From the NCBI GenBank assembly GCA_050633245.1, contig JBOEGD010000012.1, positions 64,001 through 128,000 on the forward strand: a stretch of DNA of 64,000 nucleotides. Direction: 5' to 3'. This document shows, piece after piece, positions 1 through 64,000 of the stretch. The stretch's first letter is position 1, and each line of letters opens with the position of its first letter. The notes beneath the pieces were generated by a model that was not told the origin of the DNA, searched no databases, and saw only the letters and a program-made list of their open reading frames with translations. Made by a program: the position numbers and the translations under genes. The stretch comes from Calditrichia bacterium. Lineage in GTDB: Bacteria > Calditrichota > Calditrichia > RBG-13-44-9 > J075.

Positions 1-272
1 AAAAATTTTTCATGGTTGATTGATAAAAATTAAGATTTTACTGAACAAACTCTTTGAAATGCTTTTTTGGATCGTTCTTAATACTGCCAACGTTTTATAG
101 TTGAAACGAAACAAATACAATGCGTCTTAAAATATACTATATATTTCCTTTACTACAATGATCGCTGGATCTTAATCAACTTAAAGTTTCCAAGATTTAT
201 CGGATAAGGCTAAAGTCCCCGACATTTTTGTTCTCACAAAACTACCGCGATCTAGATCCACTCCTGAAATAG

Positions 273-312
273 AACGAGTCTACTCCGGGGGAATGAAGTA
301 GACTCGTTTTTT
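273..312. terminator. Intrinsic terminator-like hairpin
   Basis: 12-bp stem AACGAGTCTACT/AGTAGACTCGTT with a T-run on the + side; lies just downstream of the minus-strand operon. Confidence 0.55.
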
Positions 313-367
313 AATAGCAATGCCGCCGGGGTCCAGTAGGCAACATCACTGTAATTATGGGCTATAC

Positions 368-3300
368 TTACTTAAGAAGCAGAACCCGTTGGGTTTGCTC
401 ATGTTGACTCGTGCTTAATCTTACAAAATACGTTCCGCTGGCAACACCGGAGGCGTTCCACTGATAGTTGTGCTCACCGGCATTTAGATTCTGATTCACC
501 AGTGTTTGCACCAAACGACCATTAATATCGTAAACCTTCAGATTTACAATCGTGCGTTCCGGAATACTAAAGCGGAAGGTGGTTGACGGATTAAACGGGT
601 TCGGATAATTGGGAAAGAATGTAAATTGATTTGGTATATTGGTCTCATCTCCTATACCGGTCGGATTACCAATCGTGAATGAGCCGCTTGCCACAGCACT
701 GCCTAAGAATGCGGCATCGACTGATTGTATGGACCAGACGTAACTTCCTTCTTCCAGGTTATCGATTAACCAGTTGACGGTAGCCCCAACATTTCCGGGT
801 TCCGGCAGGCGATAGGCCGTGGATATCGGCGTACCGTTTTGAGAAACCTTTAATTCATAGGTCAATGCCGCAGCGGGCGTATGGTCGTCATTGGCAGCAT
901 TCCATGTAAATACTACAGAGCTATCCGGTTGAACGTCAGCACTGAGACCATTAGGAGGTGTCGGTGCCAGGTTTTGCCCGGGGGAATCGTTGCGATAGAG
1001 ATGCATCTGAGCTTCCACTAGCCCATTGCCACCGGGGACAAAATACTGTCCGGCTATAAAGTAATCGAGATCCCCCTCACCATCAATATCTAACCAGGAG
1101 AAGGTTCCGCCGCGGGTTCCGGATGCCCTTGGGGCAGGCAGATCAGTCCCGGACTGACTGAAAACACCCCCATTGTTTTCATATATCCGTGCACGCCCTT
1201 CGATCTGCGAGCCTGAGTTATAAGTGCCTCCAAGCAGAATGTCGACATCGCCATCATTATCGTAATCCGCCCATGTAACGGCATTTACATCAAACCAGCC
1301 TTCACAGGGAATACAGTTGATAATCTCGATTGGTGAGTAGACATCATTATCGTTCTGATAGATTCGCAAGACGTTTTTATAGGTGCCGTCGGTATCATTA
1401 ACATTTCCACCGATCAGAATATCCAAATCTCCGTCGGCATCATAGTCGCCCCAATTTGCAGCCCCATGTTCTATAGTCAGTGAGTCGATGATATCCTGAG
1501 GGGTAAAGAATCCGTTTCCATCATTGCGATAGCGGCGAATAAAACCATCAAAGGTTAGCGGCTCTATATTAATTAGCAGTAAATCCAGATCCTGGTCGCC
1601 GTCATAATCTGCCCAAAAGCTCTGCGCGTGTGGAGCCGAGGTAAGTGCTGCATTCGTTTCCTCAGTAAAGATCCAGCCACCGCTGCCGTTTGGCCCATCA
1701 TTGCGCATCAGCTTTGTTTCATGTAAAAAAGTGATGTTATTATAAACCGACGGTAGCAAAAGATCGGCATCACCGTCGTTATCGTAATCTGCCCATGAAA
1801 TAGAATTCAGATCAAACTCTGCCTGGCCGTTGTCTTCCCAATATCCGGGCAGGAGCGTATTCGTCGGCACCATACTACCGGCATCATTTCGATATAGAAT
1901 TGTTTTTCCGTTCGTCCCAACCACCAAGTCCGGATCATTATCATTATCGACATCTCCCCAGGCCATGTCGGATGCTCCGGATGTCAGGGTGTCGAAGGGG
2001 AGGGAGATGTATTCAAAGTCCCATTGGGTTTGTGTGGATGAACCGTTATTTTGCAATAGTAGTAGCCGATAATCAACGCTTTGGTTATAGACGACATAAA
2101 AACCGAGCACCGCAATATCCAGATCGCCATCCAGATCAAAATCAGCCGGTGCGGTGGTAATAACCCAGAAGTCCTCATCCTGCGGCGTTACAAAAACGGA
2201 ATCAATGGGAGTAACTTCTGTAAATGCTCCAAAGGTACCTCCGGGACCAGGCTGAGCAACTACAGCTCGGAGAGTCGTATTGGAGTCGCCGTCATCATCA
2301 ACCACGGTTAATCTTACCAGATAGGTGTTTGCTGCGGCAAAGGTATGCGACGGATTGCGCTCGGTTGAAGTCGTCCCGTCACCAAACTCCCAGAACCAGC
2401 TGATAATTGTTCCGTCCGGGTCATTACTGGTATCGGTAAAATCAACGCTTAAACCAATGGTGTTAAACGTGAATGATGCTGCCGGTGGACGGTTTAACGG
2501 TGGAGGTGGTGGACCATTAAAATGTTCAATATATCCTTGAAATCCACCTGTCCAGGCATTGCCTGCTGTATCTGCTACGATCGTGCTAAAATTGCCAAAG
2601 CCTTCTGAACCAATTTGTAGCACTGCCCAGTTTTGTCCACCGTTAGCGGAATAATAGGCTAGGTTATCCAGTGTACTGAGCCAGATTTCATTTGGACCGA
2701 GTAAGTAGATGTCACTGAATTTAACCGACGTGGTTTGGGTCGGGAGTTCTTCCCAGGTTAATCCGCCGTCATTGCTGCGGGCCGCATAGCCGCCCCAGCC
2801 CACCACATAGCCGGTTGCTTCATCATAAAAATCAATATCAGCAACCTGAAACGGTGAGCCCGGCAGGGTTCCGGAAAACCAGTTCTGGCCGTTGTCATTC
2901 GTGATTTGCAATGGGCCACCGACGTTTACCGCCCAACCGTTTGGACCTTCGAAGTCCACAGCAACATACAGTCCTCCAAAGCCCGGTATGCCGGTCCATG
3001 TAGCTCCACCGTCAATTGTTTGTAATAATGCTCCTCCAATAGGCCCACTTCCGATAACCCACCCTTCAGATGGGCTACTGAATTGTAGATCATAACCGGA
3101 AAAGCCGCTGGGTTTTGCAATCAGAGGCTGCCAGCTTGCACCACCATCACCGCTGATGTGAACTTGTCCTGAGTTATCGATAATTGCTATTTCCTGAGCA
3201 GAAATAATGTCCACCGCTTCAATGTCTACGAAACCAAGACTTTGCTGCAGCTGCCATTTTCCATTTCCATCTGTCGTCAGGATAGTCCCTTCATCCCCTA

Positions 3301-4480
3301 CAGCAATCATTCGTCCATCATCGAAACGAGCTATGTCGTTAATTGCCTGACCAACTCCGCTGGATATCTGAGACCATGAGTTACCGCCATCTGTTGATTT
3401 TATAGCAAAGCCGTGACCGTATGCAAAATAGCCGGTTGAGGATGTAGGGAAAACAGGTACTGCACTACCGAAAAATCCCGGCCTTGGTCCTGGTGAAGCG
3501 AAAGTTTGACTCCAGGTCGCACCACCATCAATAGACAAATACATGTTTCCATCTTTATCTGCTCCAACAACGTTTTGTGTATCAAGAACTGTTAGAGCCA
3601 ATACGCCGGAAGGCATAACGGTGCCGATATCTGTCCAGGTTGCCCCACCATCTGCTGATCTGAAGACGCGGTTGTCCAAATTAGGAAATGCCCCTGTTCC
3701 CCAGGCAAGAACCGTTGTTTCAGAAAGCACGGTGAAGTTTGACTTTTCATTTGCCGAACCAACATCGATCCATGTTGAACCGCTATTCGTACTACGCATT
3801 ATTCTATCATCCACAATTGCCAGCAGGGTATTAGCAGACAGGTAAGTGGCATCCTTTGCATCGCCGGATAGCAGTAGAGAAATTGTGCTGCCGCCGTCAG
3901 TTGTCCCGTAAAGGCCACTTGCCGAAACGCCCAGTGCGTTTTGAGCATCAAAGAAGTCAAACCGGAATATATCATTTGGAGAAGCAGACCAATTCAGACC
4001 TCCATCAATACTTACCTGTATGCCGAAGTTACCACTGGCGATTCCAAAGTCAGGCGTGTAAAACTCCATAAAATAGGTTGAGCCTAAAAATGGAATCTCT
4101 GTCCAGGTGGTGCCCCCGTCCAATGTCCGGTAATTATTATTTCCATAGGTCCAGCCTCTTTGCGAATCGAGAAAGAATATACCGTTCAGCGGTGAATTCA
4201 GGTTGATCGGCACATTTCTCTGTACCCAGGTATCACCTCGGTCTGTTGATTCAAAGAGTGCACCATTGTTGTCAAAAGGGTCATCATCGGTGGCAAGAAA
4301 TATTCTATTTTCAGTCGGTGCAGCCATACCGCCTACATCAAGATCTGTTGGAACAGGACTCTCTGTCGACCATTGCGTGAAACCTGTGGAGTGCAGCAAA
4401 AAACACATCAGGAAGGTTAATAAGAATGTTGTTGAGCGATATGTATTTTGTATTACTAGTTTTGTTTTGAACGTTTTCAT
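368..4480 (-). CDS. Large secreted protein: BNR/YCF48 propellers + PKD + FG-GAP/VCBS repeats + FN3-like + T9SS-type CTD
   Basis: Signal peptide; many SxDGGxTW Asp-boxes; WEFGDG PKD motif; WxDYDxDGDxD repeats; C-terminal NYPNPFNPSTT...SGTYFVRL. Confidence 0.9.
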   Translation of the reverse strand: MKTFKTKLVIQNTYRSTTFLLTFLMCFLLHSTGFTQWSTESPVPTDLDVGGMAAPTENRIFLATDDDPFDNNGALFESTDRGDTWVQRNVPINLNSPLNGIFFLDSQRGWTYGNNNYRTLDGGTTWTEIPFLGSTYFMEFYTPDFGIASGNFGIQVSIDGGLNWSASPNDIFRFDFFDAQNALGVSASGLYGTTDGGSTISLLLSGDAKDATYLSANTLLAIVDDRIMRSTNSGSTWIDVGSANEKSNFTVLSETTVLAWGTGAFPNLDNRVFRSADGGATWTDIGTVMPSGVLALTVLDTQNVVGADKDGNMYLSIDGGATWSQTFASPGPRPGFFGSAVPVFPTSSTGYFAYGHGFAIKSTDGGNSWSQISSGVGQAINDIARFDDGRMIAVGDEGTILTTDGNGKWQLQQSLGFVDIEAVDIISAQEIAIIDNSGQVHISGDGGASWQPLIAKPSGFSGYDLQFSSPSEGWVIGSGPIGGALLQTIDGGATWTGIPGFGGLYVAVDFEGPNGWAVNVGGPLQITNDNGQNWFSGTLPGSPFQVADIDFYDEATGYVVGWGGYAARSNDGGLTWEELPTQTTSVKFSDIYLLGPNEIWLSTLDNLAYYSANGGQNWAVLQIGSEGFGNFSTIVADTAGNAWTGGFQGYIEHFNGPPPPPLNRPPAASFTFNTIGLSVDFTDTSNDPDGTIISWFWEFGDGTTSTERNPSHTFAAANTYLVRLTVVDDDGDSNTTLRAVVAQPGPGGTFGAFTEVTPIDSVFVTPQDEDFWVITTAPADFDLDGDLDIAVLGFYVVYNQSVDYRLLLLQNNGSSTQTQWDFEYISLPFDTLTSGASDMAWGDVDNDNDPDLVVGTNGKTILYRNDAGSMVPTNTLLPGYWEDNGQAEFDLNSISWADYDNDGDADLLLPSVYNNITFLHETKLMRNDGPNGSGGWIFTEETNAALTSAPHAQSFWADYDGDQDLDLLLINIEPLTFDGFIRRYRNDGNGFFTPQDIIDSLTIEHGAANWGDYDADGDLDILIGGNVNDTDGTYKNVLRIYQNDNDVYSPIEIINCIPCEGWFDVNAVTWADYDNDGDVDILLGGTYNSGSQIEGRARIYENNGGVFSQSGTDLPAPRASGTRGGTFSWLDIDGEGDLDYFIAGQYFVPGGNGLVEAQMHLYRNDSPGQNLAPTPPNGLSADVQPDSSVVFTWNAANDDHTPAAALTYELKVSQNGTPISTAYRLPEPGNVGATVNWLIDNLEEGSYVWSIQSVDAAFLGSAVASGSFTIGNPTGIGDETNIPNQFTFFPNYPNPFNPSTTFRFSIPERTIVNLKVYDINGRLVQTLVNQNLNAGEHNYQWNASGVASGTYFVRLSTSQHEQTQRVLLLK

Positions 4481-4526
4481 TTTATCCCCATTTGCAAATA
4501 CGGTTGGTCTTTTCGTGCTATGATGA

Positions 4527-5744
4527 TTACTTCATTAAAAGCATTTTACGCATCAATGCGGAGCCATTTTGTTTTAACTCGTAGAAATAAACACCGCTCG
4601 GTAAATATTCTGCCTCAAATGTATAGGTGTATTCTCCTGATGGGGCTGTTGCGACGTTTATAGATTGAACTATCTGTCCAACAGCGTTAAATATATTTAG
4701 CTGAACAGGACCCGCTTTTAGAACCCGGTAACGAATTGTAGTGGATGGATTAAAGGGATTTGGGTAGTTTTGATCAAGTTCGATTCCTTCAGGGTGGATG
4801 GACGTTACATCCTCAATACCGGTTGCGGATTCAAACACATATATCACGCCCGCATCTCCGACAGCCCAGCCACGCTCGGGGGAGGCAAAGTGTACTTCGG
4901 TAATTTCACCAAAGGCTGTTCCATTGAACTGCAGCGTCCAGTTTAAGCCGCCATCTGTGGTTTGGTAGATATTATGGCCTTCGCTGGTTGCCCATCCCAG
5001 TTCATTATTGATAAAAAACAGGCCGTTAAGATCTTCTACTATTCCTGTTGAACGTGAGGACCAGGTAGTTCCACCGTTATCGGTAAACAAAAGCGAAGGA
5101 GTGCTGCTGCGGCTAATATAGCCAACTTGGCTGTCTAGAAACTGTACGTCCTGAATGTCATCGCCGCCCGGTGATTGGCTAACCCAACTGGCTCCGGCAT
5201 TCTGAGTATGACGCAGAAGAGCTCCGTTACCGACGATCCAGGCGAGGTCACTTCCGATTGCATCAATGGAGCGGATTCTTGAGCCGCTTCCGGTTACCAA
5301 GCTGCTCCAGTTTACTCCGTTGTCCACAGACCGGATTGCCGCGCCACCCTCTCCGGCAGCCCAGACAACGTCACCACTGCCCCAGGCAACACCACGAAGC
5401 TGCGAGGCCGTAGGGGAGGTCTGCAAGGTCCAGGATTGGCCGCCGTTTGTGGTTTGAAAGACCGTGCCGCCATCACCTACAACAATCCCGAGATTGGCAT
5501 CTTTAAATGCTATGCCCTGTAAATCAGCGCCAGTTAATGCCACCGAATTCCAGTTCATCCCACCATCTGTTGTATGTAGTAACACTCCATTATCTCCGCA
5601 GACCCAGGCTTCAGCAGCACTTAGGGCAAACACATCATCAAGGTCAGCCGTTACGCCACTGTTTTGTGCTGACCAGTTTTGCGCATGTAAACCCATGCTG
5701 ATTACCAGCAGGAAAAACCAAATTAACTTAGCATTCTTTTTCAT
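4527..5744 (-). CDS. Secreted YCF48/BNR-repeat protein with T9SS-type CTD
   Basis: Start moved to ATG 5744 (MKKNAK, signal peptide) behind GGAAAGGAGAGG RBS; TxDGGxxW repeats; NYPNPFNP tail. Confidence 0.88.
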   Translation of the reverse strand: MKKNAKLIWFFLLVISMGLHAQNWSAQNSGVTADLDDVFALSAAEAWVCGDNGVLLHTTDGGMNWNSVALTGADLQGIAFKDANLGIVVGDGGTVFQTTNGGQSWTLQTSPTASQLRGVAWGSGDVVWAAGEGGAAIRSVDNGVNWSSLVTGSGSRIRSIDAIGSDLAWIVGNGALLRHTQNAGASWVSQSPGGDDIQDVQFLDSQVGYISRSSTPSLLFTDNGGTTWSSRSTGIVEDLNGLFFINNELGWATSEGHNIYQTTDGGLNWTLQFNGTAFGEITEVHFASPERGWAVGDAGVIYVFESATGIEDVTSIHPEGIELDQNYPNPFNPSTTIRYRVLKAGPVQLNIFNAVGQIVQSINVATAPSGEYTYTFEAEYLPSGVYFYELKQNGSALMRKMLLMK

Positions 5745-5783
5745 AATCCTCTCCTTTCCATCGCCTTTTGGCAACGGATATTG

Positions 5784-7619
5784 TTAAAAGTGAAACCCGA
5801 AACTAAAAAACATTGTTGGAATACCCATCAGTGCCAGCCCACTTAAGCTGACGCCAACAAGCACCAGCAAAAATGGCACAATCACAGCGGTCTGTATAAA
5901 CGGGTTTAGCCAGGAAGACCGATGCAGTAAAGGCATAAGAGCAAAGCCGAAAGCAAGCCCCAGGAAAGATATCTGCATTAGCTTCAGGCAGACGATTCCG
6001 AACAAAATACCACAGGCAACCTCGAATAATTGTACCGGCTTTTGATCCGGATGACTGCGGTAGAAAAACTCTTTTACACCAGTCCTGAACCGGTCCTTAA
6101 ATGGAGGTAAAGAGCTTTTCTCAACGTTCTCGGATTTATCGCCGGTTACCAGGAAAGTTGCCTTACCGGTGAGCATGTAAGACAGTACCCCAACGCTGGA
6201 TAGGGGGCCCAGCGTGGCATAAACTGCCGTACTGTGGGTGAGGAATTTCGCGAGCCTGACTGGTTGCCTATACATATCCAACAAAAAGCACAGTACCGGG
6301 GCAAATAGCGTAAGTGTGGTAAGGATAAAAAAGTCCGCTGTTAGCAAGACATTAAATCCCGGATCCAGCACATAAATTGGCAACACCCATTCACTGCCTG
6401 CGAGAGCGATGGTTACATCTTTTTCGATACCAAAATACCAGGGGAACAGCAGGTTGGTATTGATCATAAAGAGAAAGTAAAACAGCGTCAGCGGCAGGTT
6501 GAGCGTAGGGAAAAGAATATCAAATTTCTCCTGCCAGGTTATGGTTCTGCTCTTTAAAAGGCGCCCGGATTCATAACGCAGAAATTCACAGGTACCGCGG
6601 GTCCATTTCATATGGCGGACGCGAAAGCTTCGTATATCTTCGGGAAAGTCTTCATAGCAGACCACCTCTTTCGCGAAGTAGCCTCGCCAGCCAAGCTCCC
6701 TTGCGCGAATGGCAAAGGCGAGGTCTTCGCTAACAATTTCCGGGAATCCGCCCATGGCAGTCCAGCATTCCTTGCGCAACACTGCACCATGTCCCAGAAA
6801 CATCACAAATCCAAATCTGTTGCGTAATGGCTGATACCAGCGCCAGTGGATATCAATGCCGATTCCCATAGCTTTGGCAAGCGGCGAATCTGCAGCAGGA
6901 TTGCATTTATGATTAGCCTGCACGAATCCAATAGAGCTATCGGCTTCCATATAGGGGACCGTTTTCGAGAGAAAATCCGGTGGTAGAATTTCATCTGCAT
7001 CTGCTATGGCAAAATAAGGCTCATCTAGTTGTTGCAGAGCATTGTTGAGGTTTCCGGCTTTAAATCCTTTCCTATCTGTTCGCCGGATTACTCGAACATT
7101 TGAATGCCGGGAAGCAAACGCATCTACTTTTTGTTTGTATTCAACGGAGCTACTGTCATCAAGTAAGTAAACGGTATAGTTTTTATAGTCCTGCCGAACA
7201 CAGGATTCCACACTAGCCTCAACAAAGTCATTGCATGTTGTATATAAAAGCGCTATCGGTGGTTCAAAAGCATCCTTATTGATTGCTGGCAACGTGGGTT
7301 CAGGCGGAAGGAAGTATTTATTGATTAACGCAAAAACAATAACACCGATATTAAAAAAGCCATATAGCCATGCAACCAGAACAAATACGATAAAGAACCC
7401 TAATATTCCTTGAGCAATCGGGTCACTGCTAATCGACAAAATGCTGAGCAACCGAGGCATAAACCAGACCATGCTTGCTCCCCACAGAGCAAAGATGAAC
7501 CAATAGAGTGCACTGGAGGGACTTGCAGCCTGAATAGTAGAACTGTATGGCTTCTGCGCTGATGAACATCTTTTCTTTTGTTTATTTTCTATTTGAAGGC
7601 ATAGCGATTCCTGAGTCAT
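5784..7619 (-). CDS. Processive GT2 glycosyltransferase (cellulose/beta-glucan synthase-like), multi-pass membrane
   Basis: LLDDS, GFKAGNLN, IADAD, SED motifs and a variant QxxRW (RHMKW); N- and C-terminal TM helices. Confidence 0.88.
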   Translation of the reverse strand: MTQESLCLQIENKQKKRCSSAQKPYSSTIQAASPSSALYWFIFALWGASMVWFMPRLLSILSISSDPIAQGILGFFIVFVLVAWLYGFFNIGVIVFALINKYFLPPEPTLPAINKDAFEPPIALLYTTCNDFVEASVESCVRQDYKNYTVYLLDDSSSVEYKQKVDAFASRHSNVRVIRRTDRKGFKAGNLNNALQQLDEPYFAIADADEILPPDFLSKTVPYMEADSSIGFVQANHKCNPAADSPLAKAMGIGIDIHWRWYQPLRNRFGFVMFLGHGAVLRKECWTAMGGFPEIVSEDLAFAIRARELGWRGYFAKEVVCYEDFPEDIRSFRVRHMKWTRGTCEFLRYESGRLLKSRTITWQEKFDILFPTLNLPLTLFYFLFMINTNLLFPWYFGIEKDVTIALAGSEWVLPIYVLDPGFNVLLTADFFILTTLTLFAPVLCFLLDMYRQPVRLAKFLTHSTAVYATLGPLSSVGVLSYMLTGKATFLVTGDKSENVEKSSLPPFKDRFRTGVKEFFYRSHPDQKPVQLFEVACGILFGIVCLKLMQISFLGLAFGFALMPLLHRSSWLNPFIQTAVIVPFLLVLVGVSLSGLALMGIPTMFFSFGFHF

Positions 7620-7622
7620 GAT

Positions 7623-9008
7623 CTAATTCCTTTCCAGACGGAGTTTGAGACCAACGGAAATAGTCTGATAGTCCAGAAGGGGCGTTGATTCATATCGATA
7701 TTGAGCATACAGCCAATGCTGATGAAGCAAAAGCAGGTCGGTTTGTAAGGAGGCACTAAAAATGTCGCCTTCTGCAGCAGGGATTACACTTGTGGTTTGA
7801 CCATAAACAACCGAACTGCTAAGCCTAAGAAGAGTATGGACATCGAATGAAGTATTGAGTACTGTCCTCCAGTCGGAATCCCGGCGTTCATTAAAGCTGG
7901 AAAAATACATCAGAGGTTCGAGAAACAGCCTAGGGTTCGGAGAATATCCAAAACCGGCATACCCTGCTAAATCTGACTTCCGCTGTGAGGCAGAAGCAGC
8001 TATTCCACCAGCTTTGATCGTGAAGCTTTTGCCCAGGAAGAAAACTTGCTCAAGACTACCTATCAGCAGTTCCTCGCCTGTAGGGATGTCGACTACTCCC
8101 ATCTCCAGCTTACTGGTCAGGTGTGGAGTAAAATGATTAGACAAGCCTAAAAAATAACCCGGAACCACCTCATTAAGTTGTTGGAAAAATAGATTATCAG
8201 CACCAAGAGAATTGTCATATCTTGCCCAAAAACGCAGATCCTCACCGGGCCAAACTCCCAGCTCAACTGCCCTGAGATCATTAAAGGATTCATTCTTGAA
8301 TTGGCTGTTACCACCTCGAATATCCAGTTCTAAAATTGGTGAACGCCTGGTTGTTTGATGCAGATAGTTTTCATACTCTGAATCAGCAGCTCCCTGCCTA
8401 GATGCCTCACGAAACATTCTGCGCGCATCGCGGAATTTACCCGTAGCATGATACGCTCTACCTAACCCAGCAGATGAAGCGGCATCCAGCTCTCCAATAG
8501 CTTTTAGTTTCTCAAACCACTTAACAGCTTCGGTAGGTTGATTCTGCCATAGAGATGACCAAGCCATTCCTTTAATTGCTTCAGGATGATCCGGCGATTT
8601 GTTTAACAACCTTAAGAACCGATTTTCACCGGCTTCAAAGTCATTTGCCCAAATCAGATTGTAGCCAAGACCTATGAGCGCGTCGGAGTTGTTTGGATGC
8701 GTAACTAAAACGAGCAGAAAATCGGCCTGGGCAGCACTGTAGTTTTTTTGCCAGGCACGCAAATGCGCTCTACTCATTCTTGCCTGAAGATGTTCAGGAT
8801 CTGCTTCCAGGATGCGAGTATAGACTTTCTCTGCATTTGCATAGTCACCCTTATTGGTATAGACCGCAGCCTGATCAAACAGGGATTCTAATGGCACTCC
8901 CTTTTGGGCATGAAGCATTGCGGGTATACAAATGCAAATGCTAATTAATAGATAAACGGATAGCTTTAAGTAACCGTACAAACTGGTGAAGTAATCGCCT
9001 CTCTTCAT
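7623..9008 (-). CDS. TPR protein with C-terminal outer-membrane beta-barrel-like region (YaiO/PgaA-like exporter candidate)
   Basis: Signal peptide, several TPRs, then amphipathic beta-strand pattern ending ISVGLKLRL; adjacent to GT2. Confidence 0.7.
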   Translation of the reverse strand: MKRGDYFTSLYGYLKLSVYLLISICICIPAMLHAQKGVPLESLFDQAAVYTNKGDYANAEKVYTRILEADPEHLQARMSRAHLRAWQKNYSAAQADFLLVLVTHPNNSDALIGLGYNLIWANDFEAGENRFLRLLNKSPDHPEAIKGMAWSSLWQNQPTEAVKWFEKLKAIGELDAASSAGLGRAYHATGKFRDARRMFREASRQGAADSEYENYLHQTTRRSPILELDIRGGNSQFKNESFNDLRAVELGVWPGEDLRFWARYDNSLGADNLFFQQLNEVVPGYFLGLSNHFTPHLTSKLEMGVVDIPTGEELLIGSLEQVFFLGKSFTIKAGGIAASASQRKSDLAGYAGFGYSPNPRLFLEPLMYFSSFNERRDSDWRTVLNTSFDVHTLLRLSSSVVYGQTTSVIPAAEGDIFSASLQTDLLLLHQHWLYAQYRYESTPLLDYQTISVGLKLRLERN

Positions 9009-9068
9009 AAGTATTCTCCCAGATAATCATTACAAAAAATTTTATTGGAGGGTATCCGGGACAATCCT

Positions 9069-9085
9069 ATTCAAAGTATGTGCCA
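9069..9085 (-). promoter_or_regulatory. Sigma54-like -24/-12 promoter
   Basis: Minus strand TGGCAC-ATACT-TTGAAT, about 60 nt upstream of the ATG at 9008; -12 is GA rather than GC. Confidence 0.55.
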
Positions 9086-9480
9086 TTTATGAAGTCTAGG
9101 GGGCTAACTAAAATAGATATAGGTGTTTACAAATCTAAGGAGGATTAGAAGAGGTAAGGAGTTAAAACTCTGACATGCACGGAGGTGCAAAATATGCTGA
9201 TGGGCAAACTATTATATCAAAAGAAATAAACTGAGGAAGAAATTATATAAAATAATTATATACGATATATTGCCCTCCCCTTAAAACAAATCAAAATCTG
9301 ATAATGGATAGTTAATTCAGTTACAGAAAGTTATTATTTAAAGGGGCACAATCTATCTTGATTCACATATTTGGCTTAGTTTTCTAATAAGAAGCCAAAT
9401 ATAAGAATCTGCGATTTATGCAAAATAGTAAGTAGTTTTAAAATCAATTGCTTTTTGAATTAACAAGATAAATCCCCATA

Positions 9481-10416
9481 TCATTCATCCATAATCTGGT
9501 TTACTTCAATATTGATATCCATTGGAGGGGGTACAATATCCCCCTGTCTTAGACGTTGGATTCGCTCTAACTCATTCAGGGCCTTATAAAACTGACGGTT
9601 CAATGCCCCCTCATACCGCAGCAGCCGGTCCAGGCTATCCTTACCGGGCATTTGTCCTAGCTTACTCTTAACTTCCAGAGCCATGCGGTCTTTCTCCTGT
9701 TCTTTGCTCAGAGCCTTTTTGAGTTCTTGAATTTTATCCTGACACTCTTTTACAAGATCATCGCATTTCTTAATGAGGGCTTTCCAGATTTGTGCATCGG
9801 ACCAGTTAAGGGCAGTATTGATAAACTTGTGCAGATCAGGTGCTTCAAGATACTCGGCAATATTATGTTCATCGATTGTTTCATCCAGATCTCCGTGCAA
9901 GTGATCCCAGTTTTCTTCCCAGTCATAGATTTCGCTCAGAGGCACCTTCTTTTTAAATTTTTCCGATAAATCCGCTTTATCTTTTTTCCAATGTTCAATG
10001 ATGCCTTGCTGCTGTTCAATTTCTTCCTGAAGTTTTTCAACCTGATCATGGATCTTTTCGCCCCGCCAGTCTTTCGCATCAAAATAGTAATCCGTTGCAT
10101 AATCTAGGCTGCTGCGAATCAAACCAACCTCATAACGATAAGCCCGGCGTAAACGCCAATACAGTGAGGCAATCTTTTCCAGCAGCATCTCTTCAATAGT
10201 GCCGACCGGTTGGAGCTCCTGCTTCAGGTCATTCAATAGCTGCTCAAATTCTTTTGGATCTTCTGCCCCCTCCCCTTTCAGCACCACAACTTCTTTGGCA
10301 AGCAGACCATGCTTAACAGCATTGAACCTCACAATGGCTTTGCCAGTATCAGTTTTCACTCCACCCTTTTTTGCATTCTTTCGATTGGCTGCAAGCTGCT
10401 TTTTCGAAACGGTCAT
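9481..10416 (-). CDS. Mobile-element protein with 'KQLAANRKNAKK...GK...NAVKHGL' N-terminus (HGGxSTG-related, small-terminase-like position), coiled coil
   Basis: Recognisable N-terminal motif of prophage/satellite proteins; C-terminal LLRYE...QFYKALNELERIQ. Confidence 0.65.
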   Translation of the reverse strand: MTVSKKQLAANRKNAKKGGVKTDTGKAIVRFNAVKHGLLAKEVVVLKGEGAEDPKEFEQLLNDLKQELQPVGTIEEMLLEKIASLYWRLRRAYRYEVGLIRSSLDYATDYYFDAKDWRGEKIHDQVEKLQEEIEQQQGIIEHWKKDKADLSEKFKKKVPLSEIYDWEENWDHLHGDLDETIDEHNIAEYLEAPDLHKFINTALNWSDAQIWKALIKKCDDLVKECQDKIQELKKALSKEQEKDRMALEVKSKLGQMPGKDSLDRLLRYEGALNRQFYKALNELERIQRLRQGDIVPPPMDINIEVNQIMDE

Positions 10417-10433
10417 TATCTTATCCTTTCAAT

Positions 10434-10676
10434 CTAGTTCTTAAATCGTGCGCTGAGTATTAGCCTGAGGGACATTTTCTCTGCTACCTCGCGGGAAAGA
10501 CCACCATCACATTCTATGATGGCTGCTCGTTCATCAAATTGTTCTTTTTCAATCCCTGAAAATCGATCAATTAGAATACGCTGAGCAACCGTTACCAGCT
10601 TTGAGTAGTCTTTTGTTTTCGGAGGATCACAACTCTCTATCCGCCATTCACCTTTTTCAAATATCATTACTTCCAT
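10434..10676 (-). CDS. Small primase-associated hypothetical protein
   Basis: FDERAAIIECDGGLSREVAE motif common next to phage/satellite primases; GGGGGC RBS. Confidence 0.7.
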   Translation of the reverse strand: MEVMIFEKGEWRIESCDPPKTKDYSKLVTVAQRILIDRFSGIEKEQFDERAAIIECDGGLSREVAEKMSLRLILSARFKN

Positions 10677-10937
10677 ACTTGCCCCCTACACAGTTACCAA
10701 GGTAACTATTGGACTTAAACCACTATTTTTATTTCTCTTAACCGGTTACTGAATGGTAACTTCTGGTGACTTTTGGATAGAATTATTTGGCAAGGTTACC
10801 AGAGGTAACCGCTCAGTAACCAGCTTAATCAAGCAAAAACAATGCTTTACAAATCAAAGTTACCCTGGTTACTGTTAGCGGTATATTGACCGCGTGCCTC
10901 CCTGGTTAACTGCCCTTCAGCGTACATTTGAGTAACC
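10591..10937. repeat. GTTAC(C)/(G)GTAAC iteron cluster, putative replication origin
   Basis: Copies at 10591, 10693, 10701, 10744, 10755, 10794, 10804, 10815, 10859, 10867 and 10932, including inverted pairs AGTTACC-AA-GGTAACT and GGTTACC-AGA-GGTAACC. Confidence 0.7.
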
Positions 10938-12676
10938 AGCTTTTTTATACTGCCTTTCGATTTCCCTGTTTGTTCTGCAATCTCTGTTGGAGAAAGCGGC
11001 TTATCGCTGTTGGAAACCGTTTCGAGGATTTTCTTTCTAGGCTCGCTCAACTCTACATCTTCCGCTTCACCTTGTGATACCCAGAGTCCAGTCGTCTTAT
11101 CAAAAGTGACAGACAGTTTTAAGCTTTCCATATCCCGACCGGTAATGTGCAAAACAGAATCGGTTGCTCCCGGTACCAATACCATTACACAATCAGCAGC
11201 GGCGGTAACGCCGGTCGTGCCGGTAACATCATCAAGGGCATAGTCAGATCGCGTTTTGCGGGTATGATGAATCAGCACAATAGCAAGATGATATTCCATA
11301 GCGATCTTTTGAAGACTTGCTGTTGTCTTATAGTCCTCGGAATACAGATCGCTGTTTCGCTTTGGATTGGCAAAGCGCCCAAAAGTATCTATAACGACCA
11401 TTCGGATATCTTTTTTTTGATCCAGGCAGTTTCTAAGTTGAAGATCCCCACCATCTTCCAGTTGGTTAAAGTCCGGCATAAAATGAAAACTCTCTAATCC
11501 CTTTACTCCCGGATCAAAGCGCAACATAGTTTTAATCCTATCAGCCAAACGGCGCGGAGTATCTTCAAGGCCTAAATAAAGCACTTCCCCTTCTCTGGCC
11601 GAGTAGTCGCTTAACGCTTTACCGCCGGAGGCTATTGCTAAGGACCAGCTAAGAGCCATAAAAGACTTACCGCTTTTGGGTCTTCCTGCTAAGATGGTTA
11701 GACCTTCTGGAACAAGCTTGTCGATTGCCCATTGCGGTTCGGGGAAATCCAGTGTTACTAAATCATGGCCGGAGTAGATTGGAAACTTCCGTGGTAAGGG
11801 CTCATTTGTCGCTTTACTTTCAACAAATTTCGCAGCATCAATTAGCACTTCAATGTCAGGTTTTGTTAGGTTACTCTGATTAAAGTAATCCGATAAATCG
11901 ACGTATTTTTTCGGCAATCTGATCAGTTTTAGTTTATGCTTTTCCTTACCCTCTATTCTCTCAAATACCCCCTGCTCAGTAAGATCCTTATCCAAAAGAA
12001 AAATATGAGTCCCTTTACCCAGCCTTATCTTTACAGTCTTATTATAGTGTGAAACTATGCCATAAGAATCATCCAGCCCCATTTCAATAGCTGTTAGATA
12101 ATCCGTTCTGCCTTCAACGTGGATAAACTTTCGATGCTTAGCTGGATTATAGATTAGTCGTCCTTTTAAAAAGGCCAGAGCATATCCGGCTTTGCTATGG
12201 TTTATCTTTATCCGTGCTTTCTGTAGCGTCTTGAGGGAGTAAGTTTTATTGAGTTTTTCTTTGATGGCTTTCAGGTCTGTATCGGTGGGTTCTCTCAAAT
12301 CGAGCTCATGCAGGGGGTAAAAACGAAATCGGTTTTGAACATCAGAAGAGATAAAGCGCAACTGCATTTTATCAGGCTTCTTCTTCAATCGTGGATCAAG
12401 ATGTTTATCCTCACTCCAGAAACGCTCATCCAGCCAGCGCATTGCCTCAGCACCATCCAGGTTCAAAACCTGCTTAACCAGTTCTATATTATTTCCCTGC
12501 AATCCGCAGCCGAAACAGGTAAAACCTTTGCCGTCCTTTGCAATGCTCAAGCTGGCTTTTTTATCTTCATTATTATGTGCCGCTTTATTGAAGCAATGCC
12601 AGTTGCTGTTTTTGCCTTTCTTCAGGCCGAGTTCCTCGGCAATATTTGTCGTTAGTATTCCCTTGTAGTCCCTCAT
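10847..12676 (-). CDS. Primase-helicase replication protein (CHC2 Zn finger + AAA_25/RepA-like helicase + wHTH)
   Basis: C..H..CFGC zinc finger; Walker A GRPKSGKS; Walker B VVIDT; IHHTRK; C-terminal LSPTEIAEQTGKS HTH. Confidence 0.88.
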   Translation of the reverse strand: MRDYKGILTTNIAEELGLKKGKNSNWHCFNKAAHNNEDKKASLSIAKDGKGFTCFGCGLQGNNIELVKQVLNLDGAEAMRWLDERFWSEDKHLDPRLKKKPDKMQLRFISSDVQNRFRFYPLHELDLREPTDTDLKAIKEKLNKTYSLKTLQKARIKINHSKAGYALAFLKGRLIYNPAKHRKFIHVEGRTDYLTAIEMGLDDSYGIVSHYNKTVKIRLGKGTHIFLLDKDLTEQGVFERIEGKEKHKLKLIRLPKKYVDLSDYFNQSNLTKPDIEVLIDAAKFVESKATNEPLPRKFPIYSGHDLVTLDFPEPQWAIDKLVPEGLTILAGRPKSGKSFMALSWSLAIASGGKALSDYSAREGEVLYLGLEDTPRRLADRIKTMLRFDPGVKGLESFHFMPDFNQLEDGGDLQLRNCLDQKKDIRMVVIDTFGRFANPKRNSDLYSEDYKTTASLQKIAMEYHLAIVLIHHTRKTRSDYALDDVTGTTGVTAAADCVMVLVPGATDSVLHITGRDMESLKLSVTFDKTTGLWVSQGEAEDVELSEPRKKILETVSNSDKPLSPTEIAEQTGKSKGSIKKLVTQMYAEGQLTREARGQYTANSNQGNFDL

Positions 12677-12852
12677 GCTACTTTCTCCTTGCTGGCCGAA
12701 GCGCGGGGAATCAGCTTCTGGGGTAATTGCAATGAAGACTTCCCCTTTTCATCCTTTAGAATTTGCTTGGCAATGATCAAGGAAAATAGAGCAATTCCTT
12801 TGTTGAGAGCATCCTGCGGGATTTGTAGCTTCTCTGCTAAATTCAAACTCAT
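12673..12852 (-). CDS. Small hypothetical protein, 59 aa (MSLNLAEKLQIPQDALNKGIALFSLIIAKQILKDEKGKSSLQLPQKLIPRASASKEKVA); not in ORF track
   Basis: Fills the gap between cro-like and primase genes; its TGA overlaps the primase ATG (ATGA coupling). Confidence 0.7.
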   Translation of the reverse strand: MSLNLAEKLQIPQDALNKGIALFSLIIAKQILKDEKGKSSLQLPQKLIPRASASKEKVA

Positions 12853-12872
12853 TTCCAGTTTCTTCCGTTATC

Positions 12873-13112
12873 CTAATGTTTTTGCTTCTTAGTAGGCTTC
12901 TTGTTCATCAAGAGAAAAAGATCATCGAAATCAGCGTCCTTGAAAACCATCTGAAACTTTTTTCGCATCTCAGGAGAGGGATAACGTATTCCGTTCAGAA
13001 GTTGAGAAATATATCCGCTGCTTGTGTTCAGTTTGATTGCTAAGCCATTTTGTGACAAATTTTTCCTTGCCATCAATTCTCTGATATTTTCCGCCTTCAG
13101 TTGAACCTTCAT
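12873..13112 (-). CDS. Cro-like XRE HTH regulator
   Basis: Start moved to ATG 13112 (MKVQLKAE); LSQNGLAIKLNTSSGYISQLLNGIRYPS HTH. Confidence 0.85.
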   Translation of the reverse strand: MKVQLKAENIRELMARKNLSQNGLAIKLNTSSGYISQLLNGIRYPSPEMRKKFQMVFKDADFDDLFLLMNKKPTKKQKH

Positions 13113-13121
13113 TGAATTCTC

Positions 13122-13231
13122 GCTTGCAAAATTTAACCACTTTGTTTGCTGAATTATAAAACATGAAGTCAACGATAGCAAATTTTTTGCAAAATTAGTG
13201 CTTGCAAAATTTAAGCAGACAATAGTATATT
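13122..13231. promoter_or_regulatory. Divergent promoter/operator switch
   Basis: Exact 15-bp direct repeat GCTTGCAAAATTTAA at 13122-13136 and 13200-13214, partial copy at 13187-13196; leftward TTGCTA-N17-TATAAT (13181-13153); rightward TTGCAA-N18-TATATT (13202-13231). Confidence 0.7.
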
Positions 13232-13267
13232 AGCTGAGATCACCGCACTGAAAACCAAGGAGAAGAA

Positions 13268-13624
13268 ATGGGTAAAGAGTTTGGAGCGTACCTAAGAAAA
13301 TTAAGAGATGATCTGGGTATGAGCCTTAGACAAGTTCAACAAGCAGCAAAAATTTCTAATAGCTATCTGTCTCAGATTGAATCCGGCGAAAGGGGAATAC
13401 CTAATTTTAAGATTCTAAGTAGATTAGCAGAGGCCTATGGAGTACCTGTTGCACAATTAGCTGAGGCTGCTGAAAAGGCTGAAGCTGGAGATGCGCTTGG
13501 AGAACCAAGTTTATCGAAAGATGCAGCTTTTGTGTCCAGAGGATACGAGAAACTATCAGATGATAACAAAAAAATGTTGAGTGAGTTTCTACAACACCTT
13601 ATTAACAAGGAAAAGAAAGAATAA
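13268..13624 (+). CDS. XRE-family repressor (ImmR/CI-like)
   Basis: FGAYLRKLRDDLGMSLRQV...SYLSQIESGER HTH; directly upstream of ImmA-like gene. Confidence 0.9.
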   Translation: MGKEFGAYLRKLRDDLGMSLRQVQQAAKISNSYLSQIESGERGIPNFKILSRLAEAYGVPVAQLAEAAEKAEAGDALGEPSLSKDAAFVSRGYEKLSDDNKKMLSEFLQHLINKEKKE

Positions 13625-13628
13625 GGAT

Positions 13629-14588
13629 ATGACTGAGTGGCTAAAATCGCCTGCATATTGCGGAATGAATCCGCTTTTGTATGGGAGGAGAGTTGTTAAA
13701 GAAATGAACCTGGTAGCCCCCCCGGTTAATGAATTAGATGTTGCAGATTTTTTGGGCTACGAAGTTAAAAAGATTAAAAAGAGCGATACTGAGAATTTTC
13801 CAGGGGTTTGGGATAGTTTAAAAACCGCCTGCGCACATCTGTTCAGAGATAAGAATCTAATTCTAATCCGGGATGATATGACGCTCGGAAGAGATCGTCA
13901 GGGTGTATTTCACGAAATAGGCCACGATCAAATCCCCTCACATAGAGGCCTGAACTATTCATGTAATGAGTCTGCTCTCACCCCAATTCGCCACAAATTA
14001 GTAGAGAAAGAAGCATTTCTATGTGGAAACGAAATAATGATGCCTGTCGAATGGATTTCGCAGGATATACTTGATCTTGATATTTCCTTTCGATCTATTA
14101 GTAAGATTGCCAATCGCTATCAAGCTTCTTTTGAAGCTACAGCAATTAGATACGCTTTAACCCACCCAGGAATTTGTGCAATTATTCTTGTCGAGTCCAA
14201 TGTTAACAAAAGTAAACAAGTAGATTCATTTTGCGGTTGTCACACTCATCAATTGACACTACCGGTAACCTGCCGAGAAACTAAGCCTAAAGAGGCTTAC
14301 CCCTTCCCGCTGGTAGTAAAGTATAGTGTTAAATCAAAGGCGTTCGTTGATTCAATCCGGCCGGGAATGGGAATCCGTGAGAATAATTTGCTTTTTCATA
14401 TCTGGAATTCGGATAAAGATTTTCGAGGAGAGTTGCCGTCTGAGGCCTTTAGAATGAGAAAGCGAACAGCATACCAAGCCGAAATCAAGATTCTAAAAAA
14501 TCCTACAAGAATGTTCATTCTACTCTGGCAGAATCACTTTCAGAGAAGACTTAAATATGAATATGGGAATATCATCACAGAAAGTTAA
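13629..14588 (+). CDS. ImmA/IrrE-family metallo-endopeptidase (anti-repressor)
   Basis: Start moved to ATG 13629; HEIGH, EKEA...LMP-like and ASFEATAIR motifs. Confidence 0.85.
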   Translation: MTEWLKSPAYCGMNPLLYGRRVVKEMNLVAPPVNELDVADFLGYEVKKIKKSDTENFPGVWDSLKTACAHLFRDKNLILIRDDMTLGRDRQGVFHEIGHDQIPSHRGLNYSCNESALTPIRHKLVEKEAFLCGNEIMMPVEWISQDILDLDISFRSISKIANRYQASFEATAIRYALTHPGICAIILVESNVNKSKQVDSFCGCHTHQLTLPVTCRETKPKEAYPFPLVVKYSVKSKAFVDSIRPGMGIRENNLLFHIWNSDKDFRGELPSEAFRMRKRTAYQAEIKILKNPTRMFILLWQNHFQRRLKYEYGNIITES

Positions 14589-14596
14589 GGCACTCT

Positions 14597-16198
14597 ATGA
14601 AACGCTGCATCATAATCGCCCGCTCTTCAACCGACCGGCATGATGTTTCCTGCAAATCTCAGATTGCAGAAATCGAAGCGGAAGCTAGACGGCAAAACGA
14701 AGTAATCGTAAAAACAGCCGAATTTCCCAGAAAAAAGCATAGCGATTTTCTGGAAGATCCAGACTTCAAAGATATTCTGGCAGAAGCAAAGTTAAGGGAT
14801 CGGGAATGGGATAAAATCTGGTTTTATGATACTTCCCGCCTGTCGCGGAATCGCATGAAGGCACAGGTAACAAAAGCTTTTTTTCGCAAGCACGGTATTG
14901 AAGTCGGTTTTCTGAAGCTTCCGAAGACCGGAAATGAACCGATTGACAATGTGCTGGAAGGCATACTGGAAACCTTCGATCAACTGCACAGCGATTTTTC
15001 GCGGGCTGGCTCTATTCGCGGTCAGAAACAAAATATACGCTCCGGCTACCGCGCCGGGGGTAGTGCCCCCTACGGCTATCTGCTGAAAAAGCACAGCCTC
15101 GGTATGAACATCGATAAGGTTGAAATTACCAAGTCCACCCTTGAACCTCATCCTGAACAATTTCCCATTGTCCGAGAATACCTCCAGCGCCGAGCCGCAG
15201 GTGAAAGCCGGGGCTCCATACTGCGAGACTTCAAGAAACGTAGCATCAAAAGCGCCAAAGGGAAAGCCTATTGGTCACACTCTACTTGCAACTGTATAGA
15301 AAACAATCTTGATCTCTATTGCGGGCATCTGGTTTACAATCGACACAATAAGCGTATTGATGGAAAGTTTATCGGCGGTCAAAAGTATCGCCCCAGAGAA
15401 GAGTGGGAAATTCGCGAGAATGCCCATGAAGCCGCAATCACCACCAAAGAAGCTGATAAGATTCGCAAGCAACTAGATGCCAGGCGCACGCATAAGAAGC
15501 CAACCGCCAGAAACTATCTGTTAACCGGCTTCCTGAAATGCGGCGTTTGTAAAGGTCCGATGATTGGCGACAGCGGTTTTTATACGTGCAGCCATAAGCG
15601 TAAAAAGATATCAGACTGTAACCAGAACAATATTTTAGCCGAGCGGATTGATAAGAAAGCTATCGCCTTTGTAAAAAACGTTTTGTTGAAACAAACCCAT
15701 TTTGAAGCCATCGTTGAGCAAACCCGCAAAGCCTATGAAAAGGAAATCGGCAAATCCGCTGAACAAAAAAAGAGAGTCGAGCGGGAGCAGCTAAAACTGG
15801 ATAAACAAATTGAACGAGTAATGGACCTCTATTCCAGAGGAAAAATTTCCCCGGATATTATAGAGAAGCAAATTCAAGCACTCGAAAGTCAGAAAGCCGA
15901 CTTGCAGCTTGAGATGGATGGTGAGCAAGATATCCGTATTGCCCTGGAAGCAGCCGAAACGGAATTAAGTGAAACGGTTATCCGGCAATATGTAGACAAG
16001 TTTGAAGTATTACTGAGTGAAGATAATCTGGAGTTGATGCGGGAATTTTTGAAAACATTTATCTCTGAGATTGAGTTAGCACCACGGGCAGGGGGTAAAA
16101 CGCAAAAGCGGGCAGTGAACGTTTTCAGTCACATACCCGCTTTTACAAGGATAAAACTTGTACTCCCAAGGGGATTCGAACCCCTGTTGCCGCCGTGA
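14597..16198 (+). CDS. Large serine recombinase (integrase)
   Basis: ARSST catalytic motif, DTSRLSR, GYRAGGSAPYGY, zinc ribbon LLTGFLKCGVCKG, coiled coil; last 12 codons antisense to tRNA-Glu. Confidence 0.93.
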   Translation: MKRCIIIARSSTDRHDVSCKSQIAEIEAEARRQNEVIVKTAEFPRKKHSDFLEDPDFKDILAEAKLRDREWDKIWFYDTSRLSRNRMKAQVTKAFFRKHGIEVGFLKLPKTGNEPIDNVLEGILETFDQLHSDFSRAGSIRGQKQNIRSGYRAGGSAPYGYLLKKHSLGMNIDKVEITKSTLEPHPEQFPIVREYLQRRAAGESRGSILRDFKKRSIKSAKGKAYWSHSTCNCIENNLDLYCGHLVYNRHNKRIDGKFIGGQKYRPREEWEIRENAHEAAITTKEADKIRKQLDARRTHKKPTARNYLLTGFLKCGVCKGPMIGDSGFYTCSHKRKKISDCNQNNILAERIDKKAIAFVKNVLLKQTHFEAIVEQTRKAYEKEIGKSAEQKKRVEREQLKLDKQIERVMDLYSRGKISPDIIEKQIQALESQKADLQLEMDGEQDIRIALEAAETELSETVIRQYVDKFEVLLSEDNLELMREFLKTFISEIELAPRAGGKTQKRAVNVFSHIPAFTRIKLVLPRGFEPLLPP

Positions 16199-16232
16199 AA
16201 GGGCGGAGTCCTAACCACTAGACGATGGGAGC
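16161..16232 (-). tRNA. tRNA-Glu(TTC)
   Basis: Cloverleaf GCTCCCA...CCGCC-CTTTCAC-GGCGG...AGGGG-TTCGAAT-CCCCT-TGGGAGT-A; CCA not encoded. Confidence 0.95.
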
Positions 16233-16290
16233 ACGTAAAAAATGTCGACAAATATAAGAAGACTTTTTACAAAAACAAATAAAAATTTTG

Positions 16291-16365
16291 GGTGAGTGAG
16301 GGGACTTGAACCCCCGGCCTCCAGGGTCACAACCTGGCGCTCTAACCAACTGAGCTACACCCACC
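16291..16365 (-). tRNA. tRNA-His(GTG)
   Basis: G-1, anticodon arm CCAGG-TTGTGAC-CCTGG, C discriminator. Confidence 0.95.
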
Positions 16366-16447
16366 ATGTACAGGCAATCCTTTAGCCTGTAGCAAAAAAA
16401 CAAATAAGATATCGATAAACAAAAATCAATACCTTTTTTAGAACTCG

Positions 16448-16521
16448 CGCTCCCTGGAGGACTCGAACCTCCAACCTACGGCTTAGAAGGCCGTTGCTCT
16501 ATCCGGTTGAGCTAAGGGAGC
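16448..16521 (-). tRNA. tRNA-Arg(TCT)
   Basis: Acceptor GCTCCCT/AGGGAGC, anticodon arm ACGGC-CTTCTAA-GCCGT. Confidence 0.95.
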
Positions 16522-16588
16522 CGGTGGGAAATCCTCGCAGAATGCGCATGTAGATATAGAGCGCAAAAAATTGCGATGTTCTTATTTG

Positions 16589-16662
16589 TCGGGGCGACTG
16601 GATTCGAACCAGCGGCCCCCTGCTCCCAAAGCAGGTGCGCTACCAGGCTGCGCCACACCCCG
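16589..16662 (-). tRNA. tRNA-Pro(TGG)
   Basis: Acceptor CGGGGTG/CGCCCCG, anticodon arm CCTGC-TTTGGGA-GCAGG. Confidence 0.95.
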
Positions 16663-16725
16663 ATTATAAATATATAATTTCTAAGATCAATCTTCCTGCG
16701 TTGTGTCAACGTAAAGAAGGACTCC

Positions 16726-16753
16726 AATATATAATATGCTATTGCTAAATCAA
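16726..16753 (-). promoter_or_regulatory. Probable sigma70 promoter of the tRNA cluster
   Basis: TTGATT-N16-TATATT upstream of tRNA-Pro. Confidence 0.45.
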
Positions 16754-16833
16754 AACGAAATTTGTTGTGTATTTATTACACACTTTTTTTGTTGTCCATC
16801 TCACAAATCCCCAGCAAGACGTCGCTTCGGTTT

Positions 16834-16849
16834 TGGTACATTTTTTGAA
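16834..16849 (+). promoter_or_regulatory. Sigma54-like promoter
   Basis: TGGTAC-ATTTT-TTGAA about 55 nt upstream of the ATG at 16905. Confidence 0.45.
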
Positions 16850-16904
16850 CTGAACTTTGTAGGGATTTGAGAAAAAACGCTACACCGTAAGGAGAGGATA
16901 TAGG

Positions 16905-17585
16905 ATGAGATGGTTCCTATTTATCGGGATGATACTTGCCAGCATTACCTTCAATGGATTTATTAAACAACCAGAAATAAGCACCAACGAGCAGGGCTGC
17001 GCAGGATCCGGCTGCCATTCCTTCGAAGCCAATCTGATGAAAGCCAAGTCTTCCGGCAATCTGAGCATTCGCGTCATGCCTAAAACACCGCCCGGAAAAC
17101 ATTCCATCAGCGCTGCCCTACTGGATCAGCAAGGACGCATGGTAGACTTTATCCAGACCGCCGGTAAAAAAGGTCTTCGCCTGAATGCACCCAACGCCGG
17201 ACGCTATAAGCTGCTCTACGCCACCAAACATGAAACAGCCGTTTGGGATACCACCTGGATCGATGTTACCAAACCAGCGATCAGCATTCCAACATCGCGA
17301 TTCGGTACGTCAAAGTTTCAATTCTTTCCAATTCACCCAAATCCGGCTTCCGGTGCTGCCGTGCTGCGATTCAACCTGCCGTCTAATACGAACGTGGAAA
17401 TCACGCTCTATACCCTGGGCAGCAAAAAGGTTCGTACAATCTACAGCGACCAAATGGACAGCGGCCTGCAGGAAGTGTATTGGGAAACTCGCGATGATCT
17501 AAAACGGCCATTGGCACCCGGCACGTATTTATGCCAGCTGAAAACCGGAATTAAGACGGTTGTGCAGAAGATAGAGATTCAATAA
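16905..17585 (+). CDS. Secreted protein with CX4CH motif and FlgD-Ig/T9SS-type CTD
   Basis: Signal peptide, GCAGSGCHS, IHPNP...LAPGTYLCQL; AGGAGAGG RBS. Confidence 0.8.
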   Translation: MRWFLFIGMILASITFNGFIKQPEISTNEQGCAGSGCHSFEANLMKAKSSGNLSIRVMPKTPPGKHSISAALLDQQGRMVDFIQTAGKKGLRLNAPNAGRYKLLYATKHETAVWDTTWIDVTKPAISIPTSRFGTSKFQFFPIHPNPASGAAVLRFNLPSNTNVEITLYTLGSKKVRTIYSDQMDSGLQEVYWETRDDLKRPLAPGTYLCQLKTGIKTVVQKIEIQ

Positions 17586-17609
17586 AGACAGATCACACCT
17601 ACGCTGCTT

Positions 17610-17782
17610 GTAGGTTGCGGCTTTGCCGCTGGCAGGGGGTAGGACGTTTACCTGCTAACGCAGAGTCGCTGGTAGGGGGTGGTTTTAAACTGCCAGCGAA
17701 TACAGTGAGCGCCCTATAAACACCAGCGAAGGCCACAGGCCGAAGCGATCTACATACTACAAGCGGCAAAGCCGCGACCTAC
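17610..17782. repeat. GTAG-type REP doublet (REPIN-like)
   Basis: 21-bp inverted arms GTAGGTTGCGGCTTTGCCGCT (17610-17630) and AGCGGCAAAGCCGCGACCTAC (17762-17782), 1 mismatch; each arm has a GCGGC-nnn-GCCGC hairpin. Confidence 0.75.
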
Positions 17783-17864
17783 CTCCTCTCCCACATTTTC
17801 CCCTTGCACTTTTCCACTTTCTCTCGCTTATTGATTTCAGCCAAATCTCTAAGGAAAAATTCCC

Positions 17865-18977
17865 ATGCAAAATATTGAAATCAAATATCGCGTAGACAAT
17901 ATGGCCGCGCTGAAAGATGCCGTACAGTCTCACCCTGAAGTCGAATTCAGTTATTCCCATCAACAAGAAGACACGTATTTCTTCACCGAAAGCGGCAGGT
18001 TAAAGATTCGTGTGGAAGACGAGAAACAGCCTCACCTGATTACCTACAACCGTTCTGACGAGGCGAAAGGACGCATAAGCACCTACGAACTAGACTTGCT
18101 TCCCGATGTCGACGCTACACGTAATGAACTCGCCAATACGTTCGGCATCAAGGCTGTCGTGCGAAAGCAACGCACGTTATTTCTCTTTCGCAATGTGCGT
18201 ATTCATCTTGATGAAGTGCAAGGTTTAGGCAATTACATGGAGTTGGAGTCTGTAATATCAGATGAGTTCCCGGCGAAGGTTGCCCAGCAAAACTTCGACG
18301 ACATCCTGACAATTGTCGACCCACTATGTGCCGAGGCCGAGGCAACAGGCTATCTGGAGCTGACGCTGAACGCTCAGCCACAAAAGCTAAAAGTAGTTCT
18401 GGCAACGCGAAACGAGCACAAGCTTGAAGAGATGGCAGCGATTTTAGGTGATCGCTACGAGCTACTTTCCACAGACAGCTTTCCGGGCATCGAAGAGATA
18501 GAAGAAACAGAATTAACCTTCGGGGGTAATGCCCTCTTAAAAGCACGTGCCGTTTTTGCTCACAGTAAACTCCCGACACTGGCGGATGATTCCGGACTGG
18601 AAGTCGATGCACTGGATAAAGCGCCCGGTATTTATTCGGCACGCTATGCCGGTGAGGCCGGCAATCATGCTGCGAACAATAAGAAACTGCTGGCCGCACT
18701 ATCCAACGTGCCGAACGAAAAACGCAGCGCCCGCTTTCGTTGTGCCATCGCACTGGTTACAGATTCCGGAGAACAAGTCGTTGAAGGTGCCATTGAAGGG
18801 CGCATTCTGCAACAGCTGACGGGTAGTGATGGCTTTGGATACGACCCGCTTTTTCTACCGAACGGCTATCAGCAAACTTTCGCTGAAATGCCCGAAGAGC
18901 TTAAGAATTCGATCAGCCATCGCGCACTGGCGCTAAAAAAGATGCAGCAAACGTTAGACAAAACCATCGCCGAATAA
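17865..18977 (+). CDS. rdgB: Fusion of CYTH (class IV adenylate cyclase-like) and RdgB/HAM1 XTP/dITP diphosphatase
   Basis: N-terminal NIEIKY, QEDTYF, RLKIR, HLDEV..LG.YMELE; C-terminal LATRNEHK, ADDSGL, PGIYSARYAG, GFGYDP, SHR. Confidence 0.9.
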   Translation: MQNIEIKYRVDNMAALKDAVQSHPEVEFSYSHQQEDTYFFTESGRLKIRVEDEKQPHLITYNRSDEAKGRISTYELDLLPDVDATRNELANTFGIKAVVRKQRTLFLFRNVRIHLDEVQGLGNYMELESVISDEFPAKVAQQNFDDILTIVDPLCAEAEATGYLELTLNAQPQKLKVVLATRNEHKLEEMAAILGDRYELLSTDSFPGIEEIEETELTFGGNALLKARAVFAHSKLPTLADDSGLEVDALDKAPGIYSARYAGEAGNHAANNKKLLAALSNVPNEKRSARFRCAIALVTDSGEQVVEGAIEGRILQQLTGSDGFGYDPLFLPNGYQQTFAEMPEELKNSISHRALALKKMQQTLDKTIAE

Positions 18978-18996
18978 AAAACCTACGGAGCAAACC

Positions 18997-20166
18997 ATGC
19001 CGTCTTTTCCGAAGTTCACTCCTCGTCCAGATATGATCAGCGGGTCCGTTTTTGAAGCCTTTCTGCCGAAGATGCAGGAAAAAGGAGACGATCTGGTGCG
19101 TCTGCACCTCGGCGATTCGTTTATCTCGCCGTCTTATCCCCTACCGCTACAAGAGGAATTCAGCAAATCTTTTCCCGGATTTAACCGCTATTGCAATACC
19201 TTTGGCATCGCGCCATTGCGCAAGGCACTGGCGGACAAGCTAAACAAGACGAACAATCTTCCGGTGACTTCGGAAAACATCATGGTGTCTTCCGGCGGCT
19301 CGAATGGACTCAGCGCAATTACGCAGGCAATTCTTCAGGAAGGCGATGAAATTCTTATTCCCACCCCATACTGGCCCTTCTTTCGCGGCATGGTCGACCT
19401 GAGCGGTGCATCGAAAAAAGAGATCCCCTTCTACACCCGCTTATATGAAGAACCGAATCTCAATATTTTCGAACTCCTAGAATCCCATCTTTCCGAGCGA
19501 ACAACGGCCATTTATCTGAATAGTCCGAACAATCCCAGTGGATTCGTATTGTCCGCAGAGCAACTTCAGGTCATTGCAAACTTTGCCATCAAGCATAATC
19601 TCTGGGTGATTTCTGATGAAGCGTATGATGGCATGACTTATGGCAAGCCTCATCATTCAATTGCCGCGTTTCCCGGCATGTTCGAACGCACCTTCAGCGT
19701 CTACACCTTCTCGAAGCTTTACATGTTTGCCGGAATTCGTCTTGGCTATGTTGCCGCCGAGGCACATAATCTGAAGCAAATCAACAAGATCCTTGTCCAC
19801 CAAATTTACGGTGCCAATACGCCGGGACAACAAATGCTGCTGGAACCACTCCGCACACAAGAACAATGGAGCCGCACATTCGTGCAACATTGCGAGACCG
19901 TGCGTGATCGCATGCATCAATCGCTACAACCCGAGCATCATATTCCCGACGGTGCGTATTACTTTTTCTTTTCGATTGAGCCGTATTTAAATGGACGTGC
20001 TTATATGGACGTCATCCACGAGTTAATGGATGCCGGTGTTTCCGTGGCATTGGGGAAAGACTTTGGGCAGGATTATGAACACTATATTCGAGTGTGCTAC
20101 GCCGCCGAGAACTCAGATCGCATTGAACTGGCCACCCGGCGACTGAACACCGTCTTATGCGGTTGA
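18997..20166 (+). CDS. PLP-dependent aminotransferase class I/II
   Basis: NSPNNPSG, SDEAY, TFSKLY..AGIRLGY. Confidence 0.92.
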   Translation: MPSFPKFTPRPDMISGSVFEAFLPKMQEKGDDLVRLHLGDSFISPSYPLPLQEEFSKSFPGFNRYCNTFGIAPLRKALADKLNKTNNLPVTSENIMVSSGGSNGLSAITQAILQEGDEILIPTPYWPFFRGMVDLSGASKKEIPFYTRLYEEPNLNIFELLESHLSERTTAIYLNSPNNPSGFVLSAEQLQVIANFAIKHNLWVISDEAYDGMTYGKPHHSIAAFPGMFERTFSVYTFSKLYMFAGIRLGYVAAEAHNLKQINKILVHQIYGANTPGQQMLLEPLRTQEQWSRTFVQHCETVRDRMHQSLQPEHHIPDGAYYFFFSIEPYLNGRAYMDVIHELMDAGVSVALGKDFGQDYEHYIRVCYAAENSDRIELATRRLNTVLCG

Positions 20167-21105
20167 TGGCGCTTCCGGGTCGGCTCCGGTCGCATAAAAA
20201 TCGTCAATTTTCACCTCATCAATATAAGGACCAGCCGGAGTTGTATCGCCTCCCAGCCTCTCATACATGGACGTTTCTCCACCGTAAAGCGCCAGACGGA
20301 AAATCATTCTCACCAGCATAAACAGCTGATGCAACACGAATAGCAGCAGTATGATAAAAGCGCTGGGTGCAGAAAGAGCATCTGCTATCGGGGCATAACC
20401 TAATACCAACAGGATACTCAATAAATAGAATGCAAATCCCAGTGTTATGGTGCGGCGAATGTTGGATAGAACGAACCCGGTCCCCCGACGTAAGGCCTTC
20501 CAAGCGGATCGTTCATCGGTAAAGACGGTGTAGATTCTCGAATAGTCAAAAATAACAAAGGCAATGATTAGAATAAATCCACGCCAGAAAACCCGAAAGC
20601 CGGACAGCCAGTACTCCACTGAACCGGGAACATCATCTCCGTAAAAAATCTTCGGCAGATAAGCCCAAATAGCGTCTGACAAGAGCAAAAGCCCAGCCAC
20701 CGGAATAAACAGAAGTCCAAGCCGGAAGAACCGACCAAAAAACTTGCCACAACCTCCCCAAAACGTATCCCGGCTATAGGCTGCGTTTGATGAAAAGACC
20801 GCAAAAGCTCCACCGGAGAGGAAGAGGTTTACGATCCAATAAACAAGTGCCACAACAGCCAGCATCACAATAATAATAGAGAACATGGACTGATTGCTCT
20901 TAAAGAACTCGTGAACCAACGGGAAATCGAGTCCGTTGGACAAATTTCTGACCGCTCCGCTATCTCCCAAAAAGCTACCGAGTCCGATACGCATGGGCAA
21001 CATCAACAAAAAGGCAAAAAGCAGATTGGCCAAATAGAAAGTCACCAGAATTCGTTTGTTTGCCAGTACCTTGGCGAGACCGGCTTTTAAGCTCGAGAAT
21101 ACCAT
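20155..21105 (-). CDS. Multi-pass membrane protein, unknown function
   Basis: About 6 hydrophobic segments; downstream of the M1 peptidase. Confidence 0.8.
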   Translation of the reverse strand: MVFSSLKAGLAKVLANKRILVTFYLANLLFAFLLMLPMRIGLGSFLGDSGAVRNLSNGLDFPLVHEFFKSNQSMFSIIIVMLAVVALVYWIVNLFLSGGAFAVFSSNAAYSRDTFWGGCGKFFGRFFRLGLLFIPVAGLLLLSDAIWAYLPKIFYGDDVPGSVEYWLSGFRVFWRGFILIIAFVIFDYSRIYTVFTDERSAWKALRRGTGFVLSNIRRTITLGFAFYLLSILLVLGYAPIADALSAPSAFIILLLFVLHQLFMLVRMIFRLALYGGETSMYERLGGDTTPAGPYIDEVKIDDFYATGADPEAPSTA

Positions 21106-21120
21106 TTTTATGTCCTATAA

Positions 21121-21183
21121 AGTTCAAGGTTCAAGGTTCAGAGTTCAAGGTTCTTAGGCGTCTTTGAACTCAGAACTTTGAAC
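21121..21183. repeat. Heptamer tandem repeats with inverted partner array
   Basis: AGTTCAA-GGTTCAA-GGTTCAG-AGTTCAA-GGTTC, then TTTGAAC-TCAGAAC-TTTGAAC. Confidence 0.7.
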
Positions 21184-21188
21184 GGTGT

Positions 21189-23273
21189 TTACAGAAGAAA
21201 GAACGACGGCCAGTTAATCATCTCCGGTTGGTCCAAAATGAACTGCATCCAGAATAAAAATCGCGCCGACGTTTTATTCAGTCCCAACTTCGGAGGCGAA
21301 ACCATCTTGCTGTTATTCGCATAATTCGTGTCAAGCGTAAGCACATGATCCGGATCTACAGCCGCCTCAACCAGTTTAGCTTCTTTGAGGTATTTGAATT
21401 TCTTCCAGCGCGATTTGCCATCCCATTGTTCACGCAGCGTTTCACCATCAGAGAACGTCACTTCAACCTCAACCGGATGCGTAAAATCGCCCAGACGTCT
21501 CACCCGAACTTCTGAAAAGTGCAGTTTCTTCGTCAACGAGTCGGGTTCAAAAGGCGTCTCCAGCGAATCCAGCGTGCTGTCGATATCGGATAAGCTCTCG
21601 TCAAAGTCGAAGCCTTTTGGAGCCTTATACTTTTTTGTTCTGACATAGCTAATAGAGTAGTCTACTGTTTTTTCGCTAAAGAGAGCCTGTTGGAAAAAGC
21701 TGTCCAGATTTTTACCAGAGACCTCATTTGCAATATCCATAAAGTCCTGGGTGGTCGGATGTTTAAATCGCCAGCGCGTAACATAGGTGTTGATAATCTT
21801 GCGCATGGTCTCTTTGCCAACGATGTTGCGAAGTGTTGAAAGCAGCGTTCCCGAACGTGAATAGCTGGAAATACCGTAGCTCGCATTTGAATAATACTCC
21901 CACGCATTTTGTACAACGGGGTCGGCATCGGGAAAAATTCGGTAGATCATACGATGCATGTCTTCAGTATTCAGCTTGATGCCGAAAACATCGAGCATAT
22001 CGCCAGTCGGGCCATATTCAGCGTTCATTACCTCAATTTCGGTGAAGGTGTTTATTCCTTCATCCAGCCAAGCTTCTTCAAATTCATTTGAAGCCAACAG
22101 GTGATACCAGAAGTTATGACCAAATTCATGGATAATCACGTGCTCCAAAGAGCGAAACCCTTCCATCAAACCGTAGCTGGTTCCGGCAGTGATAAGCGTA
22201 GGGTATTCCATACCGCCGGTGGCTTCTGCACCGCGTCGCGGATCGATTACAGTTAAGTTGGGAAATGGATAATCTCCATACCAATCCTGAAAATAGCGAA
22301 CGGCCACTTTGGCGGCTTCTACATGACGCGGCCCCTGGGCGACGTGATCTTTCTGAACCAGTGCGCGAATATCAACATCCTGCTCACGGCCACGAAACTC
22401 CACATAATCCGAGCTTGCAGTCCAGGCAAAGTCATGCACATCCTCAGCGTGATAATAATGTGTTGCCGTCCCATCGTCATTTTGGTTAACTTCGACTTCC
22501 AGTCCGGTAGAACCAACAATGCGATCATCCGGCAGCGTAATCCAAACGTTGTAGACGCCGTAGTCGGCAAAGAATTCAGAATTCAAGTGAAATTGATGAC
22601 TATTCCATCCTTCATCAGTGAATTTGGCGACTTTGGGAAACCACTGTCCAGCAAACACATAATCTTTCATTGCACCGGTTCGCGCGACGGCCGGCTCCGG
22701 TAGAAGAGCTGTAAAGTCTACGAACAACGTTACAGTTTCTCCCGGCTCAACAGCTTCGGGAAGCGGCAGACGGAAATAACTCTTATCATATTCATCCGGG
22801 GTATCTGGCTGCATAAACTCCATACCAGCAGTAATATCGATCCCCGGCACGCGGCGCGGTTCTTCCTTACGCTGGATATTTAAATAGCGTTTTGCGTCAG
22901 CCGTCGATTCTTTAGGAAGCATGACAATCTGTTTGATTTCACTAAATCCCCAGCCATCTTCTTCACCCATCTTGCTATTACGGTGAACACCACCGGATTC
23001 CAGCATGAATGTCGAACGGTTATTTCGGAAGCCATTCATATAAAGGTGAAAACGCATTTCGGAAACAGGTTCATCAGATGCATTCTTCCAATGAATGAGC
23101 TGTCGACCTCGTAGTGAGTGTGTTTCCACATCTAAATCGACACGAATATCGTAATTTGCTATGCGTGGACTTAGCGGTGTTTCAAAAAGAGTTGGTTGCG
23201 CAAAAGAGAGGCTGCTGCAAAGAAAAAAGGCAACGCCAAGCCAGCGTAGATAAAGAACGTGATTTTCAAACAT
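21189..23273 (-). CDS. Secreted M1-family metallo-aminopeptidase
   Basis: GGMEYP, HEFGH-x18-E (WLDEG), signal peptide. Confidence 0.92.
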   Translation of the reverse strand: MFENHVLYLRWLGVAFFLCSSLSFAQPTLFETPLSPRIANYDIRVDLDVETHSLRGRQLIHWKNASDEPVSEMRFHLYMNGFRNNRSTFMLESGGVHRNSKMGEEDGWGFSEIKQIVMLPKESTADAKRYLNIQRKEEPRRVPGIDITAGMEFMQPDTPDEYDKSYFRLPLPEAVEPGETVTLFVDFTALLPEPAVARTGAMKDYVFAGQWFPKVAKFTDEGWNSHQFHLNSEFFADYGVYNVWITLPDDRIVGSTGLEVEVNQNDDGTATHYYHAEDVHDFAWTASSDYVEFRGREQDVDIRALVQKDHVAQGPRHVEAAKVAVRYFQDWYGDYPFPNLTVIDPRRGAEATGGMEYPTLITAGTSYGLMEGFRSLEHVIIHEFGHNFWYHLLASNEFEEAWLDEGINTFTEIEVMNAEYGPTGDMLDVFGIKLNTEDMHRMIYRIFPDADPVVQNAWEYYSNASYGISSYSRSGTLLSTLRNIVGKETMRKIINTYVTRWRFKHPTTQDFMDIANEVSGKNLDSFFQQALFSEKTVDYSISYVRTKKYKAPKGFDFDESLSDIDSTLDSLETPFEPDSLTKKLHFSEVRVRRLGDFTHPVEVEVTFSDGETLREQWDGKSRWKKFKYLKEAKLVEAAVDPDHVLTLDTNYANNSKMVSPPKLGLNKTSARFLFWMQFILDQPEMINWPSFFLL

Positions 23274-23387
23274 GAAATTGCTCCGAAATAAGCATGGAGG
23301 ATGATTATAGCGATAACCTGTTGTAGCAGATTGAAAAATGTATCAAAGCCGGAGCAAAAAGTCAAGTTATGCCATTGAGCGTAGTTA

Positions 23388-23418
23388 GAGAGACCTTTGC
23401 TAACATCCTTCTTTATAT
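23388..23418 (+). promoter_or_regulatory. Candidate ECF-type promoter, copy 1
   Basis: GAGAGA-N16-TCTTTATAT(TGAACA); similar to 24596-24628. Confidence 0.35.
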
Positions 23419-23517
23419 TGAACATTTGGCATAAAGTACGTATCTTATTCCCTAACTGAATGTGCGGGCTGAGAAAAAACACCCGCTTGCCACCACCGCA
23501 TCAAGACAGGCAACTTC

Positions 23518-24171
23518 ATGACTCCTGCTCAAGAGCAAATGCCCCTTGTTGATTTGTTAAAACTATGCTGCGACAGAAGCTCACCAAAACACGGTGAAGC
23601 CTGGCTTGAGTTTATGGAGCGCTATCGCCCGGTAATGGAAAACGCCATTTTAAAGCGCTGTAGATCCTGGGACGCACGTCAGCGACTTCCGCTTCAGCTT
23701 AAAGATGTGGCAAACGACATTCTCGGACGCGTTTTAGAACAACTGGTCGATCGCGATTTTAAAACATTGAGCACCTTTCGAAACCCGGACAGTCAGGCTA
23801 TGTTTTGTGCCTATCTCATACAAATCTCCAGAAATGCCGCTTCGGCCTATTTAAAGAAATGGAAATTCGATCGTATGACCGGAGAAGATCCGATAGATTG
23901 GCAGTCAGACAAACATGCTCAGGATGACAGCTTAGCATGGGAAATTTATGAATCACGCGTCTCTGAACTACGCGACACACGCAAGCGGCGCAGGCCGGGT
24001 AACCTCGAGCGCGATATCCATATTTTTCTGCTCTACCGATGGTCTGATTTCGACCAGAGTATGATTCTCTCTCATCCCTATCTGCGAAACATTGGTCATC
24101 GCGTTGTCGACCTCGTTGCAAATCGCATGGGCGAAAAAATTAAGCAGGGATACCAAACGCCTGATGCTTAG
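23518..24171 (+). CDS. ECF-like sigma factor (region 2 clear, region 4 divergent)
   Basis: AWLEFMERYRP, DILGRVLEQL, FCAYLIQISRNAASAYLKK, RDIHIFLLY; first gene of the CHAT locus. Confidence 0.72.
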   Translation: MTPAQEQMPLVDLLKLCCDRSSPKHGEAWLEFMERYRPVMENAILKRCRSWDARQRLPLQLKDVANDILGRVLEQLVDRDFKTLSTFRNPDSQAMFCAYLIQISRNAASAYLKKWKFDRMTGEDPIDWQSDKHAQDDSLAWEIYESRVSELRDTRKRRRPGNLERDIHIFLLYRWSDFDQSMILSHPYLRNIGHRVVDLVANRMGEKIKQGYQTPDA

Positions 24172-24183
24172 GACAGATATAGA

Positions 24184-24588
24184 ATGAATGTTTCACCGCT
24201 GCAAACAGGAATGCTTCTTGCACTTTTAGAGCTGCAACGCAATGGCAAAGTCATTTCAGTAGACTTGTCAGATGCAGAGCAGGCCGTACTGCACAATCTT
24301 GAAGAAGGTTTTGCGTTTCTTGCTGATCAATCCGATACGGTCAGCTTAAAGTCACTGCTAGACGGCATCACCTGTAGCGAAGTTCCCTGCCTTCGTCGCA
24401 AAAGTGAGTTATTGGCAATGATGTTTTTGATCGACTCGAGCACTGACGGTGAGGCAACAGAGCAAAATCGACAAGATTTTTTTCGCATGATGAATTCGTG
24501 CTATACTTGTTTTCAGGAATTCAGCGATATTATGCGCGGTTATTATCAGATAATCGATGCGCATGCCGAACAACAAAACGCAAAATAA
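24184..24588 (+). CDS. Soluble anti-sigma-like protein (degenerate zf-HC2/ZAS)
   Basis: DGEAT...FFRMMNSCYTCFQEF resembles HxxxCxxC without the His; directly after the sigma gene. Confidence 0.55.
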   Translation: MNVSPLQTGMLLALLELQRNGKVISVDLSDAEQAVLHNLEEGFAFLADQSDTVSLKSLLDGITCSEVPCLRRKSELLAMMFLIDSSTDGEATEQNRQDFFRMMNSCYTCFQEFSDIMRGYYQIIDAHAEQQNAK

Positions 24589-24595
24589 CTTTTTT

Positions 24596-24628
24596 GAGAG
24601 ATTTTTAGCGCATTCTTCATCTTTATAT
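24596..24628 (+). promoter_or_regulatory. Candidate ECF-type promoter, copy 2
   Basis: GAGAGA-N18-TCTTTATAT(ACGAACA) upstream of the membrane anti-sigma. Confidence 0.35.
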
Positions 24629-24677
24629 ACGAACAGCTCAAAAACTGGCATGGGATCCCCACTGCCGGAAAGATTGA

Positions 24678-25880
24678 ATGAATGCGAAAGAGAAGAAAAT
24701 GGACTCACTTTTTAAGCTCAGTCATAGCGAATTAGCAGATTATATTCGCAGCACCGCCAGTGCACCTTTATTAAAGCGTGTAGAAAACCTGCGCGGCGAA
24801 GATGCAAGTTATCGTCTATTATTCGACATGATAGATAACGTGCGCTATGGCGCCGGTATTCCGTCAGCGCCTCGGACAGAGCAAAGACCCATCCCTTTGG
24901 AACCCATTAACATAGACCACAACACACTGGAAGGCTTGCTAAGCGGCAACGCCACGGTGGCTGACGGACGAAGTTTTCTAAGTCAGTTGATGTCTTCCCG
25001 CCGCTACTACCAGCAGTTTTTTCTGCACCTGTTGGAAATGGACCCACAGCGTCAATCAGAGATCATCAGCGATCTCGGTGAAGTTGTGCAGGTGCGAAGC
25101 AATCGCGAACTGGTAGAAGACATTATTGGCATTGTTCCTAAAACCATGAAGTCGCCCGGTGGCTTTACGCTACCAGATTTCCTTAACAACTTTGGCTGGC
25201 GTTTCGCTACGGCAATCCCTGCATTACTGGTTTTGCTGCTGGTCGGTAATGCGTTTATGGCAGGCCCGCTCGGTAAATTTGATGTTCGGGAGAATGCTCC
25301 AAATGGCTATCAGCACAATCTGGTTAATGCGACGCGCGGGGCAACACAGTCGCATTTCGATGTCAACAACCTGCTGCGTCAGGTTCAATCTCTCAATGGC
25401 CTTCTGGTAACCAGCTCAAGCGATTATGATACCAGTGAGTACGATGAAGCAATAGCAATGCTTAGCAAGGGCAAAGGTATCGCCCAGAAACTTCGCAGGG
25501 AATCGATTGCAGCAATGGAAGACAGCCTATCTCACCAACCGGATTCCAACCTGGCAAATCTATTAATGGAAGCGCGTAAGGTAACGCAAGACTATCACTT
25601 CTATCTCGGAATATATCATCTGGTTCGCAATAAGCCCGGCGATGCGCAAAAAGCCGTCGTGCTGTTAACCGATGCAAAACTTCTCGCCGAAGGCTATGCA
25701 CTTGACACAGCCCATAGAGAGAGCTATTATTTAGGATTGGCAAATGCATTCGCCGACGATAAAGCAACCGCTCTAAAACTGCTGCGCGCGATACCGGAGA
25801 ACTCACCCTATTCTGTACGTGCCAACACCGCTATCGAAAGACTTGGACTCAACTTTTTTGAGCGCATGATAGACTGGTAA
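24678..25880 (+). CDS. Transmembrane anti-sigma-like protein with extracytoplasmic TPR-like domain
   Basis: Cytoplasmic ASD-like N-terminus, single TM at about aa 176-195, ATRG motif at aa 218-221, YHFYLG/YYLGLA TPR-like helices; alternative start 24699. Confidence 0.7.
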   Translation: MNAKEKKMDSLFKLSHSELADYIRSTASAPLLKRVENLRGEDASYRLLFDMIDNVRYGAGIPSAPRTEQRPIPLEPINIDHNTLEGLLSGNATVADGRSFLSQLMSSRRYYQQFFLHLLEMDPQRQSEIISDLGEVVQVRSNRELVEDIIGIVPKTMKSPGGFTLPDFLNNFGWRFATAIPALLVLLLVGNAFMAGPLGKFDVRENAPNGYQHNLVNATRGATQSHFDVNNLLRQVQSLNGLLVTSSSDYDTSEYDEAIAMLSKGKGIAQKLRRESIAAMEDSLSHQPDSNLANLLMEARKVTQDYHFYLGIYHLVRNKPGDAQKAVVLLTDAKLLAEGYALDTAHRESYYLGLANAFADDKATALKLLRAIPENSPYSVRANTAIERLGLNFFERMIDW

Positions 25881-25914
25881 GCGCGTGGACAGAATTGTTT
25901 TGCATTTTGGTTTT

Positions 25915-25980
25915 GTCACCTCGAGCGCAGTCGAGAGGCTGGTAAGCTCTCAATAGGGCTTCGACTCCGCTAAGCCTGAC
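25915..25980. repeat. REP-like palindromic element
   Basis: GTCACCTCGAGCGCAGTCGAGAGG...CTTCGACTCCGCTAAGCCTGAC; related to 58327-58380. Confidence 0.65.
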
Positions 25981-26093
25981 CAAATTAGTCGCAAGGTACT
26001 GTCAAATAATACTGTCTTAGCGCTTAAACAAAACAGCTTTAAACTATACATATTCCAACTCAATGCTTTCGCCTGCATCTGGAGGGAAATCGT

Positions 26094-27878
26094 ATGCACA
26101 TTTCCAAAACGGGTCGTCACTTACCCATCCGCCCGGAATTGTTGAGCGTCGTCTGTGGTATTCTATGGGCTGCAGCTCTACTTCTGCTCAGCACGTCCAC
26201 AATGCTGACTGCACCCGGTAATTCTACCTTACTGTTTGATTTTGTTCAATCCGCGCTTCCCGGATATTCCCTAACCGCTATTGGCATTCTTATTGGCGTT
26301 TTTTGGGCCTTTGCCGCAGGATATATTTTTGGCTTTCTGATCGGTTTTGTCTACAAAATGCTCATGCGCCGCAAATTGCGCAATGTCAGCTCATCATTGT
26401 TAAAAATCAATCCGTCTGAGCAACCCTTTGTTATTCAGGAAGGCATCGGAGAGAAACCGTATACCATTGCCTTTGTTGCAAATCCATTCCTGCTTGTTCC
26501 GCAAGAAGACGGAACGAATGCCGTTCAGATTGATCCAATCATGGCTAAAAAGGAACTATTCCATCAGGTTGTGGTGCGCTGTTTACGCAGCTTCGCAAAC
26601 AACGGGCTACTGCGTCAGCCGGAAATTTTTAATCGCCTGAGGCTGGTTATCTATTTCGATCCAAATATCGAGCTGGATATTTTGCGCAATCGCCCCGTTA
26701 CATTAAACGCTGATGAAGCATTATGTATCGGATACGATCCGTCAATTATTGGCCCGATTATAGATACCGAGAAAATCTACTCGTATGTAAAAGAAAGAAT
26801 TACCTCATACTGCGACGTTGTTTATATGATTTCAGCAAGCGATATCTATACGCGTTCATCTGCACGTTTTACTCAGGAAGAGACTATGTCTGAGGGTGTA
26901 AATTACAATTTTACATTTACCCCGGACACTTCAGTTTTCGAAACGCGGCGGCATGCCTGGTGTGCAAAAGTTCCCGGTGTTGTGGCATTATCTGCCTGGG
27001 ACGATCGTTTAAAAACACCAGTTCATGAATTTGCACATGCAATGTCTTCCGTAGAAAACGGCGCAATTGACGATGAATATATCGATGATACTTTTGCCAG
27101 TCTTACCCACCGCATCAACAAGCAATATCGCGTAGGTTATATCTTAAATGATGCTGCAATTGAGCAGTTGAGAAAACATGCTCCGGCCATTGTTGGTACG
27201 TTAATGCCCTTAAAGGATCGTCCATTCGCTGATAGAATAGCGTTTCTGGATAAGCTTAAAGTCGTGCTATCAGAGGAAGAACTCAATCAGTATTTAGATG
27301 TCATCCTGGAGTATGCCTTCTTTCGTCCGGTATTTTTCCTTACCGAAACGTCTATCGCCAAAATTGTAAACGCTATTGATGTTGAAAGCGATAAAGACAA
27401 AGTACGCGCAGCCACCGTGCGCATGAAAGGCAAGCGCTTCTATTCACGTAGCTTGTTCTATCGCGAATTCGCCAAAGAAATTAGCAATCGGAATCTGTTT
27501 ATGCGTTATCGCTCGCTTGTAGCACGCTTTTCGCACTTTCAGAATTATCCGGTGCCGCATGTTTTTGCACATTACAAATTGGCCGGCAGCGAGATGAAGA
27601 CGTATTATTCAGATCGCAATCGCAGCGATAAAGAAATGTCATGGCGATCGTTTTCACCAGAGCGGAGCTCCACGCGGCTTTCCTGTATTATGGACATTGC
27701 TGTATACGGCTATCGTTTCGATAAATTGCTGTTCGATTGGATGTACGACCGCCTCTATGTGAAAATGAATCGACCGGCAACAGCCTGCAGCCATCCGGCA
27801 CCTCCCGGAAACGCGGCCGAAGATCGTACCCATACCAATATTCAGATCAATCTGCTAAATGAGGAGAATCGTTCATGA
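26094..27878 (+). CDS. Membrane-anchored zinc metalloprotease (M64-like) with holin-like N-terminal membrane domain
   Basis: N-terminal TM pair with LPGYS..IGI.IG..W.F..G...G..Y; HEFAH-x8-DDEY; downstream SCIM Met-turn-like motif; GGAGG RBS. Confidence 0.7.
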   Translation: MHISKTGRHLPIRPELLSVVCGILWAAALLLLSTSTMLTAPGNSTLLFDFVQSALPGYSLTAIGILIGVFWAFAAGYIFGFLIGFVYKMLMRRKLRNVSSSLLKINPSEQPFVIQEGIGEKPYTIAFVANPFLLVPQEDGTNAVQIDPIMAKKELFHQVVVRCLRSFANNGLLRQPEIFNRLRLVIYFDPNIELDILRNRPVTLNADEALCIGYDPSIIGPIIDTEKIYSYVKERITSYCDVVYMISASDIYTRSSARFTQEETMSEGVNYNFTFTPDTSVFETRRHAWCAKVPGVVALSAWDDRLKTPVHEFAHAMSSVENGAIDDEYIDDTFASLTHRINKQYRVGYILNDAAIEQLRKHAPAIVGTLMPLKDRPFADRIAFLDKLKVVLSEEELNQYLDVILEYAFFRPVFFLTETSIAKIVNAIDVESDKDKVRAATVRMKGKRFYSRSLFYREFAKEISNRNLFMRYRSLVARFSHFQNYPVPHVFAHYKLAGSEMKTYYSDRNRSDKEMSWRSFSPERSSTRLSCIMDIAVYGYRFDKLLFDWMYDRLYVKMNRPATACSHPAPPGNAAEDRTHTNIQINLLNEENRS

Positions 27879-28525
27879 CACCGTTTCATCCAAAATTCAG
27901 ACAGTTGTTATTGGCAGATAAAGATCATCAAAAAGCTGGATTAACCCCAAGCCTGCTGCACGAGTTCGAATGCCTTGGCGTTAAGCTCTCCTATATTCTG
28001 AACTACCCGCCAAACAATGCGCAGATCGAAGTTTACCTGTTAACCAATGATGGCTACAACAACATCAGTTATGTGCTACAGGGGAATAACGATTGGGGCA
28101 TCTTAAGTGACGTTCTTGGTGGAGTTATCGATCAGCCATTCCGCGGAGCACTCAGCTATCTTTCGCATATTGAAACACAGCTGCTCCAGTGGAATGATAT
28201 TGAGGGGGCACGCATATTCAAAGACCATCGCGCTCTCATCCTGCAGGAAACGAGTGTGAGTAGCCACCCAGTTGCCCTCGGAGATGGCCCGACACTGGAA
28301 GAGCTCCGAAGCGAGATTACATTTTTTCGCAACAACTTTCTGGTAAACTACGATACAGTGCATCAGCACTGGGTAGGCATACAGAAACGATCCGCAAACA
28401 AGCGTTATCTAAGCACGTCTACCGGCCTAAATCTATTTGGATTTTTCATTTCGCTATTTTTAACATTCTTTCCAAGACGAGAGCAAGAAATCAGAGTTCA
28501 GTACCCTTCAGGTGAGGCAAAATAA
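27875..28525 (+). CDS. Hypothetical protein with helical repeat module and C-terminal hydrophobic anchor
   Basis: ATGA-coupled to the upstream gene; shares a Y/F-x-L-T...F...F...Y/H...IL module with 26094; LNLFGFFISLFLTFFPRR tail. Confidence 0.75.
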   Translation: MTPFHPKFRQLLLADKDHQKAGLTPSLLHEFECLGVKLSYILNYPPNNAQIEVYLLTNDGYNNISYVLQGNNDWGILSDVLGGVIDQPFRGALSYLSHIETQLLQWNDIEGARIFKDHRALILQETSVSSHPVALGDGPTLEELRSEITFFRNNFLVNYDTVHQHWVGIQKRSANKRYLSTSTGLNLFGFFISLFLTFFPRREQEIRVQYPSGEAK

Positions 28526-31451
28526 ATTGCAGCGCGATCTCCTACATTGTCTGCTGGTATTGCTGCTCGGTTTGATGCTGACATCTTGCGAGCAACAAAC
28601 TGCCGCCGAGGCGATAAAGCTTGAACCACTATCCCCGGAGGAAGAATACCGTTCCCTGTTATCGGCGTCGGACGCTACCTTTGAGCGTGCAGAAAAAGTA
28701 GTTACGGAAAATCCACTGTATTTCAGACAGCGCGTTTATTATCAGCTTCTCGACAAAGCGCTTTCCATGAAAATAACTGGGGATGATAGTCTCGCAGAGG
28801 CAACATTTTCTGAGGCCAGGCAGATGGCGCAAATCTTCCAAAGCAAGCTGGATGATTCGTTTCTAATGGTACAGCACCGCTTTTCGACAACACTCAGCAA
28901 CAAAGATATTCATAAAAAGCTACAGGTCGATTCATTATATAAGCTGGGCAACGACTCGCTTCGCAAGAAGAACTATGCGGCGGCAGATAAATTCTTTGAG
29001 AATTCGATTCGCATCGCTAAAGAGATTGGCGACCAGCGTCGGGTTGTAGATAATCACTTGCGTCAGCAGTTTATGCTCGATCGTCAAAAACGGCTGCGAG
29101 AATCGATCTCGCGAGGAAAAGAAGCGCTGAAGCTCGCCAACACCATTGGGTATCACTATCGCGCAGCTTGGATATTGCACTACATGGCTCTTTCCAGTGA
29201 ACTGCTTGGCGAATATGCTGCAGCAGTCGACTACTCCAGCCGCGCCGCGAAAGCGGCTGGAATAACCAAAGACTATCGCTGCCTGTCCGATACTCAATGG
29301 CTTGAAGGCATAGCGCTGTATCGGTTGGGACGCTTTGCAGAGTCTGTTGAGACACTCAATCATGCACTCGAAGCCAGCATTCAACGAGAAAGCCTTTCTA
29401 TACAGGCCAAGATCCACAATTCACTGGCGAACTCGCATAAAAGCCTGGGCAATTATTCTAACGCCGAAGAAAACTACCTGGACTCCTGGAAACTATTCGA
29501 AAAGCTGGATCGTCAAAAAGACATTGCAATTACGCAGGCAAATCTTGCTGACCTCTATCGCGTAATGGGTGCGCAGGATGAAGCACTTAAAATGTTTAAG
29601 ATGGCCTATTTGTATTACGAAGCCAATGAGCGGCATTACGACCGTATCGCGATTGTGAAGCGCATGGGCGATACCTATCGTAATCAGGGCAATTTGAAAA
29701 TGGCCCGGACAAGTGGGCGCACTGCTCTGGACGAGATTCTTGTGCAGGAGAAAAGTGGCTCTGATGCCTACGCCCTGCTAAAACCGGAGGCTTACCTCAG
29801 CCTTGGCGATGTTGAACGTGATTTCGACAATACATCGGCAGCAATGCCCCTTTACCAGGAGGCATTGACCGCTTTTAAACTATTGGACAATCGGTTTGGG
29901 ATTCTGGAGGGTTATCTAAAAATAGGTGATTTGCATTTTCGCGACGGTAATAACTTCAAGGCAGAATCGTCATTAAAGAAGGCACGGGGAATTGCCGCCA
30001 GCATCCGGCACCCACGGGCACTGGCACTGGCCGATTTTTCTTTAGGCAAACTATGGACGCAGAAAAAGGAGTTCAGTAAGGCAGAAAAGGCTCTGGAAAA
30101 TGCGATTGTCGGCGTGGAGCAAACCCGCAGCAACATCGAAGATGAGAATCGCCTCAACGAGCTTCAAATTAGCTACTTCGCTACGATGCAGGACATATAT
30201 GATGAGATGGTTTATCTGCAGCTACTCATGGAACAGCCCAAAGAAGCATTCTACTATTCTGAGCAGGCGCGGGCACGCTCTCTGCGAGATCTCTTGCAAA
30301 GCGAAGGCGGTTCTGCGCCAATCGGCCTTGTGAAGCCTCAAGACCTATTAGCAGCAAACACGACCCTGTTAGAATACAAATTTGTAAAAGATGATCTTAT
30401 CTGTTTTGTGGTACAAGAGAACAATTTCGCCGCCGTAAAGCTGCCCCGGCAGCGTGAACAAACCGAAGCAGCAATTCGCGGTTTTTTGACCGCAATTGGT
30501 GCCAATCACTATCAGGATTTTCTCGAAAAAACCAAGCAAGATGGTGCAGGCTACTACAACTCAATGAACCTCTCGGCGAAACAGCTATGGCAGCTGCTGT
30601 TGAGTCCGCTTGGCAAGAAACCTTTGCAGGCAGAGCACCTGATCATCGTTCCCGATGGTCTACTTCACTACCTGCCCTTTGCGGCACTGGTAGACAGCAG
30701 TAATCAATTTCTGATAGAAAAACGCATTGTTTCCTATTTGCCCGCGGCTTCTTTATTGGACAGACAAATTGGCGCGCAACCCGCTGCAGACTGGCAGCTT
30801 CTGGCTGCTGCAACGCCGGAAATGGGATTACCATTTACCCGGCAGGAAGTTGAAGCGATCGCCGGATATTTCCAAAAGAGCACTCTACTCCACTCTATGA
30901 ATGAGCTTAGCGAAGAACAACTATTGAATCATTTCAACAAACAATTCGAGGTTATTCATCTCGCCTGTCACGCAGAAATAGATGAACGCACACCGCGCTA
31001 CTCAAGTATTTTCGTGGGCCCAACCAGCGGGATTGAAAAAACAAGCCTGCTGCGCGGCAGCGAGATTAGTGACAATCGCGACGACAACAATCTAATGGCT
31101 CATGAGCTTTATCGGCTAGACTTTAGCAATACCAAGCTCATCGGGCTCTCGGCATGCAAGAGCGCCACCGGTCGCTACGTCAGCGGCGAAGGAATGATTG
31201 GTTTTATTCATCCACTGATGTCGGCAGGCGCGGAGTCTGTCCTTGCGACGTTGTGGGAGATTAGCGATGAACATACGCCCAAACTCATGCAGCTTTTCTA
31301 CGAAAACTGGATAGAGAAAAAGATGGGACGCGCCGAAGCACTCGCAAGCGCACAACGGCAGATAATTCAGGCAACAAGAGAGAATTCAAATATAAATTAT
31401 GCGCACCCTCAACTTTGGGCAGCATTTACGCTGACCGGCGCACATAACTAG
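28512..31451 (+). CDS. Lipoprotein TPR-CHAT (caspase-like) protease
   Basis: Lipobox LTSC; long TPR array; IIVPDGLLHYLPFAAL, IHLACHA (His), LSACKS (Cys), TLWEISD, HPQLWAAF. Confidence 0.93.
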   Translation: MRQNKLQRDLLHCLLVLLLGLMLTSCEQQTAAEAIKLEPLSPEEEYRSLLSASDATFERAEKVVTENPLYFRQRVYYQLLDKALSMKITGDDSLAEATFSEARQMAQIFQSKLDDSFLMVQHRFSTTLSNKDIHKKLQVDSLYKLGNDSLRKKNYAAADKFFENSIRIAKEIGDQRRVVDNHLRQQFMLDRQKRLRESISRGKEALKLANTIGYHYRAAWILHYMALSSELLGEYAAAVDYSSRAAKAAGITKDYRCLSDTQWLEGIALYRLGRFAESVETLNHALEASIQRESLSIQAKIHNSLANSHKSLGNYSNAEENYLDSWKLFEKLDRQKDIAITQANLADLYRVMGAQDEALKMFKMAYLYYEANERHYDRIAIVKRMGDTYRNQGNLKMARTSGRTALDEILVQEKSGSDAYALLKPEAYLSLGDVERDFDNTSAAMPLYQEALTAFKLLDNRFGILEGYLKIGDLHFRDGNNFKAESSLKKARGIAASIRHPRALALADFSLGKLWTQKKEFSKAEKALENAIVGVEQTRSNIEDENRLNELQISYFATMQDIYDEMVYLQLLMEQPKEAFYYSEQARARSLRDLLQSEGGSAPIGLVKPQDLLAANTTLLEYKFVKDDLICFVVQENNFAAVKLPRQREQTEAAIRGFLTAIGANHYQDFLEKTKQDGAGYYNSMNLSAKQLWQLLLSPLGKKPLQAEHLIIVPDGLLHYLPFAALVDSSNQFLIEKRIVSYLPAASLLDRQIGAQPAADWQLLAAATPEMGLPFTRQEVEAIAGYFQKSTLLHSMNELSEEQLLNHFNKQFEVIHLACHAEIDERTPRYSSIFVGPTSGIEKTSLLRGSEISDNRDDNNLMAHELYRLDFSNTKLIGLSACKSATGRYVSGEGMIGFIHPLMSAGAESVLATLWEISDEHTPKLMQLFYENWIEKKMGRAEALASAQRQIIQATRENSNINYAHPQLWAAFTLTGAHN

Positions 31452-31492
31452 GGTGCAGAACAGCCCTTCAACAGCAACAGGAGGAACGAGCA

Positions 31493-31879
31493 ATGAATGA
31501 AGATCTTTTATTGCTGGCCGACACCACAACCAACCATGAAGGTGAAGAGCCACCGCCAACCGACATGTTTTATACACGTGCAGCTCTTCAGCGCTCCAGC
31601 GCTTTAGATGCCATGCGTCTTGGCGTCTCCATCGGCATTGCCTGGATGGTATTATTTTTACTTATTATTCCCGGTGCTCTCATGTCCGGAGGCAATGCCT
31701 CACTCTTGGTCGTGCAGGCATTTTACCCGGGATTTACGGCCGGAGCAAGCGGGATTCTATTTGGCCTGGCACTTAGCTTTGTATATGGCACCATCGGTGG
31801 GATTGCCATCGGTTCGCTATATAATTCGCTCGTCCAGCGTGAAGTTTTAGCTGGTGAGAATTACGAAACATATGGTTAG
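31493..31879 (+). CDS. Small membrane protein of a holin-like family, with acidic Pro-rich N-terminus
   Basis: Two TMs around FYPGF...GILFGL...VYG.IGG..IGSLYN; similar to the N-terminus of 26094; AGGAGG RBS. Confidence 0.78.
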   Translation: MNEDLLLLADTTTNHEGEEPPPTDMFYTRAALQRSSALDAMRLGVSIGIAWMVLFLLIIPGALMSGGNASLLVVQAFYPGFTAGASGILFGLALSFVYGTIGGIAIGSLYNSLVQREVLAGENYETYG

Positions 31880-31904
31880 TCAAATCAATTGATTGGAGTA
31901 AAAA

Positions 31905-32042
31905 ATGCCTCTAAATTATGATAGCGAATCAAAGCCAAAACGCGGTGGAAAAATCAAGCCGCCAGATGATCAGGAAGATCGGCCAACACGCCGCGGAAAT
32001 GATGAAGACAAGGATGAAGACCAAGATAAGGATCAGGAATAG
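31905..32042 (+). CDS. Unannotated 45-aa acidic peptide MPLNYDSESKPKRGGKIKPPDDQEDRPTRRGNDEDKDEDQDKDQE
   Basis: GGAG RBS 6 nt upstream, clean ORF filling the intergenic gap, hairpin right after the stop. Confidence 0.72.
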   Translation: MPLNYDSESKPKRGGKIKPPDDQEDRPTRRGNDEDKDEDQDKDQE

Positions 32043-32055
32043 ATAAGAATTCGTC

Positions 32056-32083
32056 GGCTGCCGAAATTTCGGCAGCCTGTTTT
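32056..32083 (+). terminator. Hairpin/terminator after the peptide gene
   Basis: Perfect palindrome GGCTGCCGAAATTTCGGCAGCC followed by TGTTTT. Confidence 0.7.
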
Positions 32084-32097
32084 ACCGGAGTTGGGAA

Positions 32098-35000
32098 ATG
32101 AGAGTCGTGCCTGGTTATATTTTGCTCTTTGCAATTTGCATTGCATTGATGCAGCCGCTGCATTCTCAGTCGGAAGCGGCTCAGAATCGCGATTACTATA
32201 GCGAACTGGCTAAGAAGCAGAACCAACTCCCGCGCAATCAACGCAACTACCTGCAAAAGATTGTTCAGAAGACGTCGAAAAATGACCATGCCTGGCTAAG
32301 CTTGTTGGATACGTATCTAATCGATAGCGAAATCGACGAGGCCGGAAGATTTTTTCGCCCACTGTTAAAAAAGGATGCCACCCGACCAGCGGCTCAGCGT
32401 ATTATGGCGCATCTTTTCCATATTCAAGGGGAAAACGACGAAGCACTAAAGCTGTTTCAACAAAGTTTGCAAACGTCGCCGACATCGCAAACCGTTAAGG
32501 AATTCGCACAATTTCTACGCAATACCAATCGCTCACCTGAGACAGATTTTTTACCGGATACGTTAAAGTCAGGCCCGTTACGAGAGCAGCTCGACGTCAA
32601 TTATGCTCTTTACACGTTCTCATCGAGAAATTCGCAGACTCCCCTCAAAGTTTATCTCCGCTCTCAGCATCCCACGGAGTCGGCACTCTTGCAAGCAGCT
32701 GAAGCAGCCTATCGCCTTCGCCAGTTCGCAAATGGCGACACGCTGCTCAGTAAAAGCCGCAGACAAGCCAAAAAAAATCACAACATCGATTGTCTTACCC
32801 AATCATTTATTCTCGAAAGTATTTGGCAGCAAGAGTTCGGGCTTTCTCATCAGCTCGCCATGTTGGATTCCGCCGAGTATTATGCTTCCCGCATAAATAA
32901 TTGGCGACTCTTGCAGAAAGTCTATGGTGAACGCGGGCTACTTCATTACGCCGACGACGATTATGCTGCCGCCATCAATCAGCTGCGCAAAGCGATTGAC
33001 ATTGCAGATAAGATGCAGCTAAATAATCATCTCGCCAAATGGCTTAGTCCGTACGGGAAAGCGTTATTTTATCTGGAATCTTATCAGGAAGCGCTGCAAG
33101 TTCACGAACGTGCCGAAGAATTGGCAACACGACTGAATCGCAAACGCCTTGCGCTTAACAGCCGAATAAACAAGGGCGACCTGCTGGCATACTTTTCACG
33201 TTACTACCTCGCAGAGCAGGAATTCTACAGCGCATATCGCGAAGCAGCCGAGCTGGGCTTAACGACTATTATGCGTCGCGCATATCCGCGAATTGGCGAC
33301 ATGCTTTTAGAGAGTAAACAGTTTGCATCCGCTCGCGAAATCTACCGCAATCATCTGGCAACACTTCATAAACGAGGTAAGCAAGACCAGCTACCTTATT
33401 GGCTGGGTCGAATTGCCGAAAGCTACGAACATGAACAAAAACTCGACTCTGCAACAGTTATCTATGAACAGGCTTTTCAACAAGCTCGAACGGTTAATGC
33501 CCCTTATTATATGAGCTCATACATGAGGCGCCTTGGCGAACTCGACAGGCGTAATGGACGTCCGATTCAGGCCCAACAACGCTTTCAAACCAGCCTTGAT
33601 ATAGCACATAGTTCTACAGACAGTAGCCTTATCGTCGATATCCACCGCTCTATGGGTGACTTGCATTTTCAACTAGCGGAGTACAACAAAGCCATTTCGG
33701 CATACCAGTCCGGCGTAGCAATGTATGAACGCATCCGTAACCGGCTTGTTTTAGAAGATCTTAAAATTGGCTATGCAACTCAGGGATATTCGCTCCATCA
33801 TCAGCTGGCCGGGTGCTTCAAAAAGCTGTATGCCGAAACGAATAATCCTGGCCTGCTGGACAGCCTGCTTTTTCATATGGATCTCGCCCGCGGTCGAACC
33901 CTAAAGGAGTTGCGTCTTAGCGGAGAGAGTAGCAACACAGGTCTTAGCTATTCTAAATCAATGGATATTCAACAACGTTTCAGCTATCGCAAGCGACGCT
34001 GGCGAGCGCTGCAAACATCTCATCAGAATCCAACTGCGCAGATGAAGAGCGATTTACTTTCCGCACGCAATGCCCTGCTCACCGACAGGTTGCGGCATCA
34101 AACGGCGGGCTCCAAAAAAACGGACGCGCAGCCGCTCTCGCGTACGATACTTCAAACCAGGCTCAGGCAGATTGATCATACGGCATTGGCTTTTCACATC
34201 CAGGACAGCCTCTCCTTTACTCTTATAATAAGCCCCGATACGATACGTATCGTAAGTATGATCATCGACGAACAACAGCTGACAAAATCGATCAAGAAAC
34301 TCATTGCTCCCTTTCACAATCTAAGCAGCTTGGAAACTCACACGACTATTTATGAAGCGCAAGAGGCATTCAACCTGCATCAACAGCTTATTAAACCGCT
34401 GGAAACACACATACAGCTGGTAGAAAACATACTCATCATTCCAGACACACCTCTGCTTAACCTGCCGTTCGACTTACTTCTTCGAACACAACCACAACAA
34501 GAGCGTTATTTACCGACCGATTTCCCGGACTACACCGCACACTTACTCGTGCAGAAGCATTGTTTTACCATTATGCCAGATCTGCAGCTGCCAACCGCTT
34601 CCGAGCAAAGACATTCTGCAGATCCCGAGCTGCTCGTTATTGCAAATCCATTTGCTGAAGCTGAGTTTATGCCCGGATATTTTGAGCAGAATCAATTTCG
34701 AGCCGGCGGAATTTTTCTTCCTCTCCCATTTACGGAAGTGGAAGCTGCTGCCATAAAAGCACTTTATCCCAAAACGCAGGTTTTAAAGCGACGTCATGCC
34801 ACATCCAAGACGCTAAAATCGATAGCCTCGGATTACGATATAATTCACCTCGCAACGCATGCTTTTGCGGACTCAGCATTCGATATTTTTTCCGGGCTTG
34901 TTCTACACGCCTCGCAGGATTCACTGGACGACGGTTTTTTAATGGGTTATGAGATTGAACAACTTCACCTCAATTGTGAACTTGTAGCACTCAGTGCCTG

Positions 35001-35391
35001 TGAAACCGCGCTCGGGAAACAGGTAGCCGGAGAAGGCGTGCTTGGCCTGCCACGTCTTTTTCTTGCGGCGGGAGCAAAATCAGTGCTTCAAACCTGCTGG
35101 AAAGTTGATGATGGCTTTACGTCAAAGTTAATGCCTGAGTTTTATAAACGCCTCCTTGTGGAAGGGAAAACGCGCCCCGAGGCTCTTGCCGGTGCGAAAC
35201 GCTTTTTTCTTACACCACCAGTTACCAAACAGCAGACCTATTATCAACATCCGCTCTATTGGGCCTCCTTTAATCTCTTTGGTTCTCCGGGCCTGCCGGT
35301 ACAGTCACAAAAGAGTAGATGGTCCCTCCTTTTCCTCCTTCTTGCCGGAGTGTTTCTCTATGTGCTCTATCGTATAAAAACACGTCGCTAA
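32098..35391 (+). CDS. Exported TPR-CHAT protease with C-terminal membrane anchor
   Basis: Signal peptide; TPRs; LIIPDTPLLNLPFDLL, IHLATHA (His), LSACET (Cys), HPLYWASF; tail WSLLFLLLAGVFLYVLYRIKTRR. Confidence 0.93.
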   Translation: MRVVPGYILLFAICIALMQPLHSQSEAAQNRDYYSELAKKQNQLPRNQRNYLQKIVQKTSKNDHAWLSLLDTYLIDSEIDEAGRFFRPLLKKDATRPAAQRIMAHLFHIQGENDEALKLFQQSLQTSPTSQTVKEFAQFLRNTNRSPETDFLPDTLKSGPLREQLDVNYALYTFSSRNSQTPLKVYLRSQHPTESALLQAAEAAYRLRQFANGDTLLSKSRRQAKKNHNIDCLTQSFILESIWQQEFGLSHQLAMLDSAEYYASRINNWRLLQKVYGERGLLHYADDDYAAAINQLRKAIDIADKMQLNNHLAKWLSPYGKALFYLESYQEALQVHERAEELATRLNRKRLALNSRINKGDLLAYFSRYYLAEQEFYSAYREAAELGLTTIMRRAYPRIGDMLLESKQFASAREIYRNHLATLHKRGKQDQLPYWLGRIAESYEHEQKLDSATVIYEQAFQQARTVNAPYYMSSYMRRLGELDRRNGRPIQAQQRFQTSLDIAHSSTDSSLIVDIHRSMGDLHFQLAEYNKAISAYQSGVAMYERIRNRLVLEDLKIGYATQGYSLHHQLAGCFKKLYAETNNPGLLDSLLFHMDLARGRTLKELRLSGESSNTGLSYSKSMDIQQRFSYRKRRWRALQTSHQNPTAQMKSDLLSARNALLTDRLRHQTAGSKKTDAQPLSRTILQTRLRQIDHTALAFHIQDSLSFTLIISPDTIRIVSMIIDEQQLTKSIKKLIAPFHNLSSLETHTTIYEAQEAFNLHQQLIKPLETHIQLVENILIIPDTPLLNLPFDLLLRTQPQQERYLPTDFPDYTAHLLVQKHCFTIMPDLQLPTASEQRHSADPELLVIANPFAEAEFMPGYFEQNQFRAGGIFLPLPFTEVEAAAIKALYPKTQVLKRRHATSKTLKSIASDYDIIHLATHAFADSAFDIFSGLVLHASQDSLDDGFLMGYEIEQLHLNCELVALSACETALGKQVAGEGVLGLPRLFLAAGAKSVLQTCWKVDDGFTSKLMPEFYKRLLVEGKTRPEALAGAKRFFLTPPVTKQQTYYQHPLYWASFNLFGSPGLPVQSQKSRWSLLFLLLAGVFLYVLYRIKTRR

Positions 35392-35513
35392 AGCTATTTT
35401 TTTCCTTATAGAACAAAAATCATAAAAAGAGAATAATTATTTAATGACTGATAAATTTATTCGTATTACTTTCCGATAATTTACGCACTGAACACAATGA
35501 CGATTGGAACTGA

Positions 35514-37343
35514 ATGAAAGCGCCAAAACCGACATTTTCGGCCTCGTCGAACGCTACAACAGATGCCCTGCCGAAACGTCAGCAAATAGACGAACGCTAC
35601 AAGTGGAATTTGCAGCATATATTCGACTCAAATGAGGATTGGGAGACTGAGCTCAATGAGATAGAAGAGGGACTTTCCAAATTCGACAGCTTTGCAGGGA
35701 CTTTGGGACAATCTGCTGAGTCACTTTTTCAGTGTTTGAGATATCAGCACAACCTGGAAGAACGCTTTGGTCGACTATTTCTTTATTCCGGTCTTAGCAA
35801 TGACCAGGACACCTCCGAATCTCTTTATCAGGATTACCGCGGACAGGCATCTGCACTGATGGCAAAAATTAATCAGAGAACTTCCTTTATTCAGCCTGAG
35901 ATTCTTGCACTTGGTAAGAGAAAAATTGATTCGTTTTTACAGCAGCATCAGAGCCTACAGGAATTTCAGCACCTATTGGAAGATATTTTTCGTACTGTCG
36001 CTCATGTGCTTCCGCCGGAACAGGAGCAGTTGCTTGCACTTACCGGTGAACTGGCTCAGGGAGCATCGAATATTTTTTCCATGTTCAATAATGCAGACAT
36101 CCAATTTTCATCGATTCTCGATGAAAATGAACGAGAAGTTGAAGTCACCAAAGCCAGACATCAGCGATTTATGGAATCGAAAAATCGCCGAGTCCGTGAA
36201 GATTCCTATCGCGCTCTATATGGTGCCTATCATAAATGGACCAACACGCTGGCGGCAACGCTTTCAACGGCTGTTAAAAGAAATCTGTTTTATGCAAAGG
36301 CGCGTAGATATAACACGGCACTGGAAGCTGCACTGGATAGTGAGAACATTCCGGTTGGGGTTTATGATAATGTGATTAATACAATTAATCAGAATCTAAA
36401 CCCACTACAGAACTATATGAGTCAGCGTGCAAAGATACTGGGGTTGGAGACGGTACGTCCATGGGATCTGACTGTACCGCTTGTTACAGAGGTGGATTTT
36501 AATATTCCGTATGATGATGCAGCAGGAATCTTACGTGAGGCGCTTGCGCCACTCGGCGAAGACTATCTTTCTGCAATCGATAAAGCATTTGAGGATGGCT
36601 GGGTCGACGTTTATGAAAATCGTGGAAAGCGTTCAGGTGCCTACTCCTGGTCGACGTATGGAGCTCATCCGTATATACTGATGAATTACAACGCTACGTT
36701 GAACAATTTGTTTACTCTGGCTCATGAGTTGGGACATGCACTTCACTCCTACTACACTCATCAATCACAGCCAAATCATTACAGCCACTACACAATTTTT
36801 GTGGCTGAGGTAGCATCTACGCTGAATGAAGCATTACTTATGGATTATTTACTTAAGCGCGAAAGCGGTGAAAGACGCCGTTATTTGATTAATGAATACA
36901 TCGATCAGATTCGTGGTACCGTTTATAATCAAGCATTGTTTGCCGAGCTGGAACGCGACATTCACACTCATGCAGAAAGTGGGCAGACACTTACCGGAGA
37001 GTATCTGAATGGCCTTACAGCTTCACTTTATAATAAATATTTAGGAGAGCACTTTCAAATCGATGACCTCTACCAGATAAACTGGTGCCGTATTCCACAT
37101 TTTTATTACAACTTTTACGTCTATAAATATGCCACAGGCTTTTCTGCTGCCACGGCACTATCACGTAAAATACTAGATGGCGATACTTCCGCTCGAGAGG
37201 CATATCTATCGTTTTTATCACGCGGAAATTCAGACTATTCGATCAATTTACTGAAGGATGCCGGAGTTAATATGCTTTCTGCGGAGCCAATTGAAGCGAC
37301 AACAACCTTGATGATGAATTTATTGAAACAGTTTTCAGAATAA
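35514..37343 (+). CDS. pepF: Oligoendopeptidase F (M3B)
   Basis: YKWNL, GKRSGAYS, HPYILMNY, TLAHELGHALHS, FVAEVAS, IPHFYYNFYVYKYATG. Confidence 0.96.
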   Translation: MKAPKPTFSASSNATTDALPKRQQIDERYKWNLQHIFDSNEDWETELNEIEEGLSKFDSFAGTLGQSAESLFQCLRYQHNLEERFGRLFLYSGLSNDQDTSESLYQDYRGQASALMAKINQRTSFIQPEILALGKRKIDSFLQQHQSLQEFQHLLEDIFRTVAHVLPPEQEQLLALTGELAQGASNIFSMFNNADIQFSSILDENEREVEVTKARHQRFMESKNRRVREDSYRALYGAYHKWTNTLAATLSTAVKRNLFYAKARRYNTALEAALDSENIPVGVYDNVINTINQNLNPLQNYMSQRAKILGLETVRPWDLTVPLVTEVDFNIPYDDAAGILREALAPLGEDYLSAIDKAFEDGWVDVYENRGKRSGAYSWSTYGAHPYILMNYNATLNNLFTLAHELGHALHSYYTHQSQPNHYSHYTIFVAEVASTLNEALLMDYLLKRESGERRRYLINEYIDQIRGTVYNQALFAELERDIHTHAESGQTLTGEYLNGLTASLYNKYLGEHFQIDDLYQINWCRIPHFYYNFYVYKYATGFSAATALSRKILDGDTSAREAYLSFLSRGNSDYSINLLKDAGVNMLSAEPIEATTTLMMNLLKQFSE

Positions 37344-37346
37344 GAA

Positions 37347-37362
37347 TGGGGCAAATGCCCCA
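37347..37362 (+). terminator. Short hairpin after pepF
   Basis: TGGGGCA-AA-TGCCCCA immediately after the stop; weak U-tract. Confidence 0.4.
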
Positions 37363-37568
37363 ATTATAAGTGTAAAATCATCAATTCAATATGATATTGA
37401 AATGCGTGTGTGATTTTTTGCACAATGATTTTTCCCAAAATTATCATTGTGTTGAAAATCAAATGGAATGAATACTTTCGCACTATCTTAAACGTGCAAT
37501 CTTTTTTATACGCATCTGTTCGTATCCTCCTGCGACAGGCTTAATATTTGGGTTGAGAGAACGTTGGA

Positions 37569-37604
37569 TTGACTATTGGTCAACCCTTGAGAATGGATTC
37601 TCAA
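37569..37604. promoter_or_regulatory. Two adjacent palindromic operator-like sites
   Basis: TTGAC-N5-GTCAA (37569-37583) and TTGAGAAT-GG-ATTCTCAA (37587-37604), upstream of ATG 37674. Confidence 0.4.
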
Positions 37605-37673
37605 AAGACGCTCTTTCATAATAGTAGTATTTTATGTCTTGCAAAGTGTCTTTTTCGGAAAGGAGACCTTAAA

Positions 37674-40607
37674 ATGTTGCGCAAGCTACATGCTCTTGTG
37701 CTTTATAGCATCTTTATGTTGTTAATTGGAAGTTTCTCTCTGGCAGCACAAACAAATTATTCTTGGACAAATGGTGGTGGTGATAACGACTGGGCCAACA
37801 ACGAGAACTGGTCTCCCTCAGGTGTCCCTGCAAGTAACGATACCGTTACGATAAGTGCTGGAGACTCTATCGTTGTTAACTCAGACGTTACTATCGATAG
37901 TCTTTCTGTGCAGAGCGGAATATTAAACTGCCTTGCACAGGTTACGGTAAATAGTGGAATGGTTTTTCGCGGAGGCGATCTTCGTGGAGATGATACCCTT
38001 CTTATTACCAGCGGGGCTACTCTGGATTTTATCTCATCGAGCTTTAAGGATCTTTGGGGCTTAACGCTTAGAAATGAAGGAACGGCGACATGGAGCGGTA
38101 GTGGACGTATTTCACTTCGAGACAAGTCGACTATTACCAACGCATCCGGTGCTCTTTTTGACGTCCAGGGTAATTTCTTTATGGACTATGTGCAGCTGGA
38201 TACCGGTGGAAATTTCGAAAATTTCGGTACGCTTCGCAAAAGCTCCGGAACTGGAACGGCAACTATTGATCCCACATTCTACAACACCGGTACCGTTGAC
38301 GTCGAAGACGGTACGCTGCGTTTTGAGCGTGGCGACAGCACCGAGAGCAGCACTGGTGTTTTCAATGCAGATTCCGGCACTACAATTGAGATGGACGAAC
38401 GTATTTTCAGTTTTGACGGTGCCAGCTTTACCGGTAGTGGAACAACAGAGTTCCAGGATGCCGTGTTGACACTTAACGGATCGGGAATGACCATTGCCTC
38501 AGGTGCTACAGTAACAGCTGATGATCAGGATTGTGAGATAGACGGCAGTGGTCCGATAACGGTAAGCGGAACGTTCGATTTATTGGAATGTACGATATCG
38601 GGAAGCGGAGCCTGGACCAATAATGGTACGGTACAGTTCACCACGAGCTCAGCAAAAGTCATTGAAACACGCACACTCACCAATAATGCCACTGTTCTCT
38701 GGAGTGGTAGCGGCGTCATCAATCTGAATAGCGGAGCGAGCATCAACAACACTGGCACTGGTAATTTTAATATTCAGGTCAATAGCCGAATTGATGAAGA
38801 CGTAGAACTGACTGCCGGTTTTACCAACTCCGGAACGATCACAAAAACCGTTGCAACAAGTACAACAAACTTTGAAGTCGCCGTTACAAACACCGGAACG
38901 ATTAACACAAACACTGGTCGTATTTCGTTTGAAGATGGCAGCAGTAATATCGGTGCAACCTTCAACACGGCATCGGGAGCAACTTTCGACTTCAATGGTG
39001 GAACCCAGGTAGTAGATGGTATTACCGTTGCCGGAGCAGGCTCTTTTGAAGTGAGCGGAACGGTATTAACCTTAACCGGGAATATAGGCGTCTCTGCTGG
39101 TGGGGTTTTAGATCTTGTCAATAATGATGTCAATGGAAGTGGCACCATTACCAACAATGGAACGATTAACTGGTTTGGCGATGACCTGCGTGGCGGCGGC
39201 GAAATTATTAACAATAACGTCATGACGGTAGACGGAAGCGGTGTTAAACTGCAGACCAACTTCGATATTACAAATAATGGCACCATCACCTGGACTGGTT
39301 CAGGGGAGTGGCGGATTACCAACACGTCCAGCATTACGATTGGCAGCGAAGGCACACTCGATATTCAGAATGATGAAAATCTCTCCGATCTTGGAACCGG
39401 AACAAACAGTATTATTAATAATGGTACCATTACAAAGACTGCCGGAGCGGCCTCTTCAACACTTGGAGTTGATGTAACAAATAATGGCACTATTTCCTGC
39501 ACTGCAGCAAATCTGGCATTTCAGGAAGATTTTGTAAACGCCAGCACCGGTATTCTCAGCGGCCTGAATTCATTGAGTTTCTCAGGCACAAACAGCTTTA
39601 CGAATAATGGAACAACGAGTCCCGGCACAAATAGTGTTGGCGACTTAAGTTTTATCGGCACTTTTGAACAATCGTCTTCAGCCAACCTCGAAATTACTCT
39701 TGGTGGCATGGTTCCGGCGAGCAACCAGGATCAACTCAGCGTAAACGGCGATATCGATCTGGATGGAGAGTTGGAAATCACGATTCCAGATGGCTACTAT
39801 CCTGCGGTAGCGGATAGTTTTATCGTTCTCACTTTCAACGGTTCACGCACGGGCACGTTCAGTACCTTCACTGCCCCGAGTGTTGGCGGAAGCCCACAGT
39901 TTGAAGTTCTATATCGCTCCACTTATGTTGTAGTCCGTACGCTGATACAAAACGGTACAACTGTGAACCTCACAGCTTTTCTTGAAGGTGCATATCGCAG
40001 TGGTTCAATGACAACGCAACTTCGCGATGATGGTCTTATCCCAACCTCCCAACCGTATTCCGGCAGCCCCTGGAATTACTCTGGTAGTGAAAGCGTTAGC
40101 AGCATTCCGGCAGACGTGGTAGACTGGGTATTACTTGAGCTTCGCACCGGCACAGGTTCGGGCACATTAGCTGGAAGAAGAGCAGCTTTCATTCTCAGCA
40201 ATGGAAGTATTGTAGATACGAGTGGCAGTGGAACAGTCTCCTTTGATGATGTGGGAACGGGAAGTTATTACGTTATAATTTATCACCGAAACCACTTGTC
40301 TGTTATGTCGGCCTCTACTGTGACACTGACGACCAGCAGTAGTAACTACAACTTCAGCACCGCACAGTCTCAGGCATACAGCAACACCGGCGACGGCATG
40401 GTAGACATCACCGGGGGAGTTTTTGGATTATTTGCCGGGGAGACTAACGACTCAGGTATTATTACCAATGCCGATAAATCTGCCGTAATAAGTAACCTGA
40501 ATACTACAGGCTATAAGGTTTCGGACACCAATTTTTCGGGCATTGTTACAAATGCCGACAAAACGCCAATGAACAGCAATCTTAACGCCGCAACGCAGGT
40601 GCCGTAA
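37674..40607 (+). CDS. Secreted beta-helix/passenger-like protein with C-terminal dockerin-like domain
   Basis: Start moved to ATG 37674 (AAGGAG RBS, signal peptide); WSPSGVP N-cap; G/T/N/S-rich repeats; FLEGAY..VDWV..HRNHL domain; duplicated ETNDSGIITNADK/DTNFSGIVTNADK loops. Confidence 0.85.
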   Translation: MLRKLHALVLYSIFMLLIGSFSLAAQTNYSWTNGGGDNDWANNENWSPSGVPASNDTVTISAGDSIVVNSDVTIDSLSVQSGILNCLAQVTVNSGMVFRGGDLRGDDTLLITSGATLDFISSSFKDLWGLTLRNEGTATWSGSGRISLRDKSTITNASGALFDVQGNFFMDYVQLDTGGNFENFGTLRKSSGTGTATIDPTFYNTGTVDVEDGTLRFERGDSTESSTGVFNADSGTTIEMDERIFSFDGASFTGSGTTEFQDAVLTLNGSGMTIASGATVTADDQDCEIDGSGPITVSGTFDLLECTISGSGAWTNNGTVQFTTSSAKVIETRTLTNNATVLWSGSGVINLNSGASINNTGTGNFNIQVNSRIDEDVELTAGFTNSGTITKTVATSTTNFEVAVTNTGTINTNTGRISFEDGSSNIGATFNTASGATFDFNGGTQVVDGITVAGAGSFEVSGTVLTLTGNIGVSAGGVLDLVNNDVNGSGTITNNGTINWFGDDLRGGGEIINNNVMTVDGSGVKLQTNFDITNNGTITWTGSGEWRITNTSSITIGSEGTLDIQNDENLSDLGTGTNSIINNGTITKTAGAASSTLGVDVTNNGTISCTAANLAFQEDFVNASTGILSGLNSLSFSGTNSFTNNGTTSPGTNSVGDLSFIGTFEQSSSANLEITLGGMVPASNQDQLSVNGDIDLDGELEITIPDGYYPAVADSFIVLTFNGSRTGTFSTFTAPSVGGSPQFEVLYRSTYVVVRTLIQNGTTVNLTAFLEGAYRSGSMTTQLRDDGLIPTSQPYSGSPWNYSGSESVSSIPADVVDWVLLELRTGTGSGTLAGRRAAFILSNGSIVDTSGSGTVSFDDVGTGSYYVIIYHRNHLSVMSASTVTLTTSSSNYNFSTAQSQAYSNTGDGMVDITGGVFGLFAGETNDSGIITNADKSAVISNLNTTGYKVSDTNFSGIVTNADKTPMNSNLNAATQVP

Positions 40608-40609
40608 TC

Positions 40610-41461
40610 ATGATTAAAACAAACAACACATTGTTTCGGGCTATTCTTGTGCTGATGCTGGCGCTAGGCAACCTGTTCGCGCAAACCGGCCCTCGGCAGG
40701 CGAACATTATTGCTGTTAACCCGGTGGTAACCGCGATATCCTTTAGTTTTGACGTCGTTCTTTTACCAACGACTGTCTGGGGAAACAATGTCTACGACAA
40801 AGCACTGGGAGACTGTAGCTGGTTTTTTCAGTACAATGATAGTGCTTTAACAAATCCGGAGATAGTTTATACCGCTCCAGAGGTAGACACAGCATTCGGC
40901 TATACCAACAGCATTGCAATAATCGCAAATCGCCTGGGTTTAACCACCGATGTTTCTCTCGGCACCTTTAGCGGCACCGAGCTGCTTCAGGGACAGCGCT
41001 ATCACTTATTCACCATTCGCATGGACATTATTGATCCGTCGCGAAATTCCGGCATAATGTGGGATACTCTTAATACCGGTCTCTTAACCGTAATAGACAA
41101 TATCGTTCAAACAACGGCATCCTCAGACACAGATGTACCGCTCTCGCTAACGGCTATTGGTGATAATCTTGCAGAAGTACCTGAAAAGTTCAGGCTGTTC
41201 CAAAACTATCCGAATCCATTCAACCCGGAAACAACGATACGCTTTGAAATGCCTATTGCATCACGCGTAAAAGTGACGGTATTCGATATTTTAGGTCGAC
41301 ACATTCGACAGATATCCAATGATCAGCTTCAGGCGGGCTCCCATCTATTTAAATGGGATGGTCGCAACGATTCCGGTGAATCGGTCGGCTCGGGTCTTTA
41401 CCTTCTTGTTACGGAAACAGAGACCGCGAAAACCACATTAAAAATGACGCTTTTAAAATAA
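40610..41461 (+). CDS. Secreted cohesin-like domain + FlgD-Ig/T9SS-type CTD protein
   Basis: FSFDVVL...LGDCSWFFQYNDSAL...LFTIRM beta-sandwich pattern; NYPNPFNPET...WDGRNDSG. Confidence 0.75.
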   Translation: MIKTNNTLFRAILVLMLALGNLFAQTGPRQANIIAVNPVVTAISFSFDVVLLPTTVWGNNVYDKALGDCSWFFQYNDSALTNPEIVYTAPEVDTAFGYTNSIAIIANRLGLTTDVSLGTFSGTELLQGQRYHLFTIRMDIIDPSRNSGIMWDTLNTGLLTVIDNIVQTTASSDTDVPLSLTAIGDNLAEVPEKFRLFQNYPNPFNPETTIRFEMPIASRVKVTVFDILGRHIRQISNDQLQAGSHLFKWDGRNDSGESVGSGLYLLVTETETAKTTLKMTLLK

Positions 41462-41501
41462 CAACGACATCATTTACTACGGATGTAAGAAGGAATTTGG
41501 A

Positions 41502-42641
41502 ATGAAATCAATCAGAGAGAATTGCATACGGATAACGTTTTTTCTGTTTTTGCTGGTGCCCGGCTTTACGTTCGCACAAACAGCGAACATCAGCATCCAG
41601 AATGCTCAACAATCCAGTGGCGTTTTCACATTTGAAATTCATATTGAACCAACAAACAATTGGGGTAGCGGCACATTCGACAAGCGTTTAGGCGACTGTA
41701 GTTGGGCCTTCACGTTTAATACCAGCGCCATAAACAGCCCGTCGTTAACAGTGGTAGGCAGTTCGGTCGATCCGGGTGATGGCTACACCAATTCCGTACA
41801 AATTTTAGGGTCCCGCCTGATTGTAACAACGGAGTTCGACATTGGAGATGGTAGTGGGGTGGATATTAATCAGAGCACCGAATACCATCTTTACACTGTT
41901 GCTCTGAACATTATTGCCGATCCCGCCGATTCAGAAGTTCAGTGGGACCAGATCAATACCGGAGTCTTTAATATTCCTGATGATGGTATCATAGTGGGCT
42001 ATTCCGGTGATGGCGATATTCCCCTGCCTGTTTCATTATCTGCTTTTAGCGCGACCGCGGTAGATGGAAATATCAATCTGGCGTGGACAACGCAAAGCGA
42101 ATTGAATAATGCGGGATTCGAACTCTACAGGTCACTACAGCAAGAAGGCAACTATCAGATTATCAGCTCTTACCTGTCTAACAGCGACCTGATTGGCGCT
42201 GGCACATCGAATATTACTCGTGAATACGAATTCACAGACAGTAATGTTGATGTTGGTCTGACCTATTATTATCGTCTTGCCGATGTGGATCTCAGTGGAA
42301 TACGCACCTTTCATGAACCAATATCCGGAAGCGTTAGTGAAGCCGATATCGTTCCGGAACGCTTTATTGTTCATCAGAACTATCCAAATCCGTTTAACCC
42401 GGAAACCCAGATTGTGTTTGAACTGCCAGAGCGGGAGAACTCCAGAGTAAATGCCGTAGTCTATGATATGCTCGGACGCAGTGTTCGCACCTTGTTCTCA
42501 GGCAGACTTGAAGCCGGGGTTCACCGGCTGATCTGGAATGGCCGTGACAATAATGAGCAGTCACTTGCTTCCGGAACGTATATTCTGCAGCTGCAAACGG
42601 CATCCAATACGCGCTCAGTAAAAATGTTACTCCTCAAGTAA
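41502..42641 (+). CDS. Paralogous cohesin-like + Ig linker + FlgD-Ig/T9SS-type CTD protein
   Basis: DKRLGDCSWAF...GYTNS...YHLYTV...WDQINTG shared with 40610; PLPVSLSAF...WTTQSELNNAGF; NYPNPFNP. Confidence 0.78.
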   Translation: MKSIRENCIRITFFLFLLVPGFTFAQTANISIQNAQQSSGVFTFEIHIEPTNNWGSGTFDKRLGDCSWAFTFNTSAINSPSLTVVGSSVDPGDGYTNSVQILGSRLIVTTEFDIGDGSGVDINQSTEYHLYTVALNIIADPADSEVQWDQINTGVFNIPDDGIIVGYSGDGDIPLPVSLSAFSATAVDGNINLAWTTQSELNNAGFELYRSLQQEGNYQIISSYLSNSDLIGAGTSNITREYEFTDSNVDVGLTYYYRLADVDLSGIRTFHEPISGSVSEADIVPERFIVHQNYPNPFNPETQIVFELPERENSRVNAVVYDMLGRSVRTLFSGRLEAGVHRLIWNGRDNNEQSLASGTYILQLQTASNTRSVKMLLLK

Positions 42642-42656
42642 GTTTAAGAAGTCTAC

Positions 42657-42683
42657 TCGCAGATTGCCCTGGGCAATCTGCGA
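42657..42683. terminator. Strong hairpin after the cohesin-like genes
   Basis: TCGCAGATTGCCC-T-GGGCAATCTGCGA. Confidence 0.6.
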
Positions 42684-42808
42684 ATCCTGCATTCTGATCT
42701 ATTAATTACCTAGACATAACGTTGCAAACCTCAAGACGCAGTAATCTGCTTTCGATAATAATTATTGTCCCATGGAATGGGAATGAGGTTTAACAAGAAG
42801 GGATTCTT

Positions 42809-45800
42809 ATGAAAACTCCTCTTGTAGCCCCAATTGGGCTACTTATTGCTATATTATTTTCTTTTTCTTCACTACAGGCACAAACAACCTATGTCTGGTC
42901 CTCTTCTAATGGCGATTATTCCGCACCTCAAAACTGGTCGCCAAATGGCGTGCCCGGATCGGCTGATACGGTAATGCTCGCCTCTGGCTTCCTGACGTTG
43001 GACATGTCCACAAGCATCAGCAAACTTGAAATGACGGGCGGTATACTTCAGGGAGCCAAATCCCTGACCATATCCGAAACTGCGATTTGGAGCGATGGTG
43101 ACATTACAATTAGCGATACGCTTCTGATAGACTCAACTGCCACCATGTTAATCAGTGGTTCTAACAAGGACTTAAACGGCACAACCTTGCTAAACTTCGG
43201 AAATGTTATCTGGGCTGAAGATGGACGAATCTCTCTGAAGAACCATGCGGAAATAGTGAATCATAACAGCCTGGAGATTACCGGTAATGCGTTAATTGAT
43301 TATGTCTTACCGGATAGTGGCGGCACTTTTACAAACTTTGGCAACATATTAAAAACAAGCAACGGACTAAGCACAATAGACGGCAGGTTTTCTCAAAACG
43401 GGAGCATTGACGTTCAGGCAGGCACGCTGAGATTTGAGCGTGGAAGTAATTCTACTATCAAGGGCACAATACAGATTCAGCCGATGGCGGAAGTTCAATT
43501 CGATGAACGCACCTTCCTGATTGACTCATTATACATATCCGGTGGCGGTCTATGCATTATCGAAGATGCAACGTTCCAGCTGTTAAATAAAGGGCTGACC
43601 GTCGAACAAGATGGACATATCGTATTTGAGCGCGACGATTTTCTAATTGAAGGCAGTGGACCACTAACAATCGACGGATTTGCTGAGTGGCGACGCGGCA
43701 CGATCTCCGGAAGCGGTGGCATCAGTCTAAACGGCACGCTTACCATGAATGGTGCTGCAGTTACGCTATCAGGACAAACGTTAAACAACAACGGTCTGCT
43801 GGGTTGGGAGAGTACCGGTGCTCTCTTAATTGCGGATAGCGCAATTGTTAACAATCTAGCCAGCGGTGTTTTTGAAATTCAGAACAATGAAAATATCAGA
43901 CCGTCAGTAAATGGAGACGGAGCTTTCAACAACTATGGCTTGCTCAATAAAAGCTCTGGTGGAGGCGTAACAATCTTCGAGCTGCCGTTTAATAATTATG
44001 GCAGCATGACTACAATACAGGACGGAAGTATTATCGCTGAGTTCGGCGGAGAACATATAAATAGCACGCTTACGACCGGGAGTAGTGCCGCGTTCTCCTT
44101 TGACTCTAAGACTAATGTTATCAGCAATGTGATAATGGATGGCGATGGGATCGTCTACATTAATGGCGCTACGCTTGACGTGCAATCCGGTGGATTAATT
44201 GTTGGACCAACCGCGACACTCGAGCTGGACGCAGGAATTCTATCTCTTTCCTCCAAAGTTATAATAGACGGGGAGTTCCGATGGCTAAAAGGCGTTGTTC
44301 GTGGTCAGGATACGCTACAGGTTTCATCTACGCTCACGCTAATCGAGGATCCGGCAAAAGATCTTAGCGAAACGGTAATTCACAATCTCGGCACTATCAA
44401 CTGGATTGGCAGAGGTGATTTAAAGTTGCGCGATCAGGCTGGAATAATAAATTCTGCGGGTGCCACAATTGACTTCCAAAGCAATGCCTTGCTAGACTTT
44501 GTTCTTGTAGACAATGGCGGCTGGCTTATCAATGATGGGCTGTTGGTAAAAAGCACTGGTAATGGAGAGACAAATATCGATGCGGTTTTCACCAATAGAG
44601 GTCGGTTGGACGTGCAAACGGGCAAGGTGCGAATTGAAAGAGGAAGCGACAACATCAGCAGCGGTATTTTTAACGTTGCCGAAAATACAGTTCTCGAAAT
44701 CTCAGAGCGACGCTTTATTGCGGATGACCTCACATTCACAGGTGCCGGACATGTTCACATGGTAGATGATGTTGTAATCGAAGTGCGCAATAGCGGTATT
44801 AAAAGCGACACCGGAGTGGTGCTCAGGCTTGATGATTCACAAGCTCAAATAGAAGGCGATGCACCTGTAACTATAGATGGAGAATTTGAATGGTTTAGCG
44901 GATCCATTGCAATAACCGATACAATTTGGCTGAATGGAATCGCTCGTTTTGATGACCTCCGATTGAAAATTCTTCGCGATGCGTTTATGTCAATTTCCGG
45001 AGAAGCAACTTGGTACGGTGATGGTGACATTCGCGTGCTTAACGGTTCCATTATTCAGGTAGAATCAAGCGGTCGCTTCAATCTGCAAAATAGCGGCGTC
45101 ATGGAATACGGGTTTTCTAATGCCGGAGGACTTATCAACTTTGGTGTGATATCGAAAGAACCGGATAGCTCTTTCGCTTCTATTGATGTGGAGCTGCAAA
45201 ATTTTGGTATCCTTCAGCTCAATGAAGACACGCTTCGCTGCACAGATGAATTAATAATTGCCCCCGGAGCCAGCATTACTGGTAACGGCACACTAGATGT
45301 GCTACTGGGAACATTTGAACATCAAGGCAATACGAATCCGGGCTACAACTCCAAAGATACGCTGGGTTTTGTTGGACGCTATCAGCCACTCACCGATGCG
45401 GTTCTAACCATCGAGCTAGGCGACAGTTCGGCTGATAAGCTGAAAATAACCGGTATCGCTCCACTAAACGGAATTCTTAATGTGCAGCTTGCCGACGGCT
45501 TCATTCCCGCAATTGGAGATACCTTTGAAATCATGTCTGCGAATCAAATTTACGGCAGCTTTACAACGACCAATCTTCCTTCCCTTGGAGCAATTCCGAT
45601 CTTTGAGCTGAGTTATGAACCCACGCGGATCTTACTTGTTTGCATAAACAACTCCAAGGTCGCTGTTAATTTAAATATCGCACTTCAGGGAGCCTGGACA
45701 AGTGCCGACAGCATGCACCAGGAATTAAATAGGCAGAACCTGCTTCCTACAACTCAGCCATATAACCGAACACCGTGGTTCTATGAGGGGTCGGAAGCGA

Positions 45801-46324
45801 ATGATAGCCTGCCGTCAAATATAGTTGACTGGGTTCTTGTCGAGATACAAAATCAGTCGTTTCAGACAACTGCGCGAAAAGCGGCCTTACTTAAAACAGA
45901 CGGAAGTATTGTTGAAGCAGATGGCAGCAGTAATTTGTGTATTAGTCAGGAAGAGGATTCTCTTTATGTAATTGTGCATCATCGACATCACCTTCCGATA
46001 ATGACGGCAACCCCCATAATGTTAACAGCGACAGCAACAGCGTTCGATTTCACCTCAGATCAGACTCAGGCATTTGGAACAGAGCCAATGATCGAAGTAT
46101 CTCCTGGCGTCTTTGCACTTCCCGGTGGCAATGGTTCCCCGGATGGCTCTATTGACCTTGACGATATCAACATAATCTGGTCTTCCCAGGCAGGAACGCG
46201 AGGCTATATATTCGGCGACTTCAATATGAACGGTGAAGTACAGAATGACGACAAAAATCTATTGTGGAAAAAATCCCGCGGAAAAACGTCCCAAATCCCA
46301 TCCACTGTCCAGGCTAAACGCTAA
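42809..46324 (+). CDS. Paralogous secreted beta-helix protein with C-terminal dockerin-like domain
   Basis: Signal peptide; NWSPNGVP; GTLRFERG shared with 37674; LQGAW..VDWV..HRHHL; NGSPDGSIDLDD/DFNMNGEVQNDD loops. Confidence 0.87.
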   Translation: MKTPLVAPIGLLIAILFSFSSLQAQTTYVWSSSNGDYSAPQNWSPNGVPGSADTVMLASGFLTLDMSTSISKLEMTGGILQGAKSLTISETAIWSDGDITISDTLLIDSTATMLISGSNKDLNGTTLLNFGNVIWAEDGRISLKNHAEIVNHNSLEITGNALIDYVLPDSGGTFTNFGNILKTSNGLSTIDGRFSQNGSIDVQAGTLRFERGSNSTIKGTIQIQPMAEVQFDERTFLIDSLYISGGGLCIIEDATFQLLNKGLTVEQDGHIVFERDDFLIEGSGPLTIDGFAEWRRGTISGSGGISLNGTLTMNGAAVTLSGQTLNNNGLLGWESTGALLIADSAIVNNLASGVFEIQNNENIRPSVNGDGAFNNYGLLNKSSGGGVTIFELPFNNYGSMTTIQDGSIIAEFGGEHINSTLTTGSSAAFSFDSKTNVISNVIMDGDGIVYINGATLDVQSGGLIVGPTATLELDAGILSLSSKVIIDGEFRWLKGVVRGQDTLQVSSTLTLIEDPAKDLSETVIHNLGTINWIGRGDLKLRDQAGIINSAGATIDFQSNALLDFVLVDNGGWLINDGLLVKSTGNGETNIDAVFTNRGRLDVQTGKVRIERGSDNISSGIFNVAENTVLEISERRFIADDLTFTGAGHVHMVDDVVIEVRNSGIKSDTGVVLRLDDSQAQIEGDAPVTIDGEFEWFSGSIAITDTIWLNGIARFDDLRLKILRDAFMSISGEATWYGDGDIRVLNGSIIQVESSGRFNLQNSGVMEYGFSNAGGLINFGVISKEPDSSFASIDVELQNFGILQLNEDTLRCTDELIIAPGASITGNGTLDVLLGTFEHQGNTNPGYNSKDTLGFVGRYQPLTDAVLTIELGDSSADKLKITGIAPLNGILNVQLADGFIPAIGDTFEIMSANQIYGSFTTTNLPSLGAIPIFELSYEPTRILLVCINNSKVAVNLNIALQGAWTSADSMHQELNRQNLLPTTQPYNRTPWFYEGSEANDSLPSNIVDWVLVEIQNQSFQTTARKAALLKTDGSIVEADGSSNLCISQEEDSLYVIVHHRHHLPIMTATPIMLTATATAFDFTSDQTQAFGTEPMIEVSPGVFALPGGNGSPDGSIDLDDINIIWSSQAGTRGYIFGDFNMNGEVQNDDKNLLWKKSRGKTSQIPSTVQAKR

Positions 46325-46331
46325 CAAATAA

Positions 46332-46374
46332 ACTCCCCTGCCCTATCTGGCTCAGGGGAGTAAATATTTTTTTC
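46332..46374 (+). terminator. Intrinsic terminator-like hairpin
   Basis: ACTCCCCTG...CAGGGGAGT followed by an AT/T-run. Confidence 0.55.
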
Positions 46375-46446
46375 GTTTTCTATTCCCCTCTGCCTCGCTA
46401 TAATAGGGCGCATCAATTGACTAGCCGCTTAACGCCCGGGTTTGAA

Positions 46447-47724
46447 ATGGCCATCCTGTTCTTAATTTTCTATAACATCATTGTGCTGCCGCTTCTCGCT
46501 CTCGCGGCTCACGTTGCCGCCATGTTTAGCAAAAAGATACGCAGAGGTGTTCTCGGTCGCTATCAATCGCTTCGTAAAATAAGAGCATTCAGGCAATTAT
46601 TTCCCTCAGACACAAAAATGTTTCTCGTTCACTGCGCCTCGATGGGGGAATTTGAGCACACCAGACCGGTCTTACAAAAGCTGAAAGAAGCCTTTCCCGA
46701 AAGTAAAACGATCGTCATGTTCTTTTCTCCTTCCGGCTATGAGAATCGACAGGAAACACCAGGCGTCGACCTGTTCATCTACACACCTTTCGACTGGGCG
46801 TTCACTATGCGTCGCCTCTTCCGCGCAGTTAACCCCGCCGCACTTCTCATAGCACGCTACGATGTGTGGCCCGGTCAGGTTATACAGGCACAATTCTCTG
46901 GCATACCGGCTATTCTCGTCAACGCATCGATCTACAAGAAATCCAGTCGCCTGACACCCTGGTTGCTGGGAATACAGCGATTAATCTATCGCCATTTAAG
47001 CGCCGTTCTTGCAATCTCAACAGAGGATGGACAGCGCTTTGCGCTTCTTATTAGCGCAGAGAAAATCAGCGTTACCGGCGATACGAAGTACGAACAAGTG
47101 TTGGCAAGAAGAGATGAAATTACAAAAGACCCGCTGGTTCCCGAAAAAGTAAGTGCTAATAAAGTAGTCTTCGTAGCAGGAAGCAGCTGGTCGGAAGGAG
47201 AAGCTCACTTCATTCCGGCATTGAAGGCACATGCTGGTAATAAGTTTCTGACCCTGATTTGTCCTCATGAACCCACGGAAGAACACCTTTTCCACTTACA
47301 GCAACAGCTTAGTCCGCTGAAGAGCATTCGCCTCTCAGAAATAGACTCCTATTACGATGAACAGATCATATTGATTGATCGGATTGGTATTTTAGCCAAT
47401 CTGTACAAATTGGCAGACTTCGCCTATGTAGGGGGAGGCTTTAAGCAAAATGTTCATAATGTATTGGAACCGGCGGCATATGCTATTCCGGTTCTGTTTG
47501 GTCCCAACAATGAAAATTCGCGAGAAGCTCAGCTACTTAAAGCGTCCGGCGGTGGAATAGAAGTATTGGGTCAGACTGCATTCGATAAAGCGTTTGAAAT
47601 TCTTATTGGGAATAAAGAAGTGCGGGTTGAGAAAGGGATTGCAGCATTCAGCATAATCGAAAAGAACCTGGGTGCATCGGGTAATACCATAAATGCTATT
47701 CAGCTGCGACTTAAAGAGAACTAA
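46447..47724 (+). CDS. waaA: Kdo transferase (GT30)
   Basis: HCASMGE, FFSPSGYE, TGDTKYE, VAGSSW, PHEP, YVGGGF..VHNVLEPA; start set to ATG 46447 (TTG 46417 possible). Confidence 0.92.
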   Translation: MAILFLIFYNIIVLPLLALAAHVAAMFSKKIRRGVLGRYQSLRKIRAFRQLFPSDTKMFLVHCASMGEFEHTRPVLQKLKEAFPESKTIVMFFSPSGYENRQETPGVDLFIYTPFDWAFTMRRLFRAVNPAALLIARYDVWPGQVIQAQFSGIPAILVNASIYKKSSRLTPWLLGIQRLIYRHLSAVLAISTEDGQRFALLISAEKISVTGDTKYEQVLARRDEITKDPLVPEKVSANKVVFVAGSSWSEGEAHFIPALKAHAGNKFLTLICPHEPTEEHLFHLQQQLSPLKSIRLSEIDSYYDEQIILIDRIGILANLYKLADFAYVGGGFKQNVHNVLEPAAYAIPVLFGPNNENSREAQLLKASGGGIEVLGQTAFDKAFEILIGNKEVRVEKGIAAFSIIEKNLGASGNTINAIQLRLKEN

Positions 47725-47755
47725 CCGTTTTTATGCGCACTTTACCCAACATTAT

Positions 47756-47876
47756 TGTAGAACGTCGCCCTGCAGAAAAACAATTTTCTGCAGGGCATTG
47801 CATACGTTCCTGTAGCAAAATTGCGATGGATCGACCAACAGGGGGCAAGGATCGTTTCACCAAACAATTTGCTACA
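47756..47876. repeat. Cluster of long hairpins between convergent genes
   Basis: GCCCTGCAGAAAA/TTTTCTGCAGGGC (47767-47796) and TGTAGCAAAATTG...CAATTTGCTACA (47811-47876). Confidence 0.5.
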
Positions 47877-48016
47877 TCGGGCAAGAGCAGGGGCGCTCTT
47901 TTAGCTACATAAATGTAATCAGAGAACAAATAAGACTCAATCAGGCAATCCCTGATTTTTTTGTCATATTAAATCGACAGCGTGACTAAACGCTTCCAGT
48001 CGGCTTTTTATCCAGG

Positions 48017-48661
48017 CTAGAAATCCAGAGAGGTCAGTCCCTCTCTAATAGCATATTTTGTTAATCCGGCAATCGTATCTATTTCCAACTTTTGTTTAAT
48101 GCGCCCGCGATGCGTTTCAACCGTTTTAATGCTCACGAATAACTGTACTGCAATCTCACGCGTAGAGTTCCCTTCAACAAGTAACCTTAAAACCTCTATC
48201 TCACGTGGACTTAAATCCAGGTGGCTTTTTAGATCAACCCGCGATTTACCTGCATCTTTTGAAATGAGCATCCCGGCAATATAGGTGCTCAGGTACAGGT
48301 GGTTCCTCCATACCATGTCTACAGCGCTAAGTAGTTCCTCGAATACAGAATCTTTTAACATAAATCCCTTTGCACCGGCAGAGAGCATCGCCTTGATATC
48401 ACCAAGCGTCGCAGCGTTTGCAAGAGCAATAACCCGCGTATTCATTTTGGCTACCATCTCTCGGGTTATGTTATTGCAATCGACGCCGGAAAGCATCATA
48501 TCGAGAAGTACAATCTTGGGTCTTGTTTCCTGGACGCGCTCAAACAGTCGATTTCCATTTTTGGCTTCCCCGACGATGCGAATCGTATCAGTTTTGCCAA
48601 GAAGTTCTTTCAGACCATCGCGCACGATCTTTTGGCTATCGGTAATAAAAACATCAATCAT
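48017..48661 (-). CDS. NarL/LuxR-family response regulator (no kinase nearby)
   Basis: Start moved to ATG 48661 (GAAGGAG RBS); REC with LLDM and LKD; LSPREIEVL...SIKTVETHR HTH. Confidence 0.93.
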   Translation of the reverse strand: MIDVFITDSQKIVRDGLKELLGKTDTIRIVGEAKNGNRLFERVQETRPKIVLLDMMLSGVDCNNITREMVAKMNTRVIALANAATLGDIKAMLSAGAKGFMLKDSVFEELLSAVDMVWRNHLYLSTYIAGMLISKDAGKSRVDLKSHLDLSPREIEVLRLLVEGNSTREIAVQLFVSIKTVETHRGRIKQKLEIDTIAGLTKYAIREGLTSLDF

Positions 48662-48913
48662 TATGACTCCTTCAATGAACAGGGGCGCTGTTTCATAGAA
48701 TAGATTGCCACAAAGCAACTCAGGAAAAATGGGGGAATCGGAATATCACCCGAAATCGGGAGGGGGGACGCCGAATACAAACCTTTGAAGCATTGCCTAA
48801 AACGGCAAAGCTGAAGAATTCTTGGTCTAAAATCTAAAATCAGGTAAAAGCAAGAATCCAACAGCTTGTTTCATTTCTGTGGGAGACGTATATTTAGGCT
48901 AGGAATAATACGG

Positions 48914-49018
48914 AATACTCCGAGCCGAACTGCCTACGTCTAATAACAGAGATAGGGCACCAGGCCGATAGGGTAATTTGGGAAACGAAATTGCCTTCCG
49001 AACTTGAAAAGGAGTCAT
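48914..49018 (+). ncRNA. Moco RNA motif (molybdenum cofactor riboswitch candidate)
   Basis: ACTCCGAGC...CCTA...GGCCG...GGGT..GAAAC..GCCTTCCG...GAAAAGGAGT pattern; 5' ACTCC pairs with the GGAGT RBS of moaA; boundaries approximate. Confidence 0.85.
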
Positions 49019-49021
49019 CCC

Positions 49022-50056
49022 ATGCCGCTACCGGCTACTGGCGGTCGTATGAACGACCGCATCTCTTCTGATAATATACTAATTGACAATTTCGGAAGAA
49101 AGATAAATTATGTGCGTTTGTCGGTAACCGACAAGTGCAATCTACGCTGTCTTTACTGCATGCCGGAAAAGATGCAGTTTATGCCATCCAACAACTTGCT
49201 CAGCCTGAGTGAAATGGAACGGTTAATTAATTTGCTCGCTGAGTTGGGCATCACCAAAGTTCGCATCACCGGCGGCGAACCTTTTATTCGTTCCGGAATA
49301 ATGGACTTTTTGCGGTCTATTTATAGCATTTCAGGGATAGAGAATGTTCATATTACAACAAATGGCGTATCCACTCTACCCTATGTTGCGCGACTCGCAG
49401 ATCTCGGCATCAGCGGACTCAACCTCAGCCTTGATACGTTGAATGCAGAGAAGTTCTATAAAATGACTCGCCGGGACAAGTTTGCCGAGGTACTGAAATG
49501 CCTGCACGGTATTCTTGAGGCTCAGATTCCACTGAAAGTAAATGCCGTTATCATGGAGAAGTGGAATACCGATGACATTTTGCCAATGGCAGAGTTAACA
49601 CGTCATCACCCCATAGAAATGCGCTATATCGAAGAGATGCCGTTTAATGGAACGGCCAACACACTAGATTCACTCGTCTGGAACCACGAGAAAATTCTGG
49701 CAACACTCACCGAGCATTATCCTGAAATACAGCGCATACCCATGCCGCCACATGCCACGTCTCAGCAGTATAAAATTCCCGGCCATCAGGGCATTGTCGG
49801 CATTATTGCAGGATTTAGCCGCACCTTCTGCGGCACTTGTAACCGCATTCGCGTAACGGCATCTGGTGGGATGCAAACTTGTCTCTATGGGTATGAAACG
49901 TTGAATTTTCGTGATCTCTTTCGAGCCGACCACAGTGACACTGAAGTTCAGCACATGCTGAAAGAACAGATCGGCAAACGCTTTCGCGATGGCATCGCCG
50001 CGCAGCAGCACACCCAAACGTCAACCTCCCGTTCAATGTCCCTCATTGGAGGTTAA
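49022..50056 (+). CDS. moaA: GTP 3',8-cyclase
   Basis: RLSVTDKCNLRCLYCMP, TGGEP, FCGTCNRIR...CL, C-terminal MSLIGG. Confidence 0.97.
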   Translation: MPLPATGGRMNDRISSDNILIDNFGRKINYVRLSVTDKCNLRCLYCMPEKMQFMPSNNLLSLSEMERLINLLAELGITKVRITGGEPFIRSGIMDFLRSIYSISGIENVHITTNGVSTLPYVARLADLGISGLNLSLDTLNAEKFYKMTRRDKFAEVLKCLHGILEAQIPLKVNAVIMEKWNTDDILPMAELTRHHPIEMRYIEEMPFNGTANTLDSLVWNHEKILATLTEHYPEIQRIPMPPHATSQQYKIPGHQGIVGIIAGFSRTFCGTCNRIRVTASGGMQTCLYGYETLNFRDLFRADHSDTEVQHMLKEQIGKRFRDGIAAQQHTQTSTSRSMSLIGG

Positions 50057-50080
50057 GGCCATTACTATCAGGAGAATTCA

Positions 50081-50989
50081 ATGATCGATATCAGCCATAA
50101 GTCTCATACGCTTCGCTACGCCAAGGCTGGAGGTGTATTGCATGCCAGCCCTGAAACGATCCAGCGCGTTCTTAAGCGAACCGTTCCAAAAGGAGAAGTG
50201 CTTGAAGTAGCTCGTGCCGCAGGCATCAATGCTGCAAAGCGGTGTTCAGACTGGATGATTTTCTGCCACACGATGCCGCTGGACTGGATCGAGTTCACGT
50301 TCGATGTAAAAGAAGATCGCATCAATGTATATGCTGAAGCAAAGGCCGTCTGGAAAACCGGCGTCGAGATGGAAGCACTCTCCGGTGTAACCGGAGCCCT
50401 GCTAAACATGTATGACATGCTTAAGCCGATCGACGAAGAATTGTCATTTGGCAATATTCGCCTCATTAAAAAGCGCGGTGGCAAAAGCGATTTTCGCGAT
50501 GGTTTTGCGAAACCAATATCGGCTGCCATTTTGGTTATTTCAGACTCAACCTTTGCAGGAGAGCGCGAAGACAAATCAGGGAAAATCATTCAGGAGTTTC
50601 TTTCAAAGCATCCGGTTGAATGTAGTGTATATGAAGTGCTTCCCGATGAGGCCGATACCATTCAGCAGCGCGTAAAGCAGCTTGTTGACGAAAAACAGAC
50701 TCAACTGGTGCTTACGACAGGGGGCACCGGACTCGGCCCGCGCGATGTTACACCGGACGCAGTAACGCCTCTTATTGAGAAGGAAGTTCCCGGTATCTCC
50801 GAAGCGCTGCGAAACTATGGACAGCAGCGGCTGCCGTATGCCATGCTCTCGCGCCAAATTTGTGGTGTACGGGGAAAAAGCATCATCCTAACGCTCCCCG
50901 GAAGCAGTGGCGGCGCTCGTGATGCGATGCAGGCCCTGTTCCCGGCAATTCTCCACAGCTTCCACATGATGGCGGGAAAAGGGCATTAA
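50081..50989 (+). CDS. moaCB: Bifunctional MoaC/MoaB(MogA)
   Basis: MIDISHK, FCH, TGVEMEAL, YDMLK, GGKS; then DKSG, TTGGTG.GPRDVTP, LPGS. Confidence 0.95.
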   Translation: MIDISHKSHTLRYAKAGGVLHASPETIQRVLKRTVPKGEVLEVARAAGINAAKRCSDWMIFCHTMPLDWIEFTFDVKEDRINVYAEAKAVWKTGVEMEALSGVTGALLNMYDMLKPIDEELSFGNIRLIKKRGGKSDFRDGFAKPISAAILVISDSTFAGEREDKSGKIIQEFLSKHPVECSVYEVLPDEADTIQQRVKQLVDEKQTQLVLTTGGTGLGPRDVTPDAVTPLIEKEVPGISEALRNYGQQRLPYAMLSRQICGVRGKSIILTLPGSSGGARDAMQALFPAILHSFHMMAGKGH

Positions 50990-51076
50990 CGCTGCCTTTT
51001 GCATTTTCACATTGGAATAAAGAGCGAAAGACAGTATTTTCAAATCTATAGTGGCCCCAAAAGACAGGATTGAAAG

Positions 51077-51940
51077 ATGGACTGGTTTCGACGAAAAAAA
51101 GGTATTGAAACAAGCGAGAAGAAGGTAATTCCCGATGGCCTTTGGATTAAGTGTCCAAGCTGCGGAGAAATTACGTATCGCCCTGAGTTGGAAAAACGAA
51201 TGTTCGTTTGCCTGAAGTGCGATCATCACTTCCGCGTTACCAGCAAAGAGTATATTCAATACTATTTCGATGAAGACAGCTTTCAGGAATTACACAAGAA
51301 TGTGACGCCGCAGGATCCTCTTAAGTTCAGAGACCAAAAACGTTACACCGACAGACTAAAAGCTGCGCAAAAAAAGACCGGTTTAAAAGACGCCGTTGTT
51401 GTGGGTAAAGCGAAGGTAGAAGGCCAAAACATTGTCGCTGCAGTAATGGACTTTTCGTTTATCGGCGGCAGTATGGGCTCGGTTGTCGGTGAAAAAATTT
51501 CACGTGCAATCGACTTGGCTCGCGAAACTCGCACGCCGCTGATAATCGTCTCGGCTTCGGGTGGTGCTCGAATGATGGAAAGCGCTATCTCGCTGATGCA
51601 AATGGCGAAAACAAGTGCCAAACTCGCTTTGCTCGATGAAGCAGGCGTTCCGTACATCGCCCTGCTTACCGATCCGACAACCGGTGGAACAACCGCCAGC
51701 TTCGCCATGCTCGGAGATATGAATTTATCCGAACCAGGTGCCCTGATCGGCTTCGCCGGACGCAACGTGATTAAGCAAACCATTCGCCAGGAGCTTCCGG
51801 AAGGATTTCAATCATCCGAATTTGTAAAAGACCACGGCTTCGTTGATGCCATCTTTCACAGACATGATATGCGTGCCTCACTTGCAAATATACTACGCCT
51901 CCTCTGGCCTGAAGGAGCGGCTCAAAAGCCAACAGAATAA
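51077..51940 (+). CDS. accD: Acetyl-CoA carboxylase carboxyltransferase beta subunit
   Basis: WIKCPSC...CLKC, GGSMGSVVGEK, SGGARMME, PTTGGTTASF. Confidence 0.97.
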   Translation: MDWFRRKKGIETSEKKVIPDGLWIKCPSCGEITYRPELEKRMFVCLKCDHHFRVTSKEYIQYYFDEDSFQELHKNVTPQDPLKFRDQKRYTDRLKAAQKKTGLKDAVVVGKAKVEGQNIVAAVMDFSFIGGSMGSVVGEKISRAIDLARETRTPLIIVSASGGARMMESAISLMQMAKTSAKLALLDEAGVPYIALLTDPTTGGTTASFAMLGDMNLSEPGALIGFAGRNVIKQTIRQELPEGFQSSEFVKDHGFVDAIFHRHDMRASLANILRLLWPEGAAQKPTE

Positions 51941-52003
51941 CCCGAGAAATTATTACCCTGCTATATATCATATTTAGCGACGTTCGCTAAGGAGAATTCC
52001 CAA

Positions 52004-52777
52004 ATGAGCAAGAAGCCACTTATTCTCGTCAGTAATGATGACGGTATTCAATCACCGGGAATTCTCGCGCTGGCGCGTGCCATGCAACCTCTTGGGGATA
52101 CGCGTGTTATTGCACCAGACAAAGAACGAAGCGCTGTAGGGCACGCCATTACCATCTCTCATCCATTACGCGCGAAAGAATTTGAACGCGGCGGCAATTT
52201 TTTTGGGCATGCCATCGACGGCACCCCGGCAGATTGTGTGAAGCTTGGCGTTAAGGCAATCCTTGAGCGTGAACCTGATCTTGTTGTTTCAGGCATAAAT
52301 CACGGCGCTAATACAGGCATTAATGTCCACTACTCTGGAACGGTTTCTGCCGCAAAAGAAGGTACGATTCTCGGCATTCCATCTATTGCATTTTCGATGA
52401 CTCATTTTCGCCATTCAACTGACATGAGCGTTGCTGAAGAGGTTGCCACTATTATTGCAGCCAAAGTACTTGAGCATGGTCTGCCGGAAGGGACGGTGTT
52501 AAATGTGAACATCCCTCCGGTTCCGCGTGAAGAAATTCGCGGTATCAAAATTACCGAACAGGGAAAGGGACGTTTCGAGGAAGCCTTCGAAAAACGTATC
52601 GACCCGATGAATCGCACCTATTACTGGCTAGGTGGCTCAAAATTAACGCTCGATACCGATGAAAAGATGGACGATGTTGCAACTACAAACTCATATGTCT
52701 CTGTAACTCCGCTACATTATGACTTAACCCACCGCAAAATGATTCCGACACTTGAAAAGTGGAATCTAAGTTTTTAG
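52004..52777 (+). CDS. surE: 5'/3'-nucleotidase SurE
   Basis: SNDDG, GTPADCV, SGINHGAN, YSGTV. Confidence 0.97.
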   Translation: MSKKPLILVSNDDGIQSPGILALARAMQPLGDTRVIAPDKERSAVGHAITISHPLRAKEFERGGNFFGHAIDGTPADCVKLGVKAILEREPDLVVSGINHGANTGINVHYSGTVSAAKEGTILGIPSIAFSMTHFRHSTDMSVAEEVATIIAAKVLEHGLPEGTVLNVNIPPVPREEIRGIKITEQGKGRFEEAFEKRIDPMNRTYYWLGGSKLTLDTDEKMDDVATTNSYVSVTPLHYDLTHRKMIPTLEKWNLSF

Positions 52778-52853
52778 GTTGTCCGCGTGCTGACACGCGC
52801 TGCCCCATTCTATACAAAAAACTGTTTTCAACTTATAAAAATGAACGGACATC

Positions 52854-54386
52854 ATGGAGAAAGTATTAATTCTTGATTTCGGCTCCCAATATACAAAACT
52901 CATTGCCAGAAAAGTTCGCGAGCTGAATGTCTTCTCGGAAATTCATCCCTATAGCTATAGCTATGAAAAACTTCAGGAAGACAGTGATATTAAGGCAATT
53001 ATCCTTTCCGGTGGCCCATCCAGTGTTTATGCTGACGATGCCCCACACTGTGATTCTCGCATATTTGACTTAGATGTTCCAATACTGGGAATTTGTTACG
53101 GACTGCAACATCTTGCTTATTCTCTGAACGGTAAGGTTGTTCCGGCAGCCAGCCGCGAGTACGGCCGTGCTCACGTGCAAATTACCAGTGAGACCACCCT
53201 GCTAAAAGGCCTTGATGAAACTCAGGTCTGGATGAGTCATGGTGACCATCTCACTCAGCTTCCAGAAGGTTTTGAAGCTGTGGCCAAAACCGAGAACGCC
53301 CCAATCGCGGCAATTCAACACACATCAAAACAAATATATGGCATTCAATTTCATCCTGAAGTCCATCATACGATCGACGGCAAAAAAGTATTGCACAATT
53401 TTCTCTTTGCAATAAGCAAGATGAAAGGCGACTGGTCGCCGCAATCCTTTATCAGTAGCGCGATCGATACAATTCGCGAAACGGTTGGAGACAAACGCGT
53501 TCTTTGTGGCCTAAGCGGTGGTGTCGATTCCAGTGTTGCCGCAGTGCTCATTCATAAAGCTATTGGAGATCAGCTGCACTGCATGTTTGTCGATACCGGT
53601 ATGATGCGCCATAATGAAGCAGAAGAAGTAGGCAATTTATTCAGCCAAAAATTGGGCCTGAATTTGACCTTTGTCACGGCGTCGGATATTTTCCTTTCTA
53701 GATTGAAGGACGTTGCAGATCCTGAACAGAAACGCAAGATAATTGGAAAAACATTTATCGACGTTTTTGAAGAAGAAGCACGTAAACTGGGGACATTCCA
53801 CTTTCTTGCTCAAGGCACACTTTATCCCGACGTAATCGAAAGCGTTTCATTTAAGGGACCTTCTGTGACCATAAAGTCGCATCACAATGTGGGTGGCTTA
53901 CCCGAGCGCATGGACTTTGCACTACTGGAACCCTTTCGGGAATTATTTAAGGATGAGGTTCGAGCCGTTGGCCGAGAGTTGGGATTACCGGATAAAATAA
54001 TTGGACGTCATCCTTTCCCTGGCCCTGGCCTGGCAGTAAGAATGCCCGGCACTATAACGCGCCCCAGATTGAAAATTCTACAGAAAGCAGATAAAATATA
54101 TATTGATGCGCTAAAAAAAGCCGATTTATATGATAAGATTTGGCAGGCTTTCTGCGTATTGCTTCCAGTGCAAACTGTCGGCGTAATGGGAGACGAAAGA
54201 ACGTATGAGTATGTCGCCGCTCTCAGAGCAGTTACCAGTACCGACGGAATGACGGCAGACTGGTATCCATTGCCTTATGATTTTCTGGCAGATGTATCTA
54301 ATCGAATAATAAATGAAGTTAAAGGTATAAATCGCGTGGTTTATGACGTAAGCTCAAAACCACCAGCTACCATTGAATGGGAGTAA
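52854..54386 (+). CDS. guaA: GMP synthase (glutamine-hydrolysing)
   Basis: [40 protein letters not shown]. Confidence 0.98.
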
Positions 54387-54404
54387 TGAAAGGAGCAAAC
54401 AATT

Positions 54405-56237
54405 ATGTGTGGAATCGTTGGCTATCTTGGCAAACGTGACGCCTATCCGATCCTTATCAGCGGACTAAAGCGCCTCGAGTACCGTGGCTATGACTCTGCC
54501 GGGGTCGCTCTGGCTGAAAACGGACATATTCAAGTTGAAAAGCACGTCGGTAAAATTGCAAATCTCGAAAGGTCTATTGAGGGAAAAACCCTTACAGGCT
54601 CGCTGGGGATTGCACATACCCGTTGGGCAACCCATGGTGAACCCAACACACCAAATGCGCACCCGCATACGGATTCCAATGGCGACATTGTATTAGTCCA
54701 CAATGGTATTATTGAGAACTATTCTACCCTGCGCAAAATGTTGATGGATAAGGGACATGTATTCCATACGGATACAGATACCGAGATCATCGCTCACCTG
54801 ATTGAAGAGATTTACAAAACAGCAGATTCATTTGAAGATGCTTTCCGTGCCGCCCTTTCAGAAATGGAAGGAACGTATGGAATGGTGCTTGTAACAAAGC
54901 ATGATCCGCGCAAGCTCTACACTGCAAGAAAAGGCAGCCCGCTGGTAATTGGTATTGGTGAGAACGAATATTTGGTTGCCTCCGACGCATCTGCAATTAT
55001 CGCACATACTCGCGATGTTATTTATCTGGAAGACGGCGAGATCGCTATAATTAGCGAAGATGGCTATGTTACAAAAACAATTGAGAATGAAACGATTGAG
55101 AAGCAGATTGAGCGCGTTACATTCGATCTTGCTCAAATCGAAAAGGCCGGTTACGACCACTTCATGTTGAAAGAGATTTATGAGCAGCCACGTACTGTTG
55201 CAGACTGTATGCGCGGCCGCTTGATTGATGAAGAAGGCGTTGCCAAACTCGGTGGTCTGGACAAGATTTTACACAATGTGCTACGCTCCCGCAAAATCAT
55301 CATTACTGCCTGCGGAACCAGCTATCATGCCGGCCTTATCGGGGAATACATGCTGGAAGAATATTCTCGCATACCGGTAGAGGTTGAATATGCCTCGGAA
55401 TTCCGCTATCGCGATCCGATTGTCGACGACGACACCCTCGGTATTGTTATCAGCCAGTCTGGCGAAACGGCAGATACCCTCGCAGCACTTCGCGAAGCCA
55501 AGCGCAAAGGTGCAACCGTAATGGGACTGGTAAATGTGGTAGGCTCTACAATTGCCCGTGAAACGGACGGCGGGACCTATCTGCATGCCGGGCCGGAAAT
55601 CGGCGTAGCCTCAACCAAAGCCTTTACCTCTCAGGTTACATCATTGGCATTGCTCAACGTGATGATCGCACGAACCCGCACGATGTCTGCTGAAATGGGT
55701 CGACGCATTATTCAGGAAATGCATGCCCTGCCCGAAAAGGTGGAGCAAGCCTTGAAGTGTGACGCACTCGTTCAGGAAATTGCTGCAGAGTTTAAAGACA
55801 AGTCCAACTTCCTTTATCTGGGACGTGGCTATAATTATCCTGTTGCCCTCGAAGGTGCTCTGAAGCTGAAAGAGATTTCCTATATTCATGCAGAGGGATA
55901 TCCGGCAGCAGAAATGAAGCACGGACCGATTGCGCTTATCGATGAGGACATGCCGGTTGTTGTTATCGCAACGCAAGACAGCACCTATGATAAGATTATC
56001 AGCAACATTCAGGAAGTAAAGGCGCGCAAAGGTCGTGTTATTGCCGTTGTTTCGGAAGGCGACACCAAGTTGAAGGATGAAGTGGATTATACCATTCCAA
56101 TTCCGACAACGTTCAACTTCCTGCAGCCGATTATTTCTATTGTTCCGCTACAGCTGCTCTCCTATCACATCGCGGTTATGCGCGGATGTAATGTGGATCA
56201 GCCGCGTAACCTGGCCAAAAGCGTTACGGTTGAGTAA
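54405..56237 (+). CDS. glmS: Glutamine-fructose-6-phosphate aminotransferase
   Basis: MCGIVG, LEYRGYDSAG, HTRWATHG, SQSGETADT, PRNLAKSVTVE. Confidence 0.98.
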   Translation: MCGIVGYLGKRDAYPILISGLKRLEYRGYDSAGVALAENGHIQVEKHVGKIANLERSIEGKTLTGSLGIAHTRWATHGEPNTPNAHPHTDSNGDIVLVHNGIIENYSTLRKMLMDKGHVFHTDTDTEIIAHLIEEIYKTADSFEDAFRAALSEMEGTYGMVLVTKHDPRKLYTARKGSPLVIGIGENEYLVASDASAIIAHTRDVIYLEDGEIAIISEDGYVTKTIENETIEKQIERVTFDLAQIEKAGYDHFMLKEIYEQPRTVADCMRGRLIDEEGVAKLGGLDKILHNVLRSRKIIITACGTSYHAGLIGEYMLEEYSRIPVEVEYASEFRYRDPIVDDDTLGIVISQSGETADTLAALREAKRKGATVMGLVNVVGSTIARETDGGTYLHAGPEIGVASTKAFTSQVTSLALLNVMIARTRTMSAEMGRRIIQEMHALPEKVEQALKCDALVQEIAAEFKDKSNFLYLGRGYNYPVALEGALKLKEISYIHAEGYPAAEMKHGPIALIDEDMPVVVIATQDSTYDKIISNIQEVKARKGRVIAVVSEGDTKLKDEVDYTIPIPTTFNFLQPIISIVPLQLLSYHIAVMRGCNVDQPRNLAKSVTVE

Positions 56238-56264
56238 TCTTTCTGACACATAAAGACATTAAAT

Positions 56265-56296
56265 CAAAAGAGGCTCCGCATGCGGAGCCTCTTTTG
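56265..56296. terminator. Bidirectional intrinsic terminator
   Basis: Perfect palindrome CAAAAGAGGCTCCGCATGCGGAGCCTCTTTTG between convergent glmS and mscS. Confidence 0.9.
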
Positions 56297-56303
56297 TTAG
56301 TAA

Positions 56304-57122
56304 TTAATATGCTTTATGCAAATGCACATCGCGCTGTGGAAACGGTATCGAAATCCCTTCCTGATCGAAAACCAGCTTAACCTTTTCGTGCATATCAAAA
56401 TAGATTCCCCAATAATCACCAGCTGCACTCCAGACACGAACAGTAAGGTTTACCGAGTTATCTGCGAGAGCCCCTACCACAACCTGCGATTCAGGGGCCT
56501 TCATGATGCGTTGATCTTCCAGAATCAAACGCTGCAGAATAGCCTTTGCTTTGGAGATATCATCTCCATATCCAATTCCAAAAACCATATCAACACGACG
56601 TGTCGGTTCAGTGGAATAATTGATCATGCTACCATTAGAGAGTGCTCCGTTCGGAATAATAATCGTTTTATTATCAGGCGTCTTCAGCACAGTATTAAAA
56701 ATCTGAATCTCGTTTACAGTTCCTTTGTGCCCCTGAGCTTCAAGAAAATCGCCAATTTTGAACGGTTTAAAAATCAAGATGAGCACACCGCCGGCGAAAT
56801 TAGCCAGGCTTCCCTGAAGTGCCAGTCCAATGGCCAGACCTGCTGCACCGAGTATTGCAATAAACGATGTTGTCTCGATGCCAATCATCGATGCAACGCT
56901 GATGAGCAGTAGTAACTTTAACCCCATCCGGGCCAGACTCAGCAAAAAGCGCTGAAGCGAAATATCGGCCTCGGCAAAAGACATCGAGCGATCCAGAGCG
57001 GAAATTATCCACTTGATTATCTGTAGACCGATAATTAATGTTAGCAGCGCAAGACCAACTTTAGGTAAATACCCGATCGCCAACCGAATCGCTTCATCAT
57101 AATACATCTGTATTTGTTCCAT
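56304..57122 (-). CDS. mscS: Small-conductance mechanosensitive channel
   Basis: LGAAGLAIGLALQGSLANFAGG, PFKIGD, IPFPQRDVH. Confidence 0.95.
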   Translation of the reverse strand: MEQIQMYYDEAIRLAIGYLPKVGLALLTLIIGLQIIKWIISALDRSMSFAEADISLQRFLLSLARMGLKLLLLISVASMIGIETTSFIAILGAAGLAIGLALQGSLANFAGGVLILIFKPFKIGDFLEAQGHKGTVNEIQIFNTVLKTPDNKTIIIPNGALSNGSMINYSTEPTRRVDMVFGIGYGDDISKAKAILQRLILEDQRIMKAPESQVVVGALADNSVNLTVRVWSAAGDYWGIYFDMHEKVKLVFDQEGISIPFPQRDVHLHKAY

Positions 57123-57154
57123 ATTATTCTCCTGAAAATACCTTAAAAATATAA

Positions 57155-58213
57155 TTATTGTCTGAAGTCCATTTTTGGCGTAACGCGTTTGATAAAGGCT
57201 GCCAACAACTTGGCCGTATTCTCTACGTCTACCAATGAGACCATCTCTGATGGCGTGTGCATGTAACGAAGCGGAACACTAATTAACGCCGTTGCCACAC
57301 CAGAGCGCGTTAACTGAATGGCATTAGCATCCGTCGGAGTTCCTCCGGCAGTAGCCTCTAGTTGATACGGTATTTTTTCTTTCTTTGCTGCTTCAATCAG
57401 TATTTCAACAACCTTGTGATTGGAGTTGGCACCACGGGTAATTACCGGCCCCTTACCAAGAAAAATTTCGCCTTCCTTTACTTTAGAGACCTCGGGATGA
57501 TCGGTAGCATGGGTTACATCCACAGCCAAGCCAATGTCAGGATCGACACTGAAGGCGCTCGTGCGTGCTCCACGAAGACCAATTTCTTCCTGAACTGTTG
57601 CAACACTGAAAACAGAAGCTTTTAGTTTCACATCTTTCAAAAGACGCAGCGCCTCGGCAACGGCAAATGCACCAACTTTGTTGTCAAATGCGCGTGAAGA
57701 AGCAACCTCATCTGTAATCGCCTGAAACTCCACATCATAAACAACCGGATCTCCAATGCGAACCTTCTTCAGCACTTCTTCCTTCGACGATGCACCGATG
57801 TCTATCCATAAATTTTGAATTTGCGGTACTCGCTTACGCTCTTCAGGCGTCATTAGATGAATCGCTTTTTTACCGGTAACGCCACGTACCGTTCCGCTCT
57901 GAGTATGAATCACCACTCGCCGACCGGGAATCATAGACAGATCGTGCCCACCGATCGTTGAAAAATAGATAAAGCCGTTTGCGTCAACGTATTTCACAAT
58001 GAAGCCCAACTCGTCGCAGTGACCGGCTAACATAATGCGCGGACTGGCTTCACCATTTAAAACAGCAATGCTATTTCCATGATAATCGTGCTCGACTGCA
58101 TCAGCAAACTCATTGGTATAACCACGCCAAACTTTCTGAGCAGCGCTCTCAAATCCAGACGGGCTCGGTGCCGCAATCAATGACTTCAAAAAATCCAAGG
58201 ACTTCTTTCTCAT
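57155..58213 (-). CDS. M42-family metallopeptidase
   Basis: PSGFE, GHCDELG, AFDNK, QEEIGLRGA, DVTHA, RYMHTPSE. Confidence 0.95.
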   Translation of the reverse strand: MRKKSLDFLKSLIAAPSPSGFESAAQKVWRGYTNEFADAVEHDYHGNSIAVLNGEASPRIMLAGHCDELGFIVKYVDANGFIYFSTIGGHDLSMIPGRRVVIHTQSGTVRGVTGKKAIHLMTPEERKRVPQIQNLWIDIGASSKEEVLKKVRIGDPVVYDVEFQAITDEVASSRAFDNKVGAFAVAEALRLLKDVKLKASVFSVATVQEEIGLRGARTSAFSVDPDIGLAVDVTHATDHPEVSKVKEGEIFLGKGPVITRGANSNHKVVEILIEAAKKEKIPYQLEATAGGTPTDANAIQLTRSGVATALISVPLRYMHTPSEMVSLVDVENTAKLLAAFIKRVTPKMDFRQ

Positions 58214-58326
58214 GTGTTACTCCCTCTGAGTAGGTGCTTTGATAGTGATAAGACATTAAATATACGATGTGAATAGTGCCCGGACATCACTAAAAATGGA
58301 AGTTTGTTCAAATTGAAGTATATACT

Positions 58327-58380
58327 GCCTTCGACAGGCTCAGGCAACAGATCCTTCCGTCGGCTGAGCTTGTCGAAGCC
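58327..58380. repeat. REP-like palindromic element
   Basis: CCTTCGACAGGCTCAG...CTGAGCTTGTCGAAGCC inverted arms. Confidence 0.7.
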
Positions 58381-58505
58381 GTTGCGATAATTCGGAAAGC
58401 TATAGAGATTAGACCACAACCCGGTTTATTCGAAACAATTCAATCAAGAATTGACTGACATCAATAATTTTAATTATTACGTTTTTGAAAATAAGGAGAG
58501 TAGAT

Positions 58506-58750
58506 ATGGCGAGCATAACTGTTGGAAAGCTTCCGGAAGAAATCAAAGAAAAGCTACGCATTTTGGCTGCTAAAAATGGGATGTCTCTTGAGGCATTTCT
58601 GTGCGATGTTTTCAAGAGGTTGCCAATTCAGCTACATCTCCAGACATCGTAGCGCTTACAGCTAATTCCTTTGGTAAAAAACACGGTATTGATCTGGAAA
58701 TTTCTTCCATGCGGTCGAAGCGAAAACCAATACGATTTGAAGAATGCTAA
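58506..58750 (+). pseudogene. Frameshifted FitA/VapB-like ribbon-helix-helix antitoxin
   Basis: AAGGAGAG RBS; MASITVGKLPEEIKEKLRILAAKNGMSLEAFLCDV; this frame stops at 58652, but a shifted frame from the TTTT near 58609-58612 gives ...FGKKHGIDLEI...KPIRF to 58750; no toxin gene follows. Confidence 0.65.
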
Positions 58751-58757
58751 TGCGATT

Positions 58758-59144
58758 CTAAATCTCGTATTCCAACTCATAAGAGTGCTTGCCATCGCCG
58801 ACGTCAATAGACATGCTACCACTAATACCTGTTAGTGCATCTGTTCCGGAGTCGGGAACAATGGTAATGCTCAGGCTTTGTCCGGCACCAGACATTGTGC
58901 CGTTGTGCTGTAACACAAAACTACCTTGCAAACCGTTTAGTGTCCCTCTCACGCGCTCAATAGCGACATACCCCGCACTTCCCTTCATCTCAGTCATTCC
59001 GGTAAGCATTTGTCCTAAACTACGTGCTTCCAGGTCACCGACAAAAATCTTATCGATAGACATTCGACCCAGTAGTGATTCTTGCGCATCGAGGGCTTCT
59101 TGCTGAGGGGTCAATTTTACTTCAAATGTGCCTTTAGCTATCAT
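58758..59144 (-). CDS. DUF3224 family protein
   Basis: AKGTFEVK, GSAGYVAIERV.G.L.G..GSFVLQH, VPDSGT..LTGI.G. Confidence 0.9.
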   Translation of the reverse strand: MIAKGTFEVKLTPQQEALDAQESLLGRMSIDKIFVGDLEARSLGQMLTGMTEMKGSAGYVAIERVRGTLNGLQGSFVLQHNGTMSGAGQSLSITIVPDSGTDALTGISGSMSIDVGDGKHSYELEYEI

Positions 59145-59187
59145 AGCTAACCTTATTTTAATAGAATGATTATAGCACCGAAAAGTT

Positions 59188-60033
59188 TTAATTATTATAG
59201 GCTTTATATTTTTTCACAATGGCATTCGCAATCTTAATACCATTCTTATTATTTGATGCACAAAACAAATGATACATTATGGAGTTTGTTGAATTCCTTA
59301 ACTCATAGGGCTTGGAAACATATTGAAATACGCTTTGAAGTCTATCCCGATAAAGAGTTGCTGATTTCTTAATCGCTTCAGCTTCTTTTTTTATTTGGGT
59401 ATATTCAGGAAACAAGGTCTGCATTTCAACGTAGAAATATGCCTTGATTTCTTTTTCATCCATACCTAAAAACTTCTCTAAACGATTTAGCCATTCAGCT
59501 GAAATATCTCCGCTCTTTATAAGTAACCGGTTAACTCCCATGCCTGTAGGTACAAGAAGCCACAAATCAATATTCAAGCCTCGTAGCACTTCTATGGAGC
59601 GCCATTCTACCTGCATCCCGCACGGATCTATATATGCCAGAGTACGATAACTTTTATTTTTAGGATCCCGTAAAAAATTAGCTAAATCAACGAGCTTTTT
59701 ATTGCAATCATCATTTCTGATATAAATAGATTTTTGGGGGAAGGCGTTTTTAGTATTTTCCTCAAGTAGCAGAGCCTTCTTTGGATCCTTTTCAACAAAA
59801 TAGTATTTATCAAATGGAATTGGTTCTTCAAGCTCAACGATACGACGAGCTGCACCGATTGTTATTTGAATATGATCTTTTTGTTCTTTAGTAATAAATC
59901 CCGACCCAGCAAATCCATCAAAATATAGAAGATTGAAAAATTTTCTCTTTTTCATTATTTGAAGATAGGCTTTAGCATAGTCTACTAAAATTTCTATCTT
60001 GACTTTTGTCCAATCGCCTCCAAATTGATTCAT
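59188..60033 (-). CDS. tcmP: Three-Cys-motif partner protein (methyltransferase-like fold)
   Basis: GGDWT..K..IL..Y, YFDGFAGSG, FVEKD, DCN, YIDPCG; next to DUF5131. Confidence 0.9.
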   Translation of the reverse strand: MNQFGGDWTKVKIEILVDYAKAYLQIMKKRKFFNLLYFDGFAGSGFITKEQKDHIQITIGAARRIVELEEPIPFDKYYFVEKDPKKALLLEENTKNAFPQKSIYIRNDDCNKKLVDLANFLRDPKNKSYRTLAYIDPCGMQVEWRSIEVLRGLNIDLWLLVPTGMGVNRLLIKSGDISAEWLNRLEKFLGMDEKEIKAYFYVEMQTLFPEYTQIKKEAEAIKKSATLYRDRLQSVFQYVSKPYELRNSTNSIMYHLFCASNNKNGIKIANAIVKKYKAYNN

Positions 60034-60074
60034 ACTTGCCCCCCACTTGAAACTTTCTTAAAACAGCTTATTTC

Positions 60075-60821
60075 TTATGAAATAGATCCTTTAACGGTGT
60101 CAAGACGTATTAATAAGTCTTTTTTAGGCATTTCATTGTAAGTCTTCCCATTAAGTAATCTTCCAGAGGCTTTCTTATTCTTCCCACCCCACTGTTTAAA
60201 GAAAAATGCCACGCCTGCAATTCGACACTGTTCTTGTATATCTAATACCCAATCTAACTTCATTTCCCTCGATTTATGCCCAGACTCACCCCCAACTATC
60301 ACCCAATCGATATTGGATAAAGGCAAGTTGGGCAATGGCCCCAGAAGAGGCTCCAGAGAAAGAAACTTAATAGAGGCTTCACACCTTGTAAGATGTGAGA
60401 TTCTATTTATCACATCTTGATTTTCTACTGAAACACCCATCCAGATATTTTCAGACCAACTTAATGAAGCTGAAACTTCTTCCAATCGCTCAGCTCGCTT
60501 CGTTAAAACTTGAAATCTGTGTTGAGGACATTCATTCATAATGCTAAAAACATTTTGAATATATGAGAGAGGTATTTTTTCATGAAAAAGATCGCTCATG
60601 CTGTTAACAAATATTGTTGAAGGTTTCCACTTTTTAGGTGCGCTCAGCACTGACGGATGTAGAGTAACATCAAAATTATTTTTATATTTTTCGAGTCCCA
60701 TTGCAGCTAATCTCTTCGACATCACTTCCGCATAGCAAAATTTACATCCTTGTGAAAGCTTACTGCATCCAGTTGTTGGATTCCAAGTCTTTTCTGTCCA
60801 TTCAATTGATGAGTAAGACAT
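60075..60821 (-). CDS. DUF5131 / phage Gp37-Gp68 family protein (CX6CX2C)
   Basis: Start moved to ATG 60821; SIEWT..TWNPTTGCSKLSQGCKFCYAE, FVNSMSDLFH, LTKR, VIVGGESG, FFFKQWGG. Confidence 0.93.
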   Translation of the reverse strand: MSYSSIEWTEKTWNPTTGCSKLSQGCKFCYAEVMSKRLAAMGLEKYKNNFDVTLHPSVLSAPKKWKPSTIFVNSMSDLFHEKIPLSYIQNVFSIMNECPQHRFQVLTKRAERLEEVSASLSWSENIWMGVSVENQDVINRISHLTRCEASIKFLSLEPLLGPLPNLPLSNIDWVIVGGESGHKSREMKLDWVLDIQEQCRIAGVAFFFKQWGGKNKKASGRLLNGKTYNEMPKKDLLIRLDTVKGSIS

Positions 60822-60925
60822 GAACACACCTCGATTAGTATACAAAAATACACCTTTTTAAATTATACCTAGCTATTGATAGCTTTCAAAGCAGTTTTTT
60901 GTTAGACCCATGTTTTTACCTATCT

Positions 60926-62623
60926 TTACAGTTCATCTAAAACCGTATAGTGCGGCTTAATATCCACCGGCACGTCTTCCAGCTTTTCAAGTGCCGCGCG
61001 CAGTTCCGGCGTTTCAGAACGATATTTGGCAATGAAAGCCTTGGCTGCTGTATAATTGCCTTCGGCCTGAATCATCAACACCTCGCGTGACAGCGCTTCA
61101 ATTGCCGGCTGAATTTTGTCGTAGTTTACGCCAAAACGGCCTTCAACTTTATCGTATTCAATACCACCTTTTTCCTGAAGATAGTTCAGAATCATCACAT
61201 TACCACCGCCGTGTGCGCTGGTCGTTCCAAATCGCACGCTGCGAAAAATGCCGCCAACAAAGCTGGGATAAACACTTTCCGCCAACTTCGCATCAAACAC
61301 ACCTTTTTCAATCATGTAAGGAAAATGATATAGACCAACAATGTCTGCCTTTAGCTCTTCCAGAGTCGAGTAGGTTTCCTTCAACTCTTTATTTACGGTC
61401 GTCTCTTTACCATCCTTCACAATCTTGCCGGGTCCGATTCCATGGCACATTTCATGAAGCAGGATGTGATAGAAAAAGGCCTCAAAGCTTACCTTCTTCA
61501 GATCGGCTTTATTTAGAATGCGATCCATAATCGGAACCGAGCAGTTGTTGTACTTCGCCTGGGTAACATTTTTCAACATGACTTTCTTACTACCTTTTGC
61601 TTCACGCACACGCTCGTCATTCGGTAGATTAAAAGCCGCTGTCTGCACTCCGGCCTTGGTATCACCGGCAGTCATCACAACCTGAACAGATACCACCGGC
61701 GACGAGCCACCACGATTGAAGTTTTTGTATTTATCATCGATCGGCAGGCGGCGCTCCAAGTCATCCAGATACTGATCAATGGTCTGTAATTTCTTTGAGT
61801 CTACAGGGTCGACAATCGTCAAAAAAGATGTAAATGCACCTTTGTAACTGAACATACGGTCTTCATATACTTCGTATGGTCCGATGACAACTTCAATTGT
61901 ATGGTCCGTCAGATCCATCCAGTCCATATCGCTCTGATAGTAATCGTTACTTTCAAATGATGCAGCGCGGCTGGTAAGATACGTTTTAAGAGACTCATTT
62001 GTCGTAAACTCGGCGGCATTGCGTAAATGCTTCGCTGCTTTTGCCAGCTTATTGCTGTAGGCCTCGGAATACGGCACGGCTTTTAGTCCATCACCATCGC
62101 GACGCACCAGCGAAAACGTTCCGGTAAGCTCGGCCTCTTGCTCAGGATTGGCAGCAACATAGGCTTCAAATTCTTCGCGCGTCATATCTTCCGGATAATA
62201 ATTGGCACCCAATGGCTTTTCACGATCCAGGTTTATAAACGGAGCATCATCGGCAAGCCGATCAAATGGCCCAACCATAATATTAAACAGCGTTTTCAGC
62301 GGCTCGGCTTCTTTGCCACCAGCCGCCAGCTCTTCTGCCAGAACCCCGTTCCAACTATAGGCCTGCTCTTGAAAAATCTCGTCCATAATTAATGATGCGC
62401 GAGCAAGTTCCAATAATGCTTTCTTATCGTCTGCAGAGAGAATGGACTGATCGTAGCTAATGTCTACCGGGGCAAATTTGGCCGCGACGGCATTGACGGC
62501 ATCCATATCAAGATGACTTTCAATATGCTTACTGCTAAACCCTTCTGTAGGCTTTTGTTGTACGCAGCCTGGTAGTAAAAATCCAATAGCGATAAGGCTA
62601 CTGAAAAAAAAGTGCATTTTCAT
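60926..62623 (-). CDS. Lipoprotein, M49/dipeptidyl-peptidase III-like zinc peptidase
   Basis: Lipobox LPGC; GANYYP, IGPYEVYED, AFNLPNDE, HEMCHG.GPG, LEELKAD. Confidence 0.88.
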   Translation of the reverse strand: MKMHFFFSSLIAIGFLLPGCVQQKPTEGFSSKHIESHLDMDAVNAVAAKFAPVDISYDQSILSADDKKALLELARASLIMDEIFQEQAYSWNGVLAEELAAGGKEAEPLKTLFNIMVGPFDRLADDAPFINLDREKPLGANYYPEDMTREEFEAYVAANPEQEAELTGTFSLVRRDGDGLKAVPYSEAYSNKLAKAAKHLRNAAEFTTNESLKTYLTSRAASFESNDYYQSDMDWMDLTDHTIEVVIGPYEVYEDRMFSYKGAFTSFLTIVDPVDSKKLQTIDQYLDDLERRLPIDDKYKNFNRGGSSPVVSVQVVMTAGDTKAGVQTAAFNLPNDERVREAKGSKKVMLKNVTQAKYNNCSVPIMDRILNKADLKKVSFEAFFYHILLHEMCHGIGPGKIVKDGKETTVNKELKETYSTLEELKADIVGLYHFPYMIEKGVFDAKLAESVYPSFVGGIFRSVRFGTTSAHGGGNVMILNYLQEKGGIEYDKVEGRFGVNYDKIQPAIEALSREVLMIQAEGNYTAAKAFIAKYRSETPELRAALEKLEDVPVDIKPHYTVLDEL

Positions 62624-62723
62624 TGGGTGTTCTCCTCAGACATGTTTTCAAGATTGTATCAGAATATAGGTTTAGCGGAAGGTAAGAAGCAAGAGGTGAG
62701 ACGGCGAATCGGGAGTCGGTAAA

Positions 62724-62753
62724 TAGTAGCCCGCACAATTGTGCGGGCTACTA
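62724..62753. terminator. Palindromic terminator-like hairpin
   Basis: Perfect palindrome TAGTAGCCCGCACAATTGTGCGGGCTACTA right after the acyl-CoA dehydrogenase stop. Confidence 0.7.
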
Positions 62754-62763
62754 CAAAAACATA

Positions 62764-63936
62764 TTAGACCGGTGCGACTTCTTCTTCGATCGCATATTTG
62801 CGAATCACATCGCGGGCAATAACCATGCGCAGGATTTCCGAGGTGCCTTCGCCAATCGTTCCCAGCTTGGCATCACGATAAAACTTCTCGATCGGATATT
62901 CCTTCATATAGCCATAACCACCGTGAATTTGCAGTGCTTCGTCAACAACGCGTAGCGCCATCTCACTGGCAAATAGCTTCGCCATCCCGGATTCCAGATT
63001 GACAACCTTTCCGGTGTCTTTCATCGAAGCAGCACGCATAACCAAAAGACGAGCAGCATCAATTTCGGTAGCCATATCAGCCAACTTAATTTTGATTGCC
63101 TGATAGTTATGGATCTTGCGTCCAAAAGCAGCGCGCTCCTGTGCGTAGCGCACAGCCTGATCAAATGCACCACGGGCAATTCCCACACACATTGATGCAA
63201 TACTTATTCGTCCGCCGTCTAAAATACCCAGTGAGTTAAAGTATCCCTGGCCTTCTGCGCCAAGCAGATTTCGATCCGGCACAAAGCAGTCTTCGAAAAA
63301 CAGTTCCGCGGTATCACTCGAACGCATGCCGAGTTTATTCATCGGCTTGCCTACGCGATAGCCTTCCATGCCTTTTTCCAGGATAAATGCAGAAATCCCT
63401 GCTTTACCGGCATCGGGGTTCGTTCTGGCCATTACGACACAGTAGTCCGCATAATTCGGATTGGTGATAAATGTTTTCGAGCCATTTAATATCCAACCAT
63501 CGTCAACTTTACGAGCGGTGGTTTTCAATCCAAATGCATCACTTCCGCCGGCAGGTTCAGTCAGAGCCCAGGCAGCAAGCGACTTTCCGGTTGTTAAATG
63601 CGGCACGCAGCGCTGACGCTGTTCTTCATTTCCAAATTTAAATATGTGATTCGTTCCCAACGAGTTGTGGGCAGCAACGGTCAAACCAATGGAGGGATCG
63701 GCAGCAGAGATTTCTTCCACTATCAGCGAATATTCGATATAACCCATTCCGGCACCACTATATTCTTCGGGATAAATAATCCCCAGAATTCCCAACTCGC
63801 CCATGCGGGCTATCAGATGCTGTGGAAATTCCTTTTTCTCATCATACTCAAGCATATTGGGAGTAATTTCCTGTTCAGCAAACTCGCGAACCATTTCGCG
63901 GATCGAAAGTTGTTCTTCTGAATACTCAAAATTCAT
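62764..63936 (-). CDS. Acyl-CoA dehydrogenase
   Basis: ALTEP..GSD, NGSKTFITN, KLGMRSSDT, QIHGGYGY, IGEGTSEI. Confidence 0.96.
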   Translation of the reverse strand: MNFEYSEEQLSIREMVREFAEQEITPNMLEYDEKKEFPQHLIARMGELGILGIIYPEEYSGAGMGYIEYSLIVEEISAADPSIGLTVAAHNSLGTNHIFKFGNEEQRQRCVPHLTTGKSLAAWALTEPAGGSDAFGLKTTARKVDDGWILNGSKTFITNPNYADYCVVMARTNPDAGKAGISAFILEKGMEGYRVGKPMNKLGMRSSDTAELFFEDCFVPDRNLLGAEGQGYFNSLGILDGGRISIASMCVGIARGAFDQAVRYAQERAAFGRKIHNYQAIKIKLADMATEIDAARLLVMRAASMKDTGKVVNLESGMAKLFASEMALRVVDEALQIHGGYGYMKEYPIEKFYRDAKLGTIGEGTSEILRMVIARDVIRKYAIEEEVAPV

Positions 63937-64000
63937 GATTTTTTCCTTATTTTATAAAGACATTTAATTGCACGTCTCCCACATACACTGCTGTCCCCGA

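Follow-up and report, generated by a model that had tools for sequence, protein, structure and literature searches.

A seven-gene sigma factor, anti-sigma and CHAT protease cassette conserved in Calditrichota and KSB1, and its possible role as a split protease-gated switch

Described systems that join proteases to ECF sigma factors

In the RseA/DegS/RseP pathway, a single-pass anti-sigma factor is cut first on the outer side of the membrane and next inside the bilayer, and the ECF factor sigmaE is freed. The same two-step order is what we propose for g3, a protein of the locus described here, although the site-1 protease is a PDZ serine protease in that pathway and would be a caspase-like CHAT lipoprotein in ours, and our cassette also encodes a dedicated metallopeptidase, predicted to be cytoplasmic. 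CHAT proteases enter the picture with DdvS/DdvA of Myxococcus xanthus (PMC11506125, PMC6061681), where DdvA is a ZAS anti-sigma factor with a periplasmic TPR-CHAT, and self-cleavage of the linker has been proposed to occur before RseP acts (PMC11506125). The shared features are an ECF sigma factor, a single-pass zinc-finger anti-sigma factor, a TPR-CHAT that lies outside the cytoplasm and keeps its His-Cys dyad, and a proposed role of the CHAT as the site-1 cleaver of the linker outside the membrane, ahead of RseP. In Myxococcus, however, the CHAT is the ectodomain of DdvA itself, while here it is a protein in its own right, either a lipoprotein (g6) or one with its own membrane anchor (g8), and the ectodomain of g3 is just a short TPR-like part. 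The cassette also differs in adding a soluble anti-sigma paralogue (g2), an M64-like protein (g4), g5 and g7, and no CBASS or CRISPR genes lie beside it. In PMC11506125, DdvA-like proteins are reported only from Myxococcota and from one Comamonas.

Related couplings have been described elsewhere. In Actinobacteria, the ECF54 sigma factor has a TPR-CHAT conserved in its neighbourhood, on bioinformatic grounds only (Huang et al. 2015, cited through the supplement of PMC7826278). The phylum, however, is a different one, and what that source makes available lists no recognisable anti-sigma factor, names a CarboxypepD_reg-like protein and a subtilase as partners, and reports neither an M64 peptidase nor two-helix proteins. 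In the type III-E Craspase, the TPR-CHAT Csx29 cuts an inhibitor-like protein, Csx30, and is tied to an ECF sigma factor, RpoE (PMC10028731). Csx29 chains are also the best PDB matches of our CHAT profile (E 4e-9), but Craspase works in the cytoplasm, guided by RNA and in a complex with Cas7-11, whereas the CHATs described here are predicted to be exported and have no adjoining cas genes; the NCBIfam Csx29 model gave 38 bits against a cut-off of 300. Finally, a caspase-type protease is predicted to be coupled to a dedicated ECF sigma factor in the EACC2-caspase neighbourhoods of Kaur et al. 2021 (PMC8195603), where EACC2 and caspase share one multidomain protein with a DUF1822 TPR partner, and where zinc-finger anti-sigma factors, M64 peptidases and two-helix proteins are not described in the accessible sections. 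An earlier note on this DNA had not recognised the gene set as a described system. The set g1-g7 was indeed not found in the papers searched, even though its principle is published (PMC11506125 for DdvA/DdvS, PMC7826278 for the ECF54 context).

Layout and conservation of the cassette

The window analysed is a stretch of 64,000 nucleotides from a Calditrichia bacterium (contig JBOEGD010000012.1). Its positions 23518-35391 hold eight co-oriented ORFs (Table 1), at the coordinates that the earlier note had given. That note had counted nine genes, one of them for a peptide; we searched related loci for a conserved counterpart of this 45-aa ORF and found none, and it is probably not a gene. The overlap or coupling of several genes, also claimed there, is borne out: g4 and g5 overlap by 4 nt, g5 and g6 by 14 nt, and 12 nt separate g1 from g2.

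Table 1. Features of the locus (positions in the window)
Feature	Position	Strand	Description
g1	23518..24171	+	divergent ECF-type sigma factor, 217 aa
g2	24184..24588	+	soluble anti-sigma-like protein, 134 aa, C-terminal zinc-finger-like motif
g3	24678..25880	+	single-pass membrane anti-sigma-like protein, 400 aa, TPR-like C-part
g4	26094..27878	+	two-helix membrane anchor and M64-like zinc metallopeptidase, 594 aa
g5	27875..28525	+	conserved, fold unassigned, 216 aa, hydrophobic C-tail (tail-anchored)
g6	28512..31451	+	TPR-CHAT lipoprotein, predicted exported, 979 aa, catalytic H820/C882
g7	31493..31879	+	small two-helix membrane protein, 128 aa, paralogue of g4 anchor
45-aa charged ORF	31905..32042	+	probably not a gene
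Terminator-like hairpin, g7/g8 gap	32056..32077	+	9-bp stem with 7 G-C pairs, then T-rich tail; consensus match only
g8	32098..35391	+	second TPR-CHAT, predicted exported, 1097 aa, leader and C-terminal membrane helix, H921/C968

The seven-gene cluster g1-g7 is conserved across two little-studied bacterial phyla. The order sigma factor, anti-sigma, M64, g5, CHAT and two-helix protein recurs in Calditrichota and KSB1 and across dozens of species-level genomes, and in 32 of the 61 loci that carry an M64 gene it is flanked by both a sigma factor and a CHAT. Neither partner was scored in twelve loci that had enough sequence to the left and right, all of them outside MAGs labelled Calditrichota; in eleven, assigned to other phyla, the M64-like gene is short and lacks the anchor, and the twelfth (L076, from KSB1) does have a CHAT, just beyond the distance limit used for scoring. 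In two loci the sigma factor is present and the CHAT is missing at its expected place. Within the family, 14 of 15 genomes have the cassette with conserved flanks, its immediate neighbours being housekeeping genes, including M1 and M3 peptidase genes, that flank it in relatives too, which suggests vertical inheritance.

Paralogous g1-g2-g3 triads followed by CHAT genes were also found (L012; L014, on contig 18 of the same genome; L016; L018), and in L009/L010 two opposite-strand genes come after g3 and then, about 2.6 kb past g3, a Peptidase_C14 gene. In the genome studied here, both strong g1-type genes are at most about 8 kb from one of its seven full-length CHAT genes. The association of sigma and anti-sigma factors with exported CHATs that had been noticed in the window is thus seen at orthologous and paralogous loci alike. 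The place of g8 is different: it is a co-oriented TPR-CHAT ORF, as the note had it, but it is absent from orthologous cassettes, and in L017/L027 and L029 an M3 peptidase gene comes straight after the g7 homologue. It is a local, lineage-specific addition outside the conserved cassette, and CHATs of its type, with a leader and a C-terminal helix, come after the paralogous triads of L012, L014 and L018.

Identity and predicted topology of the proteins

No Pfam or NCBIfam family matched g1 at its cut-off. A profile of 16 homologues, however, had only ECF sigma region 2 chains as its top PDB matches (E 0.006-0.06), and the best Foldseek matches of its AF2 model (pLDDT 78) are the ECF sigma factors AlgU, SigH, sigmaE (1or7, prob 0.98) and SigW. 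The protein also matched PHROG 1740, annotated as sigma factor (E 1.4e-4), and among 20 homologues at the matching place of their cassettes, two exceed the Pfam cut-off for Sigma70_r2 and seven more have sub-threshold r2/r4 matches. Profile and model comparisons therefore support a divergent ECF fold for g1, one of the points on which the earlier note had made its reading depend.

The next two proteins, which the note had taken for anti-sigma factors, fall within a lineage of zinc-finger anti-sigma factors, and our alignments support g2 as a soluble paralogue of that lineage. Hydropathy shows no hydrophobic helix in g2, and Pfam, NCBIfam, PADLOC and PHROGs returned no family for it, but its relatives (alignment A2) share a conserved Cys followed about 38 residues on by H-L-N-x-C-x-x-C, and the window copy retains a C...(M)xxxCxxC motif (C64, C69, M102 replacing His, C106 and C109). 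For g3, hydropathy and alignment A3 predict a cytoplasmic N-part and a sole hydrophobic helix at 176-194. Proteins in its position (+1/+2) in other lineages have one hydrophobic helix each, zf-HC2 in 19 of 20 cases (18 above the Pfam cut-off) and TPR matches in the C-part in all 20. The window copy of g3 contains no Cys, its zinc-finger cysteines being gone, and g2 has Met in place of His, so that either of the two might be the one that holds the sigma factor. The TRG that had been noticed in g3 lies at 219-221, 25 residues past the helix, and falls inside a conserved Arg motif just beyond the membrane, R220 being the conserved Arg. Across the alignment, an Arg-containing motif sits about 30 residues outside the helix, with Arg in the column for 28 of 41 rows; rows of the Calditrichia type have a gap there and L-R-G/S instead. 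The broad motif, D-x-R-[LP]-x-G-G-[YF], and the Calditrichia motif, S-x-L-R-[GS], fell in different columns of the alignment and may not be equivalent.

Both g6 and g8 combine TPR with CHAT (PF12770; E 8.7e-62 and 4.4e-60), and both keep the His-Cys dyad (residues in Table 1), whose two positions show no variation among the 14 CHAT domains that we aligned. Their sequences look exported: g6 starts with a hydrophobic leader followed by a lipobox-like LTSC, and g8 carries a leader at its N-terminus and a hydrophobic helix (1075-1093) at the other end. On both counts the earlier reading was right. An N-terminal hydrophobic leader or anchor occurs in 32 of 34 cassette CHATs, with a small residue and Cys after the segment in 13 of those 32. 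After Csx29, the CHAT profile matched 8rot_B (E 1.1e-4) and separase (6e-3); 8rot_B is taken as DdvA solely because its length of 991 aa agrees with the one given in PMC11506125.

The metalloprotease reported at this locus is g4. Its HEFAH (H311, E312, H315) is invariant in 31 of 31 homologues and, with D327/E328/Y329 invariant or almost so, makes up a HExxH...DEY-type metal site like that of M64 peptidases. Pfam Peptidase_M64 gave no match at E <= 0.1; the AF2 model (pLDDT 87.8) has as its best Foldseek matches the M64 peptidases BF3526, BACOVA_00663 and the Thomasclavelia ramosa IgA protease (E 6e-4, prob 1.0), and by VIA structure comparison the fold of residues ~105-560 resembles 4df9_A (Z 14.3, rmsd 3.8, 217 aligned) and 9qa6_A (Z 12.6). 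Solved M64 enzymes are secreted, whereas g4 is anchored by two N-terminal helices, contains a helical insert (~350-480) and has a peptidase domain predicted, from charge distribution and leaderless soluble homologues, to be cytoplasmic. It is hence no obvious envelope effector, the part in which it had been cast. The anchor is paralogous to g7 (BLASTP with g4 residues 17-95: 37% identity, E 2e-11), a homologue of which comes after the CHAT in 30 loci. A holin identity for these two-helix proteins, previously called holin-like, is not supported: NCBIfam holin_4 gave 42.8 and 37.2 bits (the latter for g7) against a cut-off of 70, and PHROGs had neither a match for g7 nor a holin match. For g5, which has homologues behind the M64 gene in many cassettes and a seemingly invariant N-terminus (MTPFHPKLR...), Pfam, NCBIfam and PHROGs gave no family, and all Atlas leads score <0.9. 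Any role assigned below to g4, g5 or g7 is speculative.

A putative split sigma switch and its alternatives

We give about even chances to the reading that g1-g7 is a regulatory cassette passed on vertically in Calditrichota and KSB1, and a split version of a DdvS/DdvA-type protease-gated ECF sigma switch. In the scheme that we infer, from binding and cleavage steps to signal and output, the N-part of g3, on the cytoplasmic side, would keep g1 at the membrane at rest, perhaps together with g2. The lipoprotein g6, outside the cytoplasmic membrane, would sense an envelope cue through its TPR array, possibly with the TPR-like ectodomain of g3, and would then cleave the short extracytoplasmic linker of g3, at R220 or close to it; known CHAT proteases, however, do not always cleave after Arg. 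The remaining stub could be cleared by the site-2 protease of the genome, in which an RseP-type gene was found, by the membrane-tethered, cytoplasmic g4, or by both, with g5 and g7 as possible partners or regulators of g4. Released g1 would transcribe its own operon and a further regulon, and g8 may be an extra, second protease input in this lineage only. We detected no shared promoter motif upstream of the sigma genes or among the intergenic regions of the window, and autoregulation is therefore unsupported.

Alternatively, the CHAT could lie downstream of the sigma factor instead of triggering it. An ordinary ECF sigma/anti-sigma pair would then control the rest of its operon, from the exported CHAT and the M64 peptidase to the small membrane proteins, as a regulon for envelope protein turnover or remodelling, and something other than the CHAT, for instance oxidation of zinc thiols or a generic site-1 protease, would inactivate the anti-sigma factor. 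The genes are co-oriented and tightly packed behind the sigma factor, like autoregulated ECF operons, and in this family peptidase genes (M1, M3) surround the cassette. Moreover, the anti-sigma factors have the zf-HC2 motif, a kind that can be redox-sensitive; such sensitivity is also raised in PMC11506125. We nevertheless consider this explanation rather unlikely: the same sigma triad is found with differing CHAT or caspase types at paralogous loci, which better fits a specific regulatory partnership than a fixed output, and the conserved Arg motif outside the membrane is left to be explained. The promoter searches point neither way.

Still less probable, in our opinion, is an anti-phage or programmed-death system, in which CHAT activation would unleash the tethered metalloprotease and the two-helix proteins to kill or arrest the cell. 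Such a role, among those named in the earlier note, draws on the part that CHAT and caspase proteases play in Craspase, the type III-B SAVED-CHAT cascade and the conflict systems of Kaur et al. 2021 (PMC8195603), on related triads (L016, L018) that adjoin TCAD7, nSTAND1 and Peptidase_C14 genes typical of conflict systems, and on the holin_4 matches. Those matches, however, fall far below the cut-off, PADLOC found no family at E <1e-3 for the eight proteins apart from a 17-bit TPR match, and the housekeeping flanks shared with relatives, together with the presence of the cassette in almost every genome of the family, are not the patchy pattern of a defence island. As for a chance adjacency of unrelated genes, we regard it as scarcely credible, given a gene order kept in 32 loci and two phyla, and several genes that overlap or abut. 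If the split-switch reading is true, these bacteria probably possess a protease-operated gene switch as in Myxococcus, but one made of separate proteins.

Layout and conservation of the cassette

Eight long co-oriented open reading frames occupy 23518-35391, with overlaps between g4 and g5 and between g5 and g6, and their positions are collected in the table below. The earlier note had described a nine-gene locus here, and this description stands for the eight reading frames but not for the whole set, as g8 lies outside the conserved part and the ninth gene, a 45-aa ORF taken for a peptide, shows no conservation. Because g8 follows a terminator-like hairpin, and is missing from orthologous cassettes, we regard it as a local addition, and use the term cassette for g1 to g7. 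The M1 and M3 peptidase genes on either side were rejected as members, since they flank the cassette only in close relatives.

Features of the cassette and its surroundings in the window
Feature	Positions	Strand	Product	Description
AAA_25 gene	10847-12676			AAA_25/primase-like
capH/capP group	13268-16198			HTH protein, capP-like protein, large serine recombinase
M1 gene	21189-23273	minus		flanking M1 peptidase
g1	23518-24171	+	217 aa	putative divergent ECF-type sigma factor
g2	24184-24588	+	134 aa	soluble anti-sigma-like protein
g3	24678-25880	+	400 aa	single-pass membrane anti-sigma-like protein, TPR-like C-terminal part
Repeat	25886-26025			dispersed repeat in the g3-g4 gap
g4	26094-27878	+	594 aa	two-helix anchor and M64-like zinc peptidase
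g5	27875-28525	+	216 aa	conserved protein with predicted tail anchor
g6	28512-31451	+	979 aa	TPR-CHAT protein, predicted lipoprotein
g7	31493-31879	+	128 aa	small two-helix protein
ORF	31905-32042		45 aa	not conserved
Hairpin	32056-32077			terminator-like, upstream of g8
g8	32098-35391	+	1097 aa	second TPR-CHAT protein, predicted to be exported
M3 gene	35514-37343			flanking M3/PepF peptidase
PDC-M41 pair	59188-60845			two adjacent genes

With g1 as query, matches were found in 17 of 41 related genomes, including 14 of the 15 of the same family, and a g1 profile gave matches in 29 of the 86 genomes of the phylum. The order g1 to g7 is the same in four other genera, as seen by tblastn and ORF mapping; two of these have the M1 gene upstream, and in one the M3 gene comes directly after g7. 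When the whole collection was scanned with the g4 alignment, 62 loci came out, and the 61 that carried an M64-type ORF were scored with HMMs of seven parts. In this gene-neighbourhood check, which had been suggested in the earlier note, the set was found to co-occur elsewhere, with the sigma gene upstream and the CHAT gene downstream at 32 of the 61 M64 loci. At six more the CHAT gene was present and the contig ended first on the sigma side, at three the sigma gene was present and the contig ended first on the CHAT side, at three the contig ended first on both sides, and at another three the sigma gene was absent and the contig ended first on the CHAT side. Two loci (L038 and L062) had the sigma gene with no CHAT at the expected place, L062 carrying it upstream, and 12 lacked both in spite of room on both sides; at 11 of these 12 the M64-like gene is short and lacks the anchor, and the record bears the label of another phylum, and at the twelfth (L076) a CHAT gene is present just outside the scoring distance window. 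The small two-helix gene comes after the CHAT gene in 30 loci. Of 151 genomes sampled from the GTDB phylum that the KSB1 genome G086 shares with G087 and G089, two MAGs labelled Cytophagia or Deferribacteres, 33 carry the g4 type; when two unpublished genomes are set aside, the count is 31 of 149. The cassette is real and conserved. On one Calditrichaceae contig (L029, 1-1031), a 309-aa C-terminal CHAT fragment lies directly upstream of the M64 gene in place of the sigma and anti-sigma genes, a variant arrangement.

The g1-g2-g3 triad is also found beside other members of the CHAT/caspase clan. Elsewhere in the same genome (L014; contig 18, 58000-77999) it is followed by a 1137-aa TPR-CHAT with a C-terminal helix, the module consisting of a g1-like sigma, 139-aa and 342-aa proteins and this CHAT; an 1104-aa Peptidase_C14 and DUF7379 protein is encoded convergently to the module. 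A g8-type CHAT follows the triad at L012, and at L018 (genome G003, contig 92) such a CHAT, again behind the triad, is in turn followed by two Peptidase_C14 proteins and a CHAT-nSTAND1(-Lcl_C) protein, an arrangement that ties the triad to STAND-type conflict-system genes. The corresponding gene at L016 encodes a CHAT with TCAD7/DUF7363, and at L009/L010 a Peptidase_C14-Lcl_C gene lies about 2.6 kb past g3, behind two opposite-strand genes. On contig 54 of G003 (L013/L020), three sigma genes and two g2-g3 pairs stand in tandem before a single M64-g5-CHAT-2TM set, suggesting that these proteases have more than one sigma/anti-sigma input or output. Overall, the window's own genome holds 13 CHAT matches, seven of them full-length, and each of its two strong g1-type genes has a full-length CHAT gene no more than about 8 kb away.

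The gap between g3 and g4 contains a dispersed repeat of 35-160 nt with 16 further copies in the genome, on both strands and at 72-94% identity, which is also matched by short, high-depth contigs of one public run; no tRNA or Rfam family was found in this gap, and its RNA fold z-score was -1.37. Farther upstream, in a low-GC stretch that is probably an integrated element, a gene for a large serine recombinase stands beside those for an HTH protein (PADLOC capH, E 3e-16) and a capP-like protein (E 1e-15), with the AAA_25/primase-like gene next to them. Downstream, two adjacent genes match the PADLOC candidate PDC-M41A/B (E 7e-120 and 2e-122), the second being a DUF5131 gene.

The sigma factor and the anti-sigma proteins

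No Pfam or NCBIfam match was obtained for g1, nor any sigma family at E <=0.1 in Pfam, and the protein falls outside the ECF group as delimited by Sigma70_r2 and Sigma70_r4/r4_2 above the gathering score. When a g1 profile of 16 sequences was compared with the PDB, the first seven places were all taken by ECF sigma region 2 of the sigmaE type, weakly (E 0.006-0.06), and PHROG 1740 ("RNA polymerase sigma factor") matched g1 at E 1.4e-4. The AlphaFold (AF2) model (pLDDT 78) consists of two helical domains, sigma2 and sigma4, and a disordered linker (118-136), without sigma1.1 or sigma3. Its best Foldseek matches were the ECF sigmas AlgU, SigH, sigmaE, SigW, SigK and CnrH, with probabilities up to 0.98 but E values of only 0.03-0.3 and a low whole-chain TM, as is expected from two flexibly linked domains; against the sigmaE region 2 chain 4lup_C, TM was 0.67 and rmsd 3.9. 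Among 20 homologues at the same cassette position, two passed the Sigma70_r2 cut-off, seven gave sub-threshold r2/r4 matches and 11 gave nothing. Profile, model fold, PHROG and homologue matches together argue for g1 being a very divergent ECF-type sigma; the sigma assignment of the earlier note thus holds, with the ECF fold retrieved both by Foldseek and by the PDB profile. The family is a small one, counting 108 clusters at E <=1e-30 and 526 at <=1e-10 among 1.84 billion representatives. In the search for a promoter motif, k-mer enrichment, two-block motif counts in 53 upstream regions and words shared by the window's intergenic regions returned only AT-rich noise or coding-derived words, and a sigma-70 consensus scan gave 25 sites where 21 were expected. 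No read from three poly-A RNA runs mapped to the stretch, a result that does not bear on expression either way.

The g3 protein has a single hydrophobic helix (residues 176-194) and ends after about 205 extracytoplasmic residues. Its N-terminal part starts with H-x2-L-V-x-Y-L-x-G, a pattern similar to helix 1 of anti-sigma domains; g3 contains no Cys, however, and has no Pfam match, so the zinc ligands H-x3-C-x2-C are absent from the window copy. In the family of the soluble g2, a conserved Cys is followed about 38 residues on by H-L-N-x-C-x-x-C; the window copy reads C64/C69...M102-x3-C106-x2-C109 near its C-terminal end, with Met in place of His and Cys69 extra. Beyond the family of this bacterium, the gene after the sigma encodes a one-helix protein of 314-402 aa with [HC]xxxCxxC at residues ~30-55 and, frequently, a second copy near residue 100. 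Among 20 such post-sigma proteins from cassettes, zf-HC2 (PF13490) was found in 19, with 18 scores over the cut-off and one of 21.7 bits, the remaining protein giving no match, and TPR families matched the C-terminal part in all 20, weakly in L044; in 19 of the 20 cassettes scanned, then, the anti-sigma gene or genes next to the sigma encode single-pass membrane proteins with zf-HC2. On the strength of these matches, we take g3 to be a ZAS-TM-TPR anti-sigma that has degenerated locally, and g2 seems to be a duplicate of the cytoplasmic part. The two anti-sigmas proposed before can hence be kept by lineage, through their zf-HC2 homologues; as to the zinc motif, in the window g3 is free of Cys and g2 has Met for His.

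Past the helix, the broad anti-sigma set shares D-x-R-[LP]-[SAP]-G-G-[YF] about 30 residues on. Its Arg column holds Arg in 28 of 41 rows, Leu in two, Gln in one and gaps in 10; the gapped rows are Calditrichia-type proteins, most of which have S-x-L-R-[GS] instead, and the window g3 reads A-T-R-G-A-T at that site, the Arg being R220. The TRG motif pointed out previously outside the g3 membrane segment is thus part of a conserved Arg feature outside the membrane. MAFFT placed the broad and the Calditrichia motifs in different columns, so their equivalence is presumptive.

The CHAT proteins, the M64-like peptidase and their companions

Both g6 and g8 are TPR proteins with a CHAT domain (Pfam PF12770; E 8.7e-62 and 4.4e-60, 209.6 and 204 bits, cut-off 24). 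The catalytic motifs are HLACHA and LSAC in g6 (H820 and C882) and HLATHA and LSAC in g8 (H921 and C968), and the His and Cys columns are invariant in all 14 CHAT domains aligned from cassettes of two phyla, in agreement with the claim that both proteins keep the catalytic pair. Compared with the PDB, a profile of the 14 domains matched Csx29 (E 4e-9 to 1e-5), separase (E about 6e-3) and 8rot_B (E 1.1e-4), a 991-residue "CHAT domain-containing protein" equal in length to DdvA, the Myxococcus xanthus anti-sigma with a fused periplasmic TPR-CHAT; full-length g6 matched TPR proteins only among PDB sequences. A hydrophobic leader ending in LTSC makes g6 lipoprotein-like; in g8 a leader is combined with a hydrophobic helix at the C-terminus, and both proteins are predicted to be exported. 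A hydrophobic N-terminal segment was present in 32 of 34 cassette CHATs, 13 of the 32 being lipobox-like.

In g4, HEFAH and the following DEY are kept in all 31 aligned homologues. In the model (pLDDT 87.8), two long helices at the N-terminus (14-38 and 62-98) are joined to a globular domain, which matches M64 peptidases best. Its top Foldseek matches were BF3526, BACOVA_00663 and the IgA protease of T. ramosa, with E values from 6e-4 to 1e-2 and probability 1.0; by VIA it matched 4df9_A (Z 14.3, with 217 residues aligned at rmsd 3.8) and 9qa6_A (Z 12.6) ahead of adamalysins (Z 8-9), and the Atlas lead for g4 scored only 0.88. The protein accordingly has the M64 catalytic fold and the HExxH metal site but falls outside the Pfam model, with no match to Peptidase_M64 (PF09471) or to any Pfam family at E <=0.1. 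Positive charges lie ahead of helix 1 and behind helix 2, and both anchor and leader are missing from the distant homologues that stand alone in Acidobacteriota, Planctomycetota, Methylomirabilota and Actinomycetota; for these reasons the catalytic domain is most likely cytoplasmic.

The g7 protein and the g4 anchor are paralogues, sharing 37% identity across 79 residues (E 2e-11). The description of these proteins as holin-like could not be sustained: NCBIfam NF037947 holin_4 gave 42.8 bits for the g4 N-terminal part and 37.2 for g7 against a cut-off of 70, no PHROG matched at E <=0.01, and no lysin gene adjoins. As for g5, its N-terminus (MTPFHPKLRxALLxDPxHxxRGLTP) is strikingly conserved, there is a further conserved block, and the tail is hydrophobic, but no family was found for it in four libraries; leads to PADLOC BnzB (E 0.004) and a PA28-like protein in Atlas (0.85-0.87) were discarded as too weak. 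The first ~25 residues, from the initiator Met, are the best conserved stretch of g5 and its homologues, and this free N-terminus may be what the neighbouring peptidase recognises.

Possible mechanism, rivals and significance

DdvA is the only CHAT-linked anti-sigma known to have been studied, with protease and substrate in one chain; its self-cleavage could not be demonstrated, no trigger is reported for it, and the fused form is reported only from Myxococcota and one Comamonas (PMC11506125). Unlike DdvA, g3 carries no fused TPR-CHAT, the CHAT being encoded separately by g6 and g8, and no CBASS/CRISPR-Cas island adjoins the cassette, in contrast to the one that DdvA controls. A type III-E Craspase (Csx29 with Cas7-11) was not recovered either: the NCBIfam Csx29 model scored 38.3 bits against a cut-off of 300, and PADLOC (E <=1e-5) found no cas genes among the window's 42 ORFs, the one exception being a response regulator with a CARF-like stretch at 27 bits. 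Our literature search found no description of the gene set, which supplementary tables (e.g., table S7 of PMC11506125) could hold. To this extent the statement that the set is not a described system stands, but three related precedents are in print: DdvA itself; the ECF54 context of Actinobacteria, with a TPR-CHAT and a subtilase and no anti-sigma (supplement of PMC7826278, the main text of which does not mention CHAT); and the EACC2-caspase/ECF/DUF1822 neighbourhoods (PMC8195603).

With its parts, their predicted topology and their linkage in view, the best reading of the cassette, by analogy, is a split switch of the type formed by DdvA and its ECF sigma DdvS. The sigma would be held by anti-sigma binding until, upon a putative signal, the exported TPR-CHAT makes a cut in the extracytoplasmic linker of the ZAS-type anti-sigma. 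Removal of the stub would fall to an RseP-type protease, for which the genome has a gene, to the membrane-tethered M64-like peptidase, or to the two together, setting the sigma free to act on a presumed regulon. According to the main rival reading, the ECF pair would be ordinary in other respects and the proteases would be its outputs. A defence or death system, among the roles suggested in the earlier note, is a weaker rival, as PADLOC gave nothing useful for the eight proteins and no CBASS/CRISPR-Cas genes in the cassette or its flanks; across the window it marks only the capH/capP-like pair, ~9 kb upstream, and the PDC-M41A/B pair, ~24 kb downstream, neither of which adjoins the cassette. 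Moreover, the flanks are conserved and almost every genome of the family has the cassette, which speaks for vertical inheritance rather than for a mobile defence island. We consider improbable a further reading, in which the cassette would work by itself as a protease relay through three compartments, independent of the general site-2 protease. The steps of such a relay would be that the exported CHAT clips the anti-sigma or the periplasmic loop of the g4/g7 two-helix module, that this module passes the cut on and so activates the cytoplasmic M64-like peptidase, and that the latter destroys the g3 N-domain and g2, with g5 as a built-in inhibitor or adaptor. If true, this would be a new way to carry a proteolytic signal across the inner membrane.

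The cassette is a common feature of Calditrichota and KSB1, for which, to our knowledge, there is almost no experimental genetics. It adds what appears to be an undescribed, very divergent ECF sigma lineage, and a membrane-tethered, apparently cytoplasmic branch of M64-like peptidases. Furthermore, the protease (g6) and the presumed substrate (g3) are separate here, with a conserved candidate site, so that the claim of a caspase-like site-1 protease for an ECF switch would become testable with two purified proteins.

Follow-up and report, generated by a model that had tools for sequence, protein, structure and literature searches.

Among the closest described systems is DdvA, a periplasmic TPR-CHAT protein in anti-sigma signalling whose activating signal is unknown; TPR-CHAT proteins have been likened to separase, and a protein or peptide trigger is expected to dock on the TPR-CHAT region (PMC11506125). 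The 64,000-nucleotide stretch of Calditrichia DNA analysed here (the window) carries a co-directional cluster that encodes two TPR-CHAT proteins, CHAT1 and CHAT2, and a 45-residue micro-protein (Table 1). Judged against the part of the DdvA paper available to us, the locus shares with DdvA/DdvS an apparently extracytoplasmic TPR-CHAT protein of the separase/craspase type, a His-Cys dyad and a sigma/anti-sigma context. It differs in that its TPR-CHATs are two separate exported polypeptides not fused to an anti-sigma factor, in that Pfam does not recognise its highly diverged sigma-like and anti-sigma-like genes, and in that it has a dedicated micro-protein gene directly before CHAT2, for which that same part of the paper describes no counterpart. 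Because its TPR-CHATs are unfused and its sigma-like and anti-sigma-like proteins lack Pfam matches, the module is at most a split, divergent analogue of DdvA/DdvS. No peptide partner of a periplasmic TPR-CHAT protein is described in the literature searched (main texts of papers readable without subscription).

In the RRNPP pairs of Firmicutes (Rap-Phr, NprR-NprX, PlcR-PapR, PrgX) a small ORF lies beside the gene of a TPR receptor; the receptor is cytoplasmic with an HTH or phosphatase output, and the peptide is made with a signal sequence and taken up again after processing. The present locus likewise has an ORF of about 40-50 codons beside the gene of a groove-binding TPR protein (binding here being predicted) and resembles these fast co-evolving, lineage-specific pairs, whereas its receptor is an exported protein with a caspase-like protease domain, its peptide has no export signal and there is no sequence relation. 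Securin is a small, disordered, charged protein that runs along the helical repeats of separase and occupies the active site, both proteins being in the same compartment. Our model also lays a small disordered charged partner along the helical repeats of a clan CD protease, but it predicts no active-site contact for the peptide, the compartments differ and there is no homology. For the TPR domains of LGN/GPSM2/Pins and kinesin light chain, complexes with a peptide in the groove are known, and the predicted complex shares with them an extended charged peptide in a TPR inner groove lined by Asn, Tyr and Arg; unlike CHAT2, the proteins concerned are eukaryotic scaffolds without a protease domain.

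Table 1. Features of the CHAT cluster in the window (positions numbered from the first letter of the window).
Feature	Position	Strand	Description
Head of the co-directional cluster	23518-25880	+	Sigma-like, C-x-x-C protein and anti-sigma-like genes
Sigma-like protein, 217 aa	23518-24171	+	Similar to the sigma-like protein of the second CHAT module (E 3e-20)
134-aa protein with C-x-x-C	24184-24588	+	
Anti-sigma-like membrane protein, 400 aa	24678-25880	+	C-terminal part matches zf-HC2 anti-sigma proteins upstream of CHAT2 orthologues
CHAT1	28512-31451	+	Lipoprotein-like signal sequence (…LTSC), TPR, CHAT; Pfam CHAT 8.7e-62
TM128, membrane protein, 128 aa	31493-31879	+	Directly upstream of the peptide gene
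Shine-Dalgarno GGAG of the peptide gene	31895-31898	+	ATG 6 nt further on; read from the sequence
Micro-protein ORF, 45 aa	31905-32042	+	ATG start; product MPLNYDSESKPKRGGKIKPPDDQEDRPTRRGNDEDKDEDQDKDQE
Peptide codons 12-30, KRGGKIKPPDDQEDRPTRR	31938-31994	+	Conserved core and predicted CHAT2 TPR-groove contact segment
Stem-loop (perfect 22-bp GC-rich palindrome)	32056-32077	+	Two 11-nt arms, 100% complementary
GGAG before the CHAT2 start	32088-32091	+	10 nt past the hairpin
CHAT2	32098-35391	+	Signal-peptide-like N-terminus, TPR superhelix, CHAT (His921/Cys968), C-terminal membrane anchor; Pfam CHAT 4.4e-60, TPR families
Oligoendopeptidase F (M3, PepF)	35514-37343	+	Pfam Peptidase_M3 1.5e-74

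From its gene content the cluster appears to be a sigma/anti-sigma-like module that ends in the peptide and CHAT2. The 217-, 134- and 400-aa proteins at its head have no Pfam or NCBIfam match of their own. The sigma-like protein of the second CHAT module in this genome reaches 22.9 bits for Sigma70_r2 against a 24-bit cut-off, and the CHAT2 orthologues of relatives are preceded by an ECF sigma factor (Pfam Sigma70_r2/r4/ECF) and a zf-HC2 anti-sigma protein. Both H921 and C968 of CHAT2 are invariant in 10 orthologues. The membrane domain of TM128 is also found at the N-terminus of a 594-aa protein encoded at 26094-27878 (E 1.2e-7), and language-model features liken TM128 to DUF5676 (0.89, a lead only). 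It matches NCBIfam holin_4 with 37-43 bits, under the 70-bit cut-off; with 37 bits against this cut-off and no PHROG match, TM128 was rejected as a bona fide holin.

The original prediction placed a 45-aa ORF with a GGAG site between two CHAT genes and saw in it a hidden peptide gene. ORF and GGAG site are present as described, and CHAT2 lies directly downstream; the upstream neighbour is TM128, with CHAT1 one gene further away. The ORF is a real protein-coding gene, not a chance open frame. Read in the ORF frame, its codons have a log-likelihood of 0.446 bits per codon, compared with values between -0.27 and +0.09 in the other five frames, and a GGAG at -22 to -5, as seen here, precedes 632 of the 2556 long ORFs of this genome compared with 4.3% of random 18-mers. 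The product consists of a variable N-terminus (residues 1-9), an invariant basic/Pro/acidic core (residues 10-30) and an acidic tail of Lys, Asp and Glu (residues 31-45). Alone, it is predicted to be unstructured (pTM 0.15).

Five intact versions were found, namely those of the window, P0004, the X1 contig, L039 and L038/L040 (both corresponding to P0003); all encode highly charged proteins, 43-45 aa long, that are basic at the front and acidic in the tail. P0004, available as a protein sequence alone and so without gene neighbourhood, differs from the window peptide by E8D, G31R and K36R, and X1 is a 21-kb contig about 95% identical to the window, with 46 differences over 901 nt and no indel. 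All three related metagenome loci retrieved with TM128 as query (L038, L039, L040) have an intact homologue at the same place, with an ATG and AAGGAG (L038, L040) or AGGAGGAG (L039) spaced as in the window. In L039 the homologue lies at L039:4568-4699 in the gene order CHAT1-TM128-peptide-CHAT2-PepF, and in every recovered locus the peptide gene is flanked by the 128-aa membrane protein and the second TPR-CHAT gene and has a strong Shine-Dalgarno site ahead of it.

The peptide ORF is under purifying selection, its substitutions being mostly synonymous. The core GKIKPPDDQEDR is invariant within the fuller invariant pattern K-KR-GKIKPPDDQEDR--RR, and the 12-residue core is identical in the three aligned versions although synonymous changes fall inside it. 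Between L039 and L038, 15 synonymous differences at 23.3 sites stand against 13 non-synonymous differences at 105.7 sites (omega 0.092; Fisher p 5e-7). Between X1 and the window, third codon positions account for 8 of the 9 differences within the ORF among those listed (binomial p 0.001); 40 of the 46 X1 differences are listed, and p would be 0.09 if the remaining six were all non-third positions in the ORF. TM128 as a control gene has 15 of 19 listed differences at third positions. For the window and L039 the synonymous sites of the peptide are saturated (pS 1.0); its amino acid identity of 63% and pN of 0.18 compare with 60% and 0.27 for CHAT1, 49% and 0.36 for CHAT2, and 81% and 0.12 for TM128.

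These data bear on a non-protein explanation, in which the stretch would be a chance ORF or a GGA-rich small RNA with its own terminator, resembling a Csr/Rsm sponge. A weak Rfam match to RsmY at 31959-32078 (15.6 bits, where the gathering score is 57; E 0.33), the presence of CsrA in the genome and the confinement of the homologues to one clade speak for it. However, the substitutions follow the codon frame, the core is kept despite synonymous changes, and ATG, Shine-Dalgarno site and open frame are present in all versions, yet the hairpin that would end the RNA is missing in L038-L040; this reading is strongly disfavoured and hardly credible.

Peptide and CHAT2 are linked as a travelling pair. 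The peptide was found solely beside CHAT2, in the window, X1, L039 and L038 with both flanks seen, and in L040, and it is present in none of six family-level loci with a full-length TM128 and no adjacent CHAT2. Because PepF directly follows TM128 in the relatives L002, L003 and L005, the peptide and CHAT2 are taken to be an inserted pair.

No relatives beyond a genus-level Calditrichota clade were found among 1.84 billion representatives, 5.8 billion clusters and 185,579 species genomes, nor was a fused form of the peptide. In the 5.8 billion clusters a word-based search with the single peptide recovered itself alone, a 3-row profile recovered P0003 and P0001 alone, and none of 79 longer candidates scored; a profile scan of the species genomes matched 599 pattern stretches, of which none was confirmed. 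Pfam, NCBIfam, PHROGs, PADLOC, PDB sequences and the ESM Atlas gave no match. The family is, judging by these searches, restricted to a small clade of uncultured marine bacteria. A 1540-aa protein found by phmmer (P0002, E 5e-9) was rejected as a relative: peptide residues 10-28 match 12 repeat units of this Cys-rich protein without the flanking basic and acidic parts, which is read as a repeat-inflated chance likeness. The peptide is likewise not taken for a relic of the 107-148-aa proteins encoded ahead of CHAT2 orthologues (hhalign probability 0.3%, 4 aligned columns), and tblastn of those proteins against the genome found nothing at the peptide locus. The idea that the ORF is joined in frame to CHAT2 or TM128, or separated from either by a frameshift, was also rejected, since the frames differ and the window and L039 have unequal offsets.

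Between the peptide gene and CHAT2 lies the 22-bp perfect palindrome with a T-run that had been described previously; it is followed by TGTTTTA (32078-32084), with a run of just four T (32080-32083). It is the top terminator-like site of a 15-kb region (9 pairs, 7 of them GC, tail TGTTTTACCG), its predicted stem-loop has -19.9 kcal/mol (z -2.87; 1 of 200 shuffles equally stable), and its 22-mer has no second copy in the genome even when up to 4 substitutions are allowed, by which a repeat-element origin was discarded. The gap from the hairpin to the CHAT2 ATG is only about 20 nt, which leaves no room for a promoter; on the plus strand of 31450-32100 no sigma-70-like site was listed by a scan whose coverage does not extend to the promoter types of this phylum. 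The hairpin was originally thought to give an excess of peptide over the protease. This proposal does not hold for the family: the hairpin is lineage-specific among the loci compared, being absent from L038, L039 and L040, where the intergenic folds are no better than shuffles (z-scores 0.36 and -1.08), and in X1 the stem is intact with a loop change (A>G at 32066) and a T-run broken by T>C at 32081 (UCUU for UUUU). Attenuation thus does not belong to the conserved features of the system.

The same intergenic region raises the question of a cis-acting leader ORF, whose translation would tune CHAT2 read-through or translation, the encoded product being of lesser weight. The hairpin would mediate this in the window lineage, or else ribosomes would pause at KPPDD and at the acidic run. 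In the window, L039 and L038 the peptide frame ends 53-55 nt short of the CHAT2 start, and in the window the stem-loop sits between the genes with no promoter room. PP-D and acidic runs are pausing or destabilising contexts (EF-P-dependent XPPX motifs, intrinsic ribosome destabilisation), which the PP-D and acidic run of the peptide resemble. However, the hairpin is variable as described above, the PP codons lie about 75 nt ahead of the stop, so that a ribosome paused there would not reach the hairpin to open it, amino acid conservation covers the basic cluster and the tail and not the PP surroundings alone, and the complex prediction described below points to a role in trans. We regard a leader ORF as quite unlikely.

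A complex of CHAT2 residues 120-1070 (10-row alignment) and the peptide (3-row alignment) was predicted by ESMFold2 together with three controls. The pair scores 0.71, 0.69 and 0.72, compared with 0.00 for the best of the three controls, and passes a mark that 58 of 80 solved complexes attain, as do 2 of 110 mismatched pairs. At least 64% of the contacts are shared between the runs, with a partner pLDDT of 49-55. The peptide core is thus predicted to bind the TPR groove of CHAT2: the modelled interface comprises peptide residues 12-30, and the lowest expected error is found from I17 to Q23 against Tyr/Asn/Arg-rich groove residues within 205-565. When the window is compared with L039, identity reaches 65% for the 49 contact residues and 52% for the rest of 200-569, a marginal difference (permutation p 0.051); in eight orthologues with other upstream partners the contact residues are 6-29% identical, compared with 20-27%. 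Among solved structures, LGN/GPSM2/Pins and kinesin light chain come closest in sequence to the CHAT2 TPR (E 1e-17 to 4e-9), and because these TPRs were solved with groove peptides, the pass may reflect likeness to them.

The placement of the peptide also bears on the original idea of two basic-RG sites that serve as CHAT substrate or decoy sites, the peptide being a substrate, a decoy or a processed signal cut there by the CHAT active site. Clan CD proteases often cleave after basic residues, the KR and RR pairs are invariant, and binding to CHAT2 is predicted. However, the second RG is kept in only two of the five versions (RRGN in the window and RRGK in X1, replaced by RRRN in P0004, RRRD in L039 and RRQD in P0003), so that the conserved feature is the K-KR...RR pattern and not a pair of RG sites. 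The listed CHAT2 contacts all fall within 205-565 and none with H921 or C968 is confident (residues that are not named being uncertain), so the model puts the peptide in the TPR groove, off the catalytic pair, which favours a ligand over a substrate or decoy. The compartment objection considered next holds for a substrate as well. Cleavage at the RG sites is less likely than a role as cognate ligand, and we consider the substrate model very unlikely.

The topology problem recognised in the original prediction is real. The peptide has no hydrophobic stretch (maximum 9-residue window -1.0, GRAVY -2.5), and a hydropathy scan revealed neither a hydrophobic segment nor a twin-arginine leader as Sec or Tat signal. 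The body of CHAT2 is probably extracytoplasmic, given a signal-peptide-like N-terminus read from the sequence in the window, L039 and L038 and the C-terminal anchor in the window. Double-glycine leaders have 15-25 aa with spaced hydrophobic residues and end in GG, GA or GS. The peptide has GG at residues 14-15 in the window lineage, and this candidate was rejected: the GG is RG in L039 and P0003, and the N-terminus is hydrophilic and variable. The C39 peptidase (PF03412) has no match in the 97%-complete genome, while control genomes were positive. Contact between peptide and CHAT2 would probably need leakage, a holin-like release across the inner membrane or an unrecognised export route.

This topology lends weight to the alternative that the product is a real cytoplasmic micro-protein with a target other than CHAT2, the groove docking being a generic artefact of TPRs and extended peptides. 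Such targets might be the sigma-like and anti-sigma-like proteins, the cytoplasmic tails of TM128 or CHAT2, or a stress-type hydrophilic role. The missing export signal and C39 exporter set against an exported CHAT2 body, the resemblance of the CHAT2 TPR to groove-peptide TPRs and the lack of export signals in several small proteins upstream of CHAT2 orthologues (L022, L026, L036) all fit this alternative. In contrast, none of the three controls scored above 0.00, the predicted contact segment coincides with the invariant core, and the peptide occurs next to CHAT2 but not next to TM128 without it; we consider a different target doubtful.

The best explanation, in which we place about even confidence, is that the orphan, disordered micro-protein is the cognate TPR ligand of CHAT2 within a sigma/anti-sigma-like module. 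The core K-KR-GKIKPPDDQEDR--RR would most likely lie as an extended strand along the concave groove of the CHAT2 TPR superhelix, and the peptide might activate or inhibit the protease or regulate it in the manner of a pseudo-substrate. With its sigma-like and anti-sigma-like head, the cluster may be a split form of the DdvS/DdvA switch, in which case ligand binding would gate CHAT-dependent envelope proteolysis and, through it, gene expression; we infer both this regulatory consequence and the place of contact. The original interpretation is thereby retained in part: the gene, its link to CHAT2 and the topology problem stand, whereas the RG sites, the substrate role and the hairpin mechanism do not.

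A more specific version of the ligand proposal, which we consider unlikely, is that the peptide is a built-in reporter of the integrity of the cell's own membrane, sensed by CHAT2. A leaderless, abundant cytoplasmic peptide would enter the periplasm solely upon a breach of the inner membrane, such as the holin-like TM128, phage or a pore-forming attack would cause; it would then settle in the TPR groove of membrane-anchored CHAT2 and start the proteolytic cascade of the sigma/anti-sigma-like module. Extended to the family, the varied small proteins before CHAT2-type genes, whose tails are Pro/acidic, would be ligands that match rapidly co-evolving TPR grooves.

The peptide is a clean example of a conserved bacterial micro-protein family that lies under the usual annotation cut-offs and has no relatives among billions of sequences. 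Envelope TPR-CHAT proteases tied to alternative sigma factors are widespread, and DdvA alone has been studied. The candidate ligand from this locus has 45 residues and can be synthesised, its invariant core of 12 residues is sharply defined and its docking site is predicted; this makes the question of what TPR-CHAT proteases sense directly testable in vitro.

The 45-aa micro-protein (hereafter the peptide) is encoded beside the second of two TPR-CHAT protease genes, CHAT2, as the original prediction placed it; its upstream neighbour, however, is the gene for the membrane protein TM128, and CHAT1 lies one gene further. The predicted ORF, its GGAG ribosome-binding site (6 nt 5ˊ of the ATG) and a 22-bp palindrome are all present in the window. 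GGAG occurs between positions -22 and -5 of 632 of the 2556 long ORFs of the genome, against 4.3% of random 18-mers.

Features of the CHAT cluster in the window
Feature	Position	Strand	Description
594-aa protein gene	26094-27878		membrane domain and large C-terminal part
594-aa/216-aa gene overlap	27875-27878		4 nt
216-aa/CHAT1 gene overlap	28512-28525		14 nt
CHAT1	28512-31451		first TPR-CHAT gene, precedes TM128
TM128	31493-31879		128-aa membrane protein, upstream neighbour of the peptide gene
Peptide ORF	31905-32042	+	ATG start, 45 codons, product MPLNYDSESKPKRGGKIKPPDDQEDRPTRRGNDEDKDEDQDKDQE
Weak RsmY match	31959-32078		Rfam
Perfect 22-bp palindrome	32056-32077		13 bases 3ˊ of the peptide stop codon, then TGTTTTA
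PepF	35514-37343	+	oligoendopeptidase F (M3), downstream of CHAT2
Secreted-protein region	37569-46324		downstream of PepF

Composition tests favour a gene weakly: the peptide frame has a codon log-likelihood of 0.446 bits per codon (-0.27 to +0.09 in the other five frames), above 96% of 45-codon windows from long ORFs of the same genome, a score to be read with the caveat that D/E/K-rich sequence scores high from composition alone. It is the comparative evidence that decides gene status. A search of metagenome contigs with TM128 recovered three loci (L038, L039 and L040; TM128 identity 74-81%), and all three have an intact analogous ORF: 43 codons at the equivalent site, preceded by AAGGAG in L038 and L040 and by AGGAGGAG in L039, which comes from a 1-Mb contig and has the gene order CHAT1-TM128-peptide-CHAT2-PepF complete. 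Independently, P0003, the L038/L040 protein, was retrieved when 1.84 billion representatives were searched exhaustively with phmmer; NCBI lists it as a hypothetical protein from a Calditrichota MAG. P0004, the second member of the peptide's 90% cluster, differs by E8D, G31R and K36R.

The substitution pattern shows selection on the protein product. Between L039 and L038 there are 15 synonymous changes in 23.3 sites and 13 non-synonymous changes in 105.7 sites (omega 0.092; Fisher p 5e-7). The comparison of the window with L039 is saturated at synonymous sites, yet the peptide (63% identity, pN 0.18) is better conserved than CHAT1 (60%, 0.27) and CHAT2 (49%, 0.36) and less so than TM128 (81%, 0.12). 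A close 21-kb contig from sequencing run X1 differs from the region at 46 of 901 nt, with no indels; nine differences are listed within the peptide ORF, of which eight fall at a third codon position (15 of 19 in the control gene TM128) and six are silent, although six of the 46 are unlisted and p would be 0.09 were all of these to fall within the ORF off third positions. In the alignment of three versions K10, K12, R13, G15-R26 (GKIKPPDDQEDR), R29 and R30 are invariant; the N-terminus is variable, and the K/D/E tail is kept in composition, with an indel. On this conservation and purifying selection we take the gene to be genuine, and the proposal that the ORF is not a gene is scarcely credible.

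The peptide appears confined to one genus-level clade. No further relatives came from word-based searches, run both with the lone sequence and with a profile at near and longer lengths; none was found in Pfam, NCBIfam, PHROGs, PADLOC, PDB or Atlas, and when 185,579 species genomes were scanned for the pattern in six frames, none of the 599 matches was confirmed. The sole phmmer match beyond P0003 was P0002 (to residues 10-28), a 1540-aa Cys-rich repeat protein with 12 copies of …HGGKPCPGDDSENRP…, 53% identical to that segment; we read it as a chance likeness inflated by repeats. Full-length TM128 is also present in six family-level genomes (L002-L007), where the next gene is PepF in L002, L003 and L005 and a different gene in the others, and neither the peptide nor a CHAT gene follows TM128 in any of the six. 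The peptide and CHAT2 genes are therefore an inserted pair, placed between TM128 and PepF in the one genus-level clade. The proposed link between peptide and CHAT2 stands.

CHAT1 and CHAT2 alike combine TPR arrays with a Pfam CHAT domain, and His921 and Cys968 of CHAT2 are invariant across 10 orthologues. Their localisation we infer from the termini: a lipoprotein-like signal (…LTSC) in CHAT1, and in CHAT2 a signal-peptide-like N-terminal segment and a C-terminal hydrophobic anchor followed by RIKTRR. The co-directional cluster begins with genes for a 217-aa sigma-like protein, a 134-aa protein and a 400-aa membrane protein. The first has no Pfam match and is similar (E 3e-20) to a counterpart in the genome's second CHAT module (contig C18), a sigma-like protein that itself scores 22.9 bits for Sigma70_r2 (cut-off 24); the C-terminal part of the 400-aa protein matches zf-HC2 anti-sigma proteins encoded upstream of CHAT2 orthologues. 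TM128 has a paralogue (E 1.2e-7) in the membrane domain at the N-terminus of the 594-aa protein, and against NCBIfam holin_4 both score 37-43 bits (cut-off 70), with no PHROG match found for either. Because its large C-terminal part contains a HEFAH (HExxH-type) motif, the 594-aa protein may be a membrane-tethered metalloprotease of the same cluster; the overlaps of the 594-aa, 216-aa and CHAT1 genes suggest translational coupling. Several large secreted proteins (1012 and 1171 aa), alike by eye in their N-terminal parts, are encoded beyond PepF, together with two smaller ones sharing a C-terminal …NYPNPFNPET… segment, presumably a type IX secretion sorting domain.

Complex prediction with CHAT2 residues 120-1070 (10-row alignment) and the peptide (3-row alignment) supports binding. 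Three runs gave 0.71, 0.69 and 0.72, against 0.00 for the best of three controls, which included neither a scrambled peptide nor another TPR; 58 of 80 solved complexes clear the pass mark, as do 2 of 110 mismatched pairs. Contact agreement between runs was at least 64% and partner pLDDT at least 49; alone, the peptide is predicted to be unstructured (pTM 0.15, no secondary structure). The confident interface comprises peptide residues 4-5 and 12-30, with the lowest expected error from I17 to Q23, and CHAT2 residues 205-565, the TPR array; the contact segment coincides with the conserved core, in an alignment that was part of the model input. Among solved TPRs, LGN/GPSM2/Pins and kinesin light chain are the most similar in sequence; they are known as peptide-in-groove complexes, and part of the pass may reflect the model's having learned them. 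Tyr, Asn and Arg abound among the 49 CHAT2 contact residues, whose identity is 65% between window and L039 versus 52% for the rest of 200-569 (permutation p 0.051), and 6-29% versus 20-27% in eight orthologues with other upstream partners, a pattern that fits, marginally, a fast-evolving specificity groove. The binding proposed originally is therefore retained as a prediction, with its site moved to the TPR groove: the catalytic dyad is not among the contacts listed, and the Arg-Gly motifs were not borne out as cleavage sites. A cleaved substrate or decoy, which would share the predicted docking, is highly improbable. That the peptide is the cognate TPR ligand of CHAT2 is the favoured reading, at about even odds.

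The topology puzzle raised by the original prediction stands. The peptide is extremely hydrophilic (GRAVY -2.5, no 9-residue window above -1.0) and has no double-glycine leader pattern, its GG being RG in L039 and P0003; no C39 exporter was found in the 97%-complete genome. CHAT2, by its N-terminal sequence, would be exported in all three lineages. With a leaderless peptide and an exported CHAT2, contact would come about through leakage or holin-like release, or through an export pathway unrecognised in this analysis, or the two never meet, which would make the docking artefactual and place the peptide's action in the cytoplasm. A cytoplasmic micro-protein with another target would suit this topology; we consider it rather unlikely.

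The palindrome had been read as an attenuator giving peptide in excess over the protease, which we do not uphold. Its folding energy is -19.9 kcal/mol (z -2.87; 1 of 200 shuffles equally stable), its 22-mer occurs once in the genome, and in X1 the stem is intact, with A>G at the loop centre and the T-run interrupted by T>C at 32081. No equivalent stem was found in the 53-55-nt spacers of L038, L039 and L040 (fold z 0.36 and -1.08), so the hairpin is not a conserved component of the peptide-CHAT2 system. Terminator function is doubtful because the U tract is only four long. The CHAT2 gene (1097 aa, own GGAG) starts about 20 nt past the hairpin region; this leaves no room for a promoter, and CHAT2 must therefore be transcribed through the stem-loop, which may modulate read-through within the window lineage. 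A cis-acting leader, a reading that such read-through would suit, is improbable. L039 has a strongly folding 180-nt spacer (4388-4567) between TM128 and the peptide gene (-43 kcal/mol for 143 nt, z -1.86) where the window gap is 25 nt; the stem-loop thus precedes the peptide gene in one lineage and follows it in another. In L028, of a different genus (g9), the spacer between a 60-aa gene and the CHAT2 orthologue has arms CTGCCGA…TCGGCAG, the inner 7 bp of the window arms at the equivalent position; the pattern occurs at five places in the window genome, and the likeness is either coincidence or a shared site. The RsmY match (15.6 bits, gathering score 57, E 0.33) arises from GGA-rich codons and the hairpin; CsrA is encoded elsewhere in the genome.

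All 15 other family genomes searched contain full-length CHAT2 orthologues, at 24-31% identity. We examined the 12 loci with a complete ORF and upstream DNA (L019-L023, L026-L028, L030, L034, L036 and L037), leaving out truncated or partial matches (L024, L025, L029, L031-L033 and L035). Directly 5ˊ there is usually a gene for a small protein (58-199 aa) that diverges strongly between loci and in some of them has a membrane helix or lipoprotein signal; zf-HC2 anti-sigma and ECF sigma genes lie further upstream. A terminal Pro/acidic low-complexity tail is present in 8 of the 12 partners versus 2.3% of 4421 long ORFs, by a post-hoc criterion and with independence overstated, L022/L034 and L027/L028 being closely related pairs. 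The C18 module runs sigma-like, 139 aa, anti-sigma-like, a 69-aa membrane protein ending …EDPPPTEPTGSGEKPNTGGIRNR, and CHAT. No homology of the peptide to these partners is detectable; among the partners, those of L022, L034, L026 and L036 can be aligned, weakly, into a single family (E 0.004-0.04).

With an RRNPP peptide/TPR-receptor pair and with securin-separase the likeness is at the level of function, and peptide-CHAT2 lacks the defining features of either. Searches of the openly accessible literature turned up no account of a peptide partner for an envelope TPR-CHAT. The nearest studied system is DdvA/DdvS of Myxococcus xanthus, in which a periplasmic TPR-CHAT is fused to a zinc anti-sigma factor and the signal is so far unfound (PMC11506125). 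Compared with that system, the cluster described here is at most a split and divergent analogue, with a dedicated micro-protein in addition.
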